This document shows positions 1-64,000 of a stretch of DNA of 64,000 nucleotides, piece after piece. The notes beneath the pieces are model-generated. The model saw only the letters and a program-made list of their open reading frames with translations, had not been told where the DNA came from and ran no database searches. Location of the stretch: NCBI GenBank assembly GCA_037442925.1, contig JBBIPG010000002.1, positions 5,176 through 69,175 of the forward strand, given 5' to 3'. This DNA is from Candidatus Fraserbacteria bacterium. GTDB lineage: Bacteria; Bipolaricaulota; Bipolaricaulia; RBG-16-55-9. Made by a program: the position numbers and the translations under genes. How positions within the stretch are numbered: position 1 is the stretch's first letter; each line of letters begins with the position of its first letter.

Positions 1-200
1 TGGGAAGTGGATGTTGTGCTCGCTGTACTTGTGGTGGGCGTAGAGGCGACAGCGGACGGTATGGGCTGCTTGCTTGAAGTTGAGGAACTCGCCTGCTGTG
101 ATGGCTGAGTGTTCCCTGAACAACCTATGAGCAATACGATGAGGAAGATTCCTAGCATCATGACAGCAAGACGGCGCGACAAGTCCTGTGTATTCATCAT
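1..200 (-). CDS. Lipoprotein, 5' part only (gene runs off window start). Signal peptide MMNTQDLSRRLAVMMLGIFLIVLLIGC-SG with lipobox, then a Ser/Thr/Pro-rich linker
   Basis: Manual reverse-complement translation. ATG at 200 preceded by AAGGAG Shine-Dalgarno 7 nt upstream. Not in ORF track because no stop lies in the window. Confidence 0.5.
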   Translation of the reverse strand, partial: MMNTQDLSRRLAVMMLGIFLIVLLIGCSGNTQPSQQASSSTSSKQPIPSAVASTPTTSTASTTSTS

Positions 201-325
201 GTCATGCGCTCCTTATTTGTCTCAGTATTCTCGGGTGACTCCAAACGCATTGTGAGTCGCGGGCATTTTAAGACCTGCACATCTTGTATACAATGATTCG
301 CATCATTAGGCTGGCTGATCTACAT

Positions 326-348
326 CAGGGGCTGCAAGCGTGCCCCTG
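326..348. terminator. GC-rich hairpin (7-bp stem caggggc/gcccctg, 9-nt loop) immediately 3' of narK2 stop; no clear U-tract
   Basis: Inverted repeat seen directly in sequence, abutting the stop of the minus-strand gene 349-1761. Confidence 0.35.
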
Positions 349-1761
349 CTACCCCTTCGGGGTGGTCGTTCTCCCTCTGGCATCCCACCACGTTCCCCAC
401 CTGGCGCCGAAGTCCCAGCGCTCCTTGCCGGGCCGTGTGTAGAACCAGAAGTTGATGGCCGAGGCCACGACCCAGAAGGCGATGGCGCCCCAGAAGAAGG
501 GCACCGCAGAGCCTATGGTAGCAATGGATGTGCCAATGAGACCGGAGAAGATGAAGGGTCCGTAGGCCGCAATGGCCGCCGAGAATCCGATGACACCCGC
601 GCCCTGCCGGGGCGAGTGGGCGAAGATAATGGGGAACTGCCTGAAGGTGGAGGCGTTGCCCATGCCGGAGAAGAAGAAGAGGAGCAGCATGAGCACCACA
701 AAGACCGGGAACTGATCCAGCGAGGTCGGCGCGAGATATCCGCCGATGATGAGCAACAAGCTACAGATGATGAGCCCGGCGCCCGCGAGCTGGGTGAAGA
801 TGCTCCCACCCCAGCGGTCGCTGGGCCAGCCCATGACAACCCGGGTCAAGGACCCCACAAGAGGGCCCAGGAAGGCGTAGGTGAGGGGATCGGGCGCGTT
901 GGGGAAGTCGCCGTAGAGGGCCCGTATCATCATCGGAAACGCTGCCGACAGCCCAGAGAAGGAGCCAAAGGTCATGATGTAGGTGATGGTGCAGAAGTAG
1001 GTATGCCTATCCTTGAAGATGTCCAGTTGCTCCCGCAAGGTTGCCCGCACCGGGACGCTGCGCAGGAAGACCCAAGCGATGATTCCTAACGCCAGTAGGA
1101 AAGGCACGAACCAGAAAGCAGCGTTCTGGAGCCAGATGTCGGTCGCGGGGCGGCCTGCCCGCTGGTAGACCTGGGAGCCGCCCAGAAGGCCCCCGAAGAG
1201 GGCGAAGCCGATGATCCAGGGTGCCACGAACTGGGTCAGGCTGACACCAAAGTTGCCGATCCCGGCCTGAATGCCCAGGGCAGTCCCCTGGAGTCTCCGG
1301 GGAAAGAAGAGGCTAGTGCTAGGCATATAGGAGGAGAAGTCTCCACCCCCGAGGCCCAAGCTGAGGGCCAGGACCATGAAGACCCAGAAGGGGGTTGTCG
1401 GGTTCATGACGGCCAGGCCCAGTCCCACGCAGGGGAAGATCTTCAAAAGGGTCGCCACGGCGATGACATGCCGGGTGCCGAATAGAGGAATGAGGAACGT
1501 GTGGATGATGCGAAGCGTGCCCCCCGCCAGACCCGGCATGGCCCCCAGCCAGAAGAGTTGCAAGGTGGTGAACTGGAACCCTACCTGCGGCAGGCGCACC
1601 ACCACGGCGCTCATCACGAACCACGTGGCAAAGGAGAAGATGAGGCTGAGGGTAGTGATGGTGAGCGTCGTGAAGGCAATCCGGCGGCCGGTTTCCCGCC
1701 AGAATGCAGCGTCTTCCGGCTGCCACACCGTGAGCCACGTGGATGGTCTGCTCATGCTCAT
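349..1761 (-). CDS. narK: MFS nitrate/nitrite transporter NarK (second copy; NarK2/NarT-like)
   Basis: 470-aa polytopic membrane protein with a NarK-like N-terminus. Start overlaps stop of upstream narK1 (ATGA). Last gene of the nar operon. Confidence 0.8.
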   Translation of the reverse strand: MSMSRPSTWLTVWQPEDAAFWRETGRRIAFTTLTITTLSLIFSFATWFVMSAVVVRLPQVGFQFTTLQLFWLGAMPGLAGGTLRIIHTFLIPLFGTRHVIAVATLLKIFPCVGLGLAVMNPTTPFWVFMVLALSLGLGGGDFSSYMPSTSLFFPRRLQGTALGIQAGIGNFGVSLTQFVAPWIIGFALFGGLLGGSQVYQRAGRPATDIWLQNAAFWFVPFLLALGIIAWVFLRSVPVRATLREQLDIFKDRHTYFCTITYIMTFGSFSGLSAAFPMMIRALYGDFPNAPDPLTYAFLGPLVGSLTRVVMGWPSDRWGGSIFTQLAGAGLIICSLLLIIGGYLAPTSLDQFPVFVVLMLLLFFFSGMGNASTFRQFPIIFAHSPRQGAGVIGFSAAIAAYGPFIFSGLIGTSIATIGSAVPFFWGAIAFWVVASAINFWFYTRPGKERWDFGARWGTWWDARGRTTTPKG

Positions 1762-3017
1762 GGTACGGGTACCCGAGAAGCCTCTGCGCAGCCGGTAAAC
1801 AAACGCCCTTCCTCCTCCGCTCTCCTATCCCTCCTAGCAGCTAGGAGCTGCCAGGCGGAGCAAGAGACGGAGACGAACAGTAGGACCATCCACGTCGTCT
1901 CCGGTATGCCGGTAGCCGTTAGAGCGTAGGCCCAGATGGGCGGGAAGATAAAGCCCCCGAATGCGCCAATCTGTCCCACTAGGCCTCCCACGGCACCCAC
2001 GTCCCTGGGGAAGAAATCATATACGTAGCGGTAGACAGAGGCCTTCCCCGCCCCCATCCCGCACCCGAAGATGAAGACAATGCCTGCGAATACATACGGC
2101 GACCTTATAAGACCTGGGATGGAAACCACGATGCCTGTCGCTATCATGATGAGTAGGAACGTGTTGGTGGCACGGCGTGCCCCCCATAGGTCCGATAACC
2201 AACCGCCCACCGGGCGCATCAGGCTGGCGGGAAAGATAAAGCTCGCCGTGAGCAACGCCGCCGTTGCCAGACCCACTCCGAAGGTGTCTACGTAGTATTT
2301 CGGCAGCCAAAGGGAGAGGGCAACATAGGCACCGAACACAATGTTATAGTAATAGGAGAATCGCCAGGCGGCTATCGAGCGAAGGGGTCGATGCATATCG
2401 ATAAAGCTTCGCGTGGCTGCCGGTTTCCGGTCAGGGGTGGGGGCTCGAATCCACAGTGTAAGGGCCATGACGACCAGCATCACGGCATACAGCATGGGAA
2501 TAAACCGCCACCCACCCGGCAGCAAACCTGCGATATTGCCCGCTGGCATGAGCGCGATCACAGGAGGGGCTATGAACTTGGTCAACGAAGCCCCCACGTT
2601 ACCCGCCCCGAAGAAGCCCAGGGAAAACCCCTGGCGCTCCTTTGGGAACCAAGCAGAGTTCCAGGCTATACCCACGACGAAAGTGTTGCCGGCAAGGCCC
2701 GTCCAAACCGCCAAGCCTACCAGTTGCTCGTAGGTCTGGGCATAACTGACTATGATCGCACTCGGCGCGACTATCAGGAGTAGCGCCGTGAGAACGACCC
2801 GTCCTCCATATTTGTCGCTCAGCAGACCTATGGGCCCCCTGGGCAGCGCGCCGCCCAGGGCGCTGGCTGCCAGAAGCCATGCAAGTTGGGTGTCACTCAG
2901 TCCCAGCTCCTTACGAATGGGTATCCCCATAACTCCATACATCATCCAGACTGCAAATGCTATCGTGAATCCGGTAAAGGAGAGAGCCAGGACTCTGTTC
3001 TCTGGACGGCTAAACAT
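1758..3017 (-). CDS. narK: MFS nitrate/nitrite transporter NarK (first copy)
   Basis: 419-aa MFS protein with glycine-rich MFS motifs. Directly downstream of narI, as in Thermus narCGHJIK1K2. Confidence 0.8.
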   Translation of the reverse strand: MFSRPENRVLALSFTGFTIAFAVWMMYGVMGIPIRKELGLSDTQLAWLLAASALGGALPRGPIGLLSDKYGGRVVLTALLLIVAPSAIIVSYAQTYEQLVGLAVWTGLAGNTFVVGIAWNSAWFPKERQGFSLGFFGAGNVGASLTKFIAPPVIALMPAGNIAGLLPGGWRFIPMLYAVMLVVMALTLWIRAPTPDRKPAATRSFIDMHRPLRSIAAWRFSYYYNIVFGAYVALSLWLPKYYVDTFGVGLATAALLTASFIFPASLMRPVGGWLSDLWGARRATNTFLLIMIATGIVVSIPGLIRSPYVFAGIVFIFGCGMGAGKASVYRYVYDFFPRDVGAVGGLVGQIGAFGGFIFPPIWAYALTATGIPETTWMVLLFVSVSCSAWQLLAARRDRRAEEEGRLFTGCAEASRVPVP

Positions 3018-3026
3018 GGACGTGAA

Positions 3027-3725
3027 CTACCTCTTCAGCCCCACATACCTTCTCATGGAGATGTAGGGCCGGTTGATGTACGCAAAGGGATAACTGAAGA
3101 CATGCACCAGTTTGGTAAAGGGCAAGTAGGCCAAGAAGATGAGGGCCACAATCATGTGCAGCTTAACGATGAAGGGGGCTCCTGCAATCAACCCGGCATT
3201 AGGCTGTAAAGTGAATAGGCTTGCAAACCAGGGGCCCACGGCATACGAGACGCCCCAGGCCAATTGGACGGTCGAGTGGTACATGCCGAGCCCGGCGATG
3301 ACCATCAAGAAGAGAAGCACGATATAATCTTCCCGGGTGCTCATCGCGCGCAGCTGGCGTGAGACGAGTCGGCGCACGAACGCCCACGATGCGCCGTACA
3401 AGAGCAGCATACCCCCAAGCATTCCAGCCCATCTAAAAAAGTCGACCCATGAGGACCAACCTCTCGCGCCTCCGATAAACCCCAATAGGTGAGTCACAAT
3501 CACAATGACGAGTCCCCAGTGCAAGCTGAGCACCGCAGGCCCAATGGAGGCACGCCCGAAAAAGCCTGTCGACCGCGTCGTCCAGAGAAGGTCCCCCCGC
3601 GCACTCCAGTCCAACCTACCCCTGAACGCGGTCTTGATGCCGGTAAAGGCTCGATAGATCGAGCCTCCGATGAACAGCAGCAAGGCGATATACGGCAGGG
3701 CGACGAAGAAGAAGTTGTCAACCAT
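3027..3725 (-). CDS. narI: Respiratory nitrate reductase gamma subunit NarI (di-heme b membrane anchor)
   Basis: 232 aa with 5 predicted TM helices and conserved His-containing helices. Position after narJ. Confidence 0.85.
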   Translation of the reverse strand: MVDNFFFVALPYIALLLFIGGSIYRAFTGIKTAFRGRLDWSARGDLLWTTRSTGFFGRASIGPAVLSLHWGLVIVIVTHLLGFIGGARGWSSWVDFFRWAGMLGGMLLLYGASWAFVRRLVSRQLRAMSTREDYIVLLFLMVIAGLGMYHSTVQLAWGVSYAVGPWFASLFTLQPNAGLIAGAPFIVKLHMIVALIFLAYLPFTKLVHVFSYPFAYINRPYISMRRYVGLKR

Positions 3726-4311
3726 GGCTTACCCCCTTCGTTCCAGCTCCCAAGTCCAACTTCAACACCCGCTCCAGTGCCTCCAGAAGATCAAGATATG
3801 GGGTCTTCAATTTCTCCAGCCGATAGCGGATGGGTGGCAAAAAGGGAAGGATATACTCGTCAATGAGTCTCTGCCGGATAGGGTCTTCCAACTCGGCCGT
3901 TAAAGAAAGAAACTCCACCATCAACGGCAGGTAATCCGGCAACTCTTTCCCGTTCGGCGTCAACCCTAGATGCCTGTAAACACCGAGCAGCTCAATCATA
4001 TACCCATTTCTGTCGGAAACGGCGGCCTGGGCACAGGTTCTGGGCTCCTCAAAGACGTGACTCCCCAGATAAAGAGGGCATTGGGGGTCCAGCTCGAAGA
4101 GCTCCACGTACTCCTCCTCGGATATGCGGTTTTTCAAGAATCGGGAGAGCAAGGCAGCAGCCTCTTTGTCCATGCCGTTCAACTCTGTGATCGCTTCTTC
4201 TGCGCCCCTCTTTACGTCTTCCATATCGACATCCTGTGGGCTGCACCACAGCTCCGCCATAACAGCATAAACATCCCGCAACGCTTGCTTAGAACCTTGA
4301 ACTTTATTCAT
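3718..4311 (-). CDS. narJ: Nitrate reductase molybdenum cofactor assembly chaperone NarJ (delta)
   Basis: 197 aa. Placed between narH and narI with overlapping start/stop codons. Confidence 0.8.
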   Translation of the reverse strand: MNKVQGSKQALRDVYAVMAELWCSPQDVDMEDVKRGAEEAITELNGMDKEAAALLSRFLKNRISEEEYVELFELDPQCPLYLGSHVFEEPRTCAQAAVSDRNGYMIELLGVYRHLGLTPNGKELPDYLPLMVEFLSLTAELEDPIRQRLIDEYILPFLPPIRYRLEKLKTPYLDLLEALERVLKLDLGAGTKGVSHG

Positions 4312-5866
4312 ACTCTTTCTCCGGGGTATGGTGCGCCTTGTGGTAGCTCTTTCTCCGTTTCATCTTTGTCCAGGGGCCCATCGCGGAGAACCCGGCGAAC
4401 CCCCGTTCCGTGTATGGGCTGATGTCCGCTGCCTCCCGCTTCGTTGTGGGCACGACGAACCGTTCGTTATAAAACGACAGCGACAGGCCCCGCACAATCC
4501 CGTTCGCGTCTTCTTCGGTCAACCCCACCTTTTCGAGCAGGCGGACATCGGGCTTCCCCTCGACCCTGCTGCTTCTTTGATAGTGTCGTACGGCCAGCTG
4601 CCTCATGAGTGACTTCTTGACCTCCTCCTCGTTCCCTGCCGCAAACAGGTTCGCCAGGTATCTCATGGGAACCCTAAGCTTGTCGAGCTCATCTAAGTCA
4701 ATGAGCACTCCTTTCGGTTTGTCCATGTCAAAGACATCATCATGAGTGGGGGAGTCTTTCCCTACGCTGGTGACGATGGGGCTCAGCGGCGGAATGTAGA
4801 ACAACATGGGCAACGTCCGGAACTCCGGATGCAGGGGGAGCGCCAGCTCCCATTTCTTGAATAGCTTATACACGGGTGAGCGCTGCGCCGCAGCGAGCCA
4901 ATCATCACTGATCCCGTTCTCCTTGGCGCTTGCGATCACGTTCTGGTCAAAGGGATCAAGGATGAGCTCCCTTTGCGCCCGCACGAGGTCCTTTTCCTCC
5001 GCCAGCGCCGCCTGCTCCACCCGGTCCATATCGTAAAGAACGGGGCCAAAGGAGCGGATCTTTCCCACGCAGGAGTGGAAGCAGACCGGAGGCATGCCGG
5101 CCTCGACCCGCGGGTAGCAAAGAATGCACTTCTCCATCTTTCCAGAGACCCAATTGTAATAAGGCTTCTTATAGGGACAACTGGAGATGCAGTAGCGCCA
5201 GTTCCGGCACCGGACCTGGTCGATAAGAACAATGCCGTCTTCCTCCCTCTTGTAGGCGGCTCCCGAGGGGCAGGCGGCCACACAGGCGGGATTGAGACAG
5301 TGGTTGCATATGCGGGGGAGATAGAAGTAAAACACATCTCGGAATCGCAGACAGGCTTCGCGCTCCTGCTTGCTCGCCCCCTTGAAGTTCACGTCGTATT
5401 TCCCGGTAACGTGGGCTCCCCCGGCGTTATCCTCCCAGTTCACCCCCCAGGTCAGCGGGATGTCCTCCTCCTCGGTGACCATGGATTTGGGCCGCGCTAC
5501 GGGCTGCTGAGTCTGTTGCTCTGTCGTATGCAGGTCATCGTACGTAAAGGTGTACACATCCCCGCCGTAGTAGTCAGCCATCTCCGGCATGTGCGGATTG
5601 AAGAAGAGGTTGAGCAGCTGATAGGGCCTGCCGCCGTAGCGAAGCCCTAACTTATTCCCCTTCTTTACCCATCCCCCCTTCCATAGCTCCTGGTCCTCCC
5701 ACCGCTTGGGATAGCCGATCCCCGGCTTAGTCTCCACGTTGTTCCACCACATGTATTCGGCGCCTTCGCGGTTGGTCCACACGTTCTTGCACGCCACGGT
5801 GCAGGTATTGCAACCGATGCATTTTTCTAGATTGAACGTCATGCCAAATTGTGCCTTCACTCTCAT
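4304..5866 (-). CDS. narH: Respiratory nitrate reductase beta subunit NarH (4 Fe-S clusters)
   Basis: N-terminus MRVKAQFGMTFNLEKCIGCNTCTVACKNVWT and multiple Cys clusters typical of NarH. Confidence 0.92.
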   Translation of the reverse strand: MRVKAQFGMTFNLEKCIGCNTCTVACKNVWTNREGAEYMWWNNVETKPGIGYPKRWEDQELWKGGWVKKGNKLGLRYGGRPYQLLNLFFNPHMPEMADYYGGDVYTFTYDDLHTTEQQTQQPVARPKSMVTEEEDIPLTWGVNWEDNAGGAHVTGKYDVNFKGASKQEREACLRFRDVFYFYLPRICNHCLNPACVAACPSGAAYKREEDGIVLIDQVRCRNWRYCISSCPYKKPYYNWVSGKMEKCILCYPRVEAGMPPVCFHSCVGKIRSFGPVLYDMDRVEQAALAEEKDLVRAQRELILDPFDQNVIASAKENGISDDWLAAAQRSPVYKLFKKWELALPLHPEFRTLPMLFYIPPLSPIVTSVGKDSPTHDDVFDMDKPKGVLIDLDELDKLRVPMRYLANLFAAGNEEEVKKSLMRQLAVRHYQRSSRVEGKPDVRLLEKVGLTEEDANGIVRGLSLSFYNERFVVPTTKREAADISPYTERGFAGFSAMGPWTKMKRRKSYHKAHHTPEKEYE

Positions 5867-5875
5867 GATGGCCTC

Positions 5876-8800
5876 CTAGTCTTGCGGCAGCCTATCCAGT
5901 TCTTCCTCGCGATAGATGACCCCCTTCTTCCCCGCTGCCAGGGGCATCTTGCGGATGAGCACGCCGTGGTCCCTCTCCGAAGGGCTGGTCCCCCAGTAGT
6001 TGATGTAATAGCTGAACTGGGCATAGCCGCCGATCATCGTGTGGGGGTTCATCAAGATCCTCGTGGTCGCGTTGTTATTTCCTCCCCTAAGGTCCGAGCG
6101 CTGGCGTTTCTTGGCGAGGGGTGACAAAGGAATATTGACATGGCGCTCCACTTGGTGATAGGTGATGGCCATATTCCGCGGCACTTGATGACTGACCACA
6201 GCCCGCACCACCTCGATGCCGTTCTCGCAATACATCTCCACCCAGTCGTTGTCCTTTACGTCAATCTCTTGCGCATCGTCCGGGTTGAGCCACACGGTGG
6301 GGCCCCCTCGGGACATGTGCATCATGGGCCAGTGGTCGCGGAAGGAGCTGTGGATCTGCCACTTGCCATGGGGCGTGATGAAGCGGAACACTTTCGATTT
6401 GGCCTCAGCTTTTTGCAGATTGATATCTCCGATGGCCACCATGTCCAGCGGAGGTTTGTTGGTGGGCAGCGCCTCACCCAGTTCCCGGATGCCCTGGTGG
6501 TCGTAGTAGATTTCTTGTCTTCCCGAGAGCGTGTGCCACGGTTTCAGCCGCTCCACGTTCATGGTCCACGGCCCGAAGGTCCTTGGCTTGCCGGTCTTGG
6601 GCTCAAACAGAATGGCACTCCACTGTGCGTGGTGTGAATTCGTCTGGGTTTGTGAGATGATGTCTTTGTAGTGCACCCTTCTTTGTTTCACGCTCTCCAC
6701 CATGTCGGCCAGGGGCAGACCCACCTTCTTTTCCATCTCCTTGAAGAAGAGATACGCCAGCCTGCCGTTCAGTTCGGGCGAGATCTGGCAGATGAGTTCG
6801 CAGGCCTGTTCGGGTTTTTCAAAGTAAACCCGGCCGTCTCTTACCGTGAGGACCTCGTTGTTCTTGAGCTCCTCCTCCACGATGGGCGTGAGATCCGTAT
6901 ACTGACCCTTGGCGCCATAGCCTTTGGGCTGGCAGACCAGCGGGCCCAAGGAGACCAGCTTATCGTAGACCTTCGTATAATCCCGTTCCACGATCGCGAT
7001 CTCCGGGAATGTCTTGCCGGGGATGGGCTCTGTGTCGCCTTTGCGCCAGTCTCTCACCTCTCCCAGAGGTTGGGCGAGCTGGTCGGGGCTATCCATCCAC
7101 AGCGCCTTAAACACCACATCCTTTACGGGCTTAGGGAAATGTACTTGCGCCAGTTCCGAGAACTTCCTGGCGATGAGTTTGAATGCTTCCCAGTCGTGCT
7201 TCGTCTCCCAGGGCGGGTCGGTCGCCGGGGTCAGGGGGTGCACAAAGGTGTGCATATCCCCAAAGGTCACGTCGAATTTCTCGTACCAGAAGGCAGCCGG
7301 GAGCACCACATCCGCATAGTTGGCCGAAGAGTCCATCCGGATGTTCAGATTGACCAGAAGGTCCAGTTTGCCGACGGGTGAGGGGTCACGCCAGTTGATT
7401 TCTTTCGCCAGCCCTTTGGCCGGCTCCTCTTCCCACAATACGTTATGGTGTGTGCCGAGGAAGTGTTTTAGGGCGAGCTCATGTCCGCGCATGCTTGTCC
7501 CGATGAGGTTGCCGCGATAGACGGTGAGCACCTTGAGGCGGTTTTCCGCAGCATCAATGTCATGAATGGCAAAATTCAGCTTGCCTTCTTTGAACTGCTT
7601 AAGCACCCATTGCTTGACCTCTTGATCGGTCTTGCATCCTGCCTCGATGGCTTGCTGGTACAACTGCATGGGGTTCTTCTTATCCACCTGCGGGAAGAAG
7701 GGCAGCCATCCTAATCGTACGGCAAGCGCGTTCATGTCGGCCGCGTGGTTGTACTCCGGTAGCTTTTTGGCGCCTACCGCCCACTGGGTGTCCAGGGGCA
7801 TGGGGTCATATCGCCATTGACCAGTATGGAAATACCATAGCGAGGTAGAATTCATGAGTCGCGGCGGCCTTGACCAATCCAGGGCGCCACTCAGATTGAC
7901 AAAAGCGGCATTGAGGCGGGTGTGCTGCGTCCCGACGTAGTGATTGAAGTTGCCGCCGTTCACCCCGTTGCAACCGCACAGGGCAAGCATCACCGCTTCG
8001 TTGCGGTAATACATGGAAGCGCCATGGTACCAATGCTGTATTCCCGGACCGGTGATGAAGAGTGACTTCCCTCTTGTCTTTTCGGCGTTTTCGGCAAATT
8101 CCCTTCCCACCTGGATGGCCAGATTCCGGCTCACGCCCGTCTGTGACTCCTGCCATGCCGGGGTGTAGGGCTTGGGGTCGTCATAGTCCTTCGGATAGTC
8201 GCCTCCCAGTCCTCGTGACACGCCCGCCTGGGCCATGAACAAATCAAAGGCGGTAGTGACGAGCAATTCTTTGCCATCTTTTGTTTTTATTTTTCGAGCG
8301 GGGACCTCGCGCAAAAGCTCCTTTGCTTTTTTCATCTTGCCCTGGCTTTCCCCGAGATAGATGCTGAAGGTCTCGGTGAAATCGCTGAAGGAGACCATCG
8401 CCCGCAGGTCCTCTTTCCCGAGCAGGGTGAGGAGCGGGTCAAACTCTTCCTTCGTGACGGCATTCTTCAGTTGCAGGTTCCAGTTGCCGGTGGGTTCTTT
8501 TTCCCAGCGGAAGCCGATGGAGCCAGTGGGGACATGGAGTTTCCCGTCGGCGTCGGTCATGATCAGTTTCCAGTCAGCGTTTTCTTCACCGGCGTATTCC
8601 GCAAGATCTGACGCCCTGAGGAATCGCCCCATCTGGTATTTCTTGCCATCTTTTTCCAGGATGACGAGGAAGGGCAAGTTGGTGTACTTTTTCACGTACT
8701 CAGTGAAATAGGGCGTTTCCCTGTCGGCATAAAACTCTTTGAGGATGACGTGGATGCAGGCCATGAAGTAGGCGCCATCGCTTCCAGGGACGAGCGGCAC

Positions 8801-9634
8801 CCAGAGGTCGGCGTATTTTGAAACATCGGAATAATTGGGTGACACCACCACGACCTTAGCTCCCCGGTATTTCGCCTCGGGGAGGAAGTGACAGTCGGCA
8901 GTGCGAGTCATATTCAGATTCGAGCCAGCGACGATCCAGTACGTCCCGTTATACCAGTCGGAGGACTCGCAGTTCTCCGTCTGGTCGGCAAACATGGAAG
9001 AGGAGACGTGGGGCAGGTCGTGATACCACTCGTAATAGCTGCAGTATATGCCGCCAAGCAGGTTGTTATATCGGTGTCCCGAAATGAAGCTGAGCAGGCT
9101 CATGGCAGGGATGGGAGAGAAGTTGGCGATGTGGTCGGGCCCGTATCTTTTGATGGTGTAAATCTGCGCCCCAGCGACCAGCTCCGTCGCCTCGTCCCAG
9201 GTCACCCGTTTCCACCCTGCCTTCCCCCTGGCTGACTTGTATTTCTTGGCCCTCTCTTCGTCTTCTACGATGCTCGCCCACGCCTCTACCGGGTCCTTGC
9301 CCTTTTGGCGCTCCTCCCGGTAATAATCCCACAGAACCTTGCGAACATAGGGGTATTTGGGCCTAAGTGGGCTGTAAGGGTACCAGGATGCCGTGACTCC
9401 TCTCTGGCAGCCCCTGGGCTCCACATTGGGGATGTCTGGGTCAATTTGGGGATAGTCTGTCTTCTGAAGCTCCCAGCAGATGAGCCCATCTTTGACGAAG
9501 ACCTCCCAGCTGCAGGCCATGGAGCAATTCACGCCGTGGCTGCTCCGCACGCTGTAGTCATAGGACCACCTGTTCCGGTAAAAGTCCTCCCAGGAGCGGG
9601 AGTCGCTGCTGACGTTGAACCATCTGCTCTTCAT
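5876..9634 (-). CDS. narG: Respiratory nitrate reductase alpha subunit NarG (Mo-bisMGD catalytic subunit)
   Basis: 1252 aa. N-terminal HGVNCSMACSW FS0 His/Cys motif. Size and context. Confidence 0.93.
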   Translation of the reverse strand: MKSRWFNVSSDSRSWEDFYRNRWSYDYSVRSSHGVNCSMACSWEVFVKDGLICWELQKTDYPQIDPDIPNVEPRGCQRGVTASWYPYSPLRPKYPYVRKVLWDYYREERQKGKDPVEAWASIVEDEERAKKYKSARGKAGWKRVTWDEATELVAGAQIYTIKRYGPDHIANFSPIPAMSLLSFISGHRYNNLLGGIYCSYYEWYHDLPHVSSSMFADQTENCESSDWYNGTYWIVAGSNLNMTRTADCHFLPEAKYRGAKVVVVSPNYSDVSKYADLWVPLVPGSDGAYFMACIHVILKEFYADRETPYFTEYVKKYTNLPFLVILEKDGKKYQMGRFLRASDLAEYAGEENADWKLIMTDADGKLHVPTGSIGFRWEKEPTGNWNLQLKNAVTKEEFDPLLTLLGKEDLRAMVSFSDFTETFSIYLGESQGKMKKAKELLREVPARKIKTKDGKELLVTTAFDLFMAQAGVSRGLGGDYPKDYDDPKPYTPAWQESQTGVSRNLAIQVGREFAENAEKTRGKSLFITGPGIQHWYHGASMYYRNEAVMLALCGCNGVNGGNFNHYVGTQHTRLNAAFVNLSGALDWSRPPRLMNSTSLWYFHTGQWRYDPMPLDTQWAVGAKKLPEYNHAADMNALAVRLGWLPFFPQVDKKNPMQLYQQAIEAGCKTDQEVKQWVLKQFKEGKLNFAIHDIDAAENRLKVLTVYRGNLIGTSMRGHELALKHFLGTHHNVLWEEEPAKGLAKEINWRDPSPVGKLDLLVNLNIRMDSSANYADVVLPAAFWYEKFDVTFGDMHTFVHPLTPATDPPWETKHDWEAFKLIARKFSELAQVHFPKPVKDVVFKALWMDSPDQLAQPLGEVRDWRKGDTEPIPGKTFPEIAIVERDYTKVYDKLVSLGPLVCQPKGYGAKGQYTDLTPIVEEELKNNEVLTVRDGRVYFEKPEQACELICQISPELNGRLAYLFFKEMEKKVGLPLADMVESVKQRRVHYKDIISQTQTNSHHAQWSAILFEPKTGKPRTFGPWTMNVERLKPWHTLSGRQEIYYDHQGIRELGEALPTNKPPLDMVAIGDINLQKAEAKSKVFRFITPHGKWQIHSSFRDHWPMMHMSRGGPTVWLNPDDAQEIDVKDNDWVEMYCENGIEVVRAVVSHQVPRNMAITYHQVERHVNIPLSPLAKKRQRSDLRGGNNNATTRILMNPHTMIGGYAQFSYYINYWGTSPSERDHGVLIRKMPLAAGKKGVIYREEELDRLPQD

Positions 9635-10200
9635 GTCCTCACCTCCACGCGTTTTCTTGCCGCGATGAGCCCGATCACAGTGAGCGCCACGATGACCAGT
9701 ACACCGATCGCCAACGTGGGAATATATAGAGCCGGTATGGCGACGGGAGCTATCTCCTCAGTCTCAGTCGTAGTTTGCAAATAGGCGATGACCGCCTCTA
9801 CCTGCTGTTCCCTGAGTCCCAGGTTCGGCATGGGAATACCGAATTCTCTGAGCATGGCCAGCGCGATGGCATCCTCTTCCTTGAGCATCTGGTCCGGTTC
9901 GAGGATGAAACGTTTGAGCCAGGCCAGATCGCGCCGCTCGGTGACGCCCAAAAGATCCGGTCCTACGAGGACGCCTGCGCCGATGGTATGACAAGCGGTA
10001 CAGTTCAGCTCAAAGAGTTTTCGGCCCTCTTCTTGCTGGGGGGAAGAGCTTTTAGTGACTACCATGTCAGTAACGCTAAAGATGTCACTAAAAGCTTTTG
10101 GGCTGGGTTGAGCGAGCGGCAGCGCGAAGGACCCTCCCAGCAGAGCGAGCGCGATCACGACGAGCAGTGGTCGCTTGCGTGCGGTGCTTTTCATTCTCAT
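9631..10200 (-). CDS. narC: Membrane-anchored periplasmic mono-heme c-type cytochrome, NarC-like first gene of nar operon
   Basis: Signal peptide, single CTACH heme motif, C-terminal TM helix. Stop overlaps narG start. Thermus narC occupies the same position. Confidence 0.7.
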   Translation of the reverse strand: MRMKSTARKRPLLVVIALALLGGSFALPLAQPSPKAFSDIFSVTDMVVTKSSSPQQEEGRKLFELNCTACHTIGAGVLVGPDLLGVTERRDLAWLKRFILEPDQMLKEEDAIALAMLREFGIPMPNLGLREQQVEAVIAYLQTTTETEEIAPVAIPALYIPTLAIGVLVIVALTVIGLIAARKRVEVRT

Positions 10201-10306
10201 CTGGATTGACCTCCCGTTTCTCGTTCTTGCGTAGGCTCCCCTCTGCAGGCACAGGGGAATGGAAGCCCGCTGATCGTCTTCAGGAAGTCGCGCAGTTGGT
10301 CGAGAT

Positions 10307-10325
10307 CGTGAAAATATATCTCACG
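10307..10325. promoter_or_regulatory. AT-rich dyad cGTGAaaatatatcTCACg about 110 bp upstream of narC start; candidate Crp/Fnr-family (DnrT-like) operator or -10 region
   Basis: Inverted GTGA/TCAC arms around an AT-rich core in the 336-bp nar promoter region. Spacing (9) does not match canonical CRP (6). Confidence 0.25.
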
Positions 10326-10536
10326 GCCGCTTTGCACGTGCTGGCTGTGCCCGCGCCAGCAGCGCTCTCCCTCCGAGCCACGCTCTAACCAGAAGCGTGC
10401 GACGAATGAGACCGTCTCCCCAGAACTACTTCCCAAAGCCGATCACCTCTAACGAGATGAAGAGACGATGACATATGGCAGTGACAGTCCGGTGACACGG
10501 TACGACAACTGGGAGGCGGGAAGAGGTCAGTTGAGT

Positions 10537-11760
10537 TTAGGGAAGAGTGCTGTGGAGGATCTCTCTATAGAGGTGCTCCGTATCCGGCATCGGAGGGACC
10601 CCCAGTTCGCGGGCCAAAAGGGTGCGGCAGCGCTCAAACTGCGTTAACGCTTCGTCTCGGCGGCCTTGCCGCCACAAATGCTCCATCAGCGCCCGATGGA
10701 AGCTCTCTCGACATGGCTCTCTCACCAGAGCCTTCCGGCATACCTGAGCGGCTTCGCCATACTCGGCTCGAGCCGCGTATAAGTTTGACATGCGCATGAG
10801 CATCTCCAGATAGATCTCCCGCAGACGCTCACGTTCCTCGGCACACCAGTCAGAATAGCGCTCTTCTTCCAGATAATCCCCCTGGTAGAGGGCTTCCGCG
10901 TCTTGATAGTGCCGAAGGGCTTCCTCTGGATTGCCCCGTGCCTCCAGGGCTTCTCCCTGGCGAACCCGTTCTTCAAAGACGTGGGCATCCAGCCAGAACG
11001 CTTCTGGTCGCAGGCGATAGGCTTCCCCAGCCGTCTCGATCAACTGGCTTTCTACGCCGGATTCGCGGAGCTTCTTCCGCAAGAAATAGATGGCTACCTT
11101 GAGGCTCTCCCTCCCCTGCCGCTCAGAAACTCCAGGCCACACACACTCGATGAGTCGTTCCCGGTGTACAGCTCGGCCCCGCTGCGTGATCAGATATTTC
11201 AGCAGCAGCAGGGCCTGTTTCCTGGCCCAGCGGACAACAGGAATACCTCGATTTGCAACGGCTAGGCAGAAGCATCCCAACGTGTAGACCCGCAAGCCAC
11301 CCACGGTTGTTTCTTCTGCTTCCAGAGGCCGTACGAAGATCACGGCTGTGATGCCCTCATTCTGCGCGGTGCTTTGGGGGATGACCAAGCTGCCTAAGGA
11401 GAGCTTCATCCAACTGCCGTCTTTCCGGGGGACGAGGCAACTGCGCACCCCAAAGGGCTGATAGGAACAGAAGCAGAGTTTGGCTTGGCACTCTGGCGTG
11501 CAGAGCGGCTGGCCATCGGGCAAGATCCCACGAAGTACAGCGTAGCAAGGTCGGCCAAGAACCTCCTCGGCCCGATGGCCCAACAACTCCTGGGCGCGTG
11601 CGTTCCACGCCACGACTTTAAGCTCCTCATCCACGGCGATGGCCGCATCCGACGCGAAGTGTACCAAGCTCCTTGCGGCAGACAAGTGGGCTGGATCGGG
11701 GTAGGCGTACTGCTCCTGCCCATGAGTTTTCATAAGCTTCTGCCTTGCCGGTCTGGCCAT
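10537..11760 (-). CDS. Transcriptional regulator: N-terminal Cys-rich PAS-like sensor + OmpR-type winged helix + BTAD/TPR (SARP family); DnrS-like candidate nar activator
   Basis: PAS-like block (AIAVDEELKVVAWNARAQELLGHRAEEVLGRPCYAVL), Cys cluster CTPECQAKLCFCS, then a SARP winged-helix/BTAD region (LIECVWPG...ESLKVAIYFLRKKL...). Located directly upstream of the nar operon on the same strand. Confidence 0.65.
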   Translation of the reverse strand: MARPARQKLMKTHGQEQYAYPDPAHLSAARSLVHFASDAAIAVDEELKVVAWNARAQELLGHRAEEVLGRPCYAVLRGILPDGQPLCTPECQAKLCFCSYQPFGVRSCLVPRKDGSWMKLSLGSLVIPQSTAQNEGITAVIFVRPLEAEETTVGGLRVYTLGCFCLAVANRGIPVVRWARKQALLLLKYLITQRGRAVHRERLIECVWPGVSERQGRESLKVAIYFLRKKLRESGVESQLIETAGEAYRLRPEAFWLDAHVFEERVRQGEALEARGNPEEALRHYQDAEALYQGDYLEEERYSDWCAEERERLREIYLEMLMRMSNLYAARAEYGEAAQVCRKALVREPCRESFHRALMEHLWRQGRRDEALTQFERCRTLLARELGVPPMPDTEHLYREILHSTLP

Positions 11761-11783
11761 GGGATGCGCTCCAGAGAAGAATC

Positions 11784-12572
11784 TTACTCGATGGCGAAGG
11801 CGGAAGACAACGATCGGAGCTTTCGCAAGACCCCTGCGAAATCCGCGGGTAGCAGCGCTTCAAAGCGGACCGACTCTTGTGTCAGCGGGTGGGTGAACTC
11901 CAGTACAGAGGCGTGCAACATCTGCCGCTGCACGCCTAGCTCTCTGGAGAGTTGCTGATTCAAGCCAGCTTCCCCATACAAGTCATCACCCACGATGGGG
12001 CATCCCACGGCGGCGAAGTGTGCCCGCAACTGGTGCGTGCGTCCAGTGAGCGGTCGAGCCTCAACGAAGGAGAATTTTTCAGCTTTGAACGCGAAGAGCT
12101 CCAGGCGCCGGTAGTGCGTTTGAGCGAAGATACCCCCACGGCGCACCGGCGTCATCCGCGCCAGCCAACGCTTGCGATCCATCTGCTTCTGCAAGGCTAG
12201 ACGTATCGAGCCTTTGGGGCGAATCTCGCCCACGAGGAGAGCAAGATATGTCTTGCAAATCTTCTTGAGCTTGAGTTGGCGATTGAGGGATTGTATCGCC
12301 GAACGAGTTTTGGCCAGTAAGATCAGACCTGATGTGTCTTTGTCGAGTCTCTGGGCAAACGCCGGTTGGCAGTCCGATTCTGGCAAATACCTCAGAACAA
12401 GGGCCAAGAGCGTACGCTCGCTGGGGTGATGTCGATCCCCGTGGATCGGCCAGCCGGCAGGCTTATCGATGACCAGTAGATCCGCATCTTCATAGACGAT
12501 ACGCCTCTCAAATTCACACAGTATGAGATCTTGATTCATAGGCATCTTCAGGAAAAGCAAAGATGGTTTCAT
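11784..12572 (-). CDS. RluA-family 23S rRNA/tRNA pseudouridine synthase
   Basis: Motifs LLVIDKPAGWPIHGD and HQLRAHFAAVGCPIVGDDLYG. Confidence 0.85.
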   Translation of the reverse strand: MKPSLLFLKMPMNQDLILCEFERRIVYEDADLLVIDKPAGWPIHGDRHHPSERTLLALVLRYLPESDCQPAFAQRLDKDTSGLILLAKTRSAIQSLNRQLKLKKICKTYLALLVGEIRPKGSIRLALQKQMDRKRWLARMTPVRRGGIFAQTHYRRLELFAFKAEKFSFVEARPLTGRTHQLRAHFAAVGCPIVGDDLYGEAGLNQQLSRELGVQRQMLHASVLEFTHPLTQESVRFEALLPADFAGVLRKLRSLSSAFAIE

Positions 12573-12648
12573 CGTAGCTTTGGCCTAGATCCAGAGCAAA
12601 TCGACACGGCGGGCGAGAGGCGTGCTATAATGCTGACAGGAGAGACGT

Positions 12649-13860
12649 ATGAGTTCGCACACGAAAGCGCACCCAGCTGGGGACAAACTCGATTTCATCC
12701 GTCGGAATTTGGAAGAGCTAAAGAAGACGGGACTCTATAACCAGATACGCACGATCCAGTCACCCCAGGGAGCCTGGTTGAGGGTGGATGGGAAACGCGT
12801 ACTGAATTTCTGTTCCAATAACTATCTGGGTCTAGCCAATCATCCCGAGATGTGCCAAGCCGCGATGCAGGCTATCGAGGAATACGGTGTGGGGCCGGCT
12901 GCCGTGCGCAGCATTGCCGGAACGATGGATCTCCATCTGGAATTGGAGGAACGGCTGGCGCGCTTTAAGGGAGTGGACGCGGCCATTGCTCTACAATCCG
13001 GCTTCAATGCCAATCAAGCCGTGATCCCACTTCTTATGGGCGAAGGGGATCTCATCGTCAGCGATGAACTCAACCACGCTTCCATCATCGATGGGGTGCG
13101 TCTCTCGAAAGCCGATCGGGGAATTTACAAACACTGCGACGTAGCGGATCTCAAGGCACGTCTAGAAGAAGCAACTCAGAAGGGCTATGCGAAGGTGCTT
13201 GTGATCACCGATGGGGTCTTCTCCATGGATGGAGACATCGCGCCACTCGACAAGATCGTGGCTGTGTGTGAATCTTGCGGAGCATTGGTCATGGTGGACG
13301 ACGCTCATGGCGAAGGGGTGTTGGGCAAGGGTGGTCGCGGGATTGTCGATCACTTCGGCCTGCACGGTCGCGTGGACATCGAAGTGGGAACGCTCTCGAA
13401 GGCCTTTGGTGTGGTAGGCGGTTATGTGGCTGGCAAGGGACTCATCATTGAGTATCTGCGTCAACGCGCGCGGCCCTTCTTGTTCTCGAGTGCTACGACT
13501 CCCGCGGACACGGCAGCTTGCATCGCGGCGGTCGACATTCTGGAACGTTCTACGGAGCTGGTGGACCATCTGTGGGAAAACACGCATTACTTCAAAGAGA
13601 AGATGCTTAAGCTCGGGTTCGATACAGGTCGCAGTCAGACGCCCATTGTGCCCGTCATGCTGGGAGAAGCACCTCTGGCTCAGCAGTTCAGCCGAAGGCT
13701 CTTTGAAGAAGGGGTCTTCGCCATGGCGATTGGGTATCCCACGGTGCCGCAGGGCAAGGCGCGCATTCGCGTCATGATGTCCGCTTCTCATAGCCAGGAG
13801 GACCTCGATCAAGGCATTGCGATCTTTCAACAAGTTGGGAAGGAGCTTGGGGTGATATAA
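12649..13860 (+). CDS. kbl: Glycine C-acetyltransferase / 2-amino-3-ketobutyrate CoA ligase (Kbl; AONS family PLP enzyme)
   Basis: [19 protein letters not shown]-lysine region GTLSKAFG, 403 aa. Confidence 0.85.
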
Positions 13861-13863
13861 AGC

Positions 13864-14553
13864 GTGGTCGTCTCGGAGCGTTGCAAGTATTGCCTTAACG
13901 AGGCGTGCATCTTCCTCAACGTGAGTCGAGATGAGATATCGTTCCACCCGGAGGACTTCACGCGATCCCTCGAATACCAGCCGGGTCAGACGCTCTTCCC
14001 CGAGGGCGCGCCCCTGTACGGGTACTCGATCATCTGTGAAGGTGCCGTGAAGCTGGTGCGGCGTCTCAAGGAGGGCAGAAGAGTCATCGTCGCAGTGCTG
14101 GGACCAGGCGATATCCTGGGCTTGTCAGCGACTCGTGAAGGGCATTTCGCTTTGGAGGCGGAGGCGTTGGATAGGACGCAGGTGGGTTTCATAGATAAAG
14201 GGGACTTCATCCGGCTTCTTGAGAGATACCCGCGCTTGGCTGCCGCGCTCGTGCAGAAACTATCGGAAGAAGTGTCTCAGCTTCAGGAGCGTCTCTTTGC
14301 GACCGCTCGGCAGAGTGCGAGGGGCAAGTTGGCCTATCTGCTCCTGCAATTGGTTGCCTCCTATGGTCGAAAACATCCGCAGGGAACCCTTATTGATCTG
14401 GAACTCACTCGGTCAGAACTGGCGGAGATGATTGGGGTGGCCCGCGAGACGGTCAGCTTGACTCTCGGTCAGTTGAAGTCCAGAGGGTTAATTGCCCTAG
14501 AAGGCCACAAGATTGTGATCCTCAATGAGATGGGTCTTGAGAACCTTTTCTGA
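13864..14553 (+). CDS. Crp/Fnr-family transcriptional regulator (cNMP-binding-like + C-terminal HTH; N-terminal Cys cluster C-x2-C-x4-C), DnrT/FNR-like
   Basis: GTG start. N-terminus ERCKYCLNEAC. HTH ARETVSLTLGQLKSRGLI with RE residues compatible with GTGA half-site recognition. Confidence 0.75.
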   Translation: MVVSERCKYCLNEACIFLNVSRDEISFHPEDFTRSLEYQPGQTLFPEGAPLYGYSIICEGAVKLVRRLKEGRRVIVAVLGPGDILGLSATREGHFALEAEALDRTQVGFIDKGDFIRLLERYPRLAAALVQKLSEEVSQLQERLFATARQSARGKLAYLLLQLVASYGRKHPQGTLIDLELTRSELAEMIGVARETVSLTLGQLKSRGLIALEGHKIVILNEMGLENLF

Positions 14554-14581
14554 CTGCACCGCGTGGCATAGATCTCAATGG

Positions 14582-14591
14582 TGACCGGTCA
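14582..14591. promoter_or_regulatory. Perfect 10-bp palindrome TGACCGGTCA
   Basis: Seen directly; lies 30 bp after the crp/fnr stop. Confidence 0.3.
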
Positions 14592-14659
14592 TTGATAGCG
14601 AACAGGAAGGTTTGCCATCGCGCTCACGGGCCATTTATGTGAGAAGACCAACGCTATTT

Positions 14660-14675
14660 TGTGAGAATTCTCACA
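14660..14675. promoter_or_regulatory. Perfect 16-bp CRP-consensus palindrome TGTGAGAATTCTCACA (TGTGA-N6-TCACA), with an extra TGTGA half-site 21 bp upstream (14639-14643)
   Basis: Exact inverted repeat seen in sequence, between the Crp/Fnr regulator gene and the first por operon gene (about 80-90 bp upstream of its start). Confidence 0.7.
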
Positions 14676-14720
14676 GCACAACTTCCGCAAAAGAGCTAAT
14701 CTAAGCTGTCGGTAGCCGCT

Positions 14721-14733
14721 AGTGGTTACCACT
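14721..14733. promoter_or_regulatory. 13-bp palindrome AGTGGTtACCACT 20 bp upstream of the ATG at 14753
   Basis: Seen directly; position overlaps the expected promoter/5'UTR. Confidence 0.3.
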
Positions 14734-14752
14734 GAACAGGCAGGTGAACCAC

Positions 14753-16900
14753 ATGGCGAAGGCAGCAGAGCTACAACAGCCTATAGAATCAGAGATTCTC
14801 GCCATTCTAAGAGAAGCCAAGGCCGAAGTCCACACCGAACAGCTCGCCTCACAGCTTGGCATCACACGACACACGGCCGCAAAATATCTGGAGATCCTCC
14901 AGGCCAAGGGGCAAGTCAGCTGTCGCAAACTGGGCAACGCCAAGCTGTGGCGCGAGGCCTCTACCGAGATCGTGATTCGGCTCCTCACTTCCGCAGACCT
15001 AAATGCCATAGTAGCCATCCAAAAGCAACTACAGTCGGAGCCCGAATATGCACAGCTCAAGCTCAGTGACTTCGAGGACGAGGCGGCACTGAACAACTTC
15101 CGGCGGATGGTCGAACATCAGCTGGCGAGCAGCGATCCCGCGTGGATGTTGGGCGCGGAAGTGCAGGGACAACTCGTGGGCTTCATTCTGGGAGAGATTC
15201 GTCTCTGGGAGCGTGGCAGCGGGGAGCAGACGGGCTGGATCCGGGCGCTTGCAGTTGACCCGCGCTATCACGGACGCCACATCGGACGCCGCCTCGCGGA
15301 AGAGCTGCTGGCTCGTTTTCAAGCCCACGGAGTCCGACGTGTGAGAACGCTCATCGACTGGCAAGCCGGAAAACTCATGGCCTACTTCCAAGACCTTGGC
15401 TTCTCCATTTTAAGCATGTTGCCACTCGAAAAGGACTTGCTCGAGTCAGCTAGTGAGCCGAAGAGCATAGAAAACGGAGAGACTGTGAGTTCTCCCATAC
15501 TCGGCGAAGCGAATTTAACAGAAGGAGCAGAGATGAGCGTAAGAACCCCTGCGATCACAGAAGGAGCGTGTAGCACATTCGCAGAACTTCACCCACCATT
15601 GACAGATGGGGAAGCCGTCATGGAAGCCTATCGGTGCCTGGAATGCGGTGGGCCCTATGCTCCGGCTCCCTGCACGGTGGCGTGCCCCACGCACATTGAC
15701 ATCCCCAAGTTCATTCGCGAGATCCGCGAAGGTCGACCGTTGGATTCAGCCCGCACGATCTTTGAGGCAAATGTCTTGGGAGGCAGTTGTGCCCGCGTCT
15801 GTCCCGTGGAAGTCCTCTGCCAAGGGGCCTGCGTTCTGACGAAAGAAGGGCGACGTGCCGTGGAGATCGGTCGGCTGCAACGCTATGCGACCGATTGGGC
15901 TCTCACACGACATGAGCGGGTCATGCCAGCCAAAACGAAGACAAAGCACAACCGCCGAGTGGCCGTTCTCGGTGCAGGGCCAGCAGGGTTGGCTTGCGCA
16001 GCCGAACTGGCTCGCCTTGGTTACTCCGTGACGCTATATGAGAGTAAGACGATGCCGGGCGGACTCATCACTCATGCAATTGCCCCTTATAAGCAGCTGG
16101 TGGAGCCTCTGCCTCACGAGGTAGAGGAGATCCAGAAGCTGGGGGTCGAATTCCGGTTCGGTGTGGCCGTGGGGCGGGATCTCTCGCTTGAGGAGCTCGA
16201 GGGCGTGTACGATGCGATCTTCTTGGGGATCGGCCTCGGCGAAGATCAGTCAGCCGAGGTGCGCGGCGAGGATCTAGAAGGCGTTTACAACTCACTGGAT
16301 TTTGTGGATGAACTCAAGTTGGGCGACTGGCGCAAGCTTAAGCAGCGCTTGGGAGAGAGGATAGCAGTGCTTGGCGGTGGCAATACAGCGATTGACGTGG
16401 CTCGTGAGGCGGTGCGCCTGGGAGCCAAAGAAGTGACCGTGCTCTATCGGCGCACCGAAAAGGACATGCCGGCATACGCCCATGAATACGAGGCAGCACG
16501 CAAGGAAGGTGTGCGGTTCTTGTGGCTGACGGCTCCCAGACGCTTCGTCGGCAACGGAAGAATCCGGGCTGTCGAGTGTGTGCACTTGCGCATGGTCCAG
16601 CCGGAAGCCGGTCGCAGCTCGCCTCTGGAGCCTGTGGCGGGAACGGAGTTTCTCCTCGAAGTCGATGGTGTCATTAAAGCGATCGGCCAGCGGAAGCGTA
16701 CGGCCTTTCTGCAGCAGATTCGCGGCTTACAGCTCGAGCGCGGGCTTGTCAAGGTCGACGAGTGGGGCCAGACGGCTGGAAAATACTTTGCCGGCGGAGA
16801 TTGCGTCAATGGCGGCGACACGGCCGTGCGTGCGGTAGCCGAAGGCCGACGAGCCGCTCAAGGCATTCATCGCTTCCTAAGTGGGGAGGCCATGTCATGA
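14753..16900 (+). CDS. Tri-domain fusion: winged-helix HTH + GNAT N-acetyltransferase + glutamate-synthase-small-subunit-like (GltD/SudA/NfnB-type) NAD(P)H oxidoreductase with Fe-S and FAD/NAD folds
   Basis: HTH LGITRHTAAKYLEIL. GNAT core ALAVDPRYHGRHIGRRLAEELL. GltD N-terminal Cys motifs CLECG...PCTVACP...CARVCP...C and Rossmann VAVLGAGPAGLACAAELA. ATG 14753 with GGTGA SD (ORF track begins at GTG 14744). Stop overlaps porG start. Confidence 0.75.
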   Translation: MAKAAELQQPIESEILAILREAKAEVHTEQLASQLGITRHTAAKYLEILQAKGQVSCRKLGNAKLWREASTEIVIRLLTSADLNAIVAIQKQLQSEPEYAQLKLSDFEDEAALNNFRRMVEHQLASSDPAWMLGAEVQGQLVGFILGEIRLWERGSGEQTGWIRALAVDPRYHGRHIGRRLAEELLARFQAHGVRRVRTLIDWQAGKLMAYFQDLGFSILSMLPLEKDLLESASEPKSIENGETVSSPILGEANLTEGAEMSVRTPAITEGACSTFAELHPPLTDGEAVMEAYRCLECGGPYAPAPCTVACPTHIDIPKFIREIREGRPLDSARTIFEANVLGGSCARVCPVEVLCQGACVLTKEGRRAVEIGRLQRYATDWALTRHERVMPAKTKTKHNRRVAVLGAGPAGLACAAELARLGYSVTLYESKTMPGGLITHAIAPYKQLVEPLPHEVEEIQKLGVEFRFGVAVGRDLSLEELEGVYDAIFLGIGLGEDQSAEVRGEDLEGVYNSLDFVDELKLGDWRKLKQRLGERIAVLGGGNTAIDVAREAVRLGAKEVTVLYRRTEKDMPAYAHEYEAARKEGVRFLWLTAPRRFVGNGRIRAVECVHLRMVQPEAGRSSPLEPVAGTEFLLEVDGVIKAIGQRKRTAFLQQIRGLQLERGLVKVDEWGQTAGKYFAGGDCVNGGDTAVRAVAEGRRAAQGIHRFLSGEAMS

Positions 16901-17490
16901 TGATCGAAATCCGTTGGCACGCTCGCGGCGGTCAAGGAGCCATCACGGTTGCGGAGATCCTCGCTGCCGTCGCGCTTTGTCAGGGTCTCTACGTGCAATC
17001 GTTTCCCGAGTACGGACCAGAGCGCAGCGGCGCACCACTTCATGCGTATAATCGCATCTCCGATGAACCCATCAAACTCCATAGTGGCGTCTACGAGCCA
17101 GATATCGTCGTCGTGCTCGACCCGACGCTGCTCCATGCCGAGCCCGTGGCAGAGGGACTCAAAACCGAGGGGCTTCTGCTCGTAAATACGTCAGATGCTG
17201 CAAAAGAGATGGCAAAGCGCACGGGCTTTCGCGGCAGAGTCTTGGCAATTCCCGCCGTTCAACTGGCCGAACAGGCAAAGATCCGCTTCGCCAATGTGCC
17301 CATGTTGGGTGTGCTGTTGAGACTTCTGAACTTCCCGCTCGAAGCGGGACAAGAAGAATTCCAAACTGTCTTTAGCGAAAAGCTCAGTCCTGCTGTGCTC
17401 GAAGCGAATCTGGAGGCTTTGCGCCTCGGGTACGAAGCCGTTTCGCAGGAGAGCGTCGTAGATATGAAACGAGGTGTCATCGCATCATGA
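16897..17490 (+). CDS. porG: 2-oxoacid (pyruvate-type):ferredoxin oxidoreductase gamma subunit
   Basis: MMIEIRWHARGGQGAITVAEILA. ATGA overlap with upstream stop. The ORF-track N-terminal extension (from 16762) is an out-of-context readthrough. Confidence 0.88.
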   Translation: MMIEIRWHARGGQGAITVAEILAAVALCQGLYVQSFPEYGPERSGAPLHAYNRISDEPIKLHSGVYEPDIVVVLDPTLLHAEPVAEGLKTEGLLLVNTSDAAKEMAKRTGFRGRVLAIPAVQLAEQAKIRFANVPMLGVLLRLLNFPLEAGQEEFQTVFSEKLSPAVLEANLEALRLGYEAVSQESVVDMKRGVIAS

Positions 17491-17810
17491 TGGCGAAAGG
17501 AAAACTGAAAGCGTGGCAAGAACTGGAGGTTGGGGCTGTCGTTCTCGAAGGCGGGAGCACCCAAGCCATTCTCACCGGCGGATGGCGCACAGGCAAGAAG
17601 CCCATCGTCGACGCCCAGAAGTGCGTCAACTGCCTGCTCTGCTGGATCCACTGCCCGGAGCCTGCTATCGTCACGGAGAAGGCTCAGATGCGCGGGTACA
17701 ACTACGAACATTGCAAGGGCTGCGGCATTTGCGCCGAAGCCTGTCCTTCCGGTGCGATTTCCATGGTCCCCGAAGAAAGGGTCGTCCCCGAGAGAGGGTG
17801 GATCGAATGA
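17487..17810 (+). CDS. porD: OFOR delta subunit, 2x[4Fe-4S] ferredoxin
   Basis: CVNCLLCWIHCP and CKGCGICAEACP motifs, 107 aa. Confidence 0.88.
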   Translation: MMAKGKLKAWQELEVGAVVLEGGSTQAILTGGWRTGKKPIVDAQKCVNCLLCWIHCPEPAIVTEKAQMRGYNYEHCKGCGICAEACPSGAISMVPEERVVPERGWIE

Positions 17811-19018
17811 CTGTTGCCATGAAGCAGAAGCAATTACTCACAGGTGCTGAGGCAGTGGCTCAAGCGTGGCGCCAGATCGATCCGGATGTCGTGCCCGTCT
17901 ACCCCATCACACCCCAGACGCCGATCATCACGGCCTTCTCCGAGATGGTCGCTGAGGGACTTGCGAGCACAGAGATCATCAATGTGGAGAGTGAGCACTC
18001 GGCGATGAGCGCGGCCGTCGGTGCCGCAGCGGCTGGAGCCCGTGTGGCCACGGCCACAAGCTCGCAAGGGCTGGCTCTCATGCTCGAGATCTGTTACATT
18101 GCTGCATCCCTTCGGCTGCCCATCTTGATGAACGTGGGAGCGCGGGCACTTTCGGGTCCTATCAATATTCACTGCGACCACTCCGATGCCTATATGGCTC
18201 GCGATGCCGGATGGGTGCAGATCTTCACAGAGAATGCCCAGGAGGCTTACGACTACACGCTTATGGCACAGCGTCTCGCGGAACACGACCGCGTACGCCT
18301 GCCGGTGATGGTGATGCTCGATGGGTTCACTACCACACACTCCGCGGATGTGGCTGAGATCTTACCCGACGACCTGGCAAGACAGTTCATCGGCGAGTAT
18401 GAGCCGCCCTTCTCGTTGCTCACGCAGGTCGCGACTGTCGGCCCCTTTGACATGCCGGACTACTACTTCGAGCACAGACGAGCTCAGCAGCATGCCTTAG
18501 AACAGGTGCGTGAGGCCTTCGAGCAGATTCAAAGAATGTTCAAAGAGCAGAGTGAACGTCCGTATGAAGGGCCTTTCGAGGCGTATCAGATGGACGATGC
18601 GCGAACGGCTCTCGTGGTGATGGGTTCAGCCGCAGGCACCGCTAAGGCCGTTGTGGATATGCTGCGCCGCGAAGGTCGGCGTGTTGGTCTCATTAAACTG
18701 TGGCTCTTTCGCCCCTTCCCGCGCGCAGCCATCGCCCGGGTTTTGGGATACGTCGACAGTGTAGCTGTGTTCGATCGGGGCCTAAGCTACGGTAGCTTCG
18801 GCCCGCTGTATCTTGAGGTCACTTCAGCACTCTACAGTCGAGTCTGGGGTGTGGAGAATTCCAGGCGACCCAAACTAGCCAACATCATCTATGGACTGGG
18901 CGGACGGGATTTACGACCCGATCAGATTCGAAAAGCCTTCGATGATCTGGAGGCTGGGCGCTTGCGAGCTGATCAACTCTACTATGCCGGTTTGCGGGAA
19001 GAAGGAGACCAGCGATGA
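17807..19018 (+). CDS. porA: OFOR alpha subunit
   Basis: MTVAMKQKQLLTGAEAVAQAWRQIDPDVVPVYPITPQTPII. ATGA overlap with porD. Confidence 0.88.
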   Translation: MTVAMKQKQLLTGAEAVAQAWRQIDPDVVPVYPITPQTPIITAFSEMVAEGLASTEIINVESEHSAMSAAVGAAAAGARVATATSSQGLALMLEICYIAASLRLPILMNVGARALSGPINIHCDHSDAYMARDAGWVQIFTENAQEAYDYTLMAQRLAEHDRVRLPVMVMLDGFTTTHSADVAEILPDDLARQFIGEYEPPFSLLTQVATVGPFDMPDYYFEHRRAQQHALEQVREAFEQIQRMFKEQSERPYEGPFEAYQMDDARTALVVMGSAAGTAKAVVDMLRREGRRVGLIKLWLFRPFPRAAIARVLGYVDSVAVFDRGLSYGSFGPLYLEVTSALYSRVWGVENSRRPKLANIIYGLGGRDLRPDQIRKAFDDLEAGRLRADQLYYAGLREEGDQR

Positions 19019-20025
19019 TCCACCTCAAAGAACTGGCGCGGCGCGAGGAGAAGACGCAGAAGTTCTTCGGAGGACATGGCCTATGCGCGGGCTGCGGAGC
19101 CCCCATCGTGGTGCGCACCGTGCTCAACGCGATTGACAGGCCCATGGTCGTCATTAACGCTACAGGGTGTCTTGAGGTCGCCACGACGCGCTTCCCCTAC
19201 ACGGCATGGAGTGTCCCATGGATTCACGTGGCTTTCGAGAATGCTGCCGCCGTGGCCAGTGGAATTGAAACGGCTTATCGCGTCTTGCGGCGCAAGGGCA
19301 AGATCTCCCAGGACATGGTGTTTGTGGTCTTTGCTGGCGATGGGGGCACGTATGATATCGGGTTTCAGGCCCTCTCCGGAGCCCTGGAGCGCGGCCATCG
19401 CCTTATCTACATCTGTTACGACAACGAAGCGTACATGAATACGGGTAATCAGCGATCCGGAGCTACACCACGGGGCGCATATACTGCCACCACGCCGATT
19501 GGCAGTCGAGGCTCCGGCAAACCCCAGCGCCGCAAGGACTTGACCGAGATTGTCGTGGCCCACCACATCCCCTATGCTGCCCAGGCATCCATCTCCGACT
19601 GGCAAGATATCGTGATGAAGATCGAGCGAGCCGTGGCCGCGGACGGTCCAAGTTTCCTCAACGTCTTGTCCACGTGCACACGTGGTTGGGGGTTCCCAGC
19701 GGAGAAAGCCGTGAAGATGGCGCATCTTGCGGTCCAGAGCTGTTACTGGCCGCTCTATGAGGTCATTGACGGCGCGTGGCGCCTGAGCTACGAGCCGGAG
19801 CCGCGTACGGCCGAGGAGCGTGCCAAGTGGGGGCGCTACGGGCTCGACATCACGGAATGGCTCAAGCTCCAGGGGCGCTTCGCCCATCTCTTCCAGAAGA
19901 AGCAGGAAGGGATCTTCGTAAGGCCAGAGCACAGGGAACTGATAGCCGAGATTCAGCGTCAGGTCGAGCGCGACTGGGAGAAGCTCCTCGCCAAGTGTGG
20001 CCGCGCCATACCGGTGCTCGCCTGA
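19015..20025 (+). CDS. porB: OFOR beta subunit (TPP-binding)
   Basis: GHGLCAGCGAP and GDGGTYDIGFQALSGALERGH TPP motif. Confidence 0.88.
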   Translation: MIHLKELARREEKTQKFFGGHGLCAGCGAPIVVRTVLNAIDRPMVVINATGCLEVATTRFPYTAWSVPWIHVAFENAAAVASGIETAYRVLRRKGKISQDMVFVVFAGDGGTYDIGFQALSGALERGHRLIYICYDNEAYMNTGNQRSGATPRGAYTATTPIGSRGSGKPQRRKDLTEIVVAHHIPYAAQASISDWQDIVMKIERAVAADGPSFLNVLSTCTRGWGFPAEKAVKMAHLAVQSCYWPLYEVIDGAWRLSYEPEPRTAEERAKWGRYGLDITEWLKLQGRFAHLFQKKQEGIFVRPEHRELIAEIQRQVERDWEKLLAKCGRAIPVLA

Positions 20026-20038
20026 GGGAGAGACGCCT

Positions 20039-20293
20039 ATGGAACGCTTTCATCAAGGGGAGTTTCAGCTGATTCTAGAGCCAACCTTCTGCAAGGGCTG
20101 CAGTCTCTGCGTGAAGAGTTGCCCGACGGGCATTCTCTATTTGAACGGGCAAGGGAAGATCGCAACGCGCTCGGAGGACGTTGCGGAGAAGTGCATCTTT
20201 TGTGGATTATGCGAGGCGCGGTGTCCCGATTTCGCCATCTGGGTCGTGAAACCTGCTCGGGTTGTGCGCAAACAGAAGGCAGGGGTTATCTGA
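20039..20293 (+). CDS. 2x[4Fe-4S] ferredoxin, delta subunit of second OFOR (KorD-like)
   Basis: CKGCSLCVKSCP and CIFCGLCEARCP. ATG at 20039 inside ORF-track 19997 frame. Confidence 0.75.
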   Translation: MERFHQGEFQLILEPTFCKGCSLCVKSCPTGILYLNGQGKIATRSEDVAEKCIFCGLCEARCPDFAIWVVKPARVVRKQKAGVI

Positions 20294-20308
20294 GGCAGTG
20301 AAGGGAAT

Positions 20309-21496
20309 ATGAAGATGGCCGATAGCGGAGCCAACAATAAGAAGAAGCCACGGCTCATCCAAGGCAACGAAGCGTGCGCCTACGGTGCGCTCTACGCGGG
20401 CTGTCGCTTCTATGCGGGTTATCCGATCACGCCCAGCTCCGAGATCATGGAGATCATGTCGAGAGAGCTGCCTAAGATCGGCGGAGTCTTCATCCAGATG
20501 GAAGATGAGATCGCATCGATATCGGCCGTGATTGGAGCTGCTTGGGCGGGAGCTAAGGCGATGGCGGCCACCAGCGGCCCGGGTTTTTCACTCATGCAAG
20601 AAGGCATAGGCTACGCGGCGATCACCGAGACCCCGTGCGTGATTGTGGACTCGCAACGCTGGGGGCCATCGACAGGCCAACCCACAAAAACGGCCCAAGG
20701 CGATGTGATGCAGGCCATCTGGGGCACCCACGGCGATCACCCCGTGATTGTGCTCACGGCCTCGCATGTGCGAGAGGTCTTCGAAATGACCGTTACGGCG
20801 TTCAACTACGCTGAGCAATACCGGGTTCCCGTGATCTTACTGTTGGATGAAGTCCTGTCCCACATGCGGGAGAACGTGTTCATCCCCGAGCCAGGGGAGA
20901 TCGAGATCATCGAGCGGAAACGACCGCCTTCCCTGAGCGACTTCCGGCCGTTCAAAGACCTCAGTTTCTTGCCGTTTGGAGATGGTGCCCGCTTCAACGT
21001 GACGGGAATGGCCCACGATGAGTGGGGTTTCCCTGCACAAGGACCAGAGGCGGAACGCCAGCTACGCCGCATCATCGACAAGATTCACGTCGATGTCGAA
21101 TCCCTCGCGCTCTTTGAAGAACTGCATCTTGATGATGCTGACAGCGTGATCGCAAGCTATGGCATCACAAGTCGCGCGGCCGAGAGCGCCGTCGAGCAGT
21201 TGCGTGCTGAGGGCCTACGAATCGGGTTCTTGAATTTGAAGACGCTTTGGCCATTCCCAGATTTCCTCTTCGAGCGGCTTCCAGCACACATCGAATATAT
21301 TCTAGTCCCGGAGTTGAACCTGGGCCAGCTGGTGCGTGAGGTGCGGCGGGCCGTGCAGGGACAGCGCGGGCAATCTCTTAGAGTCGAACACCTGGGGCGG
21401 GTGGACGGCAGCTTGATCACACCGCAACAGATCATCGAAACCGTTCACGCCTTCCCCGGCTCTAGGGTTTCAACGGGAGGAGCCCCACGATGCTGA
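20309..21496 (+). CDS. Second OFOR alpha subunit (KorA/VorA-like)
   Basis: GNEACAYGALYAGCRFYAGYPITPSSEIME, 395 aa. Confidence 0.85.
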   Translation: MKMADSGANNKKKPRLIQGNEACAYGALYAGCRFYAGYPITPSSEIMEIMSRELPKIGGVFIQMEDEIASISAVIGAAWAGAKAMAATSGPGFSLMQEGIGYAAITETPCVIVDSQRWGPSTGQPTKTAQGDVMQAIWGTHGDHPVIVLTASHVREVFEMTVTAFNYAEQYRVPVILLLDEVLSHMRENVFIPEPGEIEIIERKRPPSLSDFRPFKDLSFLPFGDGARFNVTGMAHDEWGFPAQGPEAERQLRRIIDKIHVDVESLALFEELHLDDADSVIASYGITSRAAESAVEQLRAEGLRIGFLNLKTLWPFPDFLFERLPAHIEYILVPELNLGQLVREVRRAVQGQRGQSLRVEHLGRVDGSLITPQQIIETVHAFPGSRVSTGGAPRC

Positions 21497-22329
21497 AAGA
21501 ACCATATAGAGAGTACCTACGCTCCGATGAGTTGCCAAGCGTCTGGTGTCCGGGCTGCGGCAACGGAGTCATCGTCAAAGCTCTCGTCAACGCTATAGAC
21601 AGTCTGAAGCTGAAGAAAGACGATGTGGTGGTCGTGGGAGGCATCGGGTGTTCGGGACGTACACCGTTCATTTTGGATTTCAATACCATGCATACGACTC
21701 ATGGTCGTGCGCTGGCTTTCGCTACAGGGATCAAGCTCACACGACCGGAACTTAAGGTGATCGTCGCGATGGGCGATGGCGATGCCTCGGCCATCGGCGG
21801 CAATCACTTCATCCACGCCTGTCGCCGCAACATTGATCTCACAGCCCTCATCTTTAACAACGCCATCTATGGCCAGACGGGAGGGCAACTGGCCCCCACC
21901 ACACCCCAAGGCAAACGAAGCGCAACCTCACAATGGGGGAGCATCGAGCCGAACTTTGATCTATGTCAGCTGGCGCTGGGTGCCGGAGCCGGTTTTGTGG
22001 CACGCACGACGGTCTTCGACTTTCAAGAACTGAAGGGATTTCTCGAAAGGGCTCTCTGGCACAAGGGGTTTTCGGTGGTGGAGATCATGACTTCGTGTCC
22101 AACCTACTTTGGCCGGATGAACGACATCCGCGAACCCTACGAGATGCTGCACTATCTCAAAGACTTGACGATTCCCCAAGATGCGGCCGCCATGGAAGAG
22201 GAACGAGAACGGATGAGAAGGCTTCCGACGGGGGTTTTCAAGGACGAAGAACGAACGGAGTACACGCAGCTCTATCGAGAACTCTGTGAGACGGCCAAGG
22301 CGGCCACAGACGGTTCCCGTGGAGAATGA
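21490..22329 (+). CDS. Second OFOR beta subunit (TPP-binding, KorB-like)
   Basis: WCPGCGNG and GDGDASAIGGNHFIHACRRN. Confidence 0.85.
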   Translation: MLKEPYREYLRSDELPSVWCPGCGNGVIVKALVNAIDSLKLKKDDVVVVGGIGCSGRTPFILDFNTMHTTHGRALAFATGIKLTRPELKVIVAMGDGDASAIGGNHFIHACRRNIDLTALIFNNAIYGQTGGQLAPTTPQGKRSATSQWGSIEPNFDLCQLALGAGAGFVARTTVFDFQELKGFLERALWHKGFSVVEIMTSCPTYFGRMNDIREPYEMLHYLKDLTIPQDAAAMEEERERMRRLPTGVFKDEERTEYTQLYRELCETAKAATDGSRGE

Positions 22330-22919
22330 ACAGCAAGAGAAGCCGTAGAGGCAGAAAGAGCAAAGATCCTGTGCAGATTCGTCTGAGCGGCTCAGGCGGC
22401 CAAGGCTTGATCACAGCCGGTGTCATCTTGGCGGAAGCCGCGTTACTCGATGGCAAGAACGTCGTGCAGACGCAAAGCTATGGCCCTGAGGCGCGGCTGG
22501 GCGCGAGCAAATCCGAAGTGATCATCTCCAAAGGGAAGATTGCCTATCCCCAAGTCATGAATCCAGACATCCTTCTTTGCTTATCGCAAGACTCCTTCGA
22601 CAAGTACATCTCGCAGACCAACGCGGAGGCCATGATCATTGTGGATTCTGACTTTGTGGAGCATGGGTCATCCACGAACAAGCGGATCTATGCACTTCCG
22701 ATCACCAAGACAGCTACCGCCGTCGGCAGCAAGGTGGTGGCGAACGTTGTCGCCTTGGGAGTGATGAATGCTCTGGCAGGCTTGGTTGCTTCCACGAGTT
22801 TGCACGAAGCGGTAGTCAAGCGCGTGCCAGAGCGATTCCGTGCACTCAATGAGCGAGCGGTAGAAGCCGGTGAGAAGCTCATCGAAGAATCTCCGGATTC
22901 CGAAAGGAGGGCCATATGA
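22326..22919 (+). CDS. Second OFOR gamma subunit (KorC/G-like)
   Basis: IRLSGSGGQGLITAGVILAEAA. Confidence 0.82.
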   Translation: MNSKRSRRGRKSKDPVQIRLSGSGGQGLITAGVILAEAALLDGKNVVQTQSYGPEARLGASKSEVIISKGKIAYPQVMNPDILLCLSQDSFDKYISQTNAEAMIIVDSDFVEHGSSTNKRIYALPITKTATAVGSKVVANVVALGVMNALAGLVASTSLHEAVVKRVPERFRALNERAVEAGEKLIEESPDSERRAI

Positions 22920-23224
22920 AACGCCGTTGGGATGATGAAGAGGAAGCATTGGGACAGACGGCAGGTCTACTCGCGGAATGTGGCGAGAAGGGAAAGAACT
23001 GTTGGGCACTCTACGTCGTGATGGATGAAGTGATCGAGACGGTAGGACCTTCGTGGCTCGCTCATTTCATCGCCACTACCAAGAACAAAGTGGCTGCCGT
23101 TGAACTGCAGAGCTACTTGCAAGCTCACTGGCCCGCTTACGCAGAACTGGTTGAACAGCTCCTCGCTGGCACCAACTGGACGAGAGAGACCGACGGCCTC
23201 GAAAAAGACTTCGGCGACGACTGA
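22916..23224 (+). CDS. Small acidic hypothetical protein (102 aa), translationally coupled to OFOR gamma (ATGA overlap)
   Basis: ORF with 4-nt start/stop overlap to the upstream gene. No recognisable motif. Confidence 0.4.
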   Translation: MKRRWDDEEEALGQTAGLLAECGEKGKNCWALYVVMDEVIETVGPSWLAHFIATTKNKVAAVELQSYLQAHWPAYAELVEQLLAGTNWTRETDGLEKDFGDD

Positions 23225-23225
23225 G

Positions 23226-24167
23226 GTGTTGTCAACGCAAGTGAAGAGTGCCTCGTACCCAAGTTACCTGGCGCTCCATGAACGCGGTATACTGCACGAG
23301 CGGGTCGAAGAAGTCCGCAAGCGCCTAGAAGCCTGTACGCTTTGTCCACGCGTCTGCCGAGCGAATCGCGTAGAGGGTGAGATCGGTCAGTGCAATGGGA
23401 GTCGTTATGCGCTCGTGAGTTCGTTCGGCCCACACTTCGGCGAAGAGCGCGTTCTACGGGGGACACGGGGCTCAGGCACAGTTTTCTTTGCTGGCTGCAA
23501 TGTACGGTGCGTTTACTGCCAAAACTACCAGATCAGTCAATTGCTCGATGGCTCTCGCGTCACAGCAGAGCAGTTGGCAGAGATCTTCTTACGAGTGCAA
23601 CAAATGGGATGCCATAATTTGAATCTTGTCACCCCCAGCCACGTTGTAGCTCAAATTCTCGAAGCGCTTGAGATCGCCATCCCGCAGGGCTTTCGGCTGC
23701 CTCTTGTGTACAACACGAGCGCGTATGATTCCGTTCAATCTCTAAAGCTTCTGGATGGCGTTGTGGATATCTACATGCCCGATTTGAAATACAGCGACTC
23801 TCAGATCGCTCACAAATACTCCGGCATCGCTCACTACTGGGACGTCGCGCGGGTGGCATTCATAGAGATGCACCGTCAAGTGGGTGATTTGGCTGTTGAA
23901 GATGGCTTGGCCAAGCGCGGACTGCTCATTCGGCATCTGGTCTTACCCTCCGGCCTAGCGGGCTCTCAAGCAGTCTTGAGCTTCATCGCTGAAACACTCT
24001 CGCGCGATTCATGGGTCAACATCATGGCGCAATATCATCCAGCTTACAAAGCCTTCGAGTATCCCGAGCTGTCGCGTAGAATCACACCCAAAGAATATGG
24101 GGAAGTCGTCGAATACGCGCACTCGCTGGGGTTGCATCGCGGAATCCCACTGGAATATGCAGACTAG
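23226..24167 (+). CDS. Radical SAM enzyme, PflX/pyruvate-formate-lyase-activating-enzyme-like
   Basis: CNVRCVYCQNYQIS CxxxCxxC motif. Conserved N-terminal CTLCPRVC...GQCNG. Probable GTG start at 23226 (ORF-track start 23100 overlaps the upstream gene). Confidence 0.7.
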   Translation: MLSTQVKSASYPSYLALHERGILHERVEEVRKRLEACTLCPRVCRANRVEGEIGQCNGSRYALVSSFGPHFGEERVLRGTRGSGTVFFAGCNVRCVYCQNYQISQLLDGSRVTAEQLAEIFLRVQQMGCHNLNLVTPSHVVAQILEALEIAIPQGFRLPLVYNTSAYDSVQSLKLLDGVVDIYMPDLKYSDSQIAHKYSGIAHYWDVARVAFIEMHRQVGDLAVEDGLAKRGLLIRHLVLPSGLAGSQAVLSFIAETLSRDSWVNIMAQYHPAYKAFEYPELSRRITPKEYGEVVEYAHSLGLHRGIPLEYAD

Positions 24168-24182
24168 CCGCTCTGCCTGACA

Positions 24183-24207
24183 AAGACCGCTTAGAGCAAG
24201 AGGTCTT
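24183..24207. terminator. Hairpin aagacc-N13-ggtctt after the radical SAM gene (weak, no U-tract)
   Basis: Inverted repeat in sequence. Confidence 0.25.
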
Positions 24208-24216
24208 AGCCACAAG

Positions 24217-24246
24217 TTGTCAATTGCAGACGAGCCCGACTATATT
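24217..24246 (+). promoter_or_regulatory. Sigma70-like promoter: -35 TTGTCA (24217-24222), 18-nt spacer, -10 TATATT (24241-24246) upstream of PEBP gene
   Basis: Hexamers and spacing read directly. Confidence 0.4.
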
Positions 24247-24269
24247 TATATTTGGATAGGGTGACGCGC

Positions 24270-24842
24270 ATGCCCAAGGGGCAGAGAATCTTACTCGTCT
24301 GTGTTCTGATCGGTGTGTTGCTCCTGGCCACTTGTGGAGGAAAAGAGACGGCTTCCAAGAAAGGAGATGAATCTATGGCAACTTCATTCATGCTGACAAG
24401 TCCTGCTTTTTCAGAGGGTGGACGCATTCCAGACCGCCACACTTGCGCGGCAGAAGATCTCTCGCCCCCGCTCAACTGGAGTGGAGTTCCTTCGGGGACG
24501 CAAAGTTTCGCGCTCGTCGTCGAAGATCCAGACGCCCCCAGTGGAACCTTCATTCATTGGGTGATCTACAATCTGCCACCCACGCTTACAAGCCTAAGCG
24601 AAGGATTGCCGCAAAGCGAGCAGTTGACAAACGGAGCCGCTCAAGGGATCAGCGATTTTGGGAGCATAGGCTATCGAGGCCCCTGTCCGCCGCGGGGAAA
24701 GCCTCATCGTTACTTCTTCATCTTGAGGGCGCTGGATACCCAACTGACACCGAAGCCCAAGATGACAAGAGTTCAATTGGAGAAGGAGATACAAGGCCAT
24801 GTACTGGCAGAAGCCCGTCTGATGGGAACGTACAGTCGCTGA
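24270..24842 (+). CDS. YbhB/YbcL (PEBP / Raf-kinase-inhibitor-like) family lipoprotein
   Basis: Lipobox LLATCGG. PEBP motifs FIHWVIYNLP and YRGPCPPRGKPHRYFF. ATG 24270 preferred over ORF-track TTG 24252. Confidence 0.78.
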   Translation: MPKGQRILLVCVLIGVLLLATCGGKETASKKGDESMATSFMLTSPAFSEGGRIPDRHTCAAEDLSPPLNWSGVPSGTQSFALVVEDPDAPSGTFIHWVIYNLPPTLTSLSEGLPQSEQLTNGAAQGISDFGSIGYRGPCPPRGKPHRYFFILRALDTQLTPKPKMTRVQLEKEIQGHVLAEARLMGTYSR

Positions 24843-24847
24843 TTGTT

Positions 24848-25546
24848 ATGACGATCCGAGCGGTTCTACTCGATGTGGGTAACGTGCTCGTGGACGAGAC
24901 AGAACTCTATGAGATGTATCAGAACCAACTCTTGGAGCTCCTGCAAGATGATGGTATTGACGTGTCCCAAGACGAGATGAAAGAATATTTGCAGCAATTC
25001 TGGCAACGTGGCTTGTCCAACTACCGTGCAGCAATCCTCTGGCACTTCGTGAAGCCAGATATCGAGAAGTTTCGGCGATTGCGGAAGGATCTCAAACCTC
25101 TGCTGGCGTTCTATGAAGCTTGGAAGCCAAAGCTGATCTCTGGTGCCAAGGAAGCCGTCGCCTCGTTGAGTCAGAAGTACCAACTCGCACTGGCGGGAAA
25201 CCAACCGACCCAGATCAAGAGATTTCTACAATCTCAAGACATCTTGCAATACTTTGAGTATCATCTTGTTTCCGAGGAAATGGGGCTGGCCAAGCCCGAC
25301 CCACTCTTCTTTCAGATCATCTTGGATCGGCTGGGTGTAAGTCCCCAAGAAGCCGTGATGGTGGGGGATCGAGTGGACAATGATATCGCGCCAGCAAAAC
25401 GACTGGGGCTGAAGACGATTCGCTTTTTGTTCTGGCCCTTTTCGCTCCAGAACGTGCACACGCCTCTAGAGATGCCGGACTGGACAATTGAGAATCTTGG
25501 AGAACTTCCTGAGACGATCACGGCCCTCAGCGTAGAGCCAGCATAG
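24848..25546 (+). CDS. HAD-superfamily hydrolase
   Basis: N-terminal LLDVGNVLVDE (motif I) and GDRVDNDI (motif IV). True start inside ORF-track 24443 frame. Confidence 0.7.
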   Translation: MTIRAVLLDVGNVLVDETELYEMYQNQLLELLQDDGIDVSQDEMKEYLQQFWQRGLSNYRAAILWHFVKPDIEKFRRLRKDLKPLLAFYEAWKPKLISGAKEAVASLSQKYQLALAGNQPTQIKRFLQSQDILQYFEYHLVSEEMGLAKPDPLFFQIILDRLGVSPQEAVMVGDRVDNDIAPAKRLGLKTIRFLFWPFSLQNVHTPLEMPDWTIENLGELPETITALSVEPA

Positions 25547-25557
25547 CTGAAAAACCA

Positions 25558-25589
25558 AGATCCCCGGAGCTTAGGAAGTCCGGGGATCT
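25558..25589. terminator. Bidirectional intrinsic terminator: perfect 10-bp stem agatccccgg/ccggggatct, 12-nt loop, flanked by A-run (5') and T-run (3')
   Basis: Seen directly between convergent genes (HAD + and repeat protein -). Confidence 0.7.
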
Positions 25590-25621
25590 TTGTGCTGCTA
25601 CGACCGTAGAGTGATAACGAC

Positions 25622-26341
25622 CTACCTCTTGACTTCGATCTTGTAGATCGTCTTGTTGGCGTCGAACTTGATCTCGACGCTTCTGCCGAGGTAGTTCGGT
25701 AGCTGATCGAATGAGATGCGACCTTCTTCCTCAACCTCGACTTCTACGTTGTTCCTAACGGAGTAGACTCTGCCATCAACTGTGATCTTCAAGCCGGATA
25801 CGTCGACAGCATCCAGCCGCCCCGTCGCTTCCCATTGGACCTCGATCTGGTAGACTGTCGTGCTGGAACTGAGCTTTAGTTCGACAATCCTGCCGATGTA
25901 GTCCGCCAGTTGGGCAAAAGAGATATGCCCTTGATCCTCGATTTTGACCTCTACGCTAGATGTGACGGAGTAGATTCGACCGTCAACGGTGATCGTCCAT
26001 CCTGCCACATCTACGGCATCGAGTCTACCGCGCGTCTCCAGTTTGACTTCGATCTCGCGGACCGTGTTGTCTGTAGTGAGTTTCAGCTCAACGATCCTGC
26101 CCACGTAGTTGGGCAACTGGCTGAATAAGATGTGCCCTTGTTCCTCCACTTCGATCTCCACGTTGGGGCTGACGGAGTAGATCTGACCGTTGACGGTCAC
26201 TTTCAGCGCTGGCACATCTACAGCATCGAGCCGCCCCTTGGCTTCGACTTCTCCATCCGAGCTGGCCCAAGCCCCTACCGCCAGTGCGGCCAGAACGATC
26301 ACCACGAACATGAGTGAGTTGAACGCCTTCATAGGGATCAC
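25622..26341 (-). CDS. Secreted protein made of three tandem 69-aa repeats (GRLDAVDV..ITVdG.iYSV...VEv..E.qG.IsF.QL..Y.GR.VElK.....tv..IEV)
   Basis: Signal peptide MIPMKAFNSLMFVVIVLAALAVGAWA. Three near-identical repeat units visible in the translation. Possibly a DUF5666-like beta-rich repeat (uncertain). Confidence 0.65.
   Translation of the reverse strand: MIPMKAFNSLMFVVIVLAALAVGAWASSDGEVEAKGRLDAVDVPALKVTVNGQIYSVSPNVEIEVEEQGHILFSQLPNYVGRIVELKLTTDNTVREIEVKLETRGRLDAVDVAGWTITVDGRIYSVTSSVEVKIEDQGHISFAQLADYIGRIVELKLSSSTTVYQIEVQWEATGRLDAVDVSGLKITVDGRVYSVRNNVEVEVEEEGRISFDQLPNYLGRSVEIKFDANKTIYKIEVKR
25625..26236 (-). repeat. 3 x ~207-bp in-frame tandem coding repeats inside gene 25622-26341
   Basis: Repeat boundaries derived from the protein periodicity (units at about 26030-26236, 25823-26029, 25625-25822). 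Confidence 0.6.
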
Positions 26342-26353
26342 CTCCTTTCTGTT

Positions 26354-26836
26354 TCACTCATCAGCTGAGCTCTGCTTTTCAATGGGCTGAGTGAGTTTGA
26401 CGCCTGCACCATGCTCATAGACGAGTTGGCCTCCGCGATAGCCTGTGACAGTGAGTAGACCCAAGCCGACGACTCCGGCGATCACATAGACTGCCAAAGC
26501 TACCCTAGACACCAGCGGTCGCTTGATCCAAGTCGTCGCCAGAAGAATTCGCAAAATCGCCACTGCCATCAGCAGATACGCCGTGAGTTGGCCAAGCTGA
26601 GCGTGGTTGTCCAAGACCGCTTCGCCAGCCTCACTCAAACCCGCTTCTACCGTCTCTTCCACGCTGAGTCCCGTGAGCATCGCTGCTAAGGCACCCAGCG
26701 CACCCAAGACCACGAGTACGAGCCCCATCTTCTTCAGCGTTTCTCGTTCGGCTAGATGCCCCATCACGTCAACCACCAAGCCCGTGATGAAGAGCGCGAT
26801 GGGGAAGTGGACTACAATCGGATGTACATTCGGCAT
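26354..26836 (-). CDS. DUF2231-family integral membrane protein
   Basis: N-terminus MPNVHPIVVHFPIALFITGL, 4 TM helices. Confidence 0.65.
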   Translation of the reverse strand: MPNVHPIVVHFPIALFITGLVVDVMGHLAERETLKKMGLVLVVLGALGALAAMLTGLSVEETVEAGLSEAGEAVLDNHAQLGQLTAYLLMAVAILRILLATTWIKRPLVSRVALAVYVIAGVVGLGLLTVTGYRGGQLVYEHGAGVKLTQPIEKQSSADE

Positions 26837-26883
26837 ATACTCATGCTCCTCTCTGGATCACAGCCCCAGCTTACGCCATTGCC

Positions 26884-26946
26884 GGTGAAGGACCCATAGC
26901 AGGGAGAGGAAAACCCTCTGAAAGGTGGGTGAAAAATCGGTGAAAA
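26884..26946. promoter_or_regulatory. Direct repeats GGTGAAAA at 26928 and 26939 (11-bp period) plus related GGTGAAGG at 26884 (44 bp = 4 x 11 upstream); candidate OmpR-family response-regulator binding site
   Basis: Seen in the 128-bp gap between the response-regulator gene and the DUF2231 gene. Confidence 0.4.
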
Positions 26947-26964
26947 CGCTGGACGTGGGTCTGG

Positions 26965-27627
26965 CTACGCTGCCAGCTTGTACCCGAAGCCGGCCACTGT
27001 CTGAATCAGTTTGGGTCTTTTAGCATTCTGTTCCACTTTACGTCGCAAGAGATAGATATAGCGCTTGACATCGGTGGAAGAAGCCAGGCTCCCTTCCGGC
27101 CAGATGCTCTTGATGATCTCTGCATCCGAGAAGACGCGGCCGGGTTGCGAAGCCAGGAGCTTCAAGAGATCGTACTCTTTAGGCGAAAGCCTCACTTCAT
27201 GCCCTCGCCGCCTGACGATCTTGCGCACATCGTCGATCTCAAGTTCCCCAACTCTAAAGAGGGCCACCGGCCCCAGGCGACGTATTACGGCCTCCAGGCG
27301 CGCCTCAACCTCGCGCAGCTTGAAGGGTTTTACAATATAATCGTCTGCCCCAGCCTGCAGGGCTTGCACGACATCGTCCGTGGCATCTCTTGCCGTGATC
27401 ATGAGCACGGGAGTTTGCCCCGATGCGCGGATGTAATGCAAGACTTCCCAGCCGTCCAGCTTGGGCATCATGATGTCCAGCAAGACTATGTCTGGCTTGA
27501 GTTCGGAGTACTGCTTGATGGCTTCCATGCCGTCGGCAGCCGTGATGATCTCATACTCTTTGGCAGCCAGAAATGTCTTCAGAATCTCGCGGGCATCGGC
27601 ATCGTCCTCGGCAATCAGAATCTTCAT
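26965..27627 (-). CDS. OmpR/PhoB-family response regulator (receiver + winged helix)
   Basis: MKILIAEDDADAREIL, DIVLLDIMMPKLDGWEV, C-terminal trans_reg_C. Confidence 0.9.
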   Translation of the reverse strand: MKILIAEDDADAREILKTFLAAKEYEIITAADGMEAIKQYSELKPDIVLLDIMMPKLDGWEVLHYIRASGQTPVLMITARDATDDVVQALQAGADDYIVKPFKLREVEARLEAVIRRLGPVALFRVGELEIDDVRKIVRRRGHEVRLSPKEYDLLKLLASQPGRVFSDAEIIKSIWPEGSLASSTDVKRYIYLLRRKVEQNAKRPKLIQTVAGFGYKLAA

Positions 27628-29012
27628 CGCTCGCTCCTTCGCGGGAGGGATATGTAAAAGGTGCTTCCCTGATGGAGTTGGCTCTCGACCCAGACGCGTC
27701 CACCGTGCATTTCCACGTAACGCTTGACGATAGCCAATCCCAGCCCCAAGCCTTCCGTTTCACGTGTCGTCGAAGCGTCCAGTTGGGTAAAGGGCTCGAA
27801 GATCCGCTTCTGATCTTCCTCTTTGATCCCGATCCCACTGTCATGCACCGCGAAGAGCACTGTATCTCTCTTCTGTTGAAGTCGAATCTCCACAGATCCC
27901 TGTTCGGTGTACTTGATGGCATTGCTCAACAAGTTAATGAGAATCTGCTTGAGTTTTGTGCGATCGGCTTGCAATGGCAGAGCGCTCTTTCGCCCGAAAC
28001 GAAGGGTGACCTTCTTGGCAAGTGCCAGCGCTTCTACACTGTGCATCGCTTCCTCAACGACGTGCTTGGCATCGACCTGCTCCATGTGGAGTTTCTCCTC
28101 ACCCATCTCCAGCTTGGAGAACCGCAGCACATTCTCGATCAACTCCGAGAGATGTTCTCCCGATCTCATGATGGCATCCAGGCGCTTCTTCTGAGCCTGG
28201 TTGAGGCGACCCTCGACCTCCTCCTTCAGCAGTTGTGCGGAGCCGAGCAGTGTGTGAAGTGGGGTGCGCAGTTCGTGACCCATGATGGTGAGAAACTCCG
28301 ACTTGGCGCGATTGGATTTCTCCAGCTCTTGCTTTGTGTGAACGATCGAGTCTGCCATGTGATTGAATTCTTCTGATAGCGTCTCCAGCTCGTCCCCGCT
28401 TTTGACAGAAGACCGCGCCTCGAACATCCCTCGGCCAAACGCCCGCACGGATGCCATCAACTGTTCCACCGGCCGCAAGATGACTCGATAAAGCCCGAAT
28501 GCCACCAGTGTCCCTAGCAGTATAAAGCCGACGCTGGCACCCGAGACGATCAGAATGTCCTGCCCAATCTCGTACTGGATATACGTAATCGAAAGCCCCA
28601 AACGGACATAGCCTGAGCTGCTGCGTTGTTTGATGTCTAGATATGGCGTGCCGTCGAGCAGACGACCGCGACGGATCTCAAACTCTGCTGTCACCGCTTC
28701 CGTTGGCAGATCGACCGCAACACGCTTTTCTTCAGCGAGAACTCTTTGGTCTTGGACGATCTGCGCGTAGATGACGGGTTCTTCGAGGAGGTTCCGCAGC
28801 AGCCCTGGCAGCCTATTCTCCTCACCTAACGAGAGCAGGTGGGCCGTTTCTGTGACGGTATGTTTCGCTAACTGTCGGCCTCGTTCCACAAACTGTTCTT
28901 CGAGCTCGTAGGCCATGCGATAGGCAGCAATTGCCCCAAACAGAATCGAAAGCAGGATCGTAAAGGCAACGAACGCAACGATGAATTTGCCCTTCAGGCC
29001 AAAACGTCGCAT
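27624..29012 (-). CDS. Sensor histidine kinase (2 TM, HAMP, HisKA, HATPase_c)
   Basis: H-box MGHELRTPLHTLLGSAQLL. N/G boxes LLSNAIKYT and HDSGIGI/GLGLGLAIV. Confidence 0.9.
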   Translation of the reverse strand: MRRFGLKGKFIVAFVAFTILLSILFGAIAAYRMAYELEEQFVERGRQLAKHTVTETAHLLSLGEENRLPGLLRNLLEEPVIYAQIVQDQRVLAEEKRVAVDLPTEAVTAEFEIRRGRLLDGTPYLDIKQRSSSGYVRLGLSITYIQYEIGQDILIVSGASVGFILLGTLVAFGLYRVILRPVEQLMASVRAFGRGMFEARSSVKSGDELETLSEEFNHMADSIVHTKQELEKSNRAKSEFLTIMGHELRTPLHTLLGSAQLLKEEVEGRLNQAQKKRLDAIMRSGEHLSELIENVLRFSKLEMGEEKLHMEQVDAKHVVEEAMHSVEALALAKKVTLRFGRKSALPLQADRTKLKQILINLLSNAIKYTEQGSVEIRLQQKRDTVLFAVHDSGIGIKEEDQKRIFEPFTQLDASTTRETEGLGLGLAIVKRYVEMHGGRVWVESQLHQGSTFYISLPRRSER

Positions 29013-29039
29013 GGCACGCCGTAAGTCTAGAGCCTGCCT

Positions 29040-29477
29040 TCAGGATTTTCCGCGAGCTTTGCGGTTTTTCTTCCTCTCCACGGCATAGGCCATCTCAGAC
29101 AACGTTGTCGATTGCAGATATTCCTTGATCTGCTGGCGCAGTGGCTTGAACGTCTCATGGAGCGGACAGGGCATCTTGTCGTTGCACCGGGAGAGTCCTA
29201 CGGCACACTCGTCCAAGTCAGCCACGCCATCCACGGCTTTCTTGATCTCGTAGAGGGTGAACCTCTCTGCGGCCTTGGCCAGCTGGAAACCGCCTCCGGG
29301 TCCCTTGGTGGATCGTAGGAGCCCATCTCGAGCCAGATCTTGTAAGATCTTGCTTAAGAAATAGTGTGGGATCTTCTCGCTCTGGGAGATCTCCTTGGTG
29401 AGACAGAGCCTATCCGGATGCCGCGCCAAGTATGTCAAGGCCCGAATGGCATACTCGCAAGCGTTCGAATAGATCAT
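29040..29477 (-). CDS. Rrf2-family transcriptional regulator with Fe-S ligand Cys triad (IscR/NsrR/RsrR-like)
   Basis: MIYSNACEYAIRALTYLA HTH. C-x6-C-x5-C (CAVGLSRCNDKMPC). Confidence 0.85.
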   Translation of the reverse strand: MIYSNACEYAIRALTYLARHPDRLCLTKEISQSEKIPHYFLSKILQDLARDGLLRSTKGPGGGFQLAKAAERFTLYEIKKAVDGVADLDECAVGLSRCNDKMPCPLHETFKPLRQQIKEYLQSTTLSEMAYAVERKKNRKARGKS

Positions 29478-29519
29478 AATGAGAACCAGAAATCTTTATA
29501 ACACAATTCGGTCGTTGTT

Positions 29520-31988
29520 TCAAGTTTTATGGCGCTTCGGAGGAGTTGGTGGCTTTCTTTTCGTCACTTTTGCCTGCTTCTTGCGTGCTGGCTCTTCTTC
29601 CGGGGCTTCTTGGAGGCACTCGGCCAGCTCTTTCAATCGTTCCTGGATGCGATAGTTTACCGTGTCCTTAGGAAACGTTCCATCGGAGGCACGCTCCCCC
29701 GCGGGGACGCCGGTCAGGATCTCTATGCCCTCGTCGATTGTCTTTACGGCCCACACATGGAATCTGCCTGCTTGCACCGCATCGATCACTTCTTCGCGCA
29801 ACATCAAGTTCCGCACGTTGCTCGCGGGGATCATCACTCCCTGCTCCCCCGTCAGCCCTTGGATTTGACAGATCTCGAAGAAACCTTCGATCTTCTCGTT
29901 CACGCCACCGATGGCCTGGATCTCGCCATGCTGGTTGACCGAGCCCGTTACGGCAATGCTCTGTTTGAGAGGGAGTCCCGCAAGCGACGAGAGGAGGGCG
30001 TAGAGTTCCGCGCTGGAAGCGCTATCGCCCTCGATGCCTTCGTAGCTCTGCTCAAATACCAATCGCGCTGCCAGCGTGATCGGCATTCCTTGCGCGTACT
30101 TGTGAGAGAGGTAGCCGCTTAAGATCATGACCCCCTTGCTGTGAATGGGGCCACCCAGCTCGACTTCACGCTCGATGTCGATGATCCCTTCTCGTCCCGG
30201 TGCTACGCTGGCTGTGATGCGAACCGGTCGTCCAAACTCATAATCGCCCAGATGGATCACGGAAAGACCATTCACTTGACCCAGGGCATAATCGCGGGTA
30301 TCGATCAAGAGGGTTCCTTTGGCAATGAGCTCCTGAATGCGATCCCGCAGCAAGCTCTCACGATAGACTTTCTCTCGTAAGGCGCGGTGGACGTGCTCGG
30401 CGGTCACATACAAGGAATTCTCTTGAGTCGCCCAGAAGTGGGCTTCTCGTACGAGATCGGCAATCGCGCCGAAGTGGGTGGAGAGTTTTCCTTGATCTTC
30501 CGCTCGGCGCGCGGCATACTCCAGCATCTTGGCCATAGCGCTGGCATCCAAGTGTTTGAGCTTCTCCTTCTGGCAGAGGGTACACAAGAAGGAGAGGAAA
30601 TTCCGCACGTTCTCTTGGGTGCAGTCCATGTGGGTATCGAAGTCGGCTTTGACCTTGAAGAGCTCGGCAAACTCATCATCGTAGGTGTGCAACAGATAAT
30701 ACAAGATAGGCTCTCCTACGAGGAGCACTTTCACATCCAGGGGGATGGGTTGCGGTCGCAGGCTCTTGGTGCTCAGAAATCCCAGACGTTCCCCCAGCTC
30801 CTCGATCTGGATCTCCTGACTGCGCAGTGCCCGCTTCAGCCCATCCCAACTGAAGAGATTGCTTAAGAGGTCTTCGACCGGCAGGACTAAATAGCCCCCA
30901 TTCGCCCGATGGAGCGCGCCCGCTTTGATCATCGTGAAATCGGTGTAGAGAGCACCGAAGACCGTCTCCTTCTCGATGCGCCCGAAGAGATTGCTGTGGC
31001 TGGGATTGAACTCCACGACGACCGGCGCTCCCTGCTGCTCACTGTTGTCCACCAGCACGTTGACCTGGTATTTCCGAAAGGGGAGATCCGACAGCCATGG
31101 CGTGGGAGGGCCCGCTTCCGCAGGAGGCGGAGAGTCCGTCGGTTTCGCCTTGAAAGAGTCTATATTTTCGAGAATGTCTTGGGACACGGCTTCGAGATGA
31201 TCTATTACTTGCGGTAGGTCTTGGTATTTCTCCAGAAGCTCTTCGATCAAGCCACCGACGATGTAGAGGGCTACTTGCTGATCCAATTCTTGGATTTCCC
31301 CTTGGGCGGCGCGTTCCAGTTCGCGCGCTTGCTTCATCATGACCTTTAGTTCCTCCTGCAGCTGCTCGCGGCGCCGTTGCAGATCCTCGCGTACGGTCGC
31401 GGGCAAAGCGAGAAATTCCGCATCACTTAAGGGTTTGCCTCCCACCACAGGCACCATCATGACGCCCAAGGGTGTGGCCTGTAGGGTGAAGCCTGCTTCC
31501 GCCGCTTGTGCACCCAAGCGTTGCAGCATCGCTTCTCGCTGTTGGTTCACTGCTTTGACGATCTCGTCACGACGGGCGTTGTATTCATCGCTCTCAAAGA
31601 CTTTGGGGATCTCTCGGCGCGCATGCTCGAGGAAGTTCTTCATGTCCCGCTGGAGCTCTTTACCGCGACCTGGAGGAAGCTTCATCACTTGGGGTTGATC
31701 AGGATCCGCGAAGTCATTCACATAGCACCAGTCCGGCGGAGTCTCTTTCTGTTTCGCAAGCTTCTCCAAGAACGCCTTGATGGCCGTCATTTTGCCGATG
31801 CCCGGCAGTCCAGCGACATACGTGTTGAAGCCGATCGCTTGGATGCCCAAGCCAAATCGCAGGGCATTGACCGCGCGTTCCTGGCCGATGATGCCCTCCA
31901 GCAATGGGAGATTCTCCGTGGTTTCGCAGTCAAGTTCTTTGGGATCAAACACGCGTCGAAGTTGCGTGGGTGACAGTTTCTGACTCAT
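29520..31988 (-). CDS. Lon-related protease (LonC/YcbZ-like): AAA+-like N-domain + C-terminal Lon S16 proteolytic domain
   Basis: LPGIGKMTAIKAF Walker-A-like. C-terminal GDSASSAELYALLSSLAG...K Ser-Lys dyad region. Confidence 0.7.
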   Translation of the reverse strand: MSQKLSPTQLRRVFDPKELDCETTENLPLLEGIIGQERAVNALRFGLGIQAIGFNTYVAGLPGIGKMTAIKAFLEKLAKQKETPPDWCYVNDFADPDQPQVMKLPPGRGKELQRDMKNFLEHARREIPKVFESDEYNARRDEIVKAVNQQREAMLQRLGAQAAEAGFTLQATPLGVMMVPVVGGKPLSDAEFLALPATVREDLQRRREQLQEELKVMMKQARELERAAQGEIQELDQQVALYIVGGLIEELLEKYQDLPQVIDHLEAVSQDILENIDSFKAKPTDSPPPAEAGPPTPWLSDLPFRKYQVNVLVDNSEQQGAPVVVEFNPSHSNLFGRIEKETVFGALYTDFTMIKAGALHRANGGYLVLPVEDLLSNLFSWDGLKRALRSQEIQIEELGERLGFLSTKSLRPQPIPLDVKVLLVGEPILYYLLHTYDDEFAELFKVKADFDTHMDCTQENVRNFLSFLCTLCQKEKLKHLDASAMAKMLEYAARRAEDQGKLSTHFGAIADLVREAHFWATQENSLYVTAEHVHRALREKVYRESLLRDRIQELIAKGTLLIDTRDYALGQVNGLSVIHLGDYEFGRPVRITASVAPGREGIIDIEREVELGGPIHSKGVMILSGYLSHKYAQGMPITLAARLVFEQSYEGIEGDSASSAELYALLSSLAGLPLKQSIAVTGSVNQHGEIQAIGGVNEKIEGFFEICQIQGLTGEQGVMIPASNVRNLMLREEVIDAVQAGRFHVWAVKTIDEGIEILTGVPAGERASDGTFPKDTVNYRIQERLKELAECLQEAPEEEPARKKQAKVTKRKPPTPPKRHKT

Positions 31989-32031
31989 CGATAGCCTCCC
32001 CTGCGATGATTAAAGCAAAAGAGTTTGGACC

Positions 32032-33087
32032 TTAGCAAATCCTCGGTAATTGCTCACCACTCAGCATATCCAGAATGCGATTGGCACCAATGTGACTCTG
32101 TAGCCTCACGAGGCCACCGCGATCCTCGGTAACCCGACCGATCAGAGACGCATTTCGACCCAAGTCGTCCGCTCGCATCAGCTCAAGAGCGCGCTCTACA
32201 TCCGACGGGGAGACAAATGCGATGAATCGACCCTCGTTCGCGACGTAGAGGGGATCAAGCCCCAACAGCTCACAGGCGCCCTGCACATCGTCTCTTACGG
32301 GAATCGCACTCTCCTCCACGGCGATGCCAGTTCCCGCGGCCTGCGCGATTTCATTCAAGGCACTGGCCAAGCCGCCGCGTGTGAGGTCTCGCAGACAGTG
32401 AATCGCAATGCCTGCGTCGAGCAGCCTGAGCACCAGGCGGTTCATGGGTGCAGAATCGCTCTCGATCTCGCTTTCAAACGCCAAGCCTTCGCGTACCGCC
32501 ATGACCGCGATCCCATGGCGTCCAATATCCCCATTTAGCAAGATGAGATCACCAGGCTTCACATTCTTGGGAAGGATGGAGACGCCATGCTCGATGCTTC
32601 CGATGCCTGCTGTATTGATAAACACGCCATCTCCCTTCCCTTTATCGACGACTTTCGTGTCGCCGGTGACCAGCTGCACTCCGGCGAGTTCTGCTGCCTG
32701 TTGCATCGAGCGCACCACACGCCAGAGTGTTTCCATCGGCAATCCCTCTTCCAAAATCAAACCGGCACTCAAGAATAGAGGCCGTGCGCCACACATAGCC
32801 AGATCGTTCACCGTGCCGTAGATAGCCAATTTCCCGATGTCTCCGCCGGGGAAGAAGAGCGGGCGCACCACATACGAGTCCGTCGTGAAGGCCAACTTTG
32901 CCCCATTGAAATTGACAATAGCTCCGTCGTGGCGTTCGTCGAGATAGGGGTTCTTGAAGGCCGGTCCGAAGATCTTCTCGATGAGTTGATGCATGAGTCT
33001 TCCTCCACCCCCGTGCGCGAGCAGCACCTGAGGGTACTCCGAGATGGGAATCGGACAACTGAGCATGAAATCTTCTCTTTCGGCCAT
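32032..33087 (-). CDS. hypE: [NiFe]-hydrogenase maturation protein HypE
   Basis: AIR-synthase-like fold. C-terminal ...GEQLPRIC. Start at internal ATG 33087 (ATGA overlap with hypD). ORF-track upstream extension is not HypE-like. Confidence 0.85.
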
Positions 33088-34202
33088 CAAGACCCCTTGA
33101 TTACACGGGCTGTCGCGGGCATGCGCCGGTAACGGTAGTAAGCAGCACAAGCTCCTTCCGAAGAGACCATCGTTGCTCCTAAAGGGTGTTCGGGAGTACA
33201 GCGTGTCCCGAAGGTGGGACACTCGTGCGGCTTCTTGATGCCCTGCAAGATGAGGCCACTGATGCATTCCGAAGATTCCTCGACCGTGTGCGCGGCGACG
33301 CCAAAGCGCCGCTCGGCATCGTATTCGGCGAATCTCGGCTGCAATCCTAATCCACTCTGAGGGATCTCCCCCATGCCGCGCCACTTGCGCGGGATAACTC
33401 GAAAGACCTCGCGAATGAGCTGCTGAGCTACTCGATTGCCCTCTCGGCGAACGGATCGCGTGTACTGGTTCTCCACTTCGGCTCGGCCCTCTTCGAGTTG
33501 CCGGACACACATGTAGACGCCCTGGAGAATGTCCAACGGCTCAAAGCCGGTGACCACAATGGGGACTCTGTATTTCTTCGCGATCGGTTCGTATTCCGTG
33601 TAGCCCATCACCGTGCAGACGTGACCAGCAGCTAAGAAACCCTGCACACGGTTGTGGGGTGAGGAGAGCAGAGCCTCCATCGCCGGAGGGACCAAGACGT
33701 GCGATACCAGCATCGAGAAATTTCTGATGTTCTGTTGATACGCTTGATAGACGGCCATCGCATTCGCGGGGGCTGTGGTTTCAAAACCCACGGCGAAGAA
33801 GACGACCTCTTTGCTGGGATTCTCTTGTGCGATCCGGAGGGCATCGAGTGGGGAGTAAACGATGCGAACGTCGCCTCCATTGGCTTTCGCACTCAGCAAG
33901 TCTTTCTTAGTGCCCGGCACGCGCAGCATGTCTCCGAACGAACAGAAGATGACATCGGGGCGTGAGGCGATCTCGATGGCTTTATCAATCAATTCCACGG
34001 ATGTGACGCACACCGGGCATCCGGGGCCGTGCACCAGCGTGAGCGCTTCGGGCAGGAATTCATCGATGCCAAACTTGACAATGGCGTGGGTCTGTCCGCC
34101 ACACACTTCCATGAGCGTCCAGGGTCTGGTTGCGATGCGCTGAATCAGACGTGCGTAGCGCTGTGCTGCCTGGGCATCGCGGTATTCACTGATGAATCTC
34201 AT
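33087..34202 (-). CDS. hypD: [NiFe]-hydrogenase maturation protein HypD
   Basis: [27 protein letters not shown] and C-terminal Cys motifs. 371 aa. Confidence 0.9.
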
Positions 34203-34462
34203 GTTGTTCCTGACTCCAGCTCTTTCAGTTCATCCATCTGCCGTAAGTACTCGAAAACGCGCTCGGCTTCTTGCTCATCGAGTGTGCTGATGGCAAAGCC
34301 CACATGCACGATGACGTAGTCGCCGACGTTGGCCTCGGGCACATAGGCGAGATGGACTTCTTTGATGATGCCGCCGAAGTTGACTCTGCCAGTGCGCCAC
34401 AGTGGGTCATCACTACTGATGCTTTCGATGCGACCGGGAACGGCAAGGCACATGGCGATCAC
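34199..34462 (-). CDS. hypC: Hydrogenase maturation protein HypC
   Basis: [13 protein letters not shown]-terminal MC(L/I)A(V/I)P signature. 87 aa. Confidence 0.88.
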
Positions 34463-36765
34463 TCCCTCGAGTTTGCCGCTGCCACAACCTGCCCTAGCGC
34501 GATGCCACCATCGTTGGGCGGCACGCGTTGATGCCAGTACACCCGAAATCCTTCCCCACGCAGCCGCTCCACCGCTCGCTCTGTGAGATAAATGTTCTGG
34601 AAACAGCCTCCCGTAAGCACTACTCGTTCCTCTCCTACTCTCTTTGCCATTACGACCATCATCTCAACAAGCGTGTTGTGAAACTTCGCCGATATCTTAC
34701 TCACAGAGATGTGACTCTGCATATCCGCGAGTACCCCATGCACCAAGGGCTCCCAGTCAAGGAGAATGGCCTCCCCCTCATCGCCGAGTTGGGCTCTCGC
34801 AATCTGGAAATCATAAACTTCATCGGTCTTGACGCCATGGAGCGCGAATTCCAACTCCATCGCTGCTTGTCCCTCGAACTTCGTCTCTTGCCGAAGTCCG
34901 ATAATGGACGCTACGGCATCGACAAGGCGCCCCGCGCTCGATGTGCGCGGTGTATTGAGCTTCTGCTGAAGCATCCTCTGTAAGAGCTTGCGCTCTGCGA
35001 GCGAGAAGGCCTCTAGCGGTGGAAGCTCGCGCAGGGAAAAGAGTGTATCCCCGAAGATCTCATAGAGAAGTCCAAGAGCTGTGCGTCGTGGCTCTTTAAT
35101 CGCCTGTTCGCCCCCCGGCAGGGGAAACGTGCGCAGATGCCCCACCCTACGGAAAGAAGTTTGCGTGGCCCACAAGAACTCCCCGCCCCAGACTGTGCCG
35201 TCGAGTCCGTAGCCCGTCCCATCCCACGAGACGCCCAGCACAGGCTCCTTGGTAAGTTCGTTTTCGGCCATGCACGAGAGGACGTGGGCGTAATGGTGCT
35301 GCACACGGGTCAAGGGCAAGCCACGCTGTCGGGCATACTTACTGGAGAGATAATCAGGGTGGGCATCACAAGCGATGCTCTGGGGCTTCAAGTCGTAGAG
35401 GCGCTCGCAATCTGCAATGACACGACAGAAGGCTCCGAAAGCCTCTGCCGTCTCCAAGTCTCCAACGTGTTGACTGATAAAGACATCCTGACCCAAGGAG
35501 ATGGCGATGCTATTCTTGAGATGCGCTCCCACAGCCAGTAGGGGCGACCGGCCGGTCGCCTCTACGAGATGGATCGGCAAGGGCGCATACCCACGAGCGC
35601 GGCGCAGTACGAGCTCTCGCCCCATTACGATGCGCACGATGGAATCGTCGACATGGCGAGCAATCGGACGATCATGAACGAGAAAGAGATCCGCGATCTT
35701 CCCAAGGCGTGTCAGGGCGTCGCGCTCATCAATGCAGATGGGCTCATCGGAGAGATTGCCGCTGGTGGCGACCACGGGGAAGTCCAATTCGGCCATGAGC
35801 AGATGATGCAAGGGCGTATAGGGCAGCATGATGCCAAGATAGGGATTACGCGGGGCGACAGAGGGCGCGAGCTCGGCGCGCTCAGATCGGCGCTTGAGCA
35901 GCACAATGGGCGACTCCGGTGAGGTGAGGAGTCGCGCCTCCAACTCTGAGACCTCACAATGAGCCTTGACCCATTGCAGATGGGGATACATGAGAGCCAA
36001 GGGTTTTTCCTCGCGGTGCTTGCGCTGGCGCAGGCGCTCTACGGCTTCTTCATGGCGTGCATCTACCATGAGATGAAATCCGCCCAGGCCTTTGACGGCA
36101 ACAATCTTCCCTTCTTGAATGGCATATGCAGCTTGCAGGAGGGCGTCGTCATGGGAAGCTAAGATCTTGCCCGCGCTATCCCACAGTTCCAAGTGTGGTC
36201 CACATTCAGGGCAGGCGTTGGGTTGGGCATGAAAGCGTCTATCCATGGGATTTTCATACTCTGCTTGGCACATGCGGCACATGGGGAACACCTTCATCGT
36301 TGTATGGGGGCGGTCATACGGCAGGGTCTCGATGATGCTGAAGCGCGGGCCGCAATTGGTGCAATTGGTGAAGGGGTAGCGAAAGCGGCGATTATTGGGG
36401 CCGAAGGTGTCCTGAAGGCAATCTGCACATGTGGCGATGTCCGGCAGGATAAGGACGCTCTTTTCTCCCGAGTCGTCGCTGTGCCGAATCTCAAACGTCT
36501 CATAGCCGACGGCCTCGAGAAAGGAAGACTCTAAACTTTGAATGAAGGATCGTGGAGGTCTTTCTCGTTCGATGCGCAGCAGGAATCTCTCTAACTGTTC
36601 GCGGCCACCCTCCACTTCGATGAAGACACCTTTGGTGGAATTCTGTACCCAGCCTGTGAGCCCCAAGTCAGTAGCCAGGCGATAGATGAAGGGGCGAAAG
36701 CCGACGCCCTGCACGGCACCGCGGATTACAACACGCAAACGTTGCAATTGCTTATCATTCGCCAC
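34459..36765 (-). CDS. hypF: Carbamoyltransferase HypF
   Basis: Acylphosphatase domain, two Zn-finger CxxC pairs, YrdC and Kae1-like domains. 768 aa. Confidence 0.92.
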   Translation of the reverse strand: MANDKQLQRLRVVIRGAVQGVGFRPFIYRLATDLGLTGWVQNSTKGVFIEVEGGREQLERFLLRIERERPPRSFIQSLESSFLEAVGYETFEIRHSDDSGEKSVLILPDIATCADCLQDTFGPNNRRFRYPFTNCTNCGPRFSIIETLPYDRPHTTMKVFPMCRMCQAEYENPMDRRFHAQPNACPECGPHLELWDSAGKILASHDDALLQAAYAIQEGKIVAVKGLGGFHLMVDARHEEAVERLRQRKHREEKPLALMYPHLQWVKAHCEVSELEARLLTSPESPIVLLKRRSERAELAPSVAPRNPYLGIMLPYTPLHHLLMAELDFPVVATSGNLSDEPICIDERDALTRLGKIADLFLVHDRPIARHVDDSIVRIVMGRELVLRRARGYAPLPIHLVEATGRSPLLAVGAHLKNSIAISLGQDVFISQHVGDLETAEAFGAFCRVIADCERLYDLKPQSIACDAHPDYLSSKYARQRGLPLTRVQHHYAHVLSCMAENELTKEPVLGVSWDGTGYGLDGTVWGGEFLWATQTSFRRVGHLRTFPLPGGEQAIKEPRRTALGLLYEIFGDTLFSLRELPPLEAFSLAERKLLQRMLQQKLNTPRTSSAGRLVDAVASIIGLRQETKFEGQAAMELEFALHGVKTDEVYDFQIARAQLGDEGEAILLDWEPLVHGVLADMQSHISVSKISAKFHNTLVEMMVVMAKRVGEERVVLTGGCFQNIYLTERAVERLRGEGFRVYWHQRVPPNDGGIALGQVVAAANSRE

Positions 36766-36823
36766 AACTTACAGGCTACAAAAAGCCTACGTCGTTGACC
36801 AGCGCAGGGAGGACAACAGCAAA

Positions 36824-37714
36824 CTACATATGGTCCCGGCACTTGGCGAGTAATCTCTCCCATTCTGTGTCCACGATCTTCTGGATACGCTCGGTGTCCT
36901 CTTCACGGAGATGGCTGAAGCGTCCCTGCTGCGTGAAGTACTCACGTGCGGGGATTCCATCAGGCATCACGCTGATTGTGTAATGGGTGCCTTCCTCGAT
37001 TTCATAGAGAGGGAAGACTTTCGTCTGCACGGCGAGCCGGGCGAGCTTTACCGAAAGCTCGGAAGAGATCTTCCAGCCGGGTGGACAAGGCGATAGCAGA
37101 TGGATGAACTTCATTCCGCGAATGCTCTTGGCCTTTTCGATCTTGCGTACCAGATCATCGGGATAGGCAATCGACGCCGTCGCGGCATAGGGAATCCTGT
37201 GCGCGGCCATAATCCCCATCATGTCCTTCTTGGGTTCGCCCTTGGGAGATAGTTTTGGAGTGGTCGTGGTCCACGCAAGATAAGGCGTTGCAGAGCTTCG
37301 TTGAATCCCGGTGTTCATATACGCTTCATTGTCATAGCAGACATAGAGGATGTTTTCGTTGCGTTCAGCAGCACCGGAGAGGGATTGCAGCCCGATATCA
37401 AACGTCCCGCCATCGCCGGCCCAAGCCAGCACTGTCGTTTCGGTATCCCCTTGCACGTCCAAGGCGGCTCGCACACCCGAAGCAGCTACAGCTGCTGTCT
37501 CGAAAGCCGTATGCAACAGCGGCACCTTAAGCGATGAGTACGGGAAAGGCCCGGCAATGATCGTCCAGCAACAAGCGGGCAGCACGACAATCGTCTTGGG
37601 GCCGAGAGCCTTGAGCACATAGCGCATGCCCAGCGTCGCCCCGCACCCCTGGCAACCCAGATGCCCCGAACCCATCAACTCCACTTCGGGCACAGTAAAA
37701 TTCACGTGGCTCAT
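36824..37714 (-). CDS. Third OFOR, beta subunit (TPP-binding)
   Basis: GCQGCGA and GDGGTFDIGLQSLSGAAERNE. Start MSHVNF at 37714 gives ATGA overlap with alpha stop (ORF track starts at 37732). Confidence 0.82.
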   Translation of the reverse strand: MSHVNFTVPEVELMGSGHLGCQGCGATLGMRYVLKALGPKTIVVLPACCWTIIAGPFPYSSLKVPLLHTAFETAAVAASGVRAALDVQGDTETTVLAWAGDGGTFDIGLQSLSGAAERNENILYVCYDNEAYMNTGIQRSSATPYLAWTTTTPKLSPKGEPKKDMMGIMAAHRIPYAATASIAYPDDLVRKIEKAKSIRGMKFIHLLSPCPPGWKISSELSVKLARLAVQTKVFPLYEIEEGTHYTISVMPDGIPAREYFTQQGRFSHLREEDTERIQKIVDTEWERLLAKCRDHM

Positions 37715-38880
37715 CGTTTCACCCCAATCCAAACGAGATCTTCTGGTTCATCGTGAGCCTGTGCATACTGAATGATCTCCTGAATCGTGGCAGGCGTGAT
37801 GTCACGCCCGCCCAGCCCTGCCACAAAGCCGAAGATGGGCACGCCCCGATGATTGTGCAAGGCTGACTTGATCTCTTGAGCGAAGATTCCCCCTGCACCG
37901 AAGCTGATGTTGCGATCGATCACGGCCACTTTGCGCGCACCCCGGAGCGCGTGACGGACGGCTTCGGACGGGAAGGGTCGGAAGAGTCGAATCTTCAAAA
38001 GTCCAACTCTTTGTCCCTGCTCCCGCAATTCATCGATCACGACGCGAGCTGTGCTGGTCACCGTGCTCGATGTGACAAGTACCAAATCAGCATCTTCTGT
38101 GTGATACGGCTCGATGAGTCCGTAGCGACGTCCGAAGAGTTCTCCGTACTCTTCGTCAGCGCGCTCCCACTCCGAGAGCGCTTGTTCCATTGATTGTTGC
38201 ATCTGGTAGCGCAGCTCCATGTAGGTTTCCGGAGGTGCCAAGCCACCGAAGGCATGGGGGTTGTTTACGTCAAGTCTGTAAAGAGGTCGAAATGGAGGCA
38301 GATAGCGATCCACAAGTTCCTGATCGGGAATCTCCACCGGTTCCGCCGTGTGCGAGAGCACGAACGCATCCAGCACCAACATCACGGGAAGAAGAACCTT
38401 TTCGGCTACTTTATAGGCACAGATCACGCTATCTAGGACTTCTTGATTGCTCTCACAGTAGAGCTGCATCCAGCCGGTGTCCCTTTGAGAGAGGCTGTCA
38501 TTCTGATCGGTCCAGACCGACCAGGGTGGTCCCATGGCGCGGTTGACATCGGCCATCACAATCGGCAAGCGGGCACCCGCTGCCCAGTGGAGCATCTCGT
38601 GCATCAACGCCAGACCGTGGGAACTGGTTGCCGTGAAAGCCCGTGCTCCTGCGGACGAAGCTCCAATCAGGGCTGCCATGGCTGAGTGCTCCGACTCCAC
38701 TTTGATGAATCTCGCGCTGAGAGTCCCATTGGCACAGAACTCGCTCAGCAATTCGACGATCTGGGTTTGAGGCGTGATAGGATAGGCGGAGATCACCTGC
38801 ACCCGGGAGAGCATGGCCCCATACGAGACGGCATGGTTGCCGGTGATCACTTTCTTCGTGCTGGTTGCGATAGCCTTCAT
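37711..38880 (-). CDS. Third OFOR, alpha subunit
   Basis: MKAIATSTKKVITGNHAVSYGAMLSRVQVISAYPITPQTQIVE. ATGA overlap with upstream gene. Confidence 0.82.
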   Translation of the reverse strand: MKAIATSTKKVITGNHAVSYGAMLSRVQVISAYPITPQTQIVELLSEFCANGTLSARFIKVESEHSAMAALIGASSAGARAFTATSSHGLALMHEMLHWAAGARLPIVMADVNRAMGPPWSVWTDQNDSLSQRDTGWMQLYCESNQEVLDSVICAYKVAEKVLLPVMLVLDAFVLSHTAEPVEIPDQELVDRYLPPFRPLYRLDVNNPHAFGGLAPPETYMELRYQMQQSMEQALSEWERADEEYGELFGRRYGLIEPYHTEDADLVLVTSSTVTSTARVVIDELREQGQRVGLLKIRLFRPFPSEAVRHALRGARKVAVIDRNISFGAGGIFAQEIKSALHNHRGVPIFGFVAGLGGRDITPATIQEIIQYAQAHDEPEDLVWIGVKR

Positions 38881-40562
38881 CGTTCCTCCTCGACTAAGGA
38901 GATCACACCCCGCGGGCACTCTTCGGCACAGATCCCACAGCCCTTGCAGAACTCAGCGTTGACTGCGTATGCGCTATCCACCCGCGAGATGGCCACATCT
39001 GGACAGAAGACGCGACAGTTATCGCAGAAGTTGCAGACCCCGCAGGAGAAACAGCGCTGGGCTTCTGCTATGGCCTGCTCTCGGGATATAGCTCCTTTGA
39101 CTTCCGAAAAGCTTGCTGTTCGGGTGGAGGGGACAAGATGCGGAGCATCGGCTCGTGGCGCGGGCGTGAAATAGTCAGGGTTGAGGTGTTCAAAAGCAAT
39201 CTCTTCGGTGAGGCTTCGCTTGTCTCTTCTCTTGGGAGGACGGACGTGCCCGTGTTGCAGGTAGAGTTGAATTGCCTTAGCTGCTTGTTTTCCCGATGCG
39301 ATGGCGTCGATGACGGTGCTCGGTCCGCTTTGAGCATCCCCACCGATGAAGATGCCTTCGCGTTCCAGAAGACCCTTGGGATTATGGATCACAAGCCCAG
39401 CACTCGTCTCCATGCTCTCTGAGAGGAATGGGAGTTCAGGCTCCTCGCCGACGGCTTTGAGTACACAGTCGGTCTCGATCACAAATTCGGAGTTCGGAAT
39501 GGGCACAGGATGCCGCCGCCCGCTCGCATCCGGGGCCCCCAGCTCCACGCGGATGCACTCGACTTCCAATGTGTTGCCCACTCGTCGGATCTGCCGGGGT
39601 GCCGCGAGAAAGATAAACTCAATTCCCTCTTGTTCTGCTTCCTCAATCTCTTCCGCAATGGCAGGCATCTCTGCTCGCGTGCGACGATAGACAACGGTGG
39701 GATGGGCACCCAGCCGAAGAGCGGTCCTGGCCGCATCCATGGCCGTGTTGCCGCCACCGATGACGATAACTCGCTTGCCAATCTCGATGTCGTGGTCTGC
39801 GTTCACCGACCTCAGAAACTCCAAGCCCGTCATGACTCCCGCGTTATCTTCGCCGGGGATCTTAAGCGGACGGCTGTGATGAGCGCCTGTGGCGATAAAC
39901 AGGGCATCAAAACTCTGCCAGAGCTCTTCCAGTTCGACATGCGAGCTGATCCGCGTCCCAGGCTGGAACTTTACTCCCAACGCGGCAATGTCTTCAATCT
40001 CCTTATCGAGAATATCGCGTGGCAAGCGATAGGATGGAATCGCAAGCCGTAGCATTCCACCCGGTTCCCTTGCCGCCTCCAGAACGGTGACGCCCACTCC
40101 TTGACGAGCGAGAAAATACGCACACGCAAGCCCAGCCGGCCCGCTGCCTACCACGGCCACTCGCTCGGATCTTGGCTCTCTCTGGTGAGTCTCAGGCCGT
40201 AGATCCAAACACGCGTCGGCAATGAACCGTTCCAGGGCCTGAATCGAAACGGCTCCATCAAAGTGCTCGCGATTGCAGGCAGCCTCGCACGGATGGTAAC
40301 AGACCCGGCCACAGATTCCCGGCAGTGGGTTCTCTGCTCGGATCAGTCTCCAAGCATCGATGAACTGGCCCTCAGCAGCGAGGGTCAGCACGCGAGGCCA
40401 GTCTGTGCCCGCGGGACAGCTTACGCGACACGGGGCGAGCTTCTCCAGATAGACAGGCTTCAAGTAGCGCCAGCCGCCGGTCTTGTTGAACCCCATATCG
40501 TTCAGGGAGATGGCCATCGGTGGCATCTCTCGCGCGCTCTGAAAGACAACTTGTTTGCTCAT
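38877..40562 (-). CDS. GltD-like NAD(P)H oxidoreductase fused to a C-terminal 2x[4Fe-4S] ferredoxin domain; occupies the delta-subunit position of the third OFOR
   Basis: GltD N-domain Cys motifs (CRVSCP...CGRVCYHPCEAAC). Rossmann VAVVGSGPAGLACAYFLA and second VIVIGGGNTAMDAA. C-terminal CFSCGVCNFCDNCRVFCP + CKGCGICAEECP. Confidence 0.78.
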   Translation of the reverse strand: MSKQVVFQSAREMPPMAISLNDMGFNKTGGWRYLKPVYLEKLAPCRVSCPAGTDWPRVLTLAAEGQFIDAWRLIRAENPLPGICGRVCYHPCEAACNREHFDGAVSIQALERFIADACLDLRPETHQREPRSERVAVVGSGPAGLACAYFLARQGVGVTVLEAAREPGGMLRLAIPSYRLPRDILDKEIEDIAALGVKFQPGTRISSHVELEELWQSFDALFIATGAHHSRPLKIPGEDNAGVMTGLEFLRSVNADHDIEIGKRVIVIGGGNTAMDAARTALRLGAHPTVVYRRTRAEMPAIAEEIEEAEQEGIEFIFLAAPRQIRRVGNTLEVECIRVELGAPDASGRRHPVPIPNSEFVIETDCVLKAVGEEPELPFLSESMETSAGLVIHNPKGLLEREGIFIGGDAQSGPSTVIDAIASGKQAAKAIQLYLQHGHVRPPKRRDKRSLTEEIAFEHLNPDYFTPAPRADAPHLVPSTRTASFSEVKGAISREQAIAEAQRCFSCGVCNFCDNCRVFCPDVAISRVDSAYAVNAEFCKGCGICAEECPRGVISLVEEER

Positions 40563-40567
40563 TGTCT

Positions 40568-41152
40568 CTACCTCCCTGCTGCCGCTCCTTCCCTGAGTGC
40601 GATCCGGACCTGGTTGTAGGCCGCGTGCGCCGCCGCGCTGTTCTCTTGAGGGCGAATCGGCACTCCTTCAGAGATGGCCTCGATCACAGCTTCCACACCC
40701 ACCAGCCCGGTGACGCGCGCAAACGCTCCTAGAATCGCTGTGTTCACGATGGGGTTGGTTCGCGATCCCAATCGGTGTTGCACCGCGATGGCACTGGCAT
40801 CGACGGTGGCAACTCGCCAGCCGCCCTGAATGAAAGCGGAGAACGACTCTGGCTCACGGTCACTGTTGATGAGAATCCAGCCTCCGGGCTTTAGTCCTGC
40901 CGTGACCTCCACGACGGGGAGAAGCGTGGGTTCTAGAACGATGACGTGGTCGGGTTGATAGATCTGACAGCGAAGCCGAATGGGAGCCGAATCGATGCGA
41001 AGAAAAGCCATCACAGGTGCGCCGCGCCGTTCCACGCCGAAGGCCGGAAATGCTTGGACGAACTGGCCCTCCTTAAATGAAGCCACTGCCAACAGTTCTG
41101 AAGCTACCACGGCTCCTTGGCCGCCACGCCCATGGAAGCGAATCTCAATCAT
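40568..41152 (-). CDS. Third OFOR, gamma subunit
   Basis: [24 protein letters not shown]. Start at internal ATG 41152 preferred over ORF-track 41251. Confidence 0.78.
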
Positions 41153-41198
41153 CCTGCACTCCCTTTCGGCCAATTGCGTTCGTTTCATCGTATCCGTG

Positions 41199-41237
41199 CC
41201 TAGCATGGAAAAACCATGATCTAGGCTAGCCCCATGG
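41199..41237. promoter_or_regulatory. Cluster of CTAG/CATGG inverted repeats (CCTAGCATGG-aaaaa-CCATGatCTAGG ... CCATGG) in the divergent promoter between OFOR3/hyp genes and the cooC-acs operon
   Basis: Seen directly in the 138-bp divergent intergenic region. Confidence 0.35.
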
Positions 41238-41290
41238 ATGATCTTCGTCATTTTACATCGCTATACGCAACACATACAATACAGACACGT

Positions 41291-42058
41291 ATGAAGATCG
41301 TTATATCTGGCAAGGGTGGTGTGGGCAAGACAACCGTGTGTGCACTCCTTGCCAAAGAGGCGGCGAGCAAGGGCTATCACGTGCTGGCTGTGGATGCTGA
41401 TCCCAGCCCCACGCTGGCAGCGACCTTGGGAGTCTGTCAGGAACCCACGCCGCTCATCGAGTTCCGCGATCTGATTGAGGAACGCTTAGGCTCACTCGAG
41501 GGGTTCCTCCGGCTCAACCCGAAAGTGGACGACATCCCGGAGCGGTTTGCCATGGAGAAGGACGGAGTCAAGATCCTCGTCATGGGATCGATTCAGCAGG
41601 GTGGAGAAGGATGTGCCTGCCCTCAGAACACGTTCCTAAAGAGCCTCCTACAGCATATAGCTTTCGAGCGGGAGGATTGGGTCTTCATGGATCTGGAGGC
41701 CGGTTTGGAGCCCTTAGGCCGGGCCACCGTGCGTGGCTTCGATGTGCTACTCGTGGTCGTAGAGCCAGATAGCCGCAGTCTCACCACGGCCGGCCGAATC
41801 CACAACTTGGCTCATGACCTGGGGCTAACACACATCTATGCCATAAACAACAAGATTCGGGAAGCGGCGGATGTAGCGTTCGTTGAAGATCGGCTGCCTC
41901 GAGGAGTCACCTTACTCGGTGCCCTGCCCTATAGCGAACCGATTCGCCGAGCTGGCCGTGATGGGTCACTCCATAAGGACCCACTGGTTCAACAAGAAAT
42001 CAGAAGAATCCTGGAGCAGCTGGAAGCTTCACACGGCATGGAGAGAGTTTCAGCCTAG
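41291..42058 (+). CDS. cooC: CooC-type (MinD/ArsA-family) Ni-insertion ATPase for CODH
   Basis: MKIVISGKGGVGKTTV deviant Walker A. 256 aa. Confidence 0.85.
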   Translation: MKIVISGKGGVGKTTVCALLAKEAASKGYHVLAVDADPSPTLAATLGVCQEPTPLIEFRDLIEERLGSLEGFLRLNPKVDDIPERFAMEKDGVKILVMGSIQQGGEGCACPQNTFLKSLLQHIAFEREDWVFMDLEAGLEPLGRATVRGFDVLLVVVEPDSRSLTTAGRIHNLAHDLGLTHIYAINNKIREAADVAFVEDRLPRGVTLLGALPYSEPIRRAGRDGSLHKDPLVQQEIRRILEQLEASHGMERVSA

Positions 42059-42076
42059 CCAAGAAAGGAACGGAAC

Positions 42077-42592
42077 ATGGAGCGACTCTTCTGTGACCCA
42101 CGAAAGTGCGTGGGCTGCCATTCGTGCGAACTGGCCTGCGCGCTGGAGCATACCCCCTCCAAAGATCTATTCCGGGCCGTCCTCACCGGGGAGTCGGGTC
42201 CGCCGCGTCGGCGCGTCCAGACGGTAGGGGACCGGCCCTATCGGGTAGCGATTGGTGGCGTTGTTCTCTCACTGGGCTGCCATCACTGCGATCCTGCCCC
42301 TTGTGTCGATGCGTGCATCGCTGGGGCGATGCATAAAGAAAACGGCGAGACGATCTGCGATCTGGACAAGTGCGTAGGTTGCTGGATGTGCGTGATGAGC
42401 TGCCCGTATGGGGCCATCACGCCTCACGTCAAAGCACTGAAGTGTGATCTCTGCCCCGATCGTCGAGACAAGACCGGGCGATCTCGCTACGCTTGCATCG
42501 AGGCCTGCCCTACGGAGGCCCTCTTTGCCGGGACGTTTGAAGCATTCGAGAAGACCCTATCTCAGCCAATTGTTCAGGGGGTGGCCCGATGA
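42077..42592 (+). CDS. cooF: CooF-like poly-ferredoxin (4 [4Fe-4S] motifs)
   Basis: CVGCHSCELAC, CHHCDPAPC, CVGCWMCVMSCP, CDLCPD...CIEACP. Confidence 0.85.
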   Translation: MERLFCDPRKCVGCHSCELACALEHTPSKDLFRAVLTGESGPPRRRVQTVGDRPYRVAIGGVVLSLGCHHCDPAPCVDACIAGAMHKENGETICDLDKCVGCWMCVMSCPYGAITPHVKALKCDLCPDRRDKTGRSRYACIEACPTEALFAGTFEAFEKTLSQPIVQGVAR

Positions 42593-43917
42593 GATACGTC
42601 ATCATCGGTGCTTCCGCGGCAGGAGTCAGTGCGGCAGAGACGCTGCGAAAGCATGAGCCCGCTGCTGAGATCGTCATGATCTCCGATGAACAACTCATAT
42701 ATTCCAAGCCGCTTCTCTCGTACTACTTGGCCGGGAAGCTAAAGGAAGAGCAACTGCTCTGGCGCGCGCCGGATTTCTTCGAGCGCAACCAGATTGAAGC
42801 GTTGCTGGGAGTCCGCGCCAGCGAATTAGCACCCCAGCAGAGCAAAGTTGTGCTCAAAGATGGCCGCGAGGTTTCGTACGATAGGCTTCTCTTGGCAAAC
42901 GGGGCTTCTCCGAGATTTGCGGCGCTCGAAGGCCGCGAGAAGGCCGGGCTTTTTGGTCTGCGCAAGCTCGAAGATGCGAGGAGCATTTTGGCGCTACTGG
43001 CACGATCCCGGCGGGCGGTCGTGCTCGGCGGGGGCTTAGTCGGTCTTAAGGTCGCGGCGGCTCTCAAAGAGCGGGGTGTTGAAGTGACTGTCTTGGTGGA
43101 TTCGCCTCATGTCCTCTCGCAAATGCTTGACGAGACCTCTGCGCGTATCTTCGAAACAGTGTTCGAGCAGAACGGTGTGCGCATCTTGTGCAAAGCTCGG
43201 CCAGTAGCGCTTACCGGAGGCGAGCGGGTTACCGGTGTCAAGCTAGCATCTGGCGAAGAATACCCGGCAGATCTGGTCGTTGCCGGTAAGGGCGTGGATG
43301 CTAACCTCGATCTGGCCAAAAGTGCTGGCATCGCCTGCGATTATGCGATCTTGGTGGATGAGTATTGCCGCACGAATGTCGAGAATATCTACGCAGCGGG
43401 TGACGTGGCGCAAACGCGCGATGTGCTTCGGGGTGAACCGTGGGTGAACGCGCTCTGGCCCTGTGCCGTCGAGCAAGGGCGCATCGCTGCTCTCAACATG
43501 TTAGGTCAGAAGACGGCGTATCGGGGTTCCATGCGCATGAACAGCGTCCAGTTCTTTGAGTTGCCTGTGATCTCAGCGGGATTGGCTGTCTTGACGCCGG
43601 GCCCGCTGGGAGGGCGATCCGGCGAGCATGACAAGACGATCGAGACGCGACCCGCTCCAGCAGTCTACCGCAAGATCTTCTTAAAAGACGACACCATCGT
43701 GGGGTTCGTCCTCATCGGCGGTGAGCGGGACCTGGAAGCCGCAGGACTGCTGCGCATCTTGATGGAGCGTCGCATGGGGGTCGCAGGAATGGAGGAGGAG
43801 TTACTGGAGATAGGACCGGACCTGGGGCGCTTATTGCCACGGATCGTGCAAGACCGTGAGCGATTCGTCGAGCGAGAATTTCAAGAACTCATCCAAACGG
43901 TGAAGGTGGGGGTGTGA
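42589..43917 (+). CDS. FAD/NAD(P)-dependent pyridine-nucleotide oxidoreductase (CODH-associated, CooF partner)
   Basis: YVIIGASAAGVSAAE FAD Rossmann, second VVLGGGLVGLKVAAAL NAD Rossmann. cooF-FNOR synteny known from CODH gene clusters. Confidence 0.78.
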   Translation: MRYVIIGASAAGVSAAETLRKHEPAAEIVMISDEQLIYSKPLLSYYLAGKLKEEQLLWRAPDFFERNQIEALLGVRASELAPQQSKVVLKDGREVSYDRLLLANGASPRFAALEGREKAGLFGLRKLEDARSILALLARSRRAVVLGGGLVGLKVAAALKERGVEVTVLVDSPHVLSQMLDETSARIFETVFEQNGVRILCKARPVALTGGERVTGVKLASGEEYPADLVVAGKGVDANLDLAKSAGIACDYAILVDEYCRTNVENIYAAGDVAQTRDVLRGEPWVNALWPCAVEQGRIAALNMLGQKTAYRGSMRMNSVQFFELPVISAGLAVLTPGPLGGRSGEHDKTIETRPAPAVYRKIFLKDDTIVGFVLIGGERDLEAAGLLRILMERRMGVAGMEEELLEIGPDLGRLLPRIVQDRERFVEREFQELIQTVKVGV

Positions 43918-43921
43918 CGAT

Positions 43922-46900
43922 ATGTCAAAAATCATCGCGTCGGCGGCCATCCGCGGTGCACAACACTACTTCTCGGAGGCGGAGACCCAACTCAAACAAG
44001 CCATAGCGACCTACAAACCGGAGAAGAAGATCGCCTTTCCCAACACGGCGTATCATTTGCCTCTCATTTTTGCACTCACAGGACTTAAGGTCGAGACTCT
44101 TAAAGACTGTGAAGAAGCATTGAACCATGCCCGCTCTTTGCTTCCGCCATTGCCGGCGGATTCCCTGTGGCTGCCGTATTTGGGTGATGCACTGGATGCG
44201 GGCATTGCCACACTGATCGCGGAAGAGATCATTGAAGCGCTCAAGTATCTCGACCCGAGCTACAAGCCGGATCCGCCGTGGCTGGGCTTCACGGACGACT
44301 CGATCCTGAGAACTCAGGGAATTAAGTTGGTAGATGGGAGGATGCCGGGCTTCGCGGCCTGCGTGGGGGCGCTTCCCACCAATGGAGACGCTGTGGAACT
44401 GATTCGAGCCCTGCAGGAGCGAAGCATTCTTGTCTTCATTGCAGGCAGCTCCAATGGGCGCTCGATGGCCGAGCAATTGAACGAGGAGGGCATCGAGTTG
44501 GGCTGGGACACCTACGTCGTCCCCTATGGCAAGGAGATGAGCGCTGCAGTCTATGCTCTCAATTTCGCCGCTCGTGCGGCCATGACCTTCGGCGGGATCA
44601 AACCCGGCAGCTTTGAAGCGGCAAGAAAAATCTTGCTCTACAACAAAGAGCGCGTCTTTGCGTTTGTGCTCGCACTGGGAGCTGACCCGAACGTCAATGG
44701 GAACGGCCAGCTGCTAACGGACGAGAAATATGCGACGGCTGCGGGTGCGATCAACTTTGGCTTTCCTGTCATTGCCGATGTGAACATTCCTCAGATCCTT
44801 CCCCGAGGCATCTGCACGTATGAGCACGTCGTCTCGGGAGTCTCGCTGGACAAGATCATCCAGAAGGCCGTCGAGGTGCGTGGCCTCAAACTCAAGCTGG
44901 CTCAGATTCCCATTCCGGTGCCCTACGGCGCAGGCTTCGAGGGCGAGCGCGTGCGCAAGGAGAATCTCTATGTCGAGTTCGGAGGCAAGTACAGCACAGC
45001 GTTTGAGCTCCTGCGAGCGCGACCGATGGATGAAGTGGAAGATGGGAAGATCGAACTCATCGGACCCGATTTGGATCAAGCCGAAGAAGGTGGGGCCATG
45101 CCCCTAGCCGTACTGGTCGATGTTGCTGGGCGCAACCTCAAGGCGGACTTTGAGCCCGTGCTGGAGAGAAGAATCCATCACTTCATCAGTTGCATCAATG
45201 GTGTGATGCACATCGGACAGCGAGACATCCCCTGGGTGCGCCTGAGCAAAGAAGCGTACGAGAAAGGCTTTCGCTTGAAGCATTACGGCGAAGTCCTCGT
45301 TGCCAAATTCAAAGACGACTTTGGTGCCATCGTCGACAAAGTGCAGGTGAAGCTCGTGACAGATCAGGCACAAGTCGATCAACTGCTGAAAGAAGCGCGA
45401 GAGATCTACCGACAACGCGACGAGCGCGTCATGGGTATGAAGGACGAAGACGTAGATACCTTCTACAGCTGCATCTTGTGTCAGAGCTACGCGCCCAATC
45501 ACGTCTGCATCGTGACGCCTCAACGCTTGGGCCTTTGTGGTGCGTATACCTGGCTCGACTGCGGCGCGTCCTACGAGATGGACCCGCACGGCCCCAACAA
45601 GCCGGTCACTAAGGGCATCTGTCTCGATCCTGTCTTAGGGGAGTGGCAAGGGGTCAACGAGTACGTGCGCGTTGCCTCCAACGGCAATCTCGAAAGGGTC
45701 TCGATGTACTCGATCATGCAGGACCCCCAAACGTCGTGCGTTGTTGGGGAGACCGAACTGATCATCGACGGCGTTCCCACACCCCTTGGGGAGTTCATCG
45801 AGCAGCACCGGGGGGGCGAGCGCTACAGAGATTCAGCGGCCTTGACGCTGCGCGAAGGCAAAGCCCGCCTGGAGCCGCTGGTAGCTCTGCAGCGCTTCGA
45901 TGCTCCTGAGGAACTGATTCGATTAGAAACGAAGTCCGGTGCTCAGCTGGTCTTGACGAAAGATCACGAGCTGGCAGTCGATCGGCCGGACGGCATGCGA
46001 TGGGTTCGCGCGGACCAAATCAAAGCGGGCGAGCGCCTGATCGCGCTCAAGCACTTGCGTCTGCCGGGACAGCTTCCCGCCGTGGTTGAGCTTTTGCCTA
46101 AGGACTTCCGATCTCGGAGGCAGCTGCCGAAGTCTTTAAGCCCTGAACTCTTCTATCTGCTGGGCTTGATCGCCAGTGACGGCTGCATCACACCGCGCGG
46201 CCGCTATGAGCGCATCATCCATTTCGTCAACACTGATGAAGAGCTTGTCCAGCAATTCACCGGGATTCATAAAGAGCTCTTCCCCGACTGCCATCTGGCG
46301 AGAAAGGTCAAATCGGCCAAGCCGACGACGCTGCGGGGACGCACGATCAAGCCTACTAGGCCCTGCTTCCAGCTTTCTAGCAACAATTCAGTGTTGGGTT
46401 TGCTGGCAGAGCGCTTGGGGCTTCGCGTCGGTAGTCAAGGGCACTGGGAGCTGGGACGGCTGGCGAGCTTACCGGAGGCTCACATCGCAGCCTTCTTGGC
46501 AGGGGTCTTCGACGGCGACGGCAGCGTCCGCTTACGTCAATATGCGGGAAAGTGGGACATTGCTGAGGGGTATGTGTGCATCGCCGACGAGCGGGCCGCG
46601 CGCCATCTGCAGCTCCTGTTGCGGCGGCTGGGCATTATAGGAAACCTCAACAAATCGGGATCGGTCTGGAAGATCGTGATGCACGGGGCGAATCTCCGAA
46701 AGTTCGCTGAGGTCATCCCGGCCAAGCACCCGGAGAAGCAGGCGGTCTTGGCGAGCGTTCGTCAGCTGCCGGGCAACGGCAGGCTCGACAAGACGCAAGA
46801 AGAAGTGCTGCCGTATTATGTGGGGCAGGCCTTGGCCCAGCTGCCCGCCTGCCACGAGGTTCTTAGCCCCAGCACGCTCTATTACTACCAGTCAGGCCGC

Positions 46901-47521
46901 TCGCGACCTGTAGCAGCCAATGTCCAGAAAGTGCTCGAAGCTGCTCCGGAGACTGGGCTGCTACGAGCCGCTCTGGAGACAGACTACTTCCTGGACACCG
47001 TGGTGACAGTGGAGACGGTGAGCAACACTGGGAAAGATCGCTATGAGCGCGTCTATTGCTTGACTCTTGCTGACATCCACTGCTTCTTCGCCAACACCAT
47101 CCTGATCAAGAACTGCGGGTGCTTCGAGTGCATCGTTGCTGTGTTGCCTGAGACCAACGGGGTGATGGTCGCCAGCCGCGAATATCAGGGTGAGACGCCC
47201 ATCGGCATGACCTTCTCGACGATGGCCGGCGAGGTCGGCGGCGGGGTGCAGACGCCGGGCTTTTTGGGCGTGGGCAAGCTCTATCTGACGAGCGAAAAAT
47301 TTATCAGCGCTGAGGGCGGGATCAGGAGATTAGTGTGGATGCCTAGCGAGCTTAAAGAAGAGATCAAAGAGAGACTCCAAAAGCGCTTGGAGGAGATCGG
47401 GATGCCCGAACTCTTCGACAAGATCGCCACTGAAAAAGACGCCACGACGACGGACGAGTTGATGGCATTCTTGCAGAAAGTGGGACACCCGGTGCTCGAG
47501 ATGGAAGCGATCATCGCCTAA
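43922..47521 (+). CDS. acsB: Acetyl-CoA synthase (CODH/ACS beta subunit AcsB), intein-containing precursor (740-aa extein + 459-aa intein)
   Basis: N-terminal AcsB-like region (KIAFPNTAYHLPLIFALTG ... AEEIIEALKYL). A-cluster motif SIMQDPQTS|CGCFEC interrupted by the insert. Extein length matches canonical AcsB. Confidence 0.88.
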   Translation: MSKIIASAAIRGAQHYFSEAETQLKQAIATYKPEKKIAFPNTAYHLPLIFALTGLKVETLKDCEEALNHARSLLPPLPADSLWLPYLGDALDAGIATLIAEEIIEALKYLDPSYKPDPPWLGFTDDSILRTQGIKLVDGRMPGFAACVGALPTNGDAVELIRALQERSILVFIAGSSNGRSMAEQLNEEGIELGWDTYVVPYGKEMSAAVYALNFAARAAMTFGGIKPGSFEAARKILLYNKERVFAFVLALGADPNVNGNGQLLTDEKYATAAGAINFGFPVIADVNIPQILPRGICTYEHVVSGVSLDKIIQKAVEVRGLKLKLAQIPIPVPYGAGFEGERVRKENLYVEFGGKYSTAFELLRARPMDEVEDGKIELIGPDLDQAEEGGAMPLAVLVDVAGRNLKADFEPVLERRIHHFISCINGVMHIGQRDIPWVRLSKEAYEKGFRLKHYGEVLVAKFKDDFGAIVDKVQVKLVTDQAQVDQLLKEAREIYRQRDERVMGMKDEDVDTFYSCILCQSYAPNHVCIVTPQRLGLCGAYTWLDCGASYEMDPHGPNKPVTKGICLDPVLGEWQGVNEYVRVASNGNLERVSMYSIMQDPQTSCVVGETELIIDGVPTPLGEFIEQHRGGERYRDSAALTLREGKARLEPLVALQRFDAPEELIRLETKSGAQLVLTKDHELAVDRPDGMRWVRADQIKAGERLIALKHLRLPGQLPAVVELLPKDFRSRRQLPKSLSPELFYLLGLIASDGCITPRGRYERIIHFVNTDEELVQQFTGIHKELFPDCHLARKVKSAKPTTLRGRTIKPTRPCFQLSSNNSVLGLLAERLGLRVGSQGHWELGRLASLPEAHIAAFLAGVFDGDGSVRLRQYAGKWDIAEGYVCIADERAARHLQLLLRRLGIIGNLNKSGSVWKIVMHGANLRKFAEVIPAKHPEKQAVLASVRQLPGNGRLDKTQEEVLPYYVGQALAQLPACHEVLSPSTLYYYQSGRSRPVAANVQKVLEAAPETGLLRAALETDYFLDTVVTVETVSNTGKDRYERVYCLTLADIHCFFANTILIKNCGCFECIVAVLPETNGVMVASREYQGETPIGMTFSTMAGEVGGGVQTPGFLGVGKLYLTSEKFISAEGGIRRLVWMPSELKEEIKERLQKRLEEIGMPELFDKIATEKDATTTDELMAFLQKVGHPVLEMEAIIA
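45737..47113 (+). mobile_element. Intein (Hint domain + LAGLIDADG homing-endonuclease) inserted in acsB; Cys1 ... terminal Asn, +1 Cys
   Basis: Block A CVVGETELIIDG. Block B LTKDHELAV (T-x-x-H). LAGLIDADG motifs LLGLIASDGCI and FLAGVFDGDGSV. C-terminal ...FFANTILIKN followed by extein CGC. Confidence 0.8.
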
Positions 47522-47529
47522 AGGAGCTT

Positions 47530-48870
47530 GTGATGGCCAAACTCACGGGAATAGAGATCTATAAACACCTGCCCAAGACTAACTGTGGTGACTGTAATTT
47601 CCCTACGTGTATGGCCTTCGCCATGCAAGTGGCCGCCAAGAAAGTGGGTCTCGAGCAGTGCCCACATGTCTCAGCCGAGGCGAAAGCGGCCCTTTCCGAA
47701 GCCCAAGCCCCACCGATGCGTGTGGTCACGATCGGGGCGGGAGATCGTGCGCTCAAAGTCGGCGGCGAGACGGTGTTGTTCCGACACGACGAGAAATTCC
47801 ATCGCCCGACGGTCATTGCCATTCGCGTGCGGGATGATCTGCCGGAAGCGGAGCTGGCTCAGCGTATCGAGAAGATCAATCAGATCCAGTTCGTGCGCGT
47901 CGGACAGAAGATCGCCGTCAATGCCATCGCCGTCGAGCAAACGAACAGTGGGAAGTTTGTGCCCTCCGTGAAGCTTGTCAGCGAAAGATCCCCACTCGTG
48001 CTCATCTTGATCAGCTCTGATCCTCGGGCTCTCACGGCTGCTCTTGAGATCTGTGCGGATCGACGCCCATTGATCCACGCGGCGACAAAAGAGAACTGTA
48101 AAGAACTGGCAGCGCTGGCAAAGCAGTTCAACTGCCCGTTGGCCGTCCGTGCCACATCTCTTGAAGAGCTGGCTGAACTTACTCACGAGATGAAAGCCTC
48201 AGGCGTCGAGGATCTCGTCCTGGACCCGAACGTACAGGGAATGGCTGAGGGACTGACCAAACTGACACAACTCCGTCGTCTGGCCCTAGAGAAGACGTTT
48301 AGACCCTTAGGATTTCCCACCATGACGATCGTTCCTGGCAGTGACCCGTTCATGGATACGGCTCAGGCGGCGGCGTACATCTGCAAGTACGCCAGCATCA
48401 TCGTGATGGATGGCTGCGAACGCTGGCAGCTGTTGCCCATTTTGACAGCGCGCCAGAACATCTACACCGACCCGCAAGTGCCCAACGCTGTCGAGGCCAA
48501 GCTCTACAAAGTGGGCGAGCCAGGATCTCAATCACCCGTACTGGTTACCACAAACTTCGCGCTCACCTACTTCACCGTCGAAGGCGAAGTGGAGAACAGC
48601 CGCGTCCCGGCCTACATCGCCGTGGTGGATACCGGGGGATTGGGTGTGCTCAATGCCTACGCAGACGACAAGCTCACAGCGGAGGGAATCGTCAAGACCG
48701 TCAAGGCCTCTGGAATCATGGATCAAGTTTCCCATAAGAAACTCGTCATCCCCGGATTAGTCGCCGTGCTCAAGGGCGAGATCGAGGACGAAGGAGGCTG
48801 GGAAGTGTTAGTTGGTCCGGAGGAAGCAGCGGGCTTGCCCGCCTACTTGCGAAACGATTGGAAAGCGTAA
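47530..48870 (+). CDS. acsC: Corrinoid iron-sulfur protein large subunit (AcsC/CdhE)
   Basis: N-terminal [4Fe-4S] motif KTNCGDCNFPTCMAFAM. 446 aa. Confidence 0.9.
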   Translation: MMAKLTGIEIYKHLPKTNCGDCNFPTCMAFAMQVAAKKVGLEQCPHVSAEAKAALSEAQAPPMRVVTIGAGDRALKVGGETVLFRHDEKFHRPTVIAIRVRDDLPEAELAQRIEKINQIQFVRVGQKIAVNAIAVEQTNSGKFVPSVKLVSERSPLVLILISSDPRALTAALEICADRRPLIHAATKENCKELAALAKQFNCPLAVRATSLEELAELTHEMKASGVEDLVLDPNVQGMAEGLTKLTQLRRLALEKTFRPLGFPTMTIVPGSDPFMDTAQAAAYICKYASIIVMDGCERWQLLPILTARQNIYTDPQVPNAVEAKLYKVGEPGSQSPVLVTTNFALTYFTVEGEVENSRVPAYIAVVDTGGLGVLNAYADDKLTAEGIVKTVKASGIMDQVSHKKLVIPGLVAVLKGEIEDEGGWEVLVGPEEAAGLPAYLRNDWKA

Positions 48871-48886
48871 AGGCAGGGGACTCGAG

Positions 48887-50797
48887 ATGCCCAAAGTCGT
48901 CTTTCACCCAGATGACGTGAGCGTCGAAGTCGAGCGCGGGGTGACGCTGCAAGCCGCCGCGAAGGCAGCCGGTGTTGAGCTGGCCAGCATCTGCGGCGGG
49001 GATGGCATCTGCGGTCGCTGCCGAGTGATCGTGCGAGACGGCAACATCCAGGCTTCTCCCACTACCTTGCTCAGCCGCGACGAGATCCAAAGAGGGTATG
49101 TACTCGCGTGCCAGACGAAGATCACCGGAGACGTCGAAATCGAAGTGCCCCCAGAAACACGCACGGAAGAGGGGCAGATTCTCATCGACATCGACGCCCA
49201 ACGCTTCCGGGCCCTCTATCAGGAGGAGAAGATCTCTTTTCGGCATGAGCCCTTGGTGCAAAAGCTCTACGCGGAGTTGCCTCGGCCCACGCTGCAAGAT
49301 AATCTGGCGGACCACCAGCGGCTCTACCGCGAAATCCGCCGCCACAAGAACTACCAGATCATGCAGACGGGCCTCAAGGTCTTACAGACTCATCCCAAGC
49401 TCTTTCGCACGAGTCGCTGGAAGATCACGGCTACCCTGGGTATGCGCGGCGGGACCATCGAAGTGCTCCAAGTCGAGGGCGGCAATACCGCAGAGCGCAA
49501 CTACGGCATCGCCGTGGACGTGGGAACTTCCACCGTCGTCGCTCACTTGCTCGATCTGAATACGGGCAAGACGGTGGATGCCGAAGCCATGTACAACTCA
49601 CAGCGTGCGTACGGCGAAGAAGTGACACGGCGCATCATCTATGCAGAACGCGGCGGACTGGACCAGCTGCAAAAGACAGTCGTCAACGATATCAACAACT
49701 TGATCACGGCACTTGTGGCGCGCAACCAGATTGCACAACACGACTGTCTCACGGTTCTTTGCGCCGGCAACACGACGATGATGCATCTCGTATTGGGTCT
49801 GGACCCCACCTACATCCGCCGCGATCCCTACGTTTCCTGTTCGACGGCGCCTCCGCCGGTGCGAGCGGCCGAAGTGGGAATTCAGATCAACCCTCGCGGG
49901 CTTCTGTACTGCCTGCCGGCCATCGGGGGCTGGGTGGGCGGAGATGTGACTGGTGGGATTCTGGCGACGGGACTTCACGAGTCGGATGAGACCGTGATGC
50001 TGATCGATGTCGGCACCAACGGAGAGATCGTCATCGGCAATAGAGAGTGGATGGTGGCCTGTTCGGCCTCCGCCGGTCCGGCCTTTGAGGGCTCGGGAGT
50101 GCAGTGCGGCATGAAAGCAAGCCGCGGCGCGATTGAGCGCGTACAGATCTCATCGGACGGAAACGTGCTCTATAAGAGTGTGGGCAACGTCAAACCCAAA
50201 GGCATCTGTGGCTCGGGGCTCATCGATCTGGTCGCGGCGCTTTTCACAGCTGATCTCATTGATCGGTCCGGAGCGCTGCAGCCGGAAGCCAGCCCCAGAG
50301 TCCGTGAGCGCAACGGCTTGCTCGAGTTCGTTGTCGTTCCCACCCAGCGCTCTGGCACCGGCAAGGATATCGTCATCACTCAAGCCGACATCGAGAATCT
50401 ACTGAGTGCCAAAGCCGCCATCTACGCCGGGGCACACATCTTAATCAAATCGCTCGATCTCGACTTCAACGATATCGAAAGAGTCTTTTTAGCCGGAGGC
50501 TTCGGGAACTATCTGGACCGCGAGAAGGCGATCACGATTGGCCTGATTCCCGATCTACCCCTGGAAAAGATTCGATTTGTCGGTAACACGTCCATCATCG
50601 GGGCCAAACTGGCGCTGCTCTCTCAAGAAGCGTTCGAGCGCAGCTACGAGATCGCGAGGAACGTGACGTATTATGATCTCATTAGCTTTCCGCACTATTA
50701 CGAGGAGTTTCTCGCGGCGAAATTCCTGCCGCATACGGAGCTGGAACGTTTTCCATCTGTGCAGGAGAGACTGAAATCAAAAGCGAGGATCTTCTAG
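48887..50797 (+). CDS. Reductive activator of CoFeSP (RACo/AcsV): N-terminal [2Fe-2S] ferredoxin + ASKHA ATPase
   Basis: CGGDGICGRCRV plant-type ferredoxin motif. About 636 aa. Start ATG 48887 with SD. Confidence 0.8.
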   Translation: MPKVVFHPDDVSVEVERGVTLQAAAKAAGVELASICGGDGICGRCRVIVRDGNIQASPTTLLSRDEIQRGYVLACQTKITGDVEIEVPPETRTEEGQILIDIDAQRFRALYQEEKISFRHEPLVQKLYAELPRPTLQDNLADHQRLYREIRRHKNYQIMQTGLKVLQTHPKLFRTSRWKITATLGMRGGTIEVLQVEGGNTAERNYGIAVDVGTSTVVAHLLDLNTGKTVDAEAMYNSQRAYGEEVTRRIIYAERGGLDQLQKTVVNDINNLITALVARNQIAQHDCLTVLCAGNTTMMHLVLGLDPTYIRRDPYVSCSTAPPPVRAAEVGIQINPRGLLYCLPAIGGWVGGDVTGGILATGLHESDETVMLIDVGTNGEIVIGNREWMVACSASAGPAFEGSGVQCGMKASRGAIERVQISSDGNVLYKSVGNVKPKGICGSGLIDLVAALFTADLIDRSGALQPEASPRVRERNGLLEFVVVPTQRSGTGKDIVITQADIENLLSAKAAIYAGAHILIKSLDLDFNDIERVFLAGGFGNYLDREKAITIGLIPDLPLEKIRFVGNTSIIGAKLALLSQEAFERSYEIARNVTYYDLISFPHYYEEFLAAKFLPHTELERFPSVQERLKSKARIF

Positions 50798-51580
50798 ATG
50801 GCTTTCACCATTGGGGTTGCCGGTAAAGGCGGCGTGGGGAAGACGACCCTGGCAGGTTTGATCGCACGATTGCTGTTGGAGCGCGGCGATGGGCCCGTTT
50901 TGGCGATTGACGCCGATCCCAACACCAACTTTCATCAAGTTCTGGGGCTCCACGTGGAACAGACCATCGGCGAACTGCGCGAAGAGACTCTCAAGAAAAT
51001 AAAAGACTTACCAGCTGGCATCTCCAAGGATCAGTATCTCGAGTACGGCCTGCACCAGTGTCTCGTCGAGGACAATGGCATCGATCTATTGGCCATGGGA
51101 CGAGGCGAGGGTCCCTTCTGCTACTGTGCCGTCAACCACGTACTGCGACGCTACATGGATCTTCTGGCCAAGAACTACAAGTACATCGTCATGGACAACG
51201 AGGCTGGCCTGGAACATCTCTCACGACGAACCACACAAGATGTTGATGTCTTGCTCATAGTGAGCGAATGCTTTCCCGTGGCACTTCAGGCTGCCGCCAG
51301 AATCAGCAAGATCGCCGATGAACTCAAATTACGCATCGGTCAGAGATTCCTCGTGCTAAACCATGTGAACGACGGAACCCTGTCTGGGCCGGCCCAGGAA
51401 GCTCTACAAGAGAGCATTGGGCAGGCGGGGCTCATGCTCATCGGGGAGATCCCCCGCGATGAGGCGATTCGGCGCCTCAGCGTGGAAGGCAAACCGCTGA
51501 GCGAACTACCCGCCTCCTCGCCGGCCAAGTCAGCCGTGAAGGCGATTCTTGAAAGAGTGCTGGAGAAAGGAGGCCCCTGA
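50798..51580 (+). CDS. acsF: AcsF/CooC-type Ni-insertion ATPase (second copy)
   Basis: MAFTIGVAGKGGVGKTT Walker A. CxC motif GPFCYCAV. Confidence 0.85.
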   Translation: MAFTIGVAGKGGVGKTTLAGLIARLLLERGDGPVLAIDADPNTNFHQVLGLHVEQTIGELREETLKKIKDLPAGISKDQYLEYGLHQCLVEDNGIDLLAMGRGEGPFCYCAVNHVLRRYMDLLAKNYKYIVMDNEAGLEHLSRRTTQDVDVLLIVSECFPVALQAAARISKIADELKLRIGQRFLVLNHVNDGTLSGPAQEALQESIGQAGLMLIGEIPRDEAIRRLSVEGKPLSELPASSPAKSAVKAILERVLEKGGP

Positions 51581-52560
51581 TGCCGGTAGCCATTCCCGAT
51601 GTGAAGAAGACTTGGACGAACGCGATCAACGTGGTGACACTGGGGGCCACGCGCGAAGAGGGGGGGACCCGCACGTCGAAGGTGACGGTAGGCGGCGCGA
51701 CTTCGCTCTCCTTCCATCATTTTGAGGGCACGATGCCCCACCCACCTGCGATCGCCATGGAGGTCTGGGATATTGCCCCCACCGACTGGCCCCAGATTCT
51801 GACAGAACCCTTCGCGGATGTGCTGAACGACCCCGGGCTCTGGGCCAAAAAGTGCGTCGAGCAGTACGGTGCCGAGTTGATCTGTCTGCGTCTTATGGGG
51901 TGTGATCCCATTCGTGGCAATCGCGGCCCTCAAGAGGCCGTGCCAGCGGTGAAGCGAGTACTCGCGTCCGTGGGTGTGCCACTCATCATTTGGGGTACGG
52001 GCAACGATGAGAAAGATAATGAGATCTTCCCCGCTGTGGCGGAAGCCGCAGCGGGTGAGAATTGCTTATTAGGCACGATCACGGAAGACAACTACAAGAC
52101 GCTCGTTGCCGTCTGCACGGCGTACAAACATAAGCTGATCGCCGAGTCGCCTTGTGATGTCAACATTGCGAAGCAAGTGAACATCCTTGCCACAGATATG
52201 GGCTTCAAGCCGGAAGACATAGTGATCTATCCCACGAGCGCGGCATTGGGCTATGGACTCGAATACGTCTATTCCATCATGGAGCGGGCCAGGCTCGCGG
52301 CGTTACGCGGCGACAAGATGCTCTCGCAACCCATGATCTGTGATATTGGCATTGAGACATGGGGCGTGAAAGAAGCCAAGGCAAGTGAGCAAGAACTGCC
52401 CGAATGGGGTGAGCAGAAGGAGCGCGCGCCGCTGTGGGAAGCGACAACGGCATACATCTATTTGCTGACGGGGGCAGATCTTCTTGTGCTGCGCCATCCA
52501 CGGGCTGTCGCCAGCGTGCGGCAAGCGATCCAGCAACTCATGGGAGCCGGAGGCGGTTAG
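51580..52560 (+). CDS. acsD: Corrinoid iron-sulfur protein small subunit (AcsD/CdhD)
   Basis: TIM-barrel CFeSP small-subunit-like sequence. 326 aa. Context between acsF and acsE. Confidence 0.85.
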   Translation: MPVAIPDVKKTWTNAINVVTLGATREEGGTRTSKVTVGGATSLSFHHFEGTMPHPPAIAMEVWDIAPTDWPQILTEPFADVLNDPGLWAKKCVEQYGAELICLRLMGCDPIRGNRGPQEAVPAVKRVLASVGVPLIIWGTGNDEKDNEIFPAVAEAAAGENCLLGTITEDNYKTLVAVCTAYKHKLIAESPCDVNIAKQVNILATDMGFKPEDIVIYPTSAALGYGLEYVYSIMERARLAALRGDKMLSQPMICDIGIETWGVKEAKASEQELPEWGEQKERAPLWEATTAYIYLLTGADLLVLRHPRAVASVRQAIQQLMGAGGG

Positions 52561-52561
52561 C

Positions 52562-53365
52562 ATGATCCTCATTGGCGAGCGAATCAACGGCTCTTTCAAA
52601 GACGTCGGGGCTGCCATCAAAGAGAGGAACAAAGAACCCATTCAAGACTGGGCAAAGAAGCAGACCGAAGCGGGAGCGGATTATCTCGATGTCAACTTGG
52701 GCGCGGTATCGAAGAATCCCGCTGACTTCGCCTGGCTCATTCAGACCGTTTGTGAAGCTGTGCCCACGCCGCTTTCGATCGATTCGCTCAAGCTCGATCT
52801 GGTGCGCGCGGGACTGGAAGCTTATAGAGAATTCGGAGGCAGGCGACCTGTCATTATCAACAGCACGACCGCCGAAGAGAGCAAACTGATGCCGTTAGTC
52901 GAGTTGGCGGTTCAGTACAACTCAGGTCTCATTGGCGTCGTGATGGATGAGCGTGGCAGCCCGCAAGATATTGACCGACGAGTTGAGCTGGGAGCGAAGA
53001 TCTTTGCCATCGCGAGCGAAGCGGGTCTACCTCCGGAACGAGTCTATCTCGACCCCATCGTCATGCCGGTCAAGTTTATGCAAGAGCAGGGCAAGAACGT
53101 CCTAGAAGCCATAAGGCAGTTCGCGATGATCTCCGACCCTCCGCCGCATATCTCTATCGGGCTCAGTAATATCTGCTCCAAAGCCCAAGAACGCTCGCTC
53201 ATCACTCGGACGTTTCTCGTCATGGCCATGGCGGCTGGCTGCGATGCCGCAATCTGCAATGTGATGGACGCGGAACTCGTAAACGCTGTAGCCACAGCGG
53301 AGTTGATTCTCAACAAAGAAATATACAGCGACAGCTACTTGAAGGCATATCGAAAGCGGGGCTGA
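52562..53365 (+). CDS. acsE: Methyltetrahydrofolate:corrinoid iron-sulfur protein methyltransferase (AcsE/MeTr, pterin-binding)
   Basis: MILIGERINGSFKDV N-terminus typical of MeTr. 267 aa. Confidence 0.85.
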   Translation: MILIGERINGSFKDVGAAIKERNKEPIQDWAKKQTEAGADYLDVNLGAVSKNPADFAWLIQTVCEAVPTPLSIDSLKLDLVRAGLEAYREFGGRRPVIINSTTAEESKLMPLVELAVQYNSGLIGVVMDERGSPQDIDRRVELGAKIFAIASEAGLPPERVYLDPIVMPVKFMQEQGKNVLEAIRQFAMISDPPPHISIGLSNICSKAQERSLITRTFLVMAMAAGCDAAICNVMDAELVNAVATAELILNKEIYSDSYLKAYRKRG

Positions 53366-53366
53366 A

Positions 53367-54266
53367 ATGAGACTTACAGGTGTACATCTGCTCCTGACGT
53401 ACGAGTGCAATCTCGAGTGCGATCATTGCTTCGTCTGGGGCAGTCCCTGGCAACGTGGCACGATGACTCTCAAGACCATCCGTGAGATCCTACAGCAAGC
53501 TAAGGATCTTGGAACGGTAGAGTGGATCTACTTTGAGGGTGGCGAACCCTTTCTCTACTACGCCACTCTGCTCAAAGGGGTGCAAGTGGCTGCACGCCTG
53601 GGCTTTCAAGTGGGGATCGTATCGAATGGCTACTGGGCCACCGATGCGCAAGATGCTCTAGAGTGGCTAAGACCCTTCGCGGGTCTTGTGCAAGACTTAT
53701 CGATCAGTAGCGACCTCTATCACTGGAAGGAGAGCCTCAGCCAGCAAGCCAAGCACATCTGCTCCGCGGCGGGAAAGCTAGACATCCCCATGCAAATCCT
53801 CCACATCGCGGCACCCGAAGTCGCGGATGCCCCATCCGCGGTGGGACAACTTCCGCCGGGTACGTCGAAGGTCATGTATCGTGGGCGTGCGGCAGAGAAG
53901 TTGGCAAACAAGACTCCACGCCGACCTTGGACAGAGTTCACGGCTTGTACGCATGAGGACCTCCGTGAGCCAGGGCGGGTACACATCGACCCCTTTGGGA
54001 ATGTCCACATCTGCCAGGGGATCGCGCTGGGTAACGTCTACCAAACACCGCTGAGGAGCATGTGCAGGAAGTACGATCCGGATACTCACCCGATTGCCGG
54101 TCCGTTGCTTTCGGGCGGTCCCGCAGAGCTTGTGCGCCGCTACAAGCTGGCTCACGAAGCACGATGTGCCGATTCATGCCATCTGTGCTATGAGGCCCGT
54201 CGGGCTCTGCGCAGTCGCTTTCCGGATGTCCTAAAACCGGATCAGATGTATGGAGTGGTGCCGTGA
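53367..54266 (+). CDS. Radical SAM protein of unknown function embedded in the acs operon (CxxxCxxC + C-terminal Cys-rich auxiliary region)
   Basis: LTYECNLECDHCF radical-SAM motif. C-terminal CTHE...HICQG...CRKY...CADSCHLC. 2-nt gap after acsE. Confidence 0.7.
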   Translation: MRLTGVHLLLTYECNLECDHCFVWGSPWQRGTMTLKTIREILQQAKDLGTVEWIYFEGGEPFLYYATLLKGVQVAARLGFQVGIVSNGYWATDAQDALEWLRPFAGLVQDLSISSDLYHWKESLSQQAKHICSAAGKLDIPMQILHIAAPEVADAPSAVGQLPPGTSKVMYRGRAAEKLANKTPRRPWTEFTACTHEDLREPGRVHIDPFGNVHICQGIALGNVYQTPLRSMCRKYDPDTHPIAGPLLSGGPAELVRRYKLAHEARCADSCHLCYEARRALRSRFPDVLKPDQMYGVVP

Positions 54267-54324
54267 ACGTGCTAGGTACAGCAGTCGAAAGACTCGCGTT
54301 GACCATCTTGGGGAAGGGGGAGTC

Positions 54325-56232
54325 ATGAAAGAAAAAAGCGTAGATCGAGCCTCACAAGAGATGCTCGAGCACGCAAAGCAAGAGCATCTGGAGACAGCTT
54401 GGGATCGCTGGGAACTTCAACAACCCCAGTGCGGCTTCGGACAACTGGGTTTATGTTGCCGGATCTGCAATATGGGTCCGTGTCGCATTGACCCGTTTGG
54501 GAGCGGACCCAAGCGCGGCGTATGTGGTGCTGACGCCGATACGTTCGTTGCTCGCCATCTAACCCGCATGATCGCTGCCGGGACGGCAGCGCACTCGGAC
54601 CACGGGCGCGATGTGGCACATACGCTGCTGCTGGCTGCGGAGGGCCATCGCGGCTATCGCATCAAAGATCCACGGAAGCTGCGTAAAGTCGCTGCCGAGT
54701 TTGGCATTGGGGCAGACACGAAGAGCGATGCAGAGATTGCCAAGGCGTTGGCAGAAAAGGCGTTGGCGGAGTTCGGCCAACAAGAGGGAGAACTGACACT
54801 AACTCGACGTGCTCCCAAGGCGCGGCAAGAGCTCTGGCGCAAGCTAGGAATCATGCCGCGCGGGATCGACCGCGAAGTCGTGGAGATGATGCACCGCACG
54901 ACGATGGGGGTAGACACAGATTATAAGAACATCTTGCTCCAAGGCATGAGGACATCGTTGGCTGATGGCTGGGGTGGCTCGATGCTCGCCACAGACATTC
55001 AAGACATTCTCTTTGGGACTCCAATGCCTCTACGTTCCCGCGTGAATCTGGGAGTGCTAAAGAAGGACGAGGTCAACGTCGTCGTTCATGGCCACGAACC
55101 CATCTTGTCAGAGATGCTCGTGGTAGCCAGCCGTGACCCAGAGCTGGTGAAGTTAGCTCAGCAAAAGGGCGCTCGCGGAATCAATATCACCGGCATCTGC
55201 TGCACGGCCAATGAGATTCTCATGCGCCACGGCATCCCGATTGCAGGCAACTTCTTGCAGCAGGAGCTGGCACTGGCCACGGGAGCCGTGGATGCCATGA
55301 TTGTGGACGTGCAATGTGTCATGCCCGCTCTGGCGAGTCTCGCTCAGTGCTTCCACACAAAGCTCATTGCCACCTCACCCAAGGCGAAATTCCCCAATAC
55401 AGACTTTGTGGAGTTCCGCGAGGAACGCGCCATTGAGGCAGCGAAAGAGATCATCCAGCGCGCGATAGAGAACTACCCGAATCGCGAGCCGCGTCGCATG
55501 CAGATCCCGGATGCCTCGATGGATCTGATCGCTGGCTTCACTTCTGAGTCTGTATTTCGATTCTTAGGCGGACGCTATCGAGCTACCTACCGGCCGCTTA
55601 ACGATGCCATCATGGACGGGAGGCTCCGCGGAGCCGTCGGCGTCGTCGGCTGCAACAACCCCAATATCACCCATGACTGGGGGCACCTGACGCTCACCAA
55701 AGAACTCCTGAAGAACGATGTACTAGTCGTGTCAAGTGGCTGCTCAGCCATCGCGGATGCCAAGTTCGGCCTGCTTAGGCCGGAGGCGGCCCACAATTAC
55801 GCCGGACCCGGCTTGCGTGAGATCTGCGAGACGGTAGGCATACCGCCGGTGCTCCACGTGGGAGCCTGCGTGGATAACTCACGCATCTTGACGACGCTGA
55901 TTGAGATCGTGGGTGAGGGTGGCTTAGGAGACGACTTCGCGAAACTGCCTGTGGCGGGATCTGCACCTGAGTGGATGAGCGAAAAGGCCGTGGCCATCGG
56001 GTTCTATTTCGTCGCTTCCGGAGCTCTGGTGCACTTTGGGACACCCCAGCCGATCTACGGCAGCAAGAACGTGACAGAGTTCTTGACGAAAGATGTCGAG
56101 ACGCTTGTGGGTGGCAAGTTCGCCTTCGAGCCTGATCCACAAAAGGCGGCCAAACTGATCCTCGAGCATCTAGATCGCAAGCGGGCCGACTTGAAGCTTC
56201 GAGAACCGATGTATACTCCTGTGTACGCGTAG
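54325..56232 (+). CDS. cooS: Ni-dependent CO dehydrogenase catalytic subunit (CooS/AcsA)
   Basis: QCGFGQLGLCCRICNMGPCRI D-cluster/B-cluster motif. 635 aa. ATG 54325 with strong SD. Confidence 0.92.
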   Translation: MKEKSVDRASQEMLEHAKQEHLETAWDRWELQQPQCGFGQLGLCCRICNMGPCRIDPFGSGPKRGVCGADADTFVARHLTRMIAAGTAAHSDHGRDVAHTLLLAAEGHRGYRIKDPRKLRKVAAEFGIGADTKSDAEIAKALAEKALAEFGQQEGELTLTRRAPKARQELWRKLGIMPRGIDREVVEMMHRTTMGVDTDYKNILLQGMRTSLADGWGGSMLATDIQDILFGTPMPLRSRVNLGVLKKDEVNVVVHGHEPILSEMLVVASRDPELVKLAQQKGARGINITGICCTANEILMRHGIPIAGNFLQQELALATGAVDAMIVDVQCVMPALASLAQCFHTKLIATSPKAKFPNTDFVEFREERAIEAAKEIIQRAIENYPNREPRRMQIPDASMDLIAGFTSESVFRFLGGRYRATYRPLNDAIMDGRLRGAVGVVGCNNPNITHDWGHLTLTKELLKNDVLVVSSGCSAIADAKFGLLRPEAAHNYAGPGLREICETVGIPPVLHVGACVDNSRILTTLIEIVGEGGLGDDFAKLPVAGSAPEWMSEKAVAIGFYFVASGALVHFGTPQPIYGSKNVTEFLTKDVETLVGGKFAFEPDPQKAAKLILEHLDRKRADLKLREPMYTPVYA

Positions 56233-56234
56233 CT

Positions 56235-56873
56235 ATGAAGCCCAACCCGACATGGGAGAAGAGCCTGGAGCCGCAGATCCAGCGGGCGCGGGAGGAACTG
56301 CGCCGCCGCGACCCCCACATAATAGCCGATCTCAGTGGGGGGGAGTACATTGAGAGTACATCAGGCAGCGGCGAGATGCGTCTGCAATTCTTTGGGCGCA
56401 TCTACAAGATCGACTGGCCGGAGTTGGAGACTGTGGATCCCCAAGGACGCCCTTGCTCGAATCCCATGCAAGCATCGCTCTTGCAGTATCTTCTTCTGGC
56501 TGACGGGTCGCCGCTTGCGGACCAGTGGGTTTCGCTGCGAGAGCTGCCCAATGGGGCCTTCTACGAGCGAGCCTTTCAGAGCTATTCTGGAAATCTGGTT
56601 GCACGTACGTTCAAGAGCGACGTGCAAGCCTTTCGCAATGCCGCGCTCAAGCTGGGCGGTGAGCTCCTATCGCTCGGAGATGCTTCGTTTCGCTTCTGGG
56701 CGCTTCCCAAGATCCCGCTGGCTCTTGTCTACTGGTCCGGTGGCGATGAATTCCCCGCAAGTGCACAAGTCTTGTTTGACGCTTCTGCAGGACACTATCA
56801 CCACTTGGAGATGCTGGCACATCTGGGGGCGTTGCTCTGCGATAGGGTCATCGCGGCGCACGAAGCGTGCTAG
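56235..56873 (+). CDS. DUF3786-like protein commonly found in CODH/ACS clusters
   Basis: 212 aa. Motif recollection (ALPKIPLALVYWSGGDEF) and synteny. Family assignment made from memory. Confidence 0.5.
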   Translation: MKPNPTWEKSLEPQIQRAREELRRRDPHIIADLSGGEYIESTSGSGEMRLQFFGRIYKIDWPELETVDPQGRPCSNPMQASLLQYLLLADGSPLADQWVSLRELPNGAFYERAFQSYSGNLVARTFKSDVQAFRNAALKLGGELLSLGDASFRFWALPKIPLALVYWSGGDEFPASAQVLFDASAGHYHHLEMLAHLGALLCDRVIAAHEAC

Positions 56874-56916
56874 GAGAGATCGTCACGATGGGCAAGAAGA
56901 AGTAGGTATTACGCCA

Positions 56917-57117
56917 ATGAATCTCGATTTCTACGCACCAGATTTGCGAGAGCAGTTGGGCAAACTTGACCGAGAGAAGACGTATGTCGTCTACTGTCGA
57001 ACGGGAAATCGCTCTGCGCAGACTGTGGCCCTGATGAAGGAGTTGGAGTTCCGCCGGATCTATAACTTAGAGAGCGGGATTGTGGCATGGCAGAGTGAGG
57101 GCCTACCACTCAAGTAA
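56917..57117 (+). CDS. Short rhodanese-like domain (C-terminal half with active-site loop CRTGNRS); possibly truncated
   Basis: VVYCRTGNRSAQTVALMKELEF...GIVAWQ. Only 66 codons from first ATG. The upstream part of ORF-track 56335 frame is an overlap artefact. Confidence 0.5.
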   Translation: MNLDFYAPDLREQLGKLDREKTYVVYCRTGNRSAQTVALMKELEFRRIYNLESGIVAWQSEGLPLK

Positions 57118-57135
57118 GCGAGGGGAGGGAGTTCT

Positions 57136-58302
57136 ATGCGAGACGTTGTGATCGTTGGAGCCGCCCGCTGCGCCGTAGGCAGAGCGGTCAAGGGCATCTT
57201 GAGAAATACGCGGCCAGATGAGATGGCGGCGGAAGTGTTGAAGGGTTTGATTCAAAAGACGGGCGTTAACCCCGCCGAACTCGATGACCTTCGTCTGGGT
57301 TGTGCTATACCGGAGGCAGAGCAGGGCCTTAACGTCGCCCGCATCACACAGTTTTTGGCCAAGATTCCCGAGAGGGTTCCCGCCTGCACGATCAATCGCT
57401 TCTGCGCCTCAGGGCTGGAGTCCATTGTCAATGCTTGCTATCAGATTGCGTATGGCGACGCGGATTTGATCATGGCGGGTGGTGTGGAGAGCATGAGCAA
57501 GGTCCCCATGACGGGGCACACGCCGCGGCCCAATCCCAAGCTGGCCGTAGAGTATCCCGAGGTCTACACTCCCATGGGAATCACAGCGGAGAATCTCGTC
57601 GAACGATACAAGATCTCTCGTGAAGCCCAAGACCAGTTCGCGTACGAGTCGCACAGGAAAGCAGCCCAAGCGACCAGAGAGGGCCGCTTCAAAGAGGAGA
57701 TTGTCCCGCTCGAGGTACAAGTCGACGGCAAGCGAGTCTTGCACGAAATCGATGAGACCATTCGCCCAGATACGACGGTAGAAGCCTTGGCAACGCTTAA
57801 ACCTTCCTTCAAAGAGGGGGGAACGGTCACGCCGGGGAACTCTTCTCCCCTGACCGACGGAGCCTCGGCGGTGTTGATCGCATCCAAGAAGAAGGCCCGC
57901 AGCTTGGGTTTGAAGCCATTCGCTCGATTCGTCTGTGCCGCGACCTCGGGTGTCGCTCCGGAGATCATGGGGATCGGCCCGGTCTACGCCATCCCCAAAG
58001 CTCTTGCGAAGGCGAATCTCTCACTCAAAGACATCGACTTGATTGAGCTGAACGAGGCGTTTGCTGCCCAATCGCTGGCCGTCATTCAAGAGCTGGATCT
58101 GCCAATGAGAAAACTTAACGTCAACGGCGGGGCAATCGCACTGGGCCATGCCCTTGGCTCTTCGGGAGCTCGCCTGACGACAACGTTGGTCTATGAGATG
58201 GCCCGGCGAGAGGTGGCTCTTGGGTTGGTCTCGATGTGCGTGGGAGGCGGCCAAGGGATGGCTGCCATCTTCGAGCGCGTGTGGGAAGGGAGCAGAAGGT
58301 GA
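57136..58302 (+). CDS. Acetyl-CoA C-acetyltransferase (thiolase II)
   Basis: VIVGAARCAVGR, NRFCASGLESI active-site Cys, C-terminal GGGQGMA. 388 aa. Confidence 0.9.
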   Translation: MRDVVIVGAARCAVGRAVKGILRNTRPDEMAAEVLKGLIQKTGVNPAELDDLRLGCAIPEAEQGLNVARITQFLAKIPERVPACTINRFCASGLESIVNACYQIAYGDADLIMAGGVESMSKVPMTGHTPRPNPKLAVEYPEVYTPMGITAENLVERYKISREAQDQFAYESHRKAAQATREGRFKEEIVPLEVQVDGKRVLHEIDETIRPDTTVEALATLKPSFKEGGTVTPGNSSPLTDGASAVLIASKKKARSLGLKPFARFVCAATSGVAPEIMGIGPVYAIPKALAKANLSLKDIDLIELNEAFAAQSLAVIQELDLPMRKLNVNGGAIALGHALGSSGARLTTTLVYEMARREVALGLVSMCVGGGQGMAAIFERVWEGSRR

Positions 58303-60704
58303 TGCGAAAAATCAAGACAGCGGTGGTGTTGGGTGCCGGAACCATGGGAGCAGGCATCGCGGCCCTTTTGGCAAGCGTGGGCATCAAGACGTATCTACTG
58401 GACATCGTACCCAAGGAATTGACGCCGGAAGAGAAAGCGAAAGGCTTGAGTCTCCGTGAGCCCGTCGTCCGCAATAGAATTGTAAACTCCGGTCTTCAGC
58501 GGGCCCTCAAGGCAAGCCCGGCCCTCTTCTATGATCCGGCCGATGCACAACTCATCACAGTGGGAAACATCGAGGACAATCTCGACTGGCTGAGAGAAGC
58601 CGACTGGATCGTCGAGGCGGTCTTTGAAAGACTCGATGTCAAACAAGACATCTTTGCCAAGATCGAGAAGTTCAGGAACCCGCATTCCATCGTCAGCTCC
58701 AATACTTCGGGGATTGCACTCAAAGCGATCACTCAAAAGTCCTCACCGGAGCTCAAGAAGCACACACTCATCACGCACTTCTTCAACCCCGTTCGCTACA
58801 TGAAACTTCTGGAAGTCGTCGCCGGCACGGAGACCGACCCGAAAATCCTAGAATTCATGAGCGACTTTGCCGAGCGCAAGCTAGGCAAGGGAGTCGTCCT
58901 GGCGAAGGACACGCCTAACTTCATCTGCAATCGTATCGGCATCTTCGGCATCTGCTATCTGTTAAAAGCTATGCAAGAGGGCGACTATAAAGTCGAAGAG
59001 ATTGACGCGATCTTTGGACCGTCATTGGGGCGCCCCAAGAGCGCCGTCTTCCGAACGGTCGACTTGGTCGGCTTGGATGTCATGGCCGATGTCATCAAGA
59101 ATATCTATACGAGCTTGCCGAACGATCCGATGCGTGAGGTCTATCGCCCGCCCGATTTCATCCAGAAGATGCTCACTCAAGGGCTCTTGGGACGCAAGGC
59201 AGGCAAGGGGTTCTATCAAGAAAAGACCCTCAACGGCAAGCGGGAGTTCTGGGTCTTCGATTACAACATTCTCAACTATCGTCGCCAGGAGAAGTTCGAC
59301 TATCCCTCGTTAGCCAAAGCGACGCAGCAGTCCACTGTCGGCGAGAAGATCAAGACCGTCGTCTACTCTGACGACCGCGCAGGTCAGATCGCCTGGAAGG
59401 TGCTCTCAGAAACTCTGCTCTATACGGCCACTCTGATTCCGGAGATCTCGGACGATGTCTACCCCATTGATCATGCGATGAAATGGGGCTTCAACTGGGA
59501 GCTAGGGCCATTTGAGACATGGGATGCGATCGGCGTTCGCGAGTCTGTGGAGCGGCTGCAACGCGAGGGCAAGAAGATCCCTAAGCTTGTTGAAGATCTC
59601 TTGCAGCGAGGAGAGAGCTTCTATCACAAGCGGGACTCCAAGAAGCTTTACTATGACATCCAGCTAAGAGACTATCGCGAATTGCCACGGCCTGCCGGTG
59701 TCATAGTGCTCTCGCAGCTTAAAGAAGACAGGAAGAGGATCATCAGAGAATCGCCGGGGGCTTCGCTCGTAGATCTAGGCGATGGCGTGGCGTGTCTCGA
59801 ATTCCACACGTACATGAACACCGTGGATGCGGATGTCATCGAGATGATGAACGCTTCGCTTGATGAGGTCGAGAAGAACTACGAGGGGCTCGTCATCGGG
59901 AACGAAGGCCAGAACTTCTGTGTCGGGGCCAACGTCGCGTTGCTTCTGGGAGCGATGCAGAGTCAAAGCTGGAATGAGATCGATCGGCTGGTGAAGGCCT
60001 TTCAAGACACCAACATGGCAATCAAGTACTTCGACAAGCCCGTCGTCGCTGCTCCCTTCAATATGACGTTAGGAGGCGGTGCGGAGATCGCCATGCACTG
60101 CGCTCGCATTCGCGCCCATAGCGAGCTGTACATGGGTCAAGTCGAGTTCGGGGTCGGCTTGATCCCGGCGGCAGGAGGCTGCAAGGAGCTTTGGATCAGA
60201 AATATAGAGAACGTCCCCGAGGATGCCAGCGTAGATCTCTTCCCGTACTTGCAGAGGGCTTTCGAGACGATCGCATTGGCGAAAGTGGCGACGAGTGCGA
60301 AAGAAGCTAGAAAGTTAGGCTTTCTTCGCCGAGTGGATAAGATCACACCAAACCGAGATCGCCTGATGGCTGAAGCGAAAGAGCAAGCGCTGGCGCTCGT
60401 CCGCGAGGGCTATGAACCGCCAGTTCCGAGAAGGTATCAAGTCTTGGGGCGAAGCGGGTATGCAGCGTTACAGATCGCGATCAAGAGCTTCCAGTGGGGC
60501 AAGCGCGTCACAGATCATGAGGTCGTGATGGCGACGCAGCTAGCCAAAGTGCTCACGGGTGGAGATGTAGAAGCGGGCACGGAAGTGACAGAACAACACT
60601 TGTTGGATCTGGAGCGTGAGGCGTTTCTCCATCTCTGCGGAACCGTCAAGACTCAAGAGCGCATCCAGCACTTTCTGACTACGGGGAAACCACCGAGGAA
60701 TTGA
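58302..60704 (+). CDS. Fused 3-hydroxyacyl-CoA dehydrogenase (N) / enoyl-CoA hydratase (crotonase, C) multifunctional enzyme
   Basis: N-terminal VVLGAGTMGAGIAALLA Rossmann. C-terminal crotonase-like FCVGANVALL...GGGAEIAMHC. ATG overlaps thiolase stop. Confidence 0.85.
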   Translation: MRKIKTAVVLGAGTMGAGIAALLASVGIKTYLLDIVPKELTPEEKAKGLSLREPVVRNRIVNSGLQRALKASPALFYDPADAQLITVGNIEDNLDWLREADWIVEAVFERLDVKQDIFAKIEKFRNPHSIVSSNTSGIALKAITQKSSPELKKHTLITHFFNPVRYMKLLEVVAGTETDPKILEFMSDFAERKLGKGVVLAKDTPNFICNRIGIFGICYLLKAMQEGDYKVEEIDAIFGPSLGRPKSAVFRTVDLVGLDVMADVIKNIYTSLPNDPMREVYRPPDFIQKMLTQGLLGRKAGKGFYQEKTLNGKREFWVFDYNILNYRRQEKFDYPSLAKATQQSTVGEKIKTVVYSDDRAGQIAWKVLSETLLYTATLIPEISDDVYPIDHAMKWGFNWELGPFETWDAIGVRESVERLQREGKKIPKLVEDLLQRGESFYHKRDSKKLYYDIQLRDYRELPRPAGVIVLSQLKEDRKRIIRESPGASLVDLGDGVACLEFHTYMNTVDADVIEMMNASLDEVEKNYEGLVIGNEGQNFCVGANVALLLGAMQSQSWNEIDRLVKAFQDTNMAIKYFDKPVVAAPFNMTLGGGAEIAMHCARIRAHSELYMGQVEFGVGLIPAAGGCKELWIRNIENVPEDASVDLFPYLQRAFETIALAKVATSAKEARKLGFLRRVDKITPNRDRLMAEAKEQALALVREGYEPPVPRRYQVLGRSGYAALQIAIKSFQWGKRVTDHEVVMATQLAKVLTGGDVEAGTEVTEQHLLDLEREAFLHLCGTVKTQERIQHFLTTGKPPRN

Positions 60705-60741
60705 GCGAGAAGCCACTGCGCACCGTGATGTGGGAGGTGAG

Positions 60742-62211
60742 ATGATGTTCAACAAGATTGCAGCTAAATTGGCGATCTTGAGCACAGCAGCGTCGCTATT
60801 GGCCGTAGCGTTACTCTTGGGCCTGAATCAGCCTGCGATGCAGGCTCAGAGCACAAGCGTCTGTGTGGACTGTCACACGAAAGAAACCCCAGGCATCGTC
60901 GCTCAGTGGCAAAAGGGGAAGATGGGTCAGATGGGTCTCGATTGCTCCGTCTGCCACGGCTCTGAACATAAAGATGCGAGTGATGCCGCGAAGGCCCAAC
61001 GGCCCACTCCCGAGACCTGCAAGACCTGCCATGCGCAGCAGGTCGAGCAGTTTCGATCCGGCAAGCACTCGCTAGCCTGGGTGGCTATGAAAGCCATGCC
61101 CATGGTCGTTCATCAACCCGTAGCCGTGATCGGTTCCGAAGGCTTTAAGGGTTGCTCCGGTTGCCATAAGATCGGCGAGAAGTCAGCCGAAGAGCTACAA
61201 GGGTTCCGCTACGGCACGGGAAGTTGCGATTCTTGTCATACCCGCCATAGTTTCAATGTTAGCGAAGCGCGCGACCCCAGAGCTTGCCAAACTTGCCACA
61301 TGGGCTTCGACCACCCCCAGTGGGAGATGTGGTCCACTTCCAAGCACGGCACCATCTGGCAGATCGAGGGAGACACCGGACGTGCCCCCACGTGCCAGAC
61401 CTGCCACATGTCCGAGGGCAATCACGCCGTGATGACCGCCTGGGGATTTCTCGCTCTGCGCGTACCAGAGGACGATCCAGAGTGGTGGGCTGATCGGGTG
61501 GAGATCCTCAAAGCTTTGGGGGTCTTCGATGAGAAGGGTCAAGGCACGGAACGTCTCGAGGCAGTCGAAGCAGCGAGAATGGCTCGCTTGACCAAAGAGG
61601 AATTTCAGGCTGAGCGGGCTAAGACGGAAGGCAACTGCGCACGCTGCCACTCGGCCAGCTATGTGGCTGAGCAATTGGCCGCCGGTGATGCGATCATTCG
61701 CGAAGCAGATCGCATCATGGCCGAAGCCATCCGCACGGTCAAGGGTCTCTACAGTGACGGGCTGCTACAAGTGCCCCAAGGATGGAAGTATGCTCCTGAC
61801 CTGCTGCAGTTCTATGAGGCCAAGAGCAGCGTGGAACAGGAGCTATACGTCATGTTTCTGGAATACCGCATGAGGGCCTTTCAAGGCGCGTTTCACGTCA
61901 ACCCGGACTACATGCACTGGTATGGCTGGGCTCCGATGAAGGAGTCCTTGCAGAAGATCAAGGATGAAGCAGTCCGCATGAGAGCTGAAGCTGCCGCCAA
62001 GCCCGCCGGAGAGGCTGTTCCACAGAAAGAGATCACTACGCTCAAGAGCGAGCTCGATAAGGTCACACGTGATCTGGAGAAGCTCGTCATCGAAGGGGAA
62101 ACACTGAAGGGTGAGGTAACCGAGGCAAAGCAAGGCCAGACGCTTGTCCTTAGGGCTGTAGTCATCGGCCTGATTGCCTTGATCCTCAGTGCCCTCGCAC
62201 TGTTGGGATAA
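60742..62211 (+). CDS. Membrane-anchored octaheme c-type cytochrome (8 CxxCH)
   Basis: Signal/TM N-terminus. Heme motifs CVDCH, CSVCH, CKTCH, CSGCH, CDSCH, CQTCH, CQTCH, CARCH. Coiled-coil then C-terminal TM helix. Confidence 0.8.
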   Translation: MMFNKIAAKLAILSTAASLLAVALLLGLNQPAMQAQSTSVCVDCHTKETPGIVAQWQKGKMGQMGLDCSVCHGSEHKDASDAAKAQRPTPETCKTCHAQQVEQFRSGKHSLAWVAMKAMPMVVHQPVAVIGSEGFKGCSGCHKIGEKSAEELQGFRYGTGSCDSCHTRHSFNVSEARDPRACQTCHMGFDHPQWEMWSTSKHGTIWQIEGDTGRAPTCQTCHMSEGNHAVMTAWGFLALRVPEDDPEWWADRVEILKALGVFDEKGQGTERLEAVEAARMARLTKEEFQAERAKTEGNCARCHSASYVAEQLAAGDAIIREADRIMAEAIRTVKGLYSDGLLQVPQGWKYAPDLLQFYEAKSSVEQELYVMFLEYRMRAFQGAFHVNPDYMHWYGWAPMKESLQKIKDEAVRMRAEAAAKPAGEAVPQKEITTLKSELDKVTRDLEKLVIEGETLKGEVTEAKQGQTLVLRAVVIGLIALILSALALLG

Positions 62212-62255
62212 CAGAGAAAGGCAGGTCTGCGCACGGTGAAAGTGGGGAAAGGCTT

Positions 62256-62747
62256 ATGACGGAGATTGAGGCAGTGGAATCGCGCCTGCAACAGATCTTC
62301 ACGGCATATCAGGGCGAGGCTGCTGAATTGATTCCCCTCTTGCAGGCAGCCCAAGCGCACTTTGGCTATCTTCCCAAAGAAGTCCTATGTGCCATCGCGC
62401 GCTTCACCAGAGTGCCCGAGAGTAAAGTCTACGGCGTGGCGACGTTTTATGCCCAGTTCAAGCTGACTCGACAGGGCCAGCACTCGGTCAAGGTTTGTCA
62501 AGGAACAGCGTGTCACGTCAAGGGCGCTCCCCGACTCATGCGAACAGTTGAGACGGAGTTGGGCATTCAGCCGGGCGAGACGACAGGAGATTATCGATTC
62601 AGCTTAGAGCGGGTAGCCTGCTTTGGCTCCTGTGCGTTGGCTCCGGTCATCGTGATCGACGAACGCGTCCACGTCAAGATGACGACCCAGAAAGCCAAGG
62701 AGCTGCTGAGGAAATATGAGAAACATGAACTTCGAGAAGCTTCGTAA
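62256..62747 (+). CDS. NuoE/HoxE-like thioredoxin-fold [2Fe-2S] subunit
   Basis: CQGTACHVKG and CFGSCALAPV motifs. Confidence 0.85.
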   Translation: MTEIEAVESRLQQIFTAYQGEAAELIPLLQAAQAHFGYLPKEVLCAIARFTRVPESKVYGVATFYAQFKLTRQGQHSVKVCQGTACHVKGAPRLMRTVETELGIQPGETTGDYRFSLERVACFGSCALAPVIVIDERVHVKMTTQKAKELLRKYEKHELREAS

Positions 62748-64000
62748 CCAAGCCCTGGCCGAATGGGAGACGTTGCAACACAGTGACAAGCCCCAGATCA
62801 TTGTGGGCGCTGGGACCTGTGGTCGAGCGGCGGGCGCGCTGGAAGTGCTCGATGCCATCACGAGGGAACTCGCCCTCTGTGGTATCAAGGCTGTGGTTCG
62901 AGAGGTTGGCTGCATGGGCCTCTGCTTTGCCGAGGTTCTTGTCGACATCATCAAGCCGGGACGACCGCGCATCTGTTACAAGAACATGACGCCGGAGCTG
63001 GTTCCAGAGCTGATCGAAGAGTATTTGGTGAGAGACAATCCACGGCCTGATCTGGCTCTGGGGGCCTTGGGTGAAGGTCAGATCGATGGCATCCCCCGTT
63101 TGATGGATCTCCCGCTGATGGCGACCCAGCGGCGCGTCGTTTTGGCTCGCTGTGGTCACATCAATCCCGAGAGCATTCATGAATACATCGCTACTGACGG
63201 TTATGCGGGTTTGCTCAAAGCGTTGGAACAACCTCCCGAAGCAATCATTGATGAGGTAAAACGATCCGGCTTACGCGGGCGTGGCGGCGCGGGTTTTCCG
63301 ACGGGGCGCAAATGGGAGCTCTGCCGCCAAGCCCCCGGCGACGGAAAATATGTTATTTGCAATGCCCACGAGGGTGATCCCGGCTCCTTTCAGGATCGCA
63401 CGATTCTGGTCAGTGACCCGCATGCTGTGATCGAGGGCATGATTATTGCCGCTTATGCCATCGGTGCCAAGCAGGGCTATATTTACATGGGGGCTGAGAA
63501 CGCTCTGGTGATGGAGCGTGTGCAGAAGGCTCTTCAGCAAGCTCGAGAGAATGGGCTCTTAGGCAGGGATATCTTAGACAGCGGCTTCGATTGCGACATC
63601 GAGATCTTTGCGGGTGTGGTCGCCTATGTGTGTGGCGAGGAGACGGCTCTGATTGCTTCCATAGAAGGCAGCCGCGGGATGCCTCGCCCCCGCCCGCCCT
63701 TCCCGGCCCAGTCGGGCCTTTGGGGCAAACCCACTGTGATCAACAACGTCAAGACCTTGGCCAGCGTTCCGGCCATCATCCGGCAGGGAGCCGACTGGTA
63801 CGCCCAAATCGGGACCGAAAAGAGCAAAGGGACGGCGATCTTTTCGCTGGCCGGCAAGATCCAAAACTGTGGACTGCTCGAAGTCCCGATGGGTACGACG
63901 CTTTCTCGGATTATTGCTGACATCGGCGGTGGGGTTGCCGGTGGCAAGGCCCTCAAAGCTGTACAAACGGGGGGCCCTTCGGGAGGCTGTCTGCCGGCGA
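62716..64000 (+). CDS. NuoF/HoxF-like NAD(H)-binding flavoprotein subunit (FMN, Fe-S), 3' end beyond window
   Basis: N-terminal thioredoxin-like GTCGRAAGA domain, then GLRGRGGAGFPTGRKW NuoF signature. Translated manually; not in ORF track because no stop lies in the window. Confidence 0.8.
   Translation, partial: MRNMNFEKLRNQALAEWETLQHSDKPQIIVGAGTCGRAAGALEVLDAITRELALCGIKAVVREVGCMGLCFAEVLVDIIKPGRPRICYKNMTPELVPELIEEYLVRDNPRPDLALGALGEGQIDGIPRLMDLPLMATQRRVVLARCGHINPESIHEYIATDGYAGLLKALEQPPEAIIDEVKRSGLRGRGGAGFPTGRKWELCRQAPGDGKYVICNAHEGDPGSFQDRTILVSDPHAVIEGMIIAAYAIGAKQGYIYMGAENALVMERVQKALQQARENGLLGRDILDSGFDCDIEIFAGVVAYVCGEETALIASIEGSRGMPRPRPPFPAQSGLWGKPTVINNVKTLASVPAIIRQGADWYAQIGTEKSKGTAIFSLAGKIQNCGLLEVPMGTTLSRIIADIGGGVAGGKALKAVQTGGPSGGCLPA

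Follow-up and report, generated by a model that had tools for sequence, protein, structure and literature searches.

A predicted class II promoter with a conserved Crp/Fnr-type dyad upstream of a 2-oxoacid:ferredoxin oxidoreductase operon in Candidatus Fraserbacteria

Introduction

Next to nothing is known of how genes are regulated in the uncultured Fraserbacteria and Bipolaricaulota (Acetothermia), and a full-text literature search with the term "Fraserbacteria" returned few papers; the term stood in neither the title nor the abstract of any of them. A sequence-only reading of a 64-kb stretch of DNA from a Candidatus Fraserbacteria bacterium (contig JBBIPG010000002.1; hereafter the window) had pointed to a flawless CRP-consensus dyad, TGTGAGAATTCTCACA, between a Crp/Fnr-family gene and an operon encoding 2-oxoacid:ferredoxin oxidoreductases (OFORs). 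The question raised by this locus is whether the dyad is a genuine operator and, if so, which protein reads it and with what effect on the OFOR genes. The comparison with related loci indicates that TGTGAGAATTCTCACA is real and most likely the binding site by which the neighbouring FNR-like regulator switches on the OFOR operon in this uncultured anaerobe.

Organization of the locus

The features of the locus are listed in Table 1. The dyad TGTGA-N6-TCACA was read at 14660-14675, downstream of a gene whose membership in the Crp/Fnr family is confirmed by Pfam, both as described in the sequence-only reading. The spacer between the regulator gene and the following gene comprises 199 bp (14554-14752). 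The start of the latter gene is ATG 14753 and not GTG 14744, according to the gene call and the conserved N-terminus MAKA. The description of the downstream genes as wHTH-GNAT-GltD/por also agrees with the Pfam and NCBIfam matches, which reveal an HTH_11-GNAT-GltD fusion followed by OFOR subunits. The full three-domain form of this fusion was detected in only 4 protein clusters. The genes of the first OFOR abut or overlap each other, and a second OFOR follows. In the loci of Fraserbacteria and Bipolaricaulota, the regulator gene is followed either by an HTH-(GNAT)-GltD gene and an OFOR or directly by a ferredoxin gene and an OFOR; OFOR 2 is located directly after the HTH-GltD gene in L003, L005 and L006. 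The OFOR genes adjoin a Wood-Ljungdahl cluster, and a nitrate reductase cluster is found near the locus in the window.

Table 1. Features of the regulator-OFOR locus (positions in the window).
Feature	Position	Strand	Basis or remark
Crp/Fnr-family regulator gene, 229 aa	13864..14553	+	Pfam cNMP_binding and HTH_Crp_2
Palindrome TGACCGGTCA	14582..14591	.	Not conserved; 10-bp palindromes at chance frequency
Site 2, GTGAGAAnnCCAAC (GTGAGAAGACCAAC)	14639..14652	+	A5 columns 19-32, mean pairwise identity 0.80
Site 1, GTGAGnAtTCTCAC (GTGAGAATTCTCAC)	14661..14674	.	A5 columns 41-54, mean pairwise identity 0.74
-10 box TAATCT	14697..14702	+	TAnnnT in all loci; T77, A78 and T82 invariant in A5
Predicted transcription start	14709	+	7 nt after the -10 hexamer; geometry only
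Element O3, GGTAGCCGCTAGTGGTTACC	14711..14730	+	+3 to +22; consensus GGTrAyC-N6-GGTkAyC
Shine-Dalgarno-like AGGTGA	14742..14747	+	5 nt before ATG 14753; same position in orthologues
wHTH (HTH_11)-GNAT-GltD-like NAD(P)H oxidoreductase fusion, 715 aa	14753..16900	+	Pfam, NCBIfam, L001 gene call
OFOR 1, pyruvate/2-ketoisovalerate type	16897..20025	+	NCBIfam PorC/PorD/PorA/PorB-type matches
OFOR 1 subunits	gamma 16897-17490, delta 17487-17810, alpha 17807-19018, beta 19015-20025	+
OFOR 2, 2-oxoglutarate/2-oxoacid type	20039..22919	+	NCBIfam NF006412 528 bits (cut-off 411); OorD- and KorB-like matches
OFOR 2 subunits	ferredoxin 20039-20293, alpha 20309-21496, beta 21490-22329, gamma 22326-22919	+

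Frequency of the palindromes in the window

Three other motifs of the spacer were found by reading the sequence: TGTGAGAA at 14638-14645, TGACCGGTCA at 14582-14591 and AGTGGTTACCACT at 14721-14733. A repeat search detected in addition the direct repeat TTaTGTGAGAA / TTTTGTGAGAA with a spacing of 22 bp. The dyad is the sole exact match to TGTGA-N6-TCACA in the whole window (1 observed versus 0.09 expected), and at least one exact match was obtained in 7 of 100 first-order Markov simulations of the window. When up to two mismatches are allowed, 30 matches are observed versus 24.8 expected, which corresponds to chance. Perfect palindromes of 16 bp are represented by 2 sequences versus 1.4 expected, so that palindromy alone is not special; the other one is GC-rich and lies within hypF at 35544. 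Palindromes of 10 bp (58 observed versus 72 expected) and of the 6+1+6 type (14 observed versus 19 expected) are at background frequency in the window, and TGACCGGTCA and AGTGGTtACCACT are therefore statistically unremarkable. The earlier statement that such sites are rare by chance thus applies to the exact dyad but not to the other two palindromes.

The palindrome TGACCGGTCA is located in an 84-bp stretch that only the window and its two closest relatives, L159 and L166, contain; in these two relatives the palindrome is broken and reads TGACCGGTCG and TGACCGGACG. It had been noted as a further palindrome of the spacer, and it is probably without function. The RNA fold of the region 14545-14640 is not better than that of shuffled sequences (z = +0.97), and no terminator was found there.

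A predicted promoter module conserved in related loci

The window was compared with a set of 12 related loci from Fraserbacteria and Bipolaricaulota, whose regulators are 50-93% identical. A module of 87 bp aligns across the 12 loci without any gap (alignment A5, 87 columns, no indel). It is composed, in this order, of site 2, a spacer of 8 nt, site 1, a spacer of 22 nt and a -10 box. Site 1 is the core of the perfect 16-bp palindrome. The mean pairwise identity is 0.66 in the -10 box and only 0.32-0.38 in the 5' flank and the two spacers (12 loci). The related locus L171 has the OFOR operon with no regulator gene upstream; site 2 is the exact point at which this locus becomes homologous to the window, and the whole module is kept, including a perfect TGTGAGAATTCTCACA. 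L162, which comes from the same sample as L171, has site 2, site 1 and the -10 box after its regulator gene, with a different gene downstream of them. That the perfect dyad is a functionless chance palindrome would fit the palindrome counts given above and the approximately 7% of simulated windows with an exact match. However, the core, the partner site and the distance to the -10 box are conserved while the spacers have diverged to near-random identity, and a perfect copy is kept in the different upstream context of L171. This footprint effectively refutes a chance origin, which we regard as hardly credible. The dyad TGTGAGAATTCTCACA stands above chance, as judged from the alignments, by its conservation in related loci and not by its perfection.

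The sequence conserved across the loci is GTGAG-N4-CTCAC, and any of T, C, G or A is found at the outer T/A positions. It is therefore partly incidental that the site matches the CRP consensus perfectly: the match is flawless in the window, as had been stated, but this perfection is not a property of the family motif. The closest relative, L159 (regulator 93% identical), has the imperfect site TGTGAGAATTCTGACA, whose right arm contains a mismatch (TGAC). Site 1 is degenerate in the most distant loci, L005 and L006 (GTGGACTCGTTCAA, with a matrix score of about 5), and the recognition helix of the regulator is unchanged there. The orthologous regulators of L160/161, L163/164, L168, L169, L088 and L008 have no adjacent site of this type. 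Site 1 of the window has a matrix score of 25.1, to be compared with one match of at least 16 in 1.36 Mb of unrelated loci. In the rest of the window, the matrix derived from the por sites gave only intragenic matches and no other intergenic one; the best of them, TGTGAGAACGCTCATC at 15340, is inside the fusion gene. The scan of the related loci with this matrix revealed nothing convincing outside the promoter itself. With a single site in the window, a regulon is not definable from 64 kb.

Control of the nar genes by the same regulator had also been suggested, via a degenerate dyad at 10307-10325. This dyad is CGTGA-N9-TCACG, 3 bp wider than the N6 spacing, and it is missed by the por-site matrix. 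Due to this N9 spacing the link to nar is unsupported. The conservation of the nar dyad is uninformative, since only four loci contain this 336-bp region and it is 87% identical among them over its whole length.

Site 2 is asymmetric and of the Crp/Fnr type, with the GT-N10-AC core kept and a centre at about -63.5. The upstream TGTGA motif, first taken as an additional half-site, is indeed present, but it is not a mere half-site, being part of the conserved site 2 (GTGAGAAnnCCAAC) 22 bp upstream of the dyad. The CAAC of site 2 is invariant in the 12 loci. As this is a stronger conservation than a degenerate half-site needs, another factor may read site 2.

The distance from the core of site 1 to TAnnnT is exactly 22 nt in 12 of 12 loci, which places the centre of site 1 at -41.5 in all of them, relative to a start predicted from the conserved -10 box. 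No -35 hexamer was found, and a sigma-70 scan of the + strand upstream of the gene detected no -35/-10 pair. A centre at -41.5 from the predicted start (about 14709) is the position of a class II Crp/Fnr activator, and site 1 is predicted to be the main operator of the adjacent regulator. The sequence-only reading had left the choice between a class I and a class II position; an activator position is maintained here and is narrowed to class II by the predicted distance to the conserved -10 box. The predicted promoter is of an ordinary bacterial kind, a standard one of class II, found here in a lineage that has been little studied.

The same position could be occupied with the opposite effect, the adjacent Crp/Fnr-family protein binding the dyad as a repressor that occludes the -35 region, with de-repression when the sensor is inactivated. 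The dyad overlaps the -35 region right after the regulator gene, as in the repression model proposed for Desulfovibrio HcpR2, whose target is just downstream of its own gene (PMC5701242). The tandem sites could cooperate in repression, and basal read-through from the regulator gene is possible, as no terminator-like site occurs in the spacer and its fold is not better than that of shuffles. Against this, no -35 hexamer that could serve an activator-independent promoter is recognisable, and the exact 22 nt to the -10 box in 12/12 loci are a hallmark of class II activation and not of simple occlusion. We consider repression by this protein unlikely.

Rex, a repressor that senses NADH/NAD+, is a common regulator of fermentation and of ferredoxin- or NAD(P)H-linked enzymes in anaerobes. 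The dyad could be a Rex operator, the Crp/Fnr gene being a bystander, and the operon does encode NAD(P)H- and ferredoxin-linked redox enzymes. The sequence TTGTGAGAATTCTCACAG matches 15 of the 18 positions of TTGTGAAW4TTCACAA, including the W4 centre (consensus from PMC2883068), and Rex and a CRP-family protein have been reported on identical TGTGA-N6-TCACA sites in Desulfovibrio (PMC5701242). However, the consensus A7 and T12 are replaced by conserved G and C, the outer TT/AA vary, and some of the loci have a centre that is not rich in A/T (AACC, GGTT). The sites moreover stay beside the Crp/Fnr gene in L162 despite the different downstream gene, and there is no -35 box to repress. No Rex domain was detected by Pfam in the ORFs of the window (nearly all non-nested ORFs of at least 150 aa, for 64 kb of the genome). 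Control by Rex appears quite improbable.

The regulator encoded upstream

The regulator matches PF00027 (1.3e-16), PF13545 (1.8e-18) and PF00325, all above the gathering scores. Its architecture comprises an N-terminal cNMP-binding-like beta-roll followed by a C-terminal Crp-type helix-turn-helix. Sixty-seven relatives from the Crp/Fnr family were detected in the PDB, the best being GlxR and the CRP of Mycobacterium tuberculosis (Mtb), both of which bind TGTGA-type sites. In NCBIfam the highest-ranking models are FnrL, FixK and Fnr, none of which reaches its cut-off. The orthologue group forms a narrow clade, with one representative at 397 bits and the next match at 213 bits.

The alignment of 22 orthologues (A1) shows the cysteines C7-x2-C10-x4-C15 at the N-terminus and an invariant C58. 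In E. coli FNR the ligands of the [4Fe-4S] cluster are C20, C23, C29 and C122 (PMC5398030). C7, C10 and C15 align by BLASTP with C20, C23 and C29 of FNR, the spacing being one residue shorter, and the position of C122 is occupied by Gly108, the invariant C58 being present instead. A cysteine at position 58 and/or at the FNR-C122 position (108) is found in 53 of the 55 related representatives that carry an N-terminal CxxCx(2-9)C motif: 30 at position 58, 19 at the FNR-C122 position and four at both. From this FNR-like set (C7, C10, C15 and C58, the last one replacing C122), an iron-sulfur cluster is most likely. The AlphaFold model has a pLDDT below 50 for residues 1-33 and is thus uninformative on the cysteine region; a PDB search with the N-terminal 68 residues gave only spurious or weak matches.

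The phosphate and ribose of cAMP are contacted by the RS motif (Arg82-Ser83) and Glu72 (PMC10187061). These residues have no equivalents in the regulator: when it is aligned to GlxR by HMMER, Phe95-Ala96 stand opposite the Arg-Thr of RTSSA, and no residue is paired with the Glu of GEL, which lies in a gap. Most relatives carry Tyr, His or Phe at position 95. The identity of a cAMP-responsive CRP was rejected on account of these missing contacts and of the FNR-like cysteines. The proposal that the regulator controls OFOR expression is thus kept, as the dyad is conserved and tied to both the Crp/Fnr gene and the OFOR operon, but this control would not be that of cAMP-CRP.

The recognition helix is R194-E195-T-V-S-L, where R194, E195, T196 and S198 are invariant (A1) and Leu199 replaces the second Arg of the CAP helix (RETVGR). 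CAP uses the R and E of RETVGR to contact the G positions of TGTGA, and the core common to the family is GT-N10-AC (PMC10187061). The FNR box is TTGAT-N4-ATCAA (PMC5398030). With the helix RETVSL and the conserved site GTGAG-N4-CTCAC, the regulator has neither the E--SR helix nor the box of FNR; as the helix keeps the Arg-Glu pair of CRP, a half-site of the GTGA type rather than TTGAT is the fitting one.

A second conserved element downstream of the predicted start

The palindrome AGTGGTtACCACT overlaps by its left part the 3' half of a conserved 20-bp element, O3, located downstream of the predicted start; AGTGGTtACCACT itself is not a conserved unit and is at chance frequency. O3 is present in all 10 OFOR-linked promoters with a complete sequence, and in L002 only its 3' half can be read, after a run of N. 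It is absent from L162, which is without the OFOR operon. No other good copy was found in the window or the related loci, and GGTnAyC units are not enriched (58 observed versus about 68 expected). O3 is a candidate operator for a second regulator, or else a candidate 5'-UTR hairpin.

A more general action of the palindromes as RNA, as a 3'-terminal hairpin of the regulator mRNA or as a structure of the 5' UTR, can be envisaged: the 16-mer could form a hairpin of 6 bp, and a stem of 6-7 bp is kept in 9 of 9 O3 sequences, the only changes being one-sided and wobble-compatible. Against this, the arms of the dyad are invariant and do not covary, no U-tract or terminator was found, and the dyad is upstream of the predicted start. 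In O3 there is no covariation, no pair being changed on both sides, and shuffling the columns leaves the pairing just as good, with 93.7% of the cells paired in the real alignment as well as in 500 of 500 shuffles. No Rfam family was matched up to E = 1. For the predicted 5' UTR the fold is modestly better than that of shuffles (z = -1.74), through non-conserved pairing. We judge a function of the palindromes as RNA very improbable.

Proposed mechanism

Our preferred reading, which we hold to be probable, is that the 199-bp spacer is a class II activator-dependent promoter of a nine-gene OFOR operon on which the FNR-like regulator acts. This operon would consist of the wHTH-GNAT-GltD fusion, the four-subunit OFOR of the POR/VOR type and the four-subunit 2-oxoacid OFOR. 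From the observed sequences, their conservation, the fixed spacing, the gene linkage and the features of the protein, we infer the following steps. A dimer of the regulator would bind GTGAGAATTCTCAC in site 1. At -41.5 the bound dyad would substitute for a -35 box, and the regulator would recruit the RNA polymerase to TAATCT, with transcription starting at the predicted position. A second dimer would probably sit on the asymmetric site 2, two helical turns upstream (-63.5). The regulator, presumably not a cAMP receptor, would most likely carry an iron-sulfur cluster labile to oxygen or NO, so that the oxygen-sensitive OFORs would be switched on only under anoxic or reducing conditions. O3 would provide a second layer of control, most likely as the operator of the strongly conserved wHTH fused to the first enzyme of the operon. 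The regulator orthologues lacking a site, the degenerate site 1 of L005 and L006, the mismatch in L159, the invariant CAAC of site 2, the likeness of the dyad to a Rex operator and the Leu199 of the helix are among the points that count against this reading.

A bolder extension of this model, which we put forward tentatively and with more doubt than belief, is that the regulator represents an undescribed narrow FNR subfamily of Fraserbacteria and Bipolaricaulota, with C58 as fourth ligand and a CRP-like GTGAG-N4-CTCAC specificity, and that the wHTH-GNAT-GltD protein, whose wHTH is nearly invariant and whose GNAT-GltD part would be a subunit of an NAD(P)H-linked OFOR, is a "trigger enzyme" autoregulating its operon via +3 to +22, perhaps by sensing acyl-CoA/CoA with its GNAT domain. 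If true, the pyruvate/2-oxoacid synthases that connect the Wood-Ljungdahl pathway to biosynthesis would be under a dual control by oxygen and metabolites.

The locus offers a concrete, though predicted, pairing of a regulator with a DNA motif, and may represent the first evidence on the appearance of -10 boxes and activator sites in these lineages. It links a probable oxygen or redox sensor to oxygen-sensitive 2-oxoacid:ferredoxin oxidoreductases beside a Wood-Ljungdahl cluster. It also indicates that a textbook "CRP consensus" can belong to an FNR-like protein independent of cAMP, which calls for caution before such sites are annotated as catabolite control.

Comparison with known systems

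The closest parallel in organization is the PN (bzd) promoter of Azoarcus sp. CIB, where the FNR-type activator AcpR binds at -41.5, overlapping the -35 box, and a pathway-specific repressor covers +1 (PMC6678401). The repressor BzdR is an HTH fused to an enzyme-like domain (PMC3602430). Both promoters have a site for the FNR/CRP superfamily at -41.5 in the -35 position (from a predicted start here) and a second, pathway-specific operator over or downstream of +1, for which O3 is the candidate here. In both cases an HTH is joined to an enzyme-like domain, and the target is an oxygen-sensitive, ferredoxin-linked anaerobic pathway. The locus differs from PN by its extra site at -63.5 and by an HTH carried on a GNAT-GltD enzyme that looks active and is itself encoded by the first gene of the operon under control. 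Compared with promoters of the FNR class, the half-site is GTGAG instead of TTGAT and the helix RETVSL instead of the E--SR type. The regulator differs from FNR itself by its fourth cysteine at 58 instead of 122 and by the x2/x4 instead of x2/x5 spacing.

The site of the window is identical to the CAP consensus of E. coli CRP, and the GT-N10-AC core and the R-E pair of the helix are common to both systems. The actinobacterial CRP/GlxR proteins are similar in that GlxR and Mtb CRP are the best-scoring solved structures. In contrast to CRP/CAP, the regulator is without a cAMP pocket, has an N-terminal cysteine motif and has Leu for the second Arg of RETVGR; in the motif, the outer T/A are not conserved whereas G6 and C11 are. 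In Desulfovibrio desulfuricans, HcpR1 binds a perfect TGTGA-N6-TCACA, and HcpR2 is described with NO-sensitive Fe-S clusters and as binding just downstream of its own gene (PMC5701242). Like our regulator, they are members of the CRP/FNR family that do not respond to cAMP, and a nitrate reductase cluster is near the locus in the window. Their targets are hcp and nap instead of OFOR genes, and the orthologue group of the present regulator is confined to its narrow clade. Finally, the Rex operators share with the window a dyad of 18 bp that has TGTGA as its core and A/T at its centre, upstream of redox enzymes. They are distinguished from it by the conserved G/C at 7 and 12, the variable outer bases and the fixed class II distance of the present sites, and by the linkage of these sites to a Crp/Fnr gene and not to rex.

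Genomic context

The DNA comes from an uncultured anaerobe near Candidatus Fraserbacteria, and the best named relative of its Crp/Fnr-family regulator (13864-14553, plus strand, 229 aa), with 81% identity, is from RBG_16_55_9. Nine tightly packed genes follow the regulator in one run. Farther along the window are hyp genes, a CODH/ACS (Wood-Ljungdahl) cluster and a third 2-oxoacid:ferredoxin oxidoreductase (OFOR) that has a GltD-like subunit of its own, a gene content that points to an acetogen-like anaerobe in which oxygen-sensitive OFORs are central. The third OFOR operon (36824-41251, minus strand; gamma, GltD-like-Fer4, alpha, beta) is divergent from the CooC/CODH-ACS cluster, which brings the OFORs of the window to three and its GltD-like NAD(P)H modules to two. 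The acetyl-CoA synthase ORF (ACS/CODH beta, CdhC-type; 43922-47521, 1199 aa) carries intein-splicing and LAGLIDADG homing-endonuclease domains inserted between its catalytic parts.

Features around the regulator gene
Feature	Position	Remark
narK-narK-narIJHG-cytochrome c cluster	upstream of regulator, first in order	minus strand
PAS-BTAD regulator gene	upstream, after nar cluster	
Pseudouridine synthase gene	upstream, after PAS-BTAD regulator	
Aminotransferase gene	upstream	stop 3 nt from regulator start
TGACCGGTCA palindrome	14582-14591	sequence
Further TGTGAGAA	14638-14645	sequence; upstream of dyad
Site 2	14639-14652	first block of 87-column alignment
TGTGAGAATTCTCACA, TGTGA-N6-TCACA dyad	14660-14675	sequence
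Site 1	14661-14674	second block of 87-column alignment
-10 box TAATCT	14697-14702	TAnnnT block of alignment
O3, GGTAGCCGCTAGTGGTTACC	14711-14730	+3 to +22 from predicted start
AGTGGTTACCACT palindrome	14721-14733	sequence
wHTH(HTH_11)-GNAT-GltD-like fusion	operon gene 1	true start ATG 14753
POR/VOR-type OFOR	after fusion gene	gamma, delta, alpha, beta
Small ferredoxin gene	after POR/VOR-type OFOR	
2-oxoacid/2-oxoglutarate-type OFOR	after ferredoxin	alpha, beta, gamma

The regulator protein

Pfam places the regulator in the Crp/Fnr superfamily; its closest solved structures are Corynebacterium GlxR and Mycobacterium CRP, and the top NCBIfam models (FnrL, FixK and Fnr) all score far under their cut-offs. 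The orthologue group is narrow, since the word-indexed search gave 25 protein clusters with 49-93% identity to the regulator and a next best of at most 34%, and the exhaustive profile search across 1.84 billion representatives dropped from 397 bits for the best to 213 bits for the second.

The orthologue alignment reveals the recognition helix R-E-T-V/A-S-L, where R194, E195, T196 and S198 are invariant. The recognition helix of FNR is of the E--SR type and reads TTGAT. This TTGAT is contained in the FNR box (PMC5398030), and CAP uses the R and E of its RETVGR helix to recognise the G positions in TGTGA (PMC10187061). With an R-E helix like that of CAP and unlike that of FNR, the regulator is predicted to recognise a GTGA-type half-site. 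The cAMP contacts are absent in the alignment to GlxR, whose Arg-Thr aligns with Phe95-Ala96 and whose Glu falls in a gap; this missing RS/E pocket rules out a cAMP-CRP.

In the same orthologues C7 and C10 never vary and C15 hardly does. These residues align with C20, C23 and C29 of E. coli FNR and, independently, the NCBIfam Fnr model aligned query residue 6 to profile position 19. The position of FNR C122 is occupied by Gly108, and C58 is invariant. An N-terminal CxxCx(2-9)C was detected in 55 of the best 149 representatives of the wider family, 53 of which have Cys at 58 (30), at 108 (19) or at both (4), a pattern suggesting that the fourth ligand may sit at either of two places. For residues 1-33 the AlphaFold model gives no information. 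With its cysteines (C7/C10/C15, C58) the regulator is probably a sensor that responds to oxygen or NO through an iron-sulfur cluster. The different box and helix, together with a putative fourth Cys ligand located elsewhere, set it apart from canonical FNR. The regulator is best described as a member of a distinct small subfamily, with a putative FNR-like sensor and a predicted CRP-like DNA specificity.

Palindromes of the spacer

The four features that the sequence-only reading had claimed for the spacer are all present. It had considered such perfect sites rare by chance; on statistics alone this is the case for no more than the CRP-like dyad, and mildly. The exact TGTGA-N6-TCACA occurs once in 64 kb, at 14660-14675, for 0.09 expected per window in first-order Markov simulations. 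One mismatch adds a single intragenic match (60862), and with up to two mismatches the 30 matches are at chance level (24.8 expected). Perfect 16-bp palindromes of any sequence number 2 for 1.4 expected (Markov simulations). The other two palindromes are of background classes, with 58 palindromes of 10 bases (72 expected) and 14 of the 6+1+6 type (19 expected).

TGACCGGTCA lies in 14554-14637, a stretch confined to the window and the related loci L159 and L166, and in both relatives the palindrome is disrupted (TGACCGGTCG and TGACCGGACG); in all other loci, 6-30 nt separate the regulator stop codon from site 2. Neither a terminator nor an unusual RNA fold was detected in 14554-14637, and we regard this palindrome as non-functional. 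AGTGGTtACCACT was rejected as a conserved unit, its left part overlapping the 3' half of the conserved 20-bp O3.

A conserved footprint of a probable promoter

Orthologue neighbourhoods were drawn from genomes, metagenomes and exact-protein look-ups. Twelve promoter regions align gap-free across 87 columns with the common layout GTGAGAAnnCCAAC - 8 nt - GTGAGnAtTCTCAC - 22 nt - TAnnnT. Averaged over the pairs of eight non-redundant sequences, identity reaches 0.80 in site 2, 0.74 in site 1 and 0.66 in the -10 box, while the 5' flank and the two spacers are near random (0.32-0.38). This footprint across loci excludes chance as the origin of the dyad. A position matrix built from the sites gives the window site a score of 25.1, and only one match of at least 16 was recovered in 1.36 Mb of unrelated loci. 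The second-best match in the window, TGTGAGAACGCTCATC (15340-15355, score 17.4), is in the part of the fusion gene that encodes GNAT, roughly 590 bp past the start codon.

With a start assumed 7 nt past the -10 hexamer, at about 14709, the centre of site 1 would fall at -41.5 and that of site 2 at -63.5. The sigma-70 consensus scan of the operon strand found no -35/-10 pair, and the expected -35 position (14674-14679) reads CAGCAC, unlike TTGACA. This predicted arrangement is that of a class II promoter dependent on a Crp/Fnr regulator, which narrows the class I or class II positions first proposed. That the regulator binds the dyad as a repressor is unlikely: HcpR2 is modelled so, binding downstream of its own gene (PMC5701242), but activation is favoured by the absence of a -35 box and by the fixed distance of 22 nt to the -10 box.

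The outer T and A of TGTGA...TCACA vary, the first base being T, C, G or A by locus, and the sixth (G) and eleventh (C) positions are conserved. Since, moreover, L159 (regulator 93% identical) has TGTGAGAATTCTGACA in place of the perfect dyad, the flawless CRP match of this strain (and of L171) is partly coincidental. The family motif is GTGAG-N4-CTCAC, which retains the GT-N10-AC core general for the superfamily (PMC10187061).

Three arrangements were found 3' of the regulator gene. HTH-(GNAT)-GltD and OFOR genes follow it in the window, L159, L166, L003, L005 and L006; in L002 and L083 the fusion gene likewise follows, the contigs stopping inside it, before any OFOR gene. L165 has a free-standing HTH-GNAT gene followed by amidohydrolase, enoyl-CoA hydratase and HGD-D-type dehydratase genes, not OFOR. 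In L004 and L167, ferredoxin and OFOR come directly after the regulator. Runs of N interrupt the spacer in L002 (6855-6913) and L160 (4821-4980), the former beginning directly after TTGTGAGAA, a site readable in part only.

Two loci from one sample separate regulator and target. In L171 a fusion-OFOR operon, whose fusion protein is 75% identical, is not preceded by a regulator gene; the locus retains the whole module, with a perfect copy of TGTGAGAATTCTCACA, and begins to resemble the window exactly at site 2. In L162, the regulator gene is followed by site 2, site 1, the -10 box and a small secreted protein gene. The site pair therefore travels with the regulator and with the target, as an operator would. 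A Rex operator is unlikely. The Rex consensus TTGTGAAW4TTCACAA (PMC2883068) is matched by the window site at 15 of 18 positions, and in Desulfovibrio identical sites are reported for Rex and a CRP-family protein (PMC5701242); against this, positions 7 and 12 keep a G and a C, outer bases and centres vary, the L162 sites are linked to a Crp/Fnr gene and no Rex domain was found among the window ORFs scanned. The central idea, control of the OFOR operon by the adjacent regulator through the dyad, is probably right, from the footprint and the linkage in related loci.

Other neighbours of the regulator

More distant or rearranged loci have other redox neighbours (L088 6676-6760; L168 3116-3390; L169 1-3900; L165 5548-8690). 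Superoxide dismutase, identified by eye from translated sequence, adjoins the regulator in L088, and hydrogenase maturation genes (hycI, hypA) and BcrAD_BadFG and HGD-D genes (benzoyl-CoA-reductase / 2-hydroxyacyl-CoA-dehydratase-like) do so in others. These neighbours hint at a wider regulon of anaerobic or redox genes; the listed regions showed no clear operator. L007 (Bipolaricaulia, regulator 49% identical) has CGTGACAAACCTCACC (GTGA-N6-TCAC; 6775-6790) 82 bp past the regulator stop codon, with no recognisable -10 box 22 nt 3' of it and no adjoining OFOR operon.

A link to nar through 10307-10325 was also suggested and is unsupported. This dyad is CGTGA-N9-TCACG, three bp wider than the sites of the OFOR operon and hence a poor fit for a dimer bound as at those sites, and their matrix did not detect it. 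It is invariant in the four loci containing the region, where the entire 336 bp are 87% identical, a conservation not specific to the dyad. This region (10201-10536, separating the cytochrome c/narG operon from the PAS-BTAD gene; regulators 83-93% identical), with its invariant CGTGAAAATATATCTCACG (N9 dyad), is unusually conserved for non-coding DNA and may be a hidden small gene or a dense regulatory region.

The O3 element

O3 has the consensus GGTrAyC-N6-GGTkAyC with a conserved centre CGCTAA. It is readable in all ten OFOR-linked promoters with complete sequence and, for its 3' half only, after the N run of L002. It is absent from L162, and no copy was found elsewhere in the window or the fetched loci; the upstream end of the third OFOR operon has neither O3 nor the GTGAG-N4-CTCAC dyad. 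The palindromes acting as RNA structure finds no support: a potential O3 hairpin of 6-7 bp is kept in nine of nine sequences, but all changes are one-sided, column shuffles pair equally well and O3 has no Rfam match. The location of O3 fits a repressor operator.

Proteins of four architectures (HTH-GNAT-GltD, HTH-GltD, HTH-GltD-Fer4 and HTH-GNAT) share the wHTH found at the N-terminus of the fusion (..TRHTAAKYLEIL.AKG....RK.GNAKLW) with almost no variation. A gene for it is present in every inspectable O3-bearing cluster, including farther downstream on the L004 contig. This co-occurrence, which is not proof, makes the wHTH a candidate binder of O3, and the interest of the locus would grow if the enzyme-fused wHTH were a second, metabolite-responsive regulator there. 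The full-length wHTH(HTH_11)-GNAT-GltD-like NAD(P)H oxidoreductase fusion is rare, with only four clusters (75-100% identical) in a collection of 5.8 billion proteins; its relatives are HTH-GltD, HTH-GltD-Fer4, free-standing HTH-GNAT and plain GltD.

Comparison with known systems

The observation of the dyad is real; the class of promoter and the regulator superfamily are already known. HcpR proteins already combine an FNR-like sensor with CRP-like DNA specificity, as proposed here for the regulator. Functionally, the locus resembles class II promoters of the FNR type, among which the Azoarcus PN promoter is the closest well-studied case; there AcpR is located at -41.5, as predicted for site 1, and the enzyme-derived repressor BzdR lies over +1 (PMC6678401, PMC3602430).

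What the first reader, a model, noticed from the sequence alone, without database searches (positions are those of the whole stretch)
14753..16900. Unusual wHTH-GNAT-GltD tri-domain fusion as first gene of a pyruvate:ferredoxin oxidoreductase operon
One continuous 716-718 codon frame joins a MarR/ArsR-like winged helix, a GNAT acetyltransferase core and a complete GltD/SudA/NfnB-type Fe-S flavoprotein. Its stop overlaps the porG start. This suggests an NAD(P)H:ferredoxin-linking partner for POR, with regulatory or acyl-transfer (acetyl-CoA sensing?) domains attached. I am not aware of this architecture being described. It could couple POR electron flow to NAD(P) and to protein acetylation.
Basis: partly seen in the sequence, partly recalled or inferred. 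Interest (0 to 1): 0.55.

Follow-up and report, generated by a model that had tools for sequence, protein, structure and literature searches.

The report
Regulator fused to oxidoreductase flavoprotein subunit
The 715-residue gene is real: in one small bacterial lineage a DNA-binding regulator gene (winged helix plus acetyltransferase-like sensor) has fused to its neighbour, an NADPH-type iron-sulfur flavoprotein that probably links 2-oxoacid oxidoreductases to NAD(P). Following it up exposed an apparently undescribed regulator family with a conserved DNA target.

Summary
One ORF (ATG 14753 to TGA 16900, 715 aa) carries wHTH, GNAT, Fer4_20 and FAD/NAD(P)H domains, and its stop overlaps the porG start (ATGA). 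It is not a frameshift artefact. Diverged copies (75-90% identity) from separate assemblies keep the frame, with in-frame linker indels and dN/dS of 0.05-0.21 in every domain.

The architecture is very rare: one 50%-identity cluster among 1.84 billion representatives. It arose by fusing two adjacent genes, which are still separate and overlapping in a syntenic relative (L011).

The N-terminal half belongs to a widespread, apparently undescribed wHTH-GNAT family. Its members head OFOR operons and benzoyl-CoA-reductase-like operons. They are preceded by a conserved palindrome, TGGTAACC-N6-GGTTACCA (window 14711-14730), enriched about 780-fold next to these genes. This points to an autoregulator.

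The C-terminal half is NfnB-like. It always lies directly upstream of OFOR genes and is fused elsewhere to OFOR delta, gamma or alpha-beta subunits. It is probably the NAD(P)-linking OFOR subunit.

A conserved internal SD-ATG (15521-15535) at the ancestral start suggests the flavoprotein is also made alone. Coupling to protein acetylation is unsupported.

The parts
13864..14553 (+). Crp/Fnr-family regulator gene with N-terminal Cys motif. It is syntenic with the operon in the window, L002, L011/L019, L017 and L003.
   Evidence: Pfam cNMP_binding + HTH_Crp_2. NCBIfam FnrL/FixK/Fnr-like hits, below cut-offs. Synteny.
14638..14653 (.). Conserved upstream box TGTGAGAAGACCAACG. It looks like a CRP half-site and its function is unknown.
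   Evidence: Conserved block in the promoter alignment A3.
14660..14675 (.). Perfect CRP-type palindrome TGTGAGAATTCTCACA, the probable site of the adjacent Crp/Fnr-family protein.
   Evidence: The box is found only in Fraserbacteria/Acetothermia-type loci and not in Acidobacteriota loci that carry the other palindrome.
14697..14702 (+). -10-like hexamer TAATCT. T-A-n-n-n-T is invariant in 7 aligned promoters. It puts the CRP box centre near -41.5 and the palindrome near +2..+22. This geometry is inferred.
   Evidence: alignment. Caveat: the consensus promoter scan did not flag a sigma-70 site here.
14711..14730 (.). Operator-like palindrome GGTAGCCGCTAGTGGTTACC, a member of the family consensus TGGTAACC-N6-GGTTACCA. 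It ends 22 nt before the start codon and is the proposed binding site of the wHTH.
   Evidence: It is the only convincing match in the 64-kb window (one other match has 2 mismatches). There is one site per locus, upstream of wHTH-headed genes, and none elsewhere in about 300 kb. In 65 further loci, 44 sites lie in 18.3 kb next to the wHTH gene start against 2 in 650 kb elsewhere.
14753..16900 (+). Tri-domain fusion gene (715 aa plus stop).
14753..14962 (+). Winged helix-turn-helix (aa 1-70). The recognition helix RHTAAKYLEIL and the wing GNAKLW are nearly invariant across the family.
   Evidence: Pfam HTH_11/FaeA. Alignments A1 and A2. The AF2 model shows three helices plus a beta-hairpin wing, with pLDDT 80-90.
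14963..15436 (+). GNAT domain (aa 71-228). Motif A reads H-G-R-H-I-G, so the fourth Gly of Q/R-x-x-G-x-G/A is replaced by His here and in P0002 and P0003.
   Evidence: Pfam Acetyltransf_1/7/10. Alignment A2. Foldseek hits to GNATs such as 3F0A, Ard1 and RimI. dN/dS about 0.2.
15437..15568 (+). Variable, predicted-disordered linker (aa 229-272) derived from the former gene boundary.
   Evidence: In-frame indels among the fused homologues. pLDDT 25-30.
15521..15535 (+). Conserved internal Shine-Dalgarno plus ATG (GAAGGAGCAGAGATG; Met261). It aligns with the start Met of unfused homologues and is a candidate internal start giving a 455-aa flavoprotein.
   Evidence: The same nucleotide motif occurs in L002, L001 and L017. 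It is the only AAGGAG-N4-8-ATG inside the ORF, and at least 4 of the 8 such motifs on this strand mark real gene starts.
15569..15922 (+). Fer4_20 domain (aa 273-390) for two [4Fe-4S] clusters. Eight invariant Cys (295, 298, 307, 311, 346, 350, 356, 360) and an invariant Glu353.
   Evidence: Pfam. Invariant columns of A1. Alignment to T. maritima NfnB.
15923..16897 (+). FAD and NAD(P)H-binding domains (aa 391-715): GAGPAG, GGGNTA, and an invariant Y565-R566-R567.
   Evidence: Pfam Pyr_redox_2. Best solved relative is NfnB 4YLF_B, E 6e-104. The Arg-Arg pair is the 2'-phosphate site in NfnI-type proteins, per PMC8965080.
16897..17490 (+). OFOR-1 gamma subunit (porG-like). Its start overlaps the fusion gene's stop.
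   Evidence: Pfam POR. NCBIfam PorC_KorC.
17487..17810 (+). OFOR-1 delta subunit (2x[4Fe-4S]).
   Evidence: Pfam Fer4 families.
17807..19018 (+). OFOR-1 alpha subunit.
   Evidence: Pfam POR_N + PFOR_II. PorA_Arch 442 bits, below the 550 cut-off.
19015..20025 (+). OFOR-1 beta subunit (TPP).
   Evidence: Pfam TPP_enzyme_C. PorB 362 bits, below the 405 cut-off.
19997..20293 (+). Stand-alone delta-type ferredoxin of OFOR-2. It is homologous to the C-terminal domain fused to the flavoprotein in relatives.
   Evidence: Pfam. 46% identity, E 2e-26, to the C-terminus of P0013.
20309..22919 (+). OFOR-2 alpha (20309-21496), beta (21490-22329) and gamma (22326-22919).
   Evidence: Pfam. NCBIfam PRK08659 528 bits, above the 411 cut-off.
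22916..23224 (+). Conserved 102-aa ORF of unknown function that closes the operon.
   Evidence: No Pfam or NCBIfam hit. A 101-103-aa ORF with no Pfam hit lies within or at the end of the OFOR cluster in L001, L002, L003, L009 and L011. Sequence identity (64-75%) was measured only for L018 and L019.

Best explanation
The gene is a genuine, old, lineage-restricted fusion of two neighbouring genes. The lineage appears to be Candidatus Fraserbacteria / Bipolaricaulota-like.

Part 1 (aa 1-228) is a wHTH-GNAT transcription regulator. Its winged helix most likely binds, as a dimer, the 20-bp palindrome at 14711-14730. That site lies just downstream of a Crp/Fnr-activated promoter and across the predicted transcription start. 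Binding would therefore repress its own operon. The GNAT domain most likely serves as the signal module, either by binding an acyl-CoA/CoA-type ligand or by making a small acetylated effector.

Part 2 (aa 273-715) is an NfnB/GltD-type flavoprotein with two [4Fe-4S] clusters, FAD and an NADP(H) site. It most likely docks on the delta-ferredoxin subunits of the two OFORs encoded downstream. It would carry electrons between their Fe-S chain and NAD(P): 2-oxoacid + CoA + NAD(P)+ -> acyl-CoA + CO2 + NAD(P)H.

A conserved internal SD-ATG at the former start codon probably lets the cell also make the 455-aa flavoprotein alone.

Shown: the fusion, its origin from adjacent genes, purifying selection, the co-occurrence of wHTH and palindrome, and the conserved linkage and fusions between the flavoprotein and OFOR genes.

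Inferred: DNA binding and repression, the ligand, NAD(P)-linked OFOR activity, and internal initiation.
For: Fusion is real and old: (diverged fused copies from separate assemblies, in-frame indels, dN/dS 0.05-0.21, dS above 1).

Origin from neighbours: L011 has the same synteny (RluA-like pseudouridine synthase, aminotransferase, Crp) but a separate 234-aa wHTH-GNAT gene. It overlaps the flavoprotein gene by 22 nt in another frame.

Regulator role: about 40 stand-alone wHTH-GNAT clusters and 75 related genome loci. The gene is first in operons for OFOR, for HGD-D/BcrAD (class-I-BCR-like) enzymes and for AFOR/FeS/HdrD-like (BamBCD-like) enzymes. Palindrome sites number 44 in 18.3 kb next to the wHTH start against 2 in 650 kb elsewhere. 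The palindrome is absent upstream of flavoprotein genes without a wHTH (L006, L008, L092). It is present upstream of wHTH-flavoprotein fusions that lack the GNAT (L009/L080, L074, L076). It is separable from the CRP box. Conserved promoter blocks are shown.

Flavoprotein role: the closest solved relative is NfnB, with invariant Cys, Glu, FAD, NADPH and Arg-Arg motifs. The gene is directly upstream of OFOR genes in all eight distinct OFOR-type contexts examined. Fusions exist to the delta-ferredoxin, to PorG (769 aa) and to an alpha-beta OFOR subunit (1004 aa) in L013. No NfnA or GltB partner gene lies in any locus examined.

Biochemical precedent: the NfnI-like Fdh3B makes a W-formate dehydrogenase reduce NADP+ (PMC8965080).

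Internal start.
Against: There is no experimental data; every organism involved is an uncultured MAG.

The consensus promoter scan found no sigma-70 site at the proposed position. The promoter and operator geometry therefore rests only on conservation.

The GNAT motif A has His in place of the otherwise invariant fourth Gly in this protein, P0002 and P0003. CoA-ligand binding may be weakened here.

Regulators are usually needed in far lower copy number than enzyme subunits, which fits awkwardly with a fused gene. The internal start would resolve this, but it is unproven.

The NfnB flavin is tuned for bifurcation, and simple two-electron NAD(P)+ reduction by an OFOR-bound module has not been shown for this clade.

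The closest unfused relative, P0006 (77% identity), runs the same operon with no wHTH-GNAT at all. The regulatory part is therefore dispensable for the enzyme.
Confidence: 0.6

Rival explanations
1. Trigger-enzyme reading. The fusion is adaptive because the flavoprotein itself controls the wHTH. The redox or NADP(H) state of the FAD/Fe-S module, or its recruitment into the OFOR complex, would sequester the wHTH from the operator. Operon transcription would then follow the NAD(P)H/ferredoxin state, as in PutA.
For: wHTH-flavoprotein fusions that have lost the GNAT entirely still carry the nearly invariant recognition helix (P0005, P0019, P0013, P0024 and others). Where loci were checked, they also keep the operator upstream (L009/L080, L074, L076). 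In those proteins the flavoprotein is the only possible sensor domain in cis. All domains of the tri-domain gene are under purifying selection.
Against: No direct evidence exists. The linker is long, variable and predicted to be disordered, which does not suggest tight interdomain coupling. The conserved internal start suggests the two halves are also needed separately. A split arrangement works in close relatives.
Confidence: 0.2
2. The flavoprotein is a free-standing NADPH:ferredoxin oxidoreductase and not an OFOR subunit. It would be co-expressed with the OFORs to recycle the ferredoxin they reduce, for example to supply NADPH to the Wood-Ljungdahl pathway encoded 20 kb downstream.
For: Gene neighbourhood alone cannot separate a soluble redox partner from a subunit. 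The window does encode ACS/CODH, RACo and CooS. The module has the full NfnB cofactor set.
Against: Covalent fusions to the OFOR delta-ferredoxin, to PorG and to an alpha-beta subunit in relatives argue for physical association. Translational coupling to porG (ATGA overlap) points the same way.
Confidence: 0.2
3. The GNAT is a catalytically active acetyltransferase. It would either make a small-molecule effector (BadL-like) or acetylate a protein such as an OFOR subunit.
For: The GNAT fold and most core residues are conserved family-wide: the RxWE motif, GWI, the Tyr211 region and the last Gly of motif A. BadL shows that a GNAT can make the effector that releases the repressor of a benzoyl-CoA reductase operon (PMC6191541). 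The stand-alone family heads BCR-like operons.
Against: In this protein the fourth Gly of the CoA-pyrophosphate loop is His. No acceptor substrate can be inferred. No evidence for protein acetylation was found. The GNAT has been lost from many wHTH-flavoprotein relatives while the operator was kept.
Confidence: 0.25
4. The fusion is an assembly or sequencing artefact, or a recent non-functional read-through of two genes.
For: A syntenic relative has two separate, overlapping genes, so a single indel would fuse them.
Against: Diverged fused sequences come from separate assemblies, with in-frame indels in the linker. dS against L001 is above 1, with dN/dS at or below 0.21 in all domains.
Confidence: 0.03

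Closest known systems
[quoted passage not shown]
   Same: Best solved match (E 6e-104 and 2e-95). It shares the Fer4_20 domain with 8 Cys plus Glu for two [4Fe-4S] clusters, the FAD and NADPH motifs, and the Arg-Arg pair for the 2'-phosphate.
   Different: No NfnA partner gene lies in this or any related locus examined. Here the gene is translationally coupled to OFOR genes and carries an N-terminal regulator.
Fdh3B of Thermococcus onnurineus NADP-dependent formate dehydrogenase (PMC8965080)
   Same: An NfnI-L-like NAD(P)-binding flavoprotein, wired through Fe-S proteins, that confers NADP+ reduction on an otherwise ferredoxin/viologen-type oxidoreductase. This is the proposed logic for the OFOR here.
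   Different: The catalytic partner differs (W-formate dehydrogenase against TPP-dependent OFOR). Fdh3B has no regulator domains.
NAD(P)-linked 2-oxoacid oxidoreductases: phenylglyoxylate:NAD+ oxidoreductase PadEFGHI (Hirsch et al. 1998, as cited in PMC5109826). Also, from my own knowledge, Azoarcus 2-oxoglutarate:NADP+ oxidoreductase KorABC and Euglena pyruvate:NADP+ oxidoreductase.
   Same: An OFOR core plus an extra flavoprotein module that passes electrons to NAD(P)+.
   Different: The flavoprotein modules differ in type, as far as I recall. PadE, PadG and PadI models match the window subunits only weakly and far below their cut-offs. PadH could not be compared.
BadL/BadM control of the benzoyl-CoA reductase operon in Rhodopseudomonas palustris (PMC6191541)
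   Same: A GNAT plus a DNA-binding repressor jointly control an operon for a low-potential, CoA-thioester-dependent Fe-S enzyme. The stand-alone wHTH-GNAT family heads BCR-like operons.
   Different: BadL and BadM are separate proteins, and BadM is Rrf2-type. Here a wHTH and a GNAT sit in one chain. Homology of this GNAT to BadL was not tested.
Trigger enzymes / regulator-enzyme fusions (PutA, BirA, NadR), from general knowledge
   Same: A DNA-binding domain and an enzyme or cofactor-binding module in one polypeptide, which autoregulates its own operon.
   Different: The domain types differ. Here the fusion is recent, the halves are separate genes in close relatives, and an internal start may uncouple them.
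PanM/PanZ, a GNAT-fold acetyl-CoA sensor (PMC3398536)
   Same: Precedent for a GNAT used as a CoA-thioester sensor and not as a transferase (title and abstract).
   Different: PanM regulates PanD maturation through protein-protein contact. It has no DNA-binding domain.

Membership tests
NfnAB (electron-bifurcating transhydrogenase), NfnB subunit | Fer4_20 domain with ligands for two [4Fe-4S] clusters, plus FAD and NADPH sites | tested here: met
   Pfam Fer4_20 and Pyr_redox_2. Eight invariant Cys plus Glu353, GAGPAG, GGGNTA and YRR. 4YLF_B at E 6e-104.
NfnAB (electron-bifurcating transhydrogenase), NfnB subunit | An adjacent or fused NfnA partner (FNR-like, [2Fe-2S] + FAD + NAD) | tested here: not met
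   No such gene flanks the flavoprotein in the window or in L001-L011 and L092. The neighbours are always OFOR genes. The rest of the genome was not searched.
Glutamate synthase small subunit (GltD) | Association with a GltB large subunit; score above the family cut-off | tested here: not met
   TIGR01316/TIGR01318/TIGR01317 score 350/325/186 bits, below their cut-offs of 472/483/448. No GltB-like gene lies in any locus.
GNAT acetyltransferase superfamily | GNAT fold | tested here: met
   Pfam Acetyltransf_1/7/10 above cut-offs. AF2 model pLDDT 80.6, with Foldseek probability 1.0 to many GNATs.
GNAT acetyltransferase superfamily | Motif A Q/R-x-x-G-x-G/A (CoA pyrophosphate loop) | tested here: inconclusive
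   The family consensus is [Q/H/W]-x-x-G-I-G. This protein, P0002 and P0003 read H-G-R-H-I-G, with the fourth Gly replaced by His. P0004 keeps Q-G-R-G-V-G.
GNAT acetyltransferase superfamily | Acetyl-CoA binding or transferase activity | not testable with these tools
   This needs biochemistry.
Winged-helix (HTH_11 / ArsR-like) DNA-binding regulators | wHTH fold with a recognition helix and wing | tested here: met
   HTH_11 at 26.7 bits against a cut-off of 25, a marginal pass. The AF2 model shows three helices plus a beta-hairpin. There are weak ArsR/SmtB hits.
Winged-helix (HTH_11 / ArsR-like) DNA-binding regulators | A cognate palindromic operator at its own promoter (autoregulation) | tested here: met
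   The palindrome lies at 14711-14730. Enrichment next to wHTH genes is about 780-fold across phyla. Actual binding was not tested.
NAD(P)-dependent OFOR complexes (PadEFGHI type) | OFOR alpha, beta, gamma and delta subunits plus a dedicated flavoprotein subunit in one operon | tested here: met
   The operon layout is shown. Covalent flavoprotein-OFOR fusions occur in relatives.
NAD(P)-dependent OFOR complexes (PadEFGHI type) | Orthology to PadE/G/I/H | tested here: not met
   PadE, PadG and PadI models score 108, 256 and 194 bits against cut-offs of 300, 700 and 700. PadH did not appear among the best 25 NCBIfam hits of the flavoprotein.
Pyruvate:ferredoxin oxidoreductase (PorABDG) | Equivalog-level match of the alpha and beta subunits | tested here: not met
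   PorA_Arch scores 442 bits, below 550. PorB scores 362 bits, below 405. It belongs to the Por/Vor family, but the substrate is not assignable.
Trigger enzymes (regulator-enzyme fusions) | A DNA-binding domain and an enzyme module in one chain that regulates its own pathway | tested here: inconclusive
   The architecture and operator position fit. Functional coupling cannot be tested here, and the internal start argues for partial independence.

The most novel reading that the evidence does not exclude
Two linked, apparently undescribed systems.

(a) A cross-phylum family of wHTH-GNAT autoregulators with a defined 20-bp operator. They would control operons for low-potential CoA-thioester Fe-S enzymes: OFORs and both classes of benzoyl-CoA reductase.

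(b) A class of OFORs made NAD(P)-dependent by an NfnB-type subunit.

In this lineage the two have merged into a single trigger-enzyme-like protein. Its DNA binding would respond to the redox, NADP(H) or assembly state of the flavoprotein, as well as to an acyl-CoA signal. Transcription of the 2-oxoacid oxidoreductases would then be tied directly to the cell's acyl-CoA and pyridine-nucleotide status.
Probability: 0.2. Interest if true: 0.75.

Novelty: new variant of a known kind. Interest (0 to 1): 0.55.

Why it matters
If the NfnB-type protein is an OFOR subunit, many uncultured anaerobes (Bipolaricaulota, Fraserbacteria and relatives) oxidise 2-oxoacids with NAD(P)+ as well as, or in place of, ferredoxin. 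That would change how their energy and redox budgets are reconstructed from genomes. It is especially relevant next to a Wood-Ljungdahl cluster that consumes NADPH.

The wHTH-GNAT family with its palindrome gives a concrete, testable regulator and operator pair for benzoyl-CoA reductase and OFOR operons in Acidobacteriota/Aminicenantes and Bipolaricaulota. No regulator of these operons in those phyla turned up in the literature searches.

The series from split genes, to the tri-domain fusion, to wHTH-flavoprotein without the GNAT is a clean natural example of how regulator-enzyme fusions arise. The retained internal ribosome-binding site is part of that picture.

Tried and rejected
- Frameshift or assembly artefact: rejected.
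- Membership in Nfn or glutamate synthase: rejected. There are no partner genes and the scores fall below the family cut-offs.
- Literature searches: five searches looked for a GltD/NfnB-like OFOR partner, Bipolaricaulota OFORs or HTH-GNAT regulators and found no description. One query failed on syntax. PMC13285125, PMC6405883 and PMC9012536 were checked and do not describe this system. A later search found the BadL/BadM precedent.
- PadEFGHI: a search and PMC5109826 confirmed that the enzyme exists. They gave no PadH sequence or domain data, so PadH homology stays untested.
- L017 (Fraserbacteria RBG_16_55_9, the closest species representative): both its junction and its promoter are masked by runs of N. 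Its linker continues like the fused forms, but fusion there cannot be proven.
- Full-length AF2 model: the GNAT part is poor because only 4 sequences cover it. The model was used only to show linker disorder.
- Structural comparison: Foldseek and a PDB profile search with the wHTH-GNAT model found only single-domain GNATs and no two-domain relative.
- Curated families: NCBIfam has no model for the wHTH-GNAT family.
- Promoter scan: the consensus scan did not support the inferred promoter.
- Palindrome as the Crp/Fnr site: rejected. The palindrome occurs in 24 loci that have no CRP box and no adjacent crp gene.
- NfnA elsewhere in the window: not searched exhaustively.


Full report
**1. Observation.**
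The window holds one ORF at 14744..16900 (+), 718 aa from GTG. The ATG at 14753 gives 715 aa, identical to database protein P0001. Homologues begin MAKA..., so 14753 is the likely start.

Pfam places these domains (718-aa numbering):
- HTH_11 at 16-56
- GNAT (Acetyltransf_1/7/10) within 78-221
- Fer4_20 at 277-389
- Pyr_redox_2 at 405-701

The stop TGA (16898-16900) overlaps the ATG of a POR gamma-subunit gene (ATGA). PorD, porA and porB follow, then a second OFOR set: ferredoxin, alpha, beta, gamma and a 102-aa ORF.

**2. Is the continuous frame real?**
Yes. Three other 90%-identity clusters share the full architecture: P0002 (89%), P0003 (88%) and P0004 (75%). They come from different Logan and ENA assemblies.
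- Their linkers differ by in-frame indels, and the other two frames are full of stops.
- Codon analysis of the window against L002 and L001 gives dN/dS of 0.05-0.21 for every domain. dS is above 1 against L001.
- The fusion is therefore old and all parts are maintained.

An exhaustive phmmer search of 1.84 billion 50%-identity representatives found only this protein's own cluster matching residues 1-715. All other top hits begin near residue 265-305. The architecture is real and very rare.

**3. Origin: a fusion of neighbours.**
Searching with the N-terminal 238 aa alone found about 40 stand-alone wHTH-GNAT proteins of 215-260 aa, at 41-58% identity.

In L011 (a 'Candidatus Fraserbacteria' MAG) the synteny matches the window: pseudouridine synthase on the minus strand, then aminotransferase, then Crp. 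There, a 234-aa wHTH-GNAT gene ends 22 nt after the start of a separate flavoprotein gene, in a different frame. A small indel would fuse them.

It explains the fusion; it does not refute that the fusion is real.

Inside the otherwise variable linker, all fused genes keep GAAGGAG-N5-ATG (window 15521-15535).
- Met261 aligns with the start Met of unfused homologues of 455 aa.
- It is the only AAGGAG-N4-8-ATG inside the ORF. At least 4 of the 8 such motifs on this strand mark real gene starts.
- I infer that the flavoprotein is also translated on its own. This is not shown.

**4. The N-terminal half is a regulator with a conserved operator.**
Upstream of every wHTH-headed gene first examined lies the palindrome GGTnACC-N6-GGTTACC. 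In the window it is at 14711-14730, 22 nt before the ATG. It is a perfect 20-mer in L013.

A genome scan with the wHTH-GNAT alignment returned 75 loci. They come from Fraserbacteria, Acetothermia/Bipolaricaulia, Aminicenantes/Acidobacteriota and Glassbacteria, plus a few archaeal MAGs.
- 44 of 65 scorable loci have a site with at most 1 mismatch within -250..+30 of the wHTH start.
- That is 44 sites in 18.3 kb, against 2 sites in 650 kb elsewhere.
- The consensus is TGGTAACC-(A/G)ATAT(T/C)-GGTTACCA.

The recognition helix (RHTAAKYLEIL) and the wing (GNAKLW) are nearly invariant. This fits an invariant half-site.

The palindrome is absent upstream of flavoprotein genes that lack a wHTH (L006, L008, L092). 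It is present upstream of wHTH-flavoprotein fusions that lack the GNAT (L009/L080, L074, L076).

A second element is a perfect CRP-type box, TGTGAGAATTCTCACA (14660-14675). It is found only in the Fraserbacteria/Acetothermia-type loci. A Crp/Fnr-family gene lies directly upstream in several of these, including the window. The palindrome also occurs in 24 Acidobacteriota-type loci that have no such box. The two motifs are therefore separable.

An alignment of seven promoters shows an invariant T-A-n-n-n-T between the two elements (window 14697-14702). This places the CRP box centre near -41.5 and the palindrome near +2..+22. That is an activator-plus-repressor layout.

This geometry is inference. 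The consensus promoter scan did not flag the site.

**5. What the regulator family controls.**
Stand-alone wHTH-GNAT genes are the first gene of three kinds of operon:
- flavoprotein-OFOR operons (L011/L019)
- amidohydrolase / enoyl-CoA hydratase / HGD-D x2 / BcrAD x2 operons, or HGD-D x2 / BcrAD x2 directly (class-I benzoyl-CoA-reductase-like)
- AFOR-family + Fe-S + HdrD-like operons (BamBCD-like, class-II benzoyl-CoA reductase type)

The common theme is low-potential Fe-S enzymes that make or use CoA thioesters. That makes an acyl-CoA-type signal at the GNAT plausible.

Two precedents exist:
- BadL is a GNAT whose product releases the BadM repressor from the badDEFGAB operon (PMC6191541).
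- PanM is a GNAT-fold acetyl-CoA sensor (PMC3398536).

The AF2 model of the wHTH-GNAT half is confident (pLDDT 80.6). Its PDB neighbours are single-domain GNATs only. No NCBIfam model covers the family.

In this protein, and in P0002 and P0003, the otherwise invariant fourth Gly of motif A is His. CoA-ligand binding may therefore be altered in the fused clade.

**6. The C-terminal half.**
Its best solved relatives are T. maritima NfnB (E 6e-104) and P. furiosus NfnI-L. StnC/NfnABC-type proteins, GltD and DPD follow.

Conserved features:
- eight invariant Cys and an invariant Glu, for two [4Fe-4S] clusters
- the FAD and NAD(P)H glycine motifs
- an invariant Y-R-R; the Arg pair binds the NADP(H) 2'-phosphate in this protein type (PMC8965080)

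No NfnA or GltB gene accompanies it anywhere. In all eight distinct OFOR-type contexts examined, the gene sits directly upstream of OFOR genes.

In relatives it is covalently fused to three different OFOR parts:
- a delta-type ferredoxin, 46% identical to the window's stand-alone ferredoxin at 19997-20293
- PorG, as a 769-aa protein (L013)
- an alpha-beta OFOR subunit, as a 1004-aa protein (L013)

These fusions are strong evidence for physical and functional association.

T. onnurineus Fdh3B is a biochemical precedent. There an NfnI-like flavoprotein confers NADP+ reduction on a W-formate dehydrogenase through Fe-S proteins. PadEFGHI is a known NAD+-reducing OFOR with an added flavoprotein (cited in PMC5109826).

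I therefore favour a non-bifurcating role as the NAD(P)-linking subunit of the OFORs. Substrate specificity of OFOR-1 is open, because PorA and PorB score below the equivalog cut-offs.

**7. Rivals.**
- *PutA-like trigger enzyme.* This reading is attractive because wHTH-flavoprotein proteins without a GNAT keep the recognition helix and the operator. The disordered linker, the internal start and the working split arrangement argue against tight coupling. I give it about 0.2.
- *Free NADPH:ferredoxin oxidoreductase.* This is weakened by the covalent fusions to OFOR subunits.
- *Catalytic GNAT (BadL-like).* This remains possible. Protein acetylation has no support.
- *Artefact.* This is excluded.

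**8. Novelty and verdict.**
Each domain type is known. So are the concepts of NAD(P)-linked OFORs and of regulator-enzyme fusions.

Three things appear to be undescribed, within the literature and family libraries I could search:
- the wHTH-GNAT regulator family and its operator
- the systematic use of an NfnB-type subunit by OFORs in these phyla
- their fusion into one gene in this lineage

I rate it a new variant of a known kind, with interest 0.55. My confidence in the composite explanation is about 0.6. By element:
- the fusion and its origin: about 0.95
- the wHTH-operator pairing: about 0.8
- the OFOR-subunit role: about 0.65
- the GNAT sensor role and the internal start: about 0.5 each

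Noticed in passing
window 43922-47521 (+): A 1199-aa acetyl-CoA synthase/CODH beta-type protein (CODH_A_N, CdhC, ACS_CODH_B_C) is interrupted by a LAGLIDADG_3 domain at aa 855-932. This is probably an intein with a homing endonuclease inside ACS.
   Followed up: no
window 42589-56232: A Wood-Ljungdahl carbonyl-branch cluster (ACS/CODH, RACo at 48812-50797, CooS-type CODH at 54250-56232) lies about 20 kb downstream of the OFOR operon. The organism is probably acetogen-like, which bears on the direction of OFOR electron flow.
   Followed up: partly
window 22916-23224 (+); also L001 8497-8802, L002 13793-14101, L003 12728-13039, L009 9953-10258, L011 13944-14249: A conserved ORF of about 101-103 aa with no Pfam or NCBIfam hit accompanies the OFOR genes in all these loci. 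Measured identity is 64-75%, in L018 and L019 only. It may be an unrecognised OFOR accessory subunit.
   Followed up: partly
window 13864-14553 (+): The Crp/Fnr-family regulator has an N-terminal Cys motif (C7-x2-C10-x4-C15) like FNR-type Fe-S sensors. Its presumed site is CRP-like (TGTGA-N6-TCACA), not FNR-like.
   Followed up: partly
L013 1-1326 and 3406-6420 (GCA_900174565.1): Direct fusions of the NfnB/GltD-type module to OFOR subunits: a 769-aa PorG-flavoprotein and a 1004-aa POR_N + TPP_enzyme_C + Fer4 + flavoprotein.
   Followed up: partly
L003 4293-7958: In the P0013 locus, an HdrA/MvhD-like protein (819 aa, FlpD) and an HdrBC-like CCG protein lie between the two OFOR sets, just before the wHTH-flavoprotein-ferredoxin gene. 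This hints at a larger, possibly bifurcating, complex in some lineages.
   Followed up: no
L039 6909-10605; L050 6745-11322: In Acidobacteriota/Aminicenantes MAGs the wHTH-GNAT gene precedes an AFOR-family protein (653-667 aa), a small Fe-S protein and an HdrD-like CCG protein. This is the BamBCD-like signature of class II benzoyl-CoA reductase. L050 also has FdhD.
   Followed up: partly
window 14638-14653: A second conserved box, TGTGAGAAnnCCAAC, lies 22 nt upstream of the CRP palindrome and is conserved in six of the seven aligned promoters. It resembles a CRP half-site, and its role is unknown.
   Followed up: no
L008 13548-16433: In the locus with the plain flavoprotein P0010, the OFOR operon is followed by pntA/pntB, a membrane transhydrogenase. 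This again links the operon to NAD(P)H balance.
   Followed up: no

Follow-up and report, generated by a model that had tools for sequence, protein, structure and literature searches.

A pyruvate-type 2-oxoacid oxidoreductase locus with an NfnL/DsrL-like flavoprotein module inserted into its delta subunit

Four-subunit pyruvate oxidoreductases (PFORs), members of the 2-oxoacid oxidoreductases (OFORs), possess iron-sulfur clusters that connect TPP to the protein surface (PMC12337175). Within the 64,000 nucleotides of Candidatus Fraserbacteria contig JBBIPG010000002.1 analysed here (positions 5,176 to 69,175, hereafter the window), an OFOR gene cluster includes a protein, X, that combines delta-subunit sequences with an FAD and NAD(P)H module, raising the question of where such an enzyme delivers its electrons. 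A first-pass annotation had read X as a GltD-like protein with a C-terminal delta ferredoxin, and had proposed that the OFOR is thereby hard-wired to NAD(P)+, or runs as an NAD(P)H-driven reductive carboxylase, as a strategy specific to this lineage.

Organization of the OFOR locus

The cluster is a genuine pyruvate-type OFOR locus, in which four tightly packed genes lie on the minus strand in the order gamma, X, alpha, beta, just as first annotated.

41153-41290, no strand: intergenic region separating the divergent OFOR and cooC/CODH-ACS clusters (sequence read)
40568-41152, minus strand: OFOR gamma, 194 aa from ATG 41152; PF01558 POR, E = 2.8e-36; TIGR02175 PorC_KorC, 204.6 (above cutoff 81.1)
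38877-40562, minus strand: X, 561 aa, delta subunit with inserted NfnL/DsrL-like FAD and NADP(H) module; NF009410, 565.3 (above cutoff 516)
37711-38880, minus strand: OFOR alpha, 389 aa; POR_N, E = 6e-77; PFOR_II, E = 9e-32
36824-37714, minus strand: OFOR beta, 296 aa, TPP and [4Fe-4S]; TPP_enzyme_C; NF008818, 410.7 (above cutoff 405)

The gamma stop codon is separated from the X start by 5 nt, and both the X/alpha junction (ATG 38880-38878, TGA 38879-38877) and the alpha/beta junction (37714-37711) are ATGA overlaps; the genes of the cluster are translationally coupled. Translation of gamma could begin at ATG 41152 or, in a longer ORF, at the upstream ATG 41251; homology begins at 41152, as do the N-termini of relatives in which gamma is fused. 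The CODH/ACS genes of the Wood-Ljungdahl pathway directly adjoin the cluster in divergent orientation, and the sole promoter-like site in a scan of the intergenic region, a weakly evidenced one at 41252-41280, lies on the plus strand and faces cooC.

The best solved relative of alpha is the PFOR alpha subunit of M. acetivorans (9bt4_B, E = 4.6e-107). Alpha (PorA_Arch, 509.8 against 550), beta (PorB, 367.7 against 405), and gamma (217.3 against 225) fall just short of the Por equivalog cutoffs, and a Vor-beta subfamily model accepts beta, which counts against a firm assignment of pyruvate as substrate. The cluster has no delta gene apart from X, and the two other OFORs of the window have deltas of their own (17487-17810 and 19997-20293), each inside its own operon.

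Domain structure and distribution of X

X matches the curated NCBIfam model NF009410 (PRK12771) over its full length (profile positions 32-565 of 566) and above the cutoff, so its architecture is not a chance pattern. Together with the Pfam domains Fer4_20 (aa 43-118), Pyr_redox_2 (aa 134-424), and Fer4 (aa 510-555), this match bears out the original description of a GltD/NfnB-type FAD and NAD(P)H protein bearing an OFOR delta ferredoxin. An AF2 model of X has a pLDDT of 86.5 and a pTM of 0.85, and the chain divides into four parts.

40434-40562, minus strand: delta N-terminal arm NKTGGWRYLKPVYLEK, X aa 1-43; aligns with PFOR delta when joined to the core
39243-40433, minus strand: module, X aa 44-440; Fe-S domain, FAD site, and NADP(H) site
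39036-39242, minus strand: structured linker ending 'EAQRCFSCG' (C504, C507), X aa 441-509; pLDDT 83-97 from aa 451 on
38877-39035, minus strand: delta 2x[4Fe-4S] core, X aa 510-561 and stop; C510, C513, C516, C520-P and C539, C542, C545, C549-P

The delta core is indeed C-terminal. PorD_Arch, VorD delta, and TIGR02179 each match aa 508-561, and its PDB matches are the delta subunits 9bt4_G and 5c4i_B (OOR). A plain C-terminal fusion, however, does not describe X. The stretch NKTGGWRYLKPVY (aa 26-38), near the start of the protein, belongs to a delta arm in which 60 relatives all keep T28, G29, and W31, and this position of the arm means that the flavoprotein module interrupts delta instead of preceding it. 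X is thus a delta subunit in two pieces, its first ~43 and last ~52 residues, with an NfnL/DsrL-like insert of ~465 aa between them. When aa 44-508 were removed in silico, the remainder scored 75.5 against TIGR02179 (cutoff 60.05), and the arm joined to aa 509-561 aligned with residues 15-85 of the M. acetivorans PFOR delta (9bt4_G, E = 1.9e-18). In the same test the real delta of OFOR1 scored 97.2, a Sulfurisoma homologue with its insert likewise removed 89.0, and DsrL so treated 44.0, below the cutoff. The arm is modelled at lower pLDDT (61-64), as would be expected of a segment packing on partner subunits.

The Fe-S domain of the module contains C45, C49, C88, C92, C96, and E111, its FAD site spans G139-G144, and its NADP(H) site comprises G269-A274 and Y292-R293-R294; these residues are invariant (alignment A2), as are E500, R503, C504, C507, and G508 of the linker and, across the 60 relatives, all predicted cofactor ligands and nucleotide motifs. 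The YRR motif aligns with Y310-R311-R312 of NfnB and suggests that the nucleotide used is NADP(H). The Cys string first quoted as a canonical delta motif corresponds to X residues 504-549 and is that motif from C510 onward; C504 and C507 ('RCFSCG') are surplus to C510-x2-C513-x2-C516-x3-C520-P and most likely ligate the flavoprotein module's distal cluster. C507 and C510 are three residues apart, so the clusters that they are predicted to bind must be neighbours.

A scan of GTDB species genomes revealed OFOR genes adjacent to 41 of 42 loci bearing the delta signature and to 3 of 38 GltD-like loci without it (Fisher p = 4.9e-18), which upholds the anticipated co-occurrence of the fusion with OFOR alpha, beta, and gamma. 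The one exception is L002, where OFOR genes are absent from the surrounding 3-5 kb. Rosetta-stone fusions of gamma, module, and delta occur in three relatives (P0014, P0060, and P0098). The signature loci span a dozen or more phyla, and the fusion and its synteny are found in Proteobacteria, Actinomycetota, Acidobacteriota, Planctomycetota, Bacteroidota, Gemmatimonadota, Thermodesulfobacteriota, and others. Given this spread and the existing NF009410 model, the supposed lineage specificity fails: the design occurs widely, has a catalogue entry, and is not peculiar to this lineage. It is also present in aerobic or facultative organisms (Sulfurisoma, Gallionella, Solirubrobacterales, Rhizobiales), an occurrence that fits NAD(P)+ as acceptor. 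NF009410 is named only 'NAD(P)-binding protein', JGI labels of its members vary ('2-oxoacid:acceptor oxidoreductase delta subunit', 'YgfK', 'glutamate synthase beta-like'), and we found no biochemical data for any family member in the literature. X is a further member of this known but functionally unnamed family.

Proposed electron route and alternatives

We favour, with some reserve, the view that the four genes encode one four-subunit OFOR of the pyruvate/2-ketoisovalerate type, with X as its delta, that is wired to NADP+ and needs no free ferredoxin. Its most likely function would be that of a 2-oxoacid:NADP+ oxidoreductase, the substrate probably being pyruvate; hard-wiring to NADP(H), as initially proposed, is the most parsimonious reading. 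Alpha, beta, gamma, and X would form a complex operating in the oxidative direction, in which a 2-oxoacid, most likely pyruvate, would be decarboxylated at the TPP in alpha/beta. Electrons would then pass from the [4Fe-4S] cluster of beta through the two delta clusters of X to the inserted module, whose two [4Fe-4S] clusters would have as ligands C45, C96, C504, and C507 (distal) and C49, C88, C92, and E111 (proximal), and would end at FAD, which would reduce NADP+ (net: 2-oxoacid + CoA + NADP+ -> acyl-CoA + CO2 + NADPH). Counting against this reading, taking electrons from about -500 mV to -320 mV is energetically wasteful, which looks odd because a Wood-Ljungdahl cluster lies next door and the organism needs pyruvate synthase. 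The predicted ligand E111, moreover, is the Glu of bifurcating NfnL rather than the Lys found in NfnABC, whose module does not bifurcate.

The fully conserved delta core and the ferredoxin-dependent CODH/ACS encoded beside the cluster would also suit an enzyme in which the delta clusters go on receiving free ferredoxin as a main partner and the module is a built-in ferredoxin:NADP+ branch, so that 2-oxoacid electrons are split between ferredoxin and NADP+ or the two pools are equilibrated. Stand-alone GltD/NfnL-like ferredoxin:NADP+ enzymes such as Xfn (5vj7) are known. We regard this arrangement as unlikely, if worth keeping in mind: an insertion of ~465 aa at the arm/core junction may not leave the ferredoxin docking face exposed, and the model, compact and of high pTM, points to packing of the module on the ferredoxin core. 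A further alternative is an NADPH-dependent pyruvate synthase in which the FAD would bifurcate, splitting the electron pair of NADPH and sending low-potential electrons through the clusters to the OFOR for carboxylation of acetyl-CoA and the remaining ones to a putative high-potential acceptor. Homology of the module to NfnL/NfnB, whose FAD bifurcates (PMC5861303), the Glu-type ligand, and the adjoining CODH/ACS genes favour such a scheme, which we nevertheless hold to be quite improbable. Neither an NfnS/NfnA-like partner nor a second flavin was found in the cluster or in the examined parts of the window, the nearest relatives of known structure are the NfnL-like domains of NfnABC, which do not bifurcate, aerobes with no need of bifurcation commonly have the architecture, and DsrL, which shares the Glu, figures in our sources as an NAD(P)H:acceptor oxidoreductase and nothing more. 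The first-pass suggestion of an NAD(P)H-driven reductive carboxylase suffers likewise, being thermodynamically doubtful without bifurcation in a cluster that encodes no second acceptor module.

It is very improbable that X acts on its own as an NADPH:acceptor oxidoreductase, whether of DsrL type or as a ferredoxin reductase, and only shares the operon with an OFOR whose delta is encoded elsewhere or absent. DsrL has the same domain plan with a non-OFOR partner, and L002 lacks OFOR neighbours; against this stand the delta-specific arm, the delta-model score of insert-free X, the OFOR linkage of the signature loci, the gamma-X fusions, and the placement of the window's other deltas in their own operons. 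Ferredoxin-tailed GltD homologues unrelated to OFORs, named at the outset as a possible refutation, thus do exist (DsrL, in dsr clusters) but lack the arm and fail the delta model, and since DsrL in its turn links a partner enzyme with NAD(P)H it supports the mechanism of an NADP(H)-wired OFOR rather than refuting it.

Comparison with known systems

PorABDG of M. acetivorans (PDB 9bt4) shares the gamma/delta/alpha/beta order, with X filling the delta slot; PorD, of 85 aa, passes electrons to free ferredoxin, whereas X carries its flavoprotein between arm and core. The best sequence and fold matches of X aa 28-511 are NfnABC/Stn (9n5u, 9bov, 8oh5) and NfnL/NfnB (5jca, 4ylf), with NfnA 9n5u, Nfn-ABC 9bov, Stn 8oh5_C, NfnB 4ylf_B, and Xfn among the PDB sequence matches of the module and Foldseek TMq values of 0.79 against NfnABC A subunits and 0.66 against NfnL. 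FAD, an NADPH site with YRR, and two [4Fe-4S] clusters are common to these domains and X. In NfnABC/Stn the NfnL-like domains provide NADPH entry, a non-bifurcating FAD, and two clusters that feed a cluster chain (PMC12018979), making the module an NADPH port on that chain. The Nfn systems have NfnB/C or NfnS partners, which the X cluster lacks, and C39 and C42 of the NfnB N-terminus are absent from that of X, where C504 and C507 after the linker probably take their place.

The nearest characterised relative of X is DsrL, at ~43% identity over the module. DsrL couples NAD(P)H to sulfite reductase, forming a complex with rDsrAB, and YRR-type DsrL-2 uses NADP(H) only; the same study already mentions por/vor-linked DsrL-like genes, which its authors' own criteria exclude (Loffler et al. 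2020, PMC7596348). As cited in that paper, the Fe-S clusters of A. vinosum DsrL were reported to be dispensable for NADH-to-sulfite transfer in vitro, so a role of the clusters of X as a wire is not guaranteed. The two proteins share their layout: the N-terminus is a small Fe-S domain, the FAD part has an NAD(P) domain embedded in it, and a structured linker and 'RCxSCG' precede the 2x[4Fe-4S] ferredoxin at the C-terminus. YRR would go with NADP(H) use in X as it does in DsrL-2. DsrL differs in its partner, DsrAB rather than an OFOR, in its loci (dsrAB-dsrN...dsrMK clusters), in its N-terminus ('SPLRPV' against 'TGxWR..RPV' in the delta arm of X), and in its C-terminal motif (CxxCxxCWxYC..., CPCGYI).

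Attachment of a flavoprotein to an OFOR has precedents of different construction. Phenylglyoxylate dehydrogenase of Azoarcus/Aromatoleum (PadEFGHI) is an NADH-dependent OFOR with an added flavoprotein in place of free ferredoxin, in which delta (PadF) and flavoprotein (PadH) are separate. The window proteins miss all Pad equivalog cutoffs (159 against 300, 317 against 700, 235 against 700, and, for delta, 55 against 150), and the 25 best matches to X include no PadH model. The pyruvate:NADP+ oxidoreductase (PNO) of Euglena and Cryptosporidium is a single-chain PFOR with a fused module of the cytochrome-P450-reductase type, through which electrons reach NADP+. Pad and PNO embody the same functional idea as the OFOR of X, the reduction of NAD(P)+ through an attached flavoprotein.

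The gamma-X-alpha-beta cluster and the topology of X

Four minus-strand open reading frames lie back to back in the order gamma-X-alpha-beta, and Pfam and NCBIfam models place them in a 2-oxoacid oxidoreductase (OFOR) of the pyruvate/2-ketoisovalerate type. X, the subject of this analysis, is thus encoded together with the alpha, beta, and gamma subunits of a Por/Vor-type enzyme:

40568-41152, minus strand: gamma subunit (Pfam PF01558)
38877-40562, minus strand: X, 561 aa (Fer4_20 at aa 43-118, Pyr_redox_2 at aa 134-424, C-terminal Fer4 dicluster at aa 510-555)
37711-38880, minus strand: alpha subunit (Pfam POR_N and PFOR_II)
36824-37714, minus strand: beta subunit (Pfam TPP_enzyme_C)

The start codon of X is 5 nt from the gamma stop codon, and ATGA overlaps occur at both the X/alpha and the alpha/beta junctions. 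ORF reading, Pfam, and NCBIfam thus bear out the first-pass annotation in its account of gene order, coordinates, overlaps, and domains of X, and the profile search that it proposed for the 561-residue protein recovered an FAD/NAD(P) module and a delta-type C-terminal ferredoxin, with PorD and VorD delta models matching residues 508-561. The hypFCDE genes are found downstream of beta, and a complete-looking CODH/ACS cluster diverges from gamma. A scan for promoters and terminators returned counts no higher than in shuffled sequence.

The same annotation regarded X as a GltD-like flavoprotein with a delta ferredoxin fused to its C-terminus. The ferredoxin is present, but alignment and profile scores indicate that the flavoprotein module is inserted into a delta subunit rather than joined to one end of it. 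At aa 26-38, X possesses a delta arm of the TGxWR...RPV type, NKTGGWRYLKPVY, which aligns with NKTGGWRNFRPVY of the Methanosarcina acetivorans PFOR delta subunit (PDB 9bt4_G) and with TGNWRIQRPI of OOR delta. Residues T28, G29, and W31 of the arm are invariant among 60 relatives, as are all cysteines of the two CxxCxxCxxxCP motifs (C510/C513/C516/C520-P and C539/C542/C545/C549-P). The delta signature consists of an arm directly before the ferredoxin core; in X an insert of about 465 residues separates the two, lying behind the arm and ahead of the first cluster motif. When aa 1-43 were joined in silico to aa 509-561, removing aa 44-508, the resulting 96-residue construct aligned unbroken with residues 15-85 of 9bt4_G (E = 1.9e-18) and also with the delta domain of oxalate oxidoreductase. 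Against TIGR02179 (PorD_KorD, curated cutoff 60.05), intact X scores 46.7, because the core alone aligns, whereas the construct scores 75.5 across profile positions 10-78 of 78. In comparison, the genuine delta subunit of the first OFOR in the window (17487-17810) scores 97.2 and an equally trimmed homologue from Sulfurisoma 89.0, while equally trimmed DsrL, the NAD(P)H:acceptor oxidoreductase of the Dsr system, scores 44.0, under the cutoff. Both halves of a delta subunit are therefore present in X, and a simple C-terminal fusion is rejected in favour of an insertion.

The inserted module most closely resembles the NfnL-like domains of NfnABC/Stn transhydrogenases, which are the best matches to aa 28-511 (9n5u, 9bov, and 8oh5_C; E down to 1e-114), followed by NfnB/NfnL, GltD, and DPD. 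An AlphaFold2 model built on 60 relatives is confident (pLDDT 86.5, pTM 0.85) and well ordered at aa 451-560; confidence drops in the arm at the N-terminus, which is what one would expect if this part packs on partner subunits. Foldseek TMq values are 0.79 to NfnABC A subunits and 0.66 to NfnL. Like NfnB/NfnL, X contains FAD and NADPH Rossmann folds together with a YRR motif. The FAD motif GSGPAG (139-144), the NAD(P) motif GGGNTA (269-274), and Y292-R293-R294 are invariant among the 60 relatives, and the last aligns exactly with Y310-R311-R312 of Thermotoga maritima NfnB (4ylf_B). The YRR motif grips the 2'-phosphate and is a hallmark of the NADP(H)-only DsrL-2 enzymes (PMC7596348).

The iron-sulfur ligands depart from the NfnB pattern. 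In NfnB all eight are supplied by the N-terminal domain (C39, C42, C47, and C100; C51, C90, C96, and E117), and the N-terminal domain of X does not contain the full set. By alignment, NfnB C47, C51, C90, C96, C100, and E117 correspond to X C45, C49, C88, C92, C96, and E111, such that C49, C88, C92, and E111 match the proximal cluster ligands and C45 and C96 match two of the distal ones. The remaining pair, NfnB C39/C42 (RCxxC), has no N-terminal equivalent in X, where the Fer4_20 match begins at profile position 30. Instead, the linker closes with an invariant RCFSCG motif (C504, C507), three residues ahead of the first delta cysteine, and C504 and C507 probably complete the distal cluster of the module in place of NfnB C39/C42, which would position that cluster beside the delta clusters. 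The split-delta topology and this probable bridge go beyond existing annotations of the family.

Family membership and distribution

X is by profile match a full-length member of NCBIfam NF009410/PRK12771, a catalogued and very widespread family named "NAD(P)-binding protein" (565.3 bits against a cutoff of 516; aa 27-559, profile positions 32-565 of 566). A protein search retrieved thousands of relatives, some labelled OFOR delta subunits by JGI. The closest named ones are from Ca. Fraserbacteria (63-66% identity for X, 79% for alpha) and Ca. Bipolaricaulota/Acetothermia (60-65%). In three relatives, P0014 (6001-8310 of locus L082), P0060, and P0098, the gamma subunit, the NfnL-like module, and delta form one polypeptide of 745-769 aa. 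Our literature search found no biochemically characterised member of the NF009410-type X family, and the sole pertinent passage in the full texts searched for GltD/NfnB-delta fusions, NAD(P)-dependent OFORs, Pad, the Azoarcus 2-oxoglutarate:NADP+ enzyme, or DsrL-like por-linked genes is an exclusion criterion in PMC7596348.

Two other identities were considered and rejected. X scores below the GltD models TIGR01318 (309.8 against 482.95) and TIGR01317 (211.3 against 447.7), and no gltB is nearby. The NADH-dependent phenylglyoxylate dehydrogenase PadEFGHI also fits poorly, the PadE, PadG, and PadI equivalogs giving 159/300, 316.9/700, and 235.3/700, and the delta construct giving 55.1/150 for PadF.

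Scanning GTDB with a single genome for each species yielded 80 GltD-like loci, which were scored against the alpha, beta, and gamma subunits of the window and with a regular expression for the delta signature. OFOR genes adjoin 41 of the 42 loci that bear the signature and are found near 3 of the 38 that do not (Fisher p = 4.9e-18), establishing the co-occurrence of GltD-ferredoxin proteins with OFOR genes that the first-pass annotation had proposed to check. The one true exception is a Calditrichaeota homologue (L002, 5347-7059), which has no OFOR genes within 3-5 kb and is surrounded by a Memo/AMMECR1 fusion, a spermidine-synthase-like protein, and a rubrerythrin. Two gene orders recur: gamma-X-alpha-beta, as in the window, and gamma-alpha-beta-X, chiefly in Proteobacteria and Actinomycetota and including the cultured Sulfurisoma sediminicola. 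At further loci the OFOR paired with X is a distant one of the Kor/Ior-like kind. Among the phyla represented are Pseudomonadota, Actinomycetota, Acidobacteriota, Planctomycetota, Bacteroidota, Ignavibacteriota, Gemmatimonadota, Thermodesulfobacteriota, Ca. Tectomicrobia, and Ca. Fraserbacteria. With this spread the architecture is not confined to one lineage, and the earlier proposal of a lineage-specific strategy is rejected.

Several loci exhibit variations on this arrangement. A deltaproteobacterial locus (L012) encodes an X-like protein without the delta core and with a different C-terminus (5881-7902); approximately 2 kb downstream, all four genes gamma-delta-alpha-beta are present, with delta as a gene of its own (9603-12466). 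The locus may represent an unfused state of the X-type system. In a 1.63-Mb genome (L084, 8722-13276) two extra ORFs are located between alpha and beta of an X-type cluster, one of them 634 aa long and lacking any recorded Pfam hit. In Bipolaricaulota, an IorA::GltD fusion comes after the por-type cluster. At two such loci (L082, 10390-13404; L083, 10706-13696) the gene behind gamma-X-alpha-beta encodes a protein of some 1000 aa, in which an indolepyruvate-oxidoreductase-like alpha subunit (POR_N, TPP_enzyme_C, and Fe-S) is joined to a GltD-like FAD/NAD(P) module; an IorB-like gene comes next. This fusion is a second, independent joining of an OFOR to a GltD-type module, and coupling to pyridine nucleotides does seem to recur among the OFORs of Bipolaricaulota.

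Proposed electron path and direction, and genomic setting

OFORs connect their TPP site to the pool of ferredoxin through three [4Fe-4S] clusters, of which delta holds two (PMC12337175). In X, the chain of the delta clusters would run on through the inserted module's two clusters and FAD, and the most economical reading of the complex, judged from its sequence, is a 2-oxoacid:NADP+ oxidoreductase. The sequences point to no single substrate: alpha is most similar to M. acetivorans PFOR alpha, but scores against the Por equivalogs all lie slightly under their cutoffs (alpha 509.8/550, beta 367.7/405, gamma 217.3/225), and beta passes the Vor-beta subfamily model NF008818 (410.7/405). The KGOR of A. 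evansii may possess an NADP-binding third subunit, to which we give no weight here.

The first-pass annotation had left room for NADPH-driven reductive carboxylation. The potential of pyruvate/acetyl-CoA + CO2 is about -500 mV and that of NADP+/NADPH is -320 mV; oxidation is therefore strongly favourable, and carboxylation is unfavourable unless the flavin bifurcates. Were the inserted NfnL-like flavin a bifurcating site, the complex would constitute a new class of enzyme with flavin-based electron bifurcation: a pyruvate synthase driven by NADPH, which would feed Wood-Ljungdahl acetyl-CoA into biosynthesis without reduced ferredoxin by using a postulated high-potential co-acceptor. The glutamate at E111 is shared with NfnL, GltD, and DsrL, whereas the non-bifurcating NfnABC module has a lysine there. 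Neither the cluster nor the ORFs scanned in the window include an NfnA/NfnS-type partner (PyrK-like, with [2Fe-2S] and FAD), and the genes near the cluster supply no second acceptor module. We consider bifurcation very improbable. With the 2-oxoacid:NADP+ oxidoreductase reading, one may speculate that respiration, or the methyl-branch steps that depend on NADPH, could draw on NADPH from the hard-wired OFOR. Overall, the earlier interpretation is supported in part: profiles and synteny uphold X as the delta/flavoprotein subunit of an OFOR cluster, but the genome scan does not uphold lineage specificity.

Two more OFORs are encoded in the window, each with its own delta:

16762-20025, plus strand: Por-type OFOR set, preceded by a GNAT::GltD gene; separate 107-aa delta at 17487-17810
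19997-22919, plus strand: Kor/2-oxoacid:acceptor-type OFOR set; small KorD-like ferredoxin at 19997-20293, then alpha, beta, and gamma

The gene directly upstream of the Por-type set (14744-16900, plus strand) encodes a 718-aa protein in which a GNAT acetyltransferase domain is fused to a canonical GltD-like module with a complete N-terminal RCLEC...C...CP motif. ORF calling gave an artefactually long "alpha" that begins at 17474; the Por-type alpha starts near 17807. The Kor-type alpha passes NF006412 (528 against a cutoff of 411).

Elsewhere, genes for a narGHJI-like respiratory nitrate reductase of the Nar type, for a c-type cytochrome, and for two MFS transporters occupy 3027-10200 (minus strand); a multihaem cytochrome is encoded at 60730-62211 (plus strand), and a NuoE/HoxE-like [2Fe-2S] protein at the window end (62256-62747, plus strand). 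Together, the Nar, cytochrome, CODH/ACS, and hyp genes suggest a facultative nitrate respirer with a Wood-Ljungdahl pathway. Between cooC and acsB (42077-43917, plus strand) are a CooF-like polyferredoxin and a 442-aa class-I pyridine-nucleotide-disulfide oxidoreductase, possibly another link from NAD(P)H to Fe-S proteins, for CO dehydrogenase. The acetyl-CoA synthase subunit (AcsB/CdhC type, 1199 aa; 43922-47521, plus strand) is split by a 459-aa intein (approximately 45737-47113) with a LAGLIDADG homing-endonuclease domain, which starts at Cys606 and ends ...LIKN directly ahead of the Cys-Gly-Cys motif CGCFEC. Its removal in silico leaves 741 aa with the junction ...DPQTS|CGCFEC....

Comparison with DsrL and Nfn-type enzymes

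The closest characterised relative of X is DsrL, which binds rDsrAB in a complex and thereby links that enzyme to NAD(P)H (PMC7596348). X shares its domain order: N-terminal Fe-S, FAD/NAD(P), linker, and C-terminal 2x[4Fe-4S] ferredoxin. DsrL has no delta arm and falls below the delta-model cutoff, whereas X has the arm and its construct passes. Criteria 1 and 3 for DsrL in PMC7596348 are dsrAB in the organism and a gene not linked to por/vor; the X gene lies within a por/vor-type cluster, true DsrL loci look different, and the scanned ORFs of the window include no dsr genes. OFOR-linked DsrL paralogues were noticed in that work yet not studied there.

Six scan loci (L035, L041, L060, L013, L042, and L051) encode a GltD-like protein with a C-terminal Cys-rich ferredoxin and no OFOR genes, the type of protein that the first-pass annotation had thought capable of overturning its reading. 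The L035 protein (5971-7656), encoded within a dsrA-dsrB-dsrN-...-dsrM-dsrK cluster, is DsrL; L041 and L060 have the same neighbourhood layout, and those of L013, L042, and L051 differ. The DsrL proteins among them do not count as counter-examples. Since DsrL is without the delta arm and fails the delta model, it supports the wiring logic and does not refute the OFOR assignment. A weak echo of the arm, ETSPLRPV...K.PPC, is visible in all six proteins. When the flavoprotein modules are placed in a rough neighbour-joining tree, drawn without support values, DsrL nests among the OFOR-linked gamma-X-alpha-beta types, a hint that DsrL may have descended from an OFOR delta chimera with SPLRPV as a vestigial arm.

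If the proposed function is correct, many phylogenetically broad bacteria, aerobes among them, oxidise pyruvate or other 2-oxoacids straight to NADPH, bypassing ferredoxin with an OFOR of the oxygen-sensitive type, and "PFOR" genes in metabolic reconstructions of MAGs would read differently wherever ferredoxin is budgeted, NADPH supply is estimated, or autotrophy is inferred. The split-delta topology provides a concrete picture of a pyridine-nucleotide port grafted onto an Fe-S wire and ties OFORs, DsrL, and Nfn-type modules together in evolution.
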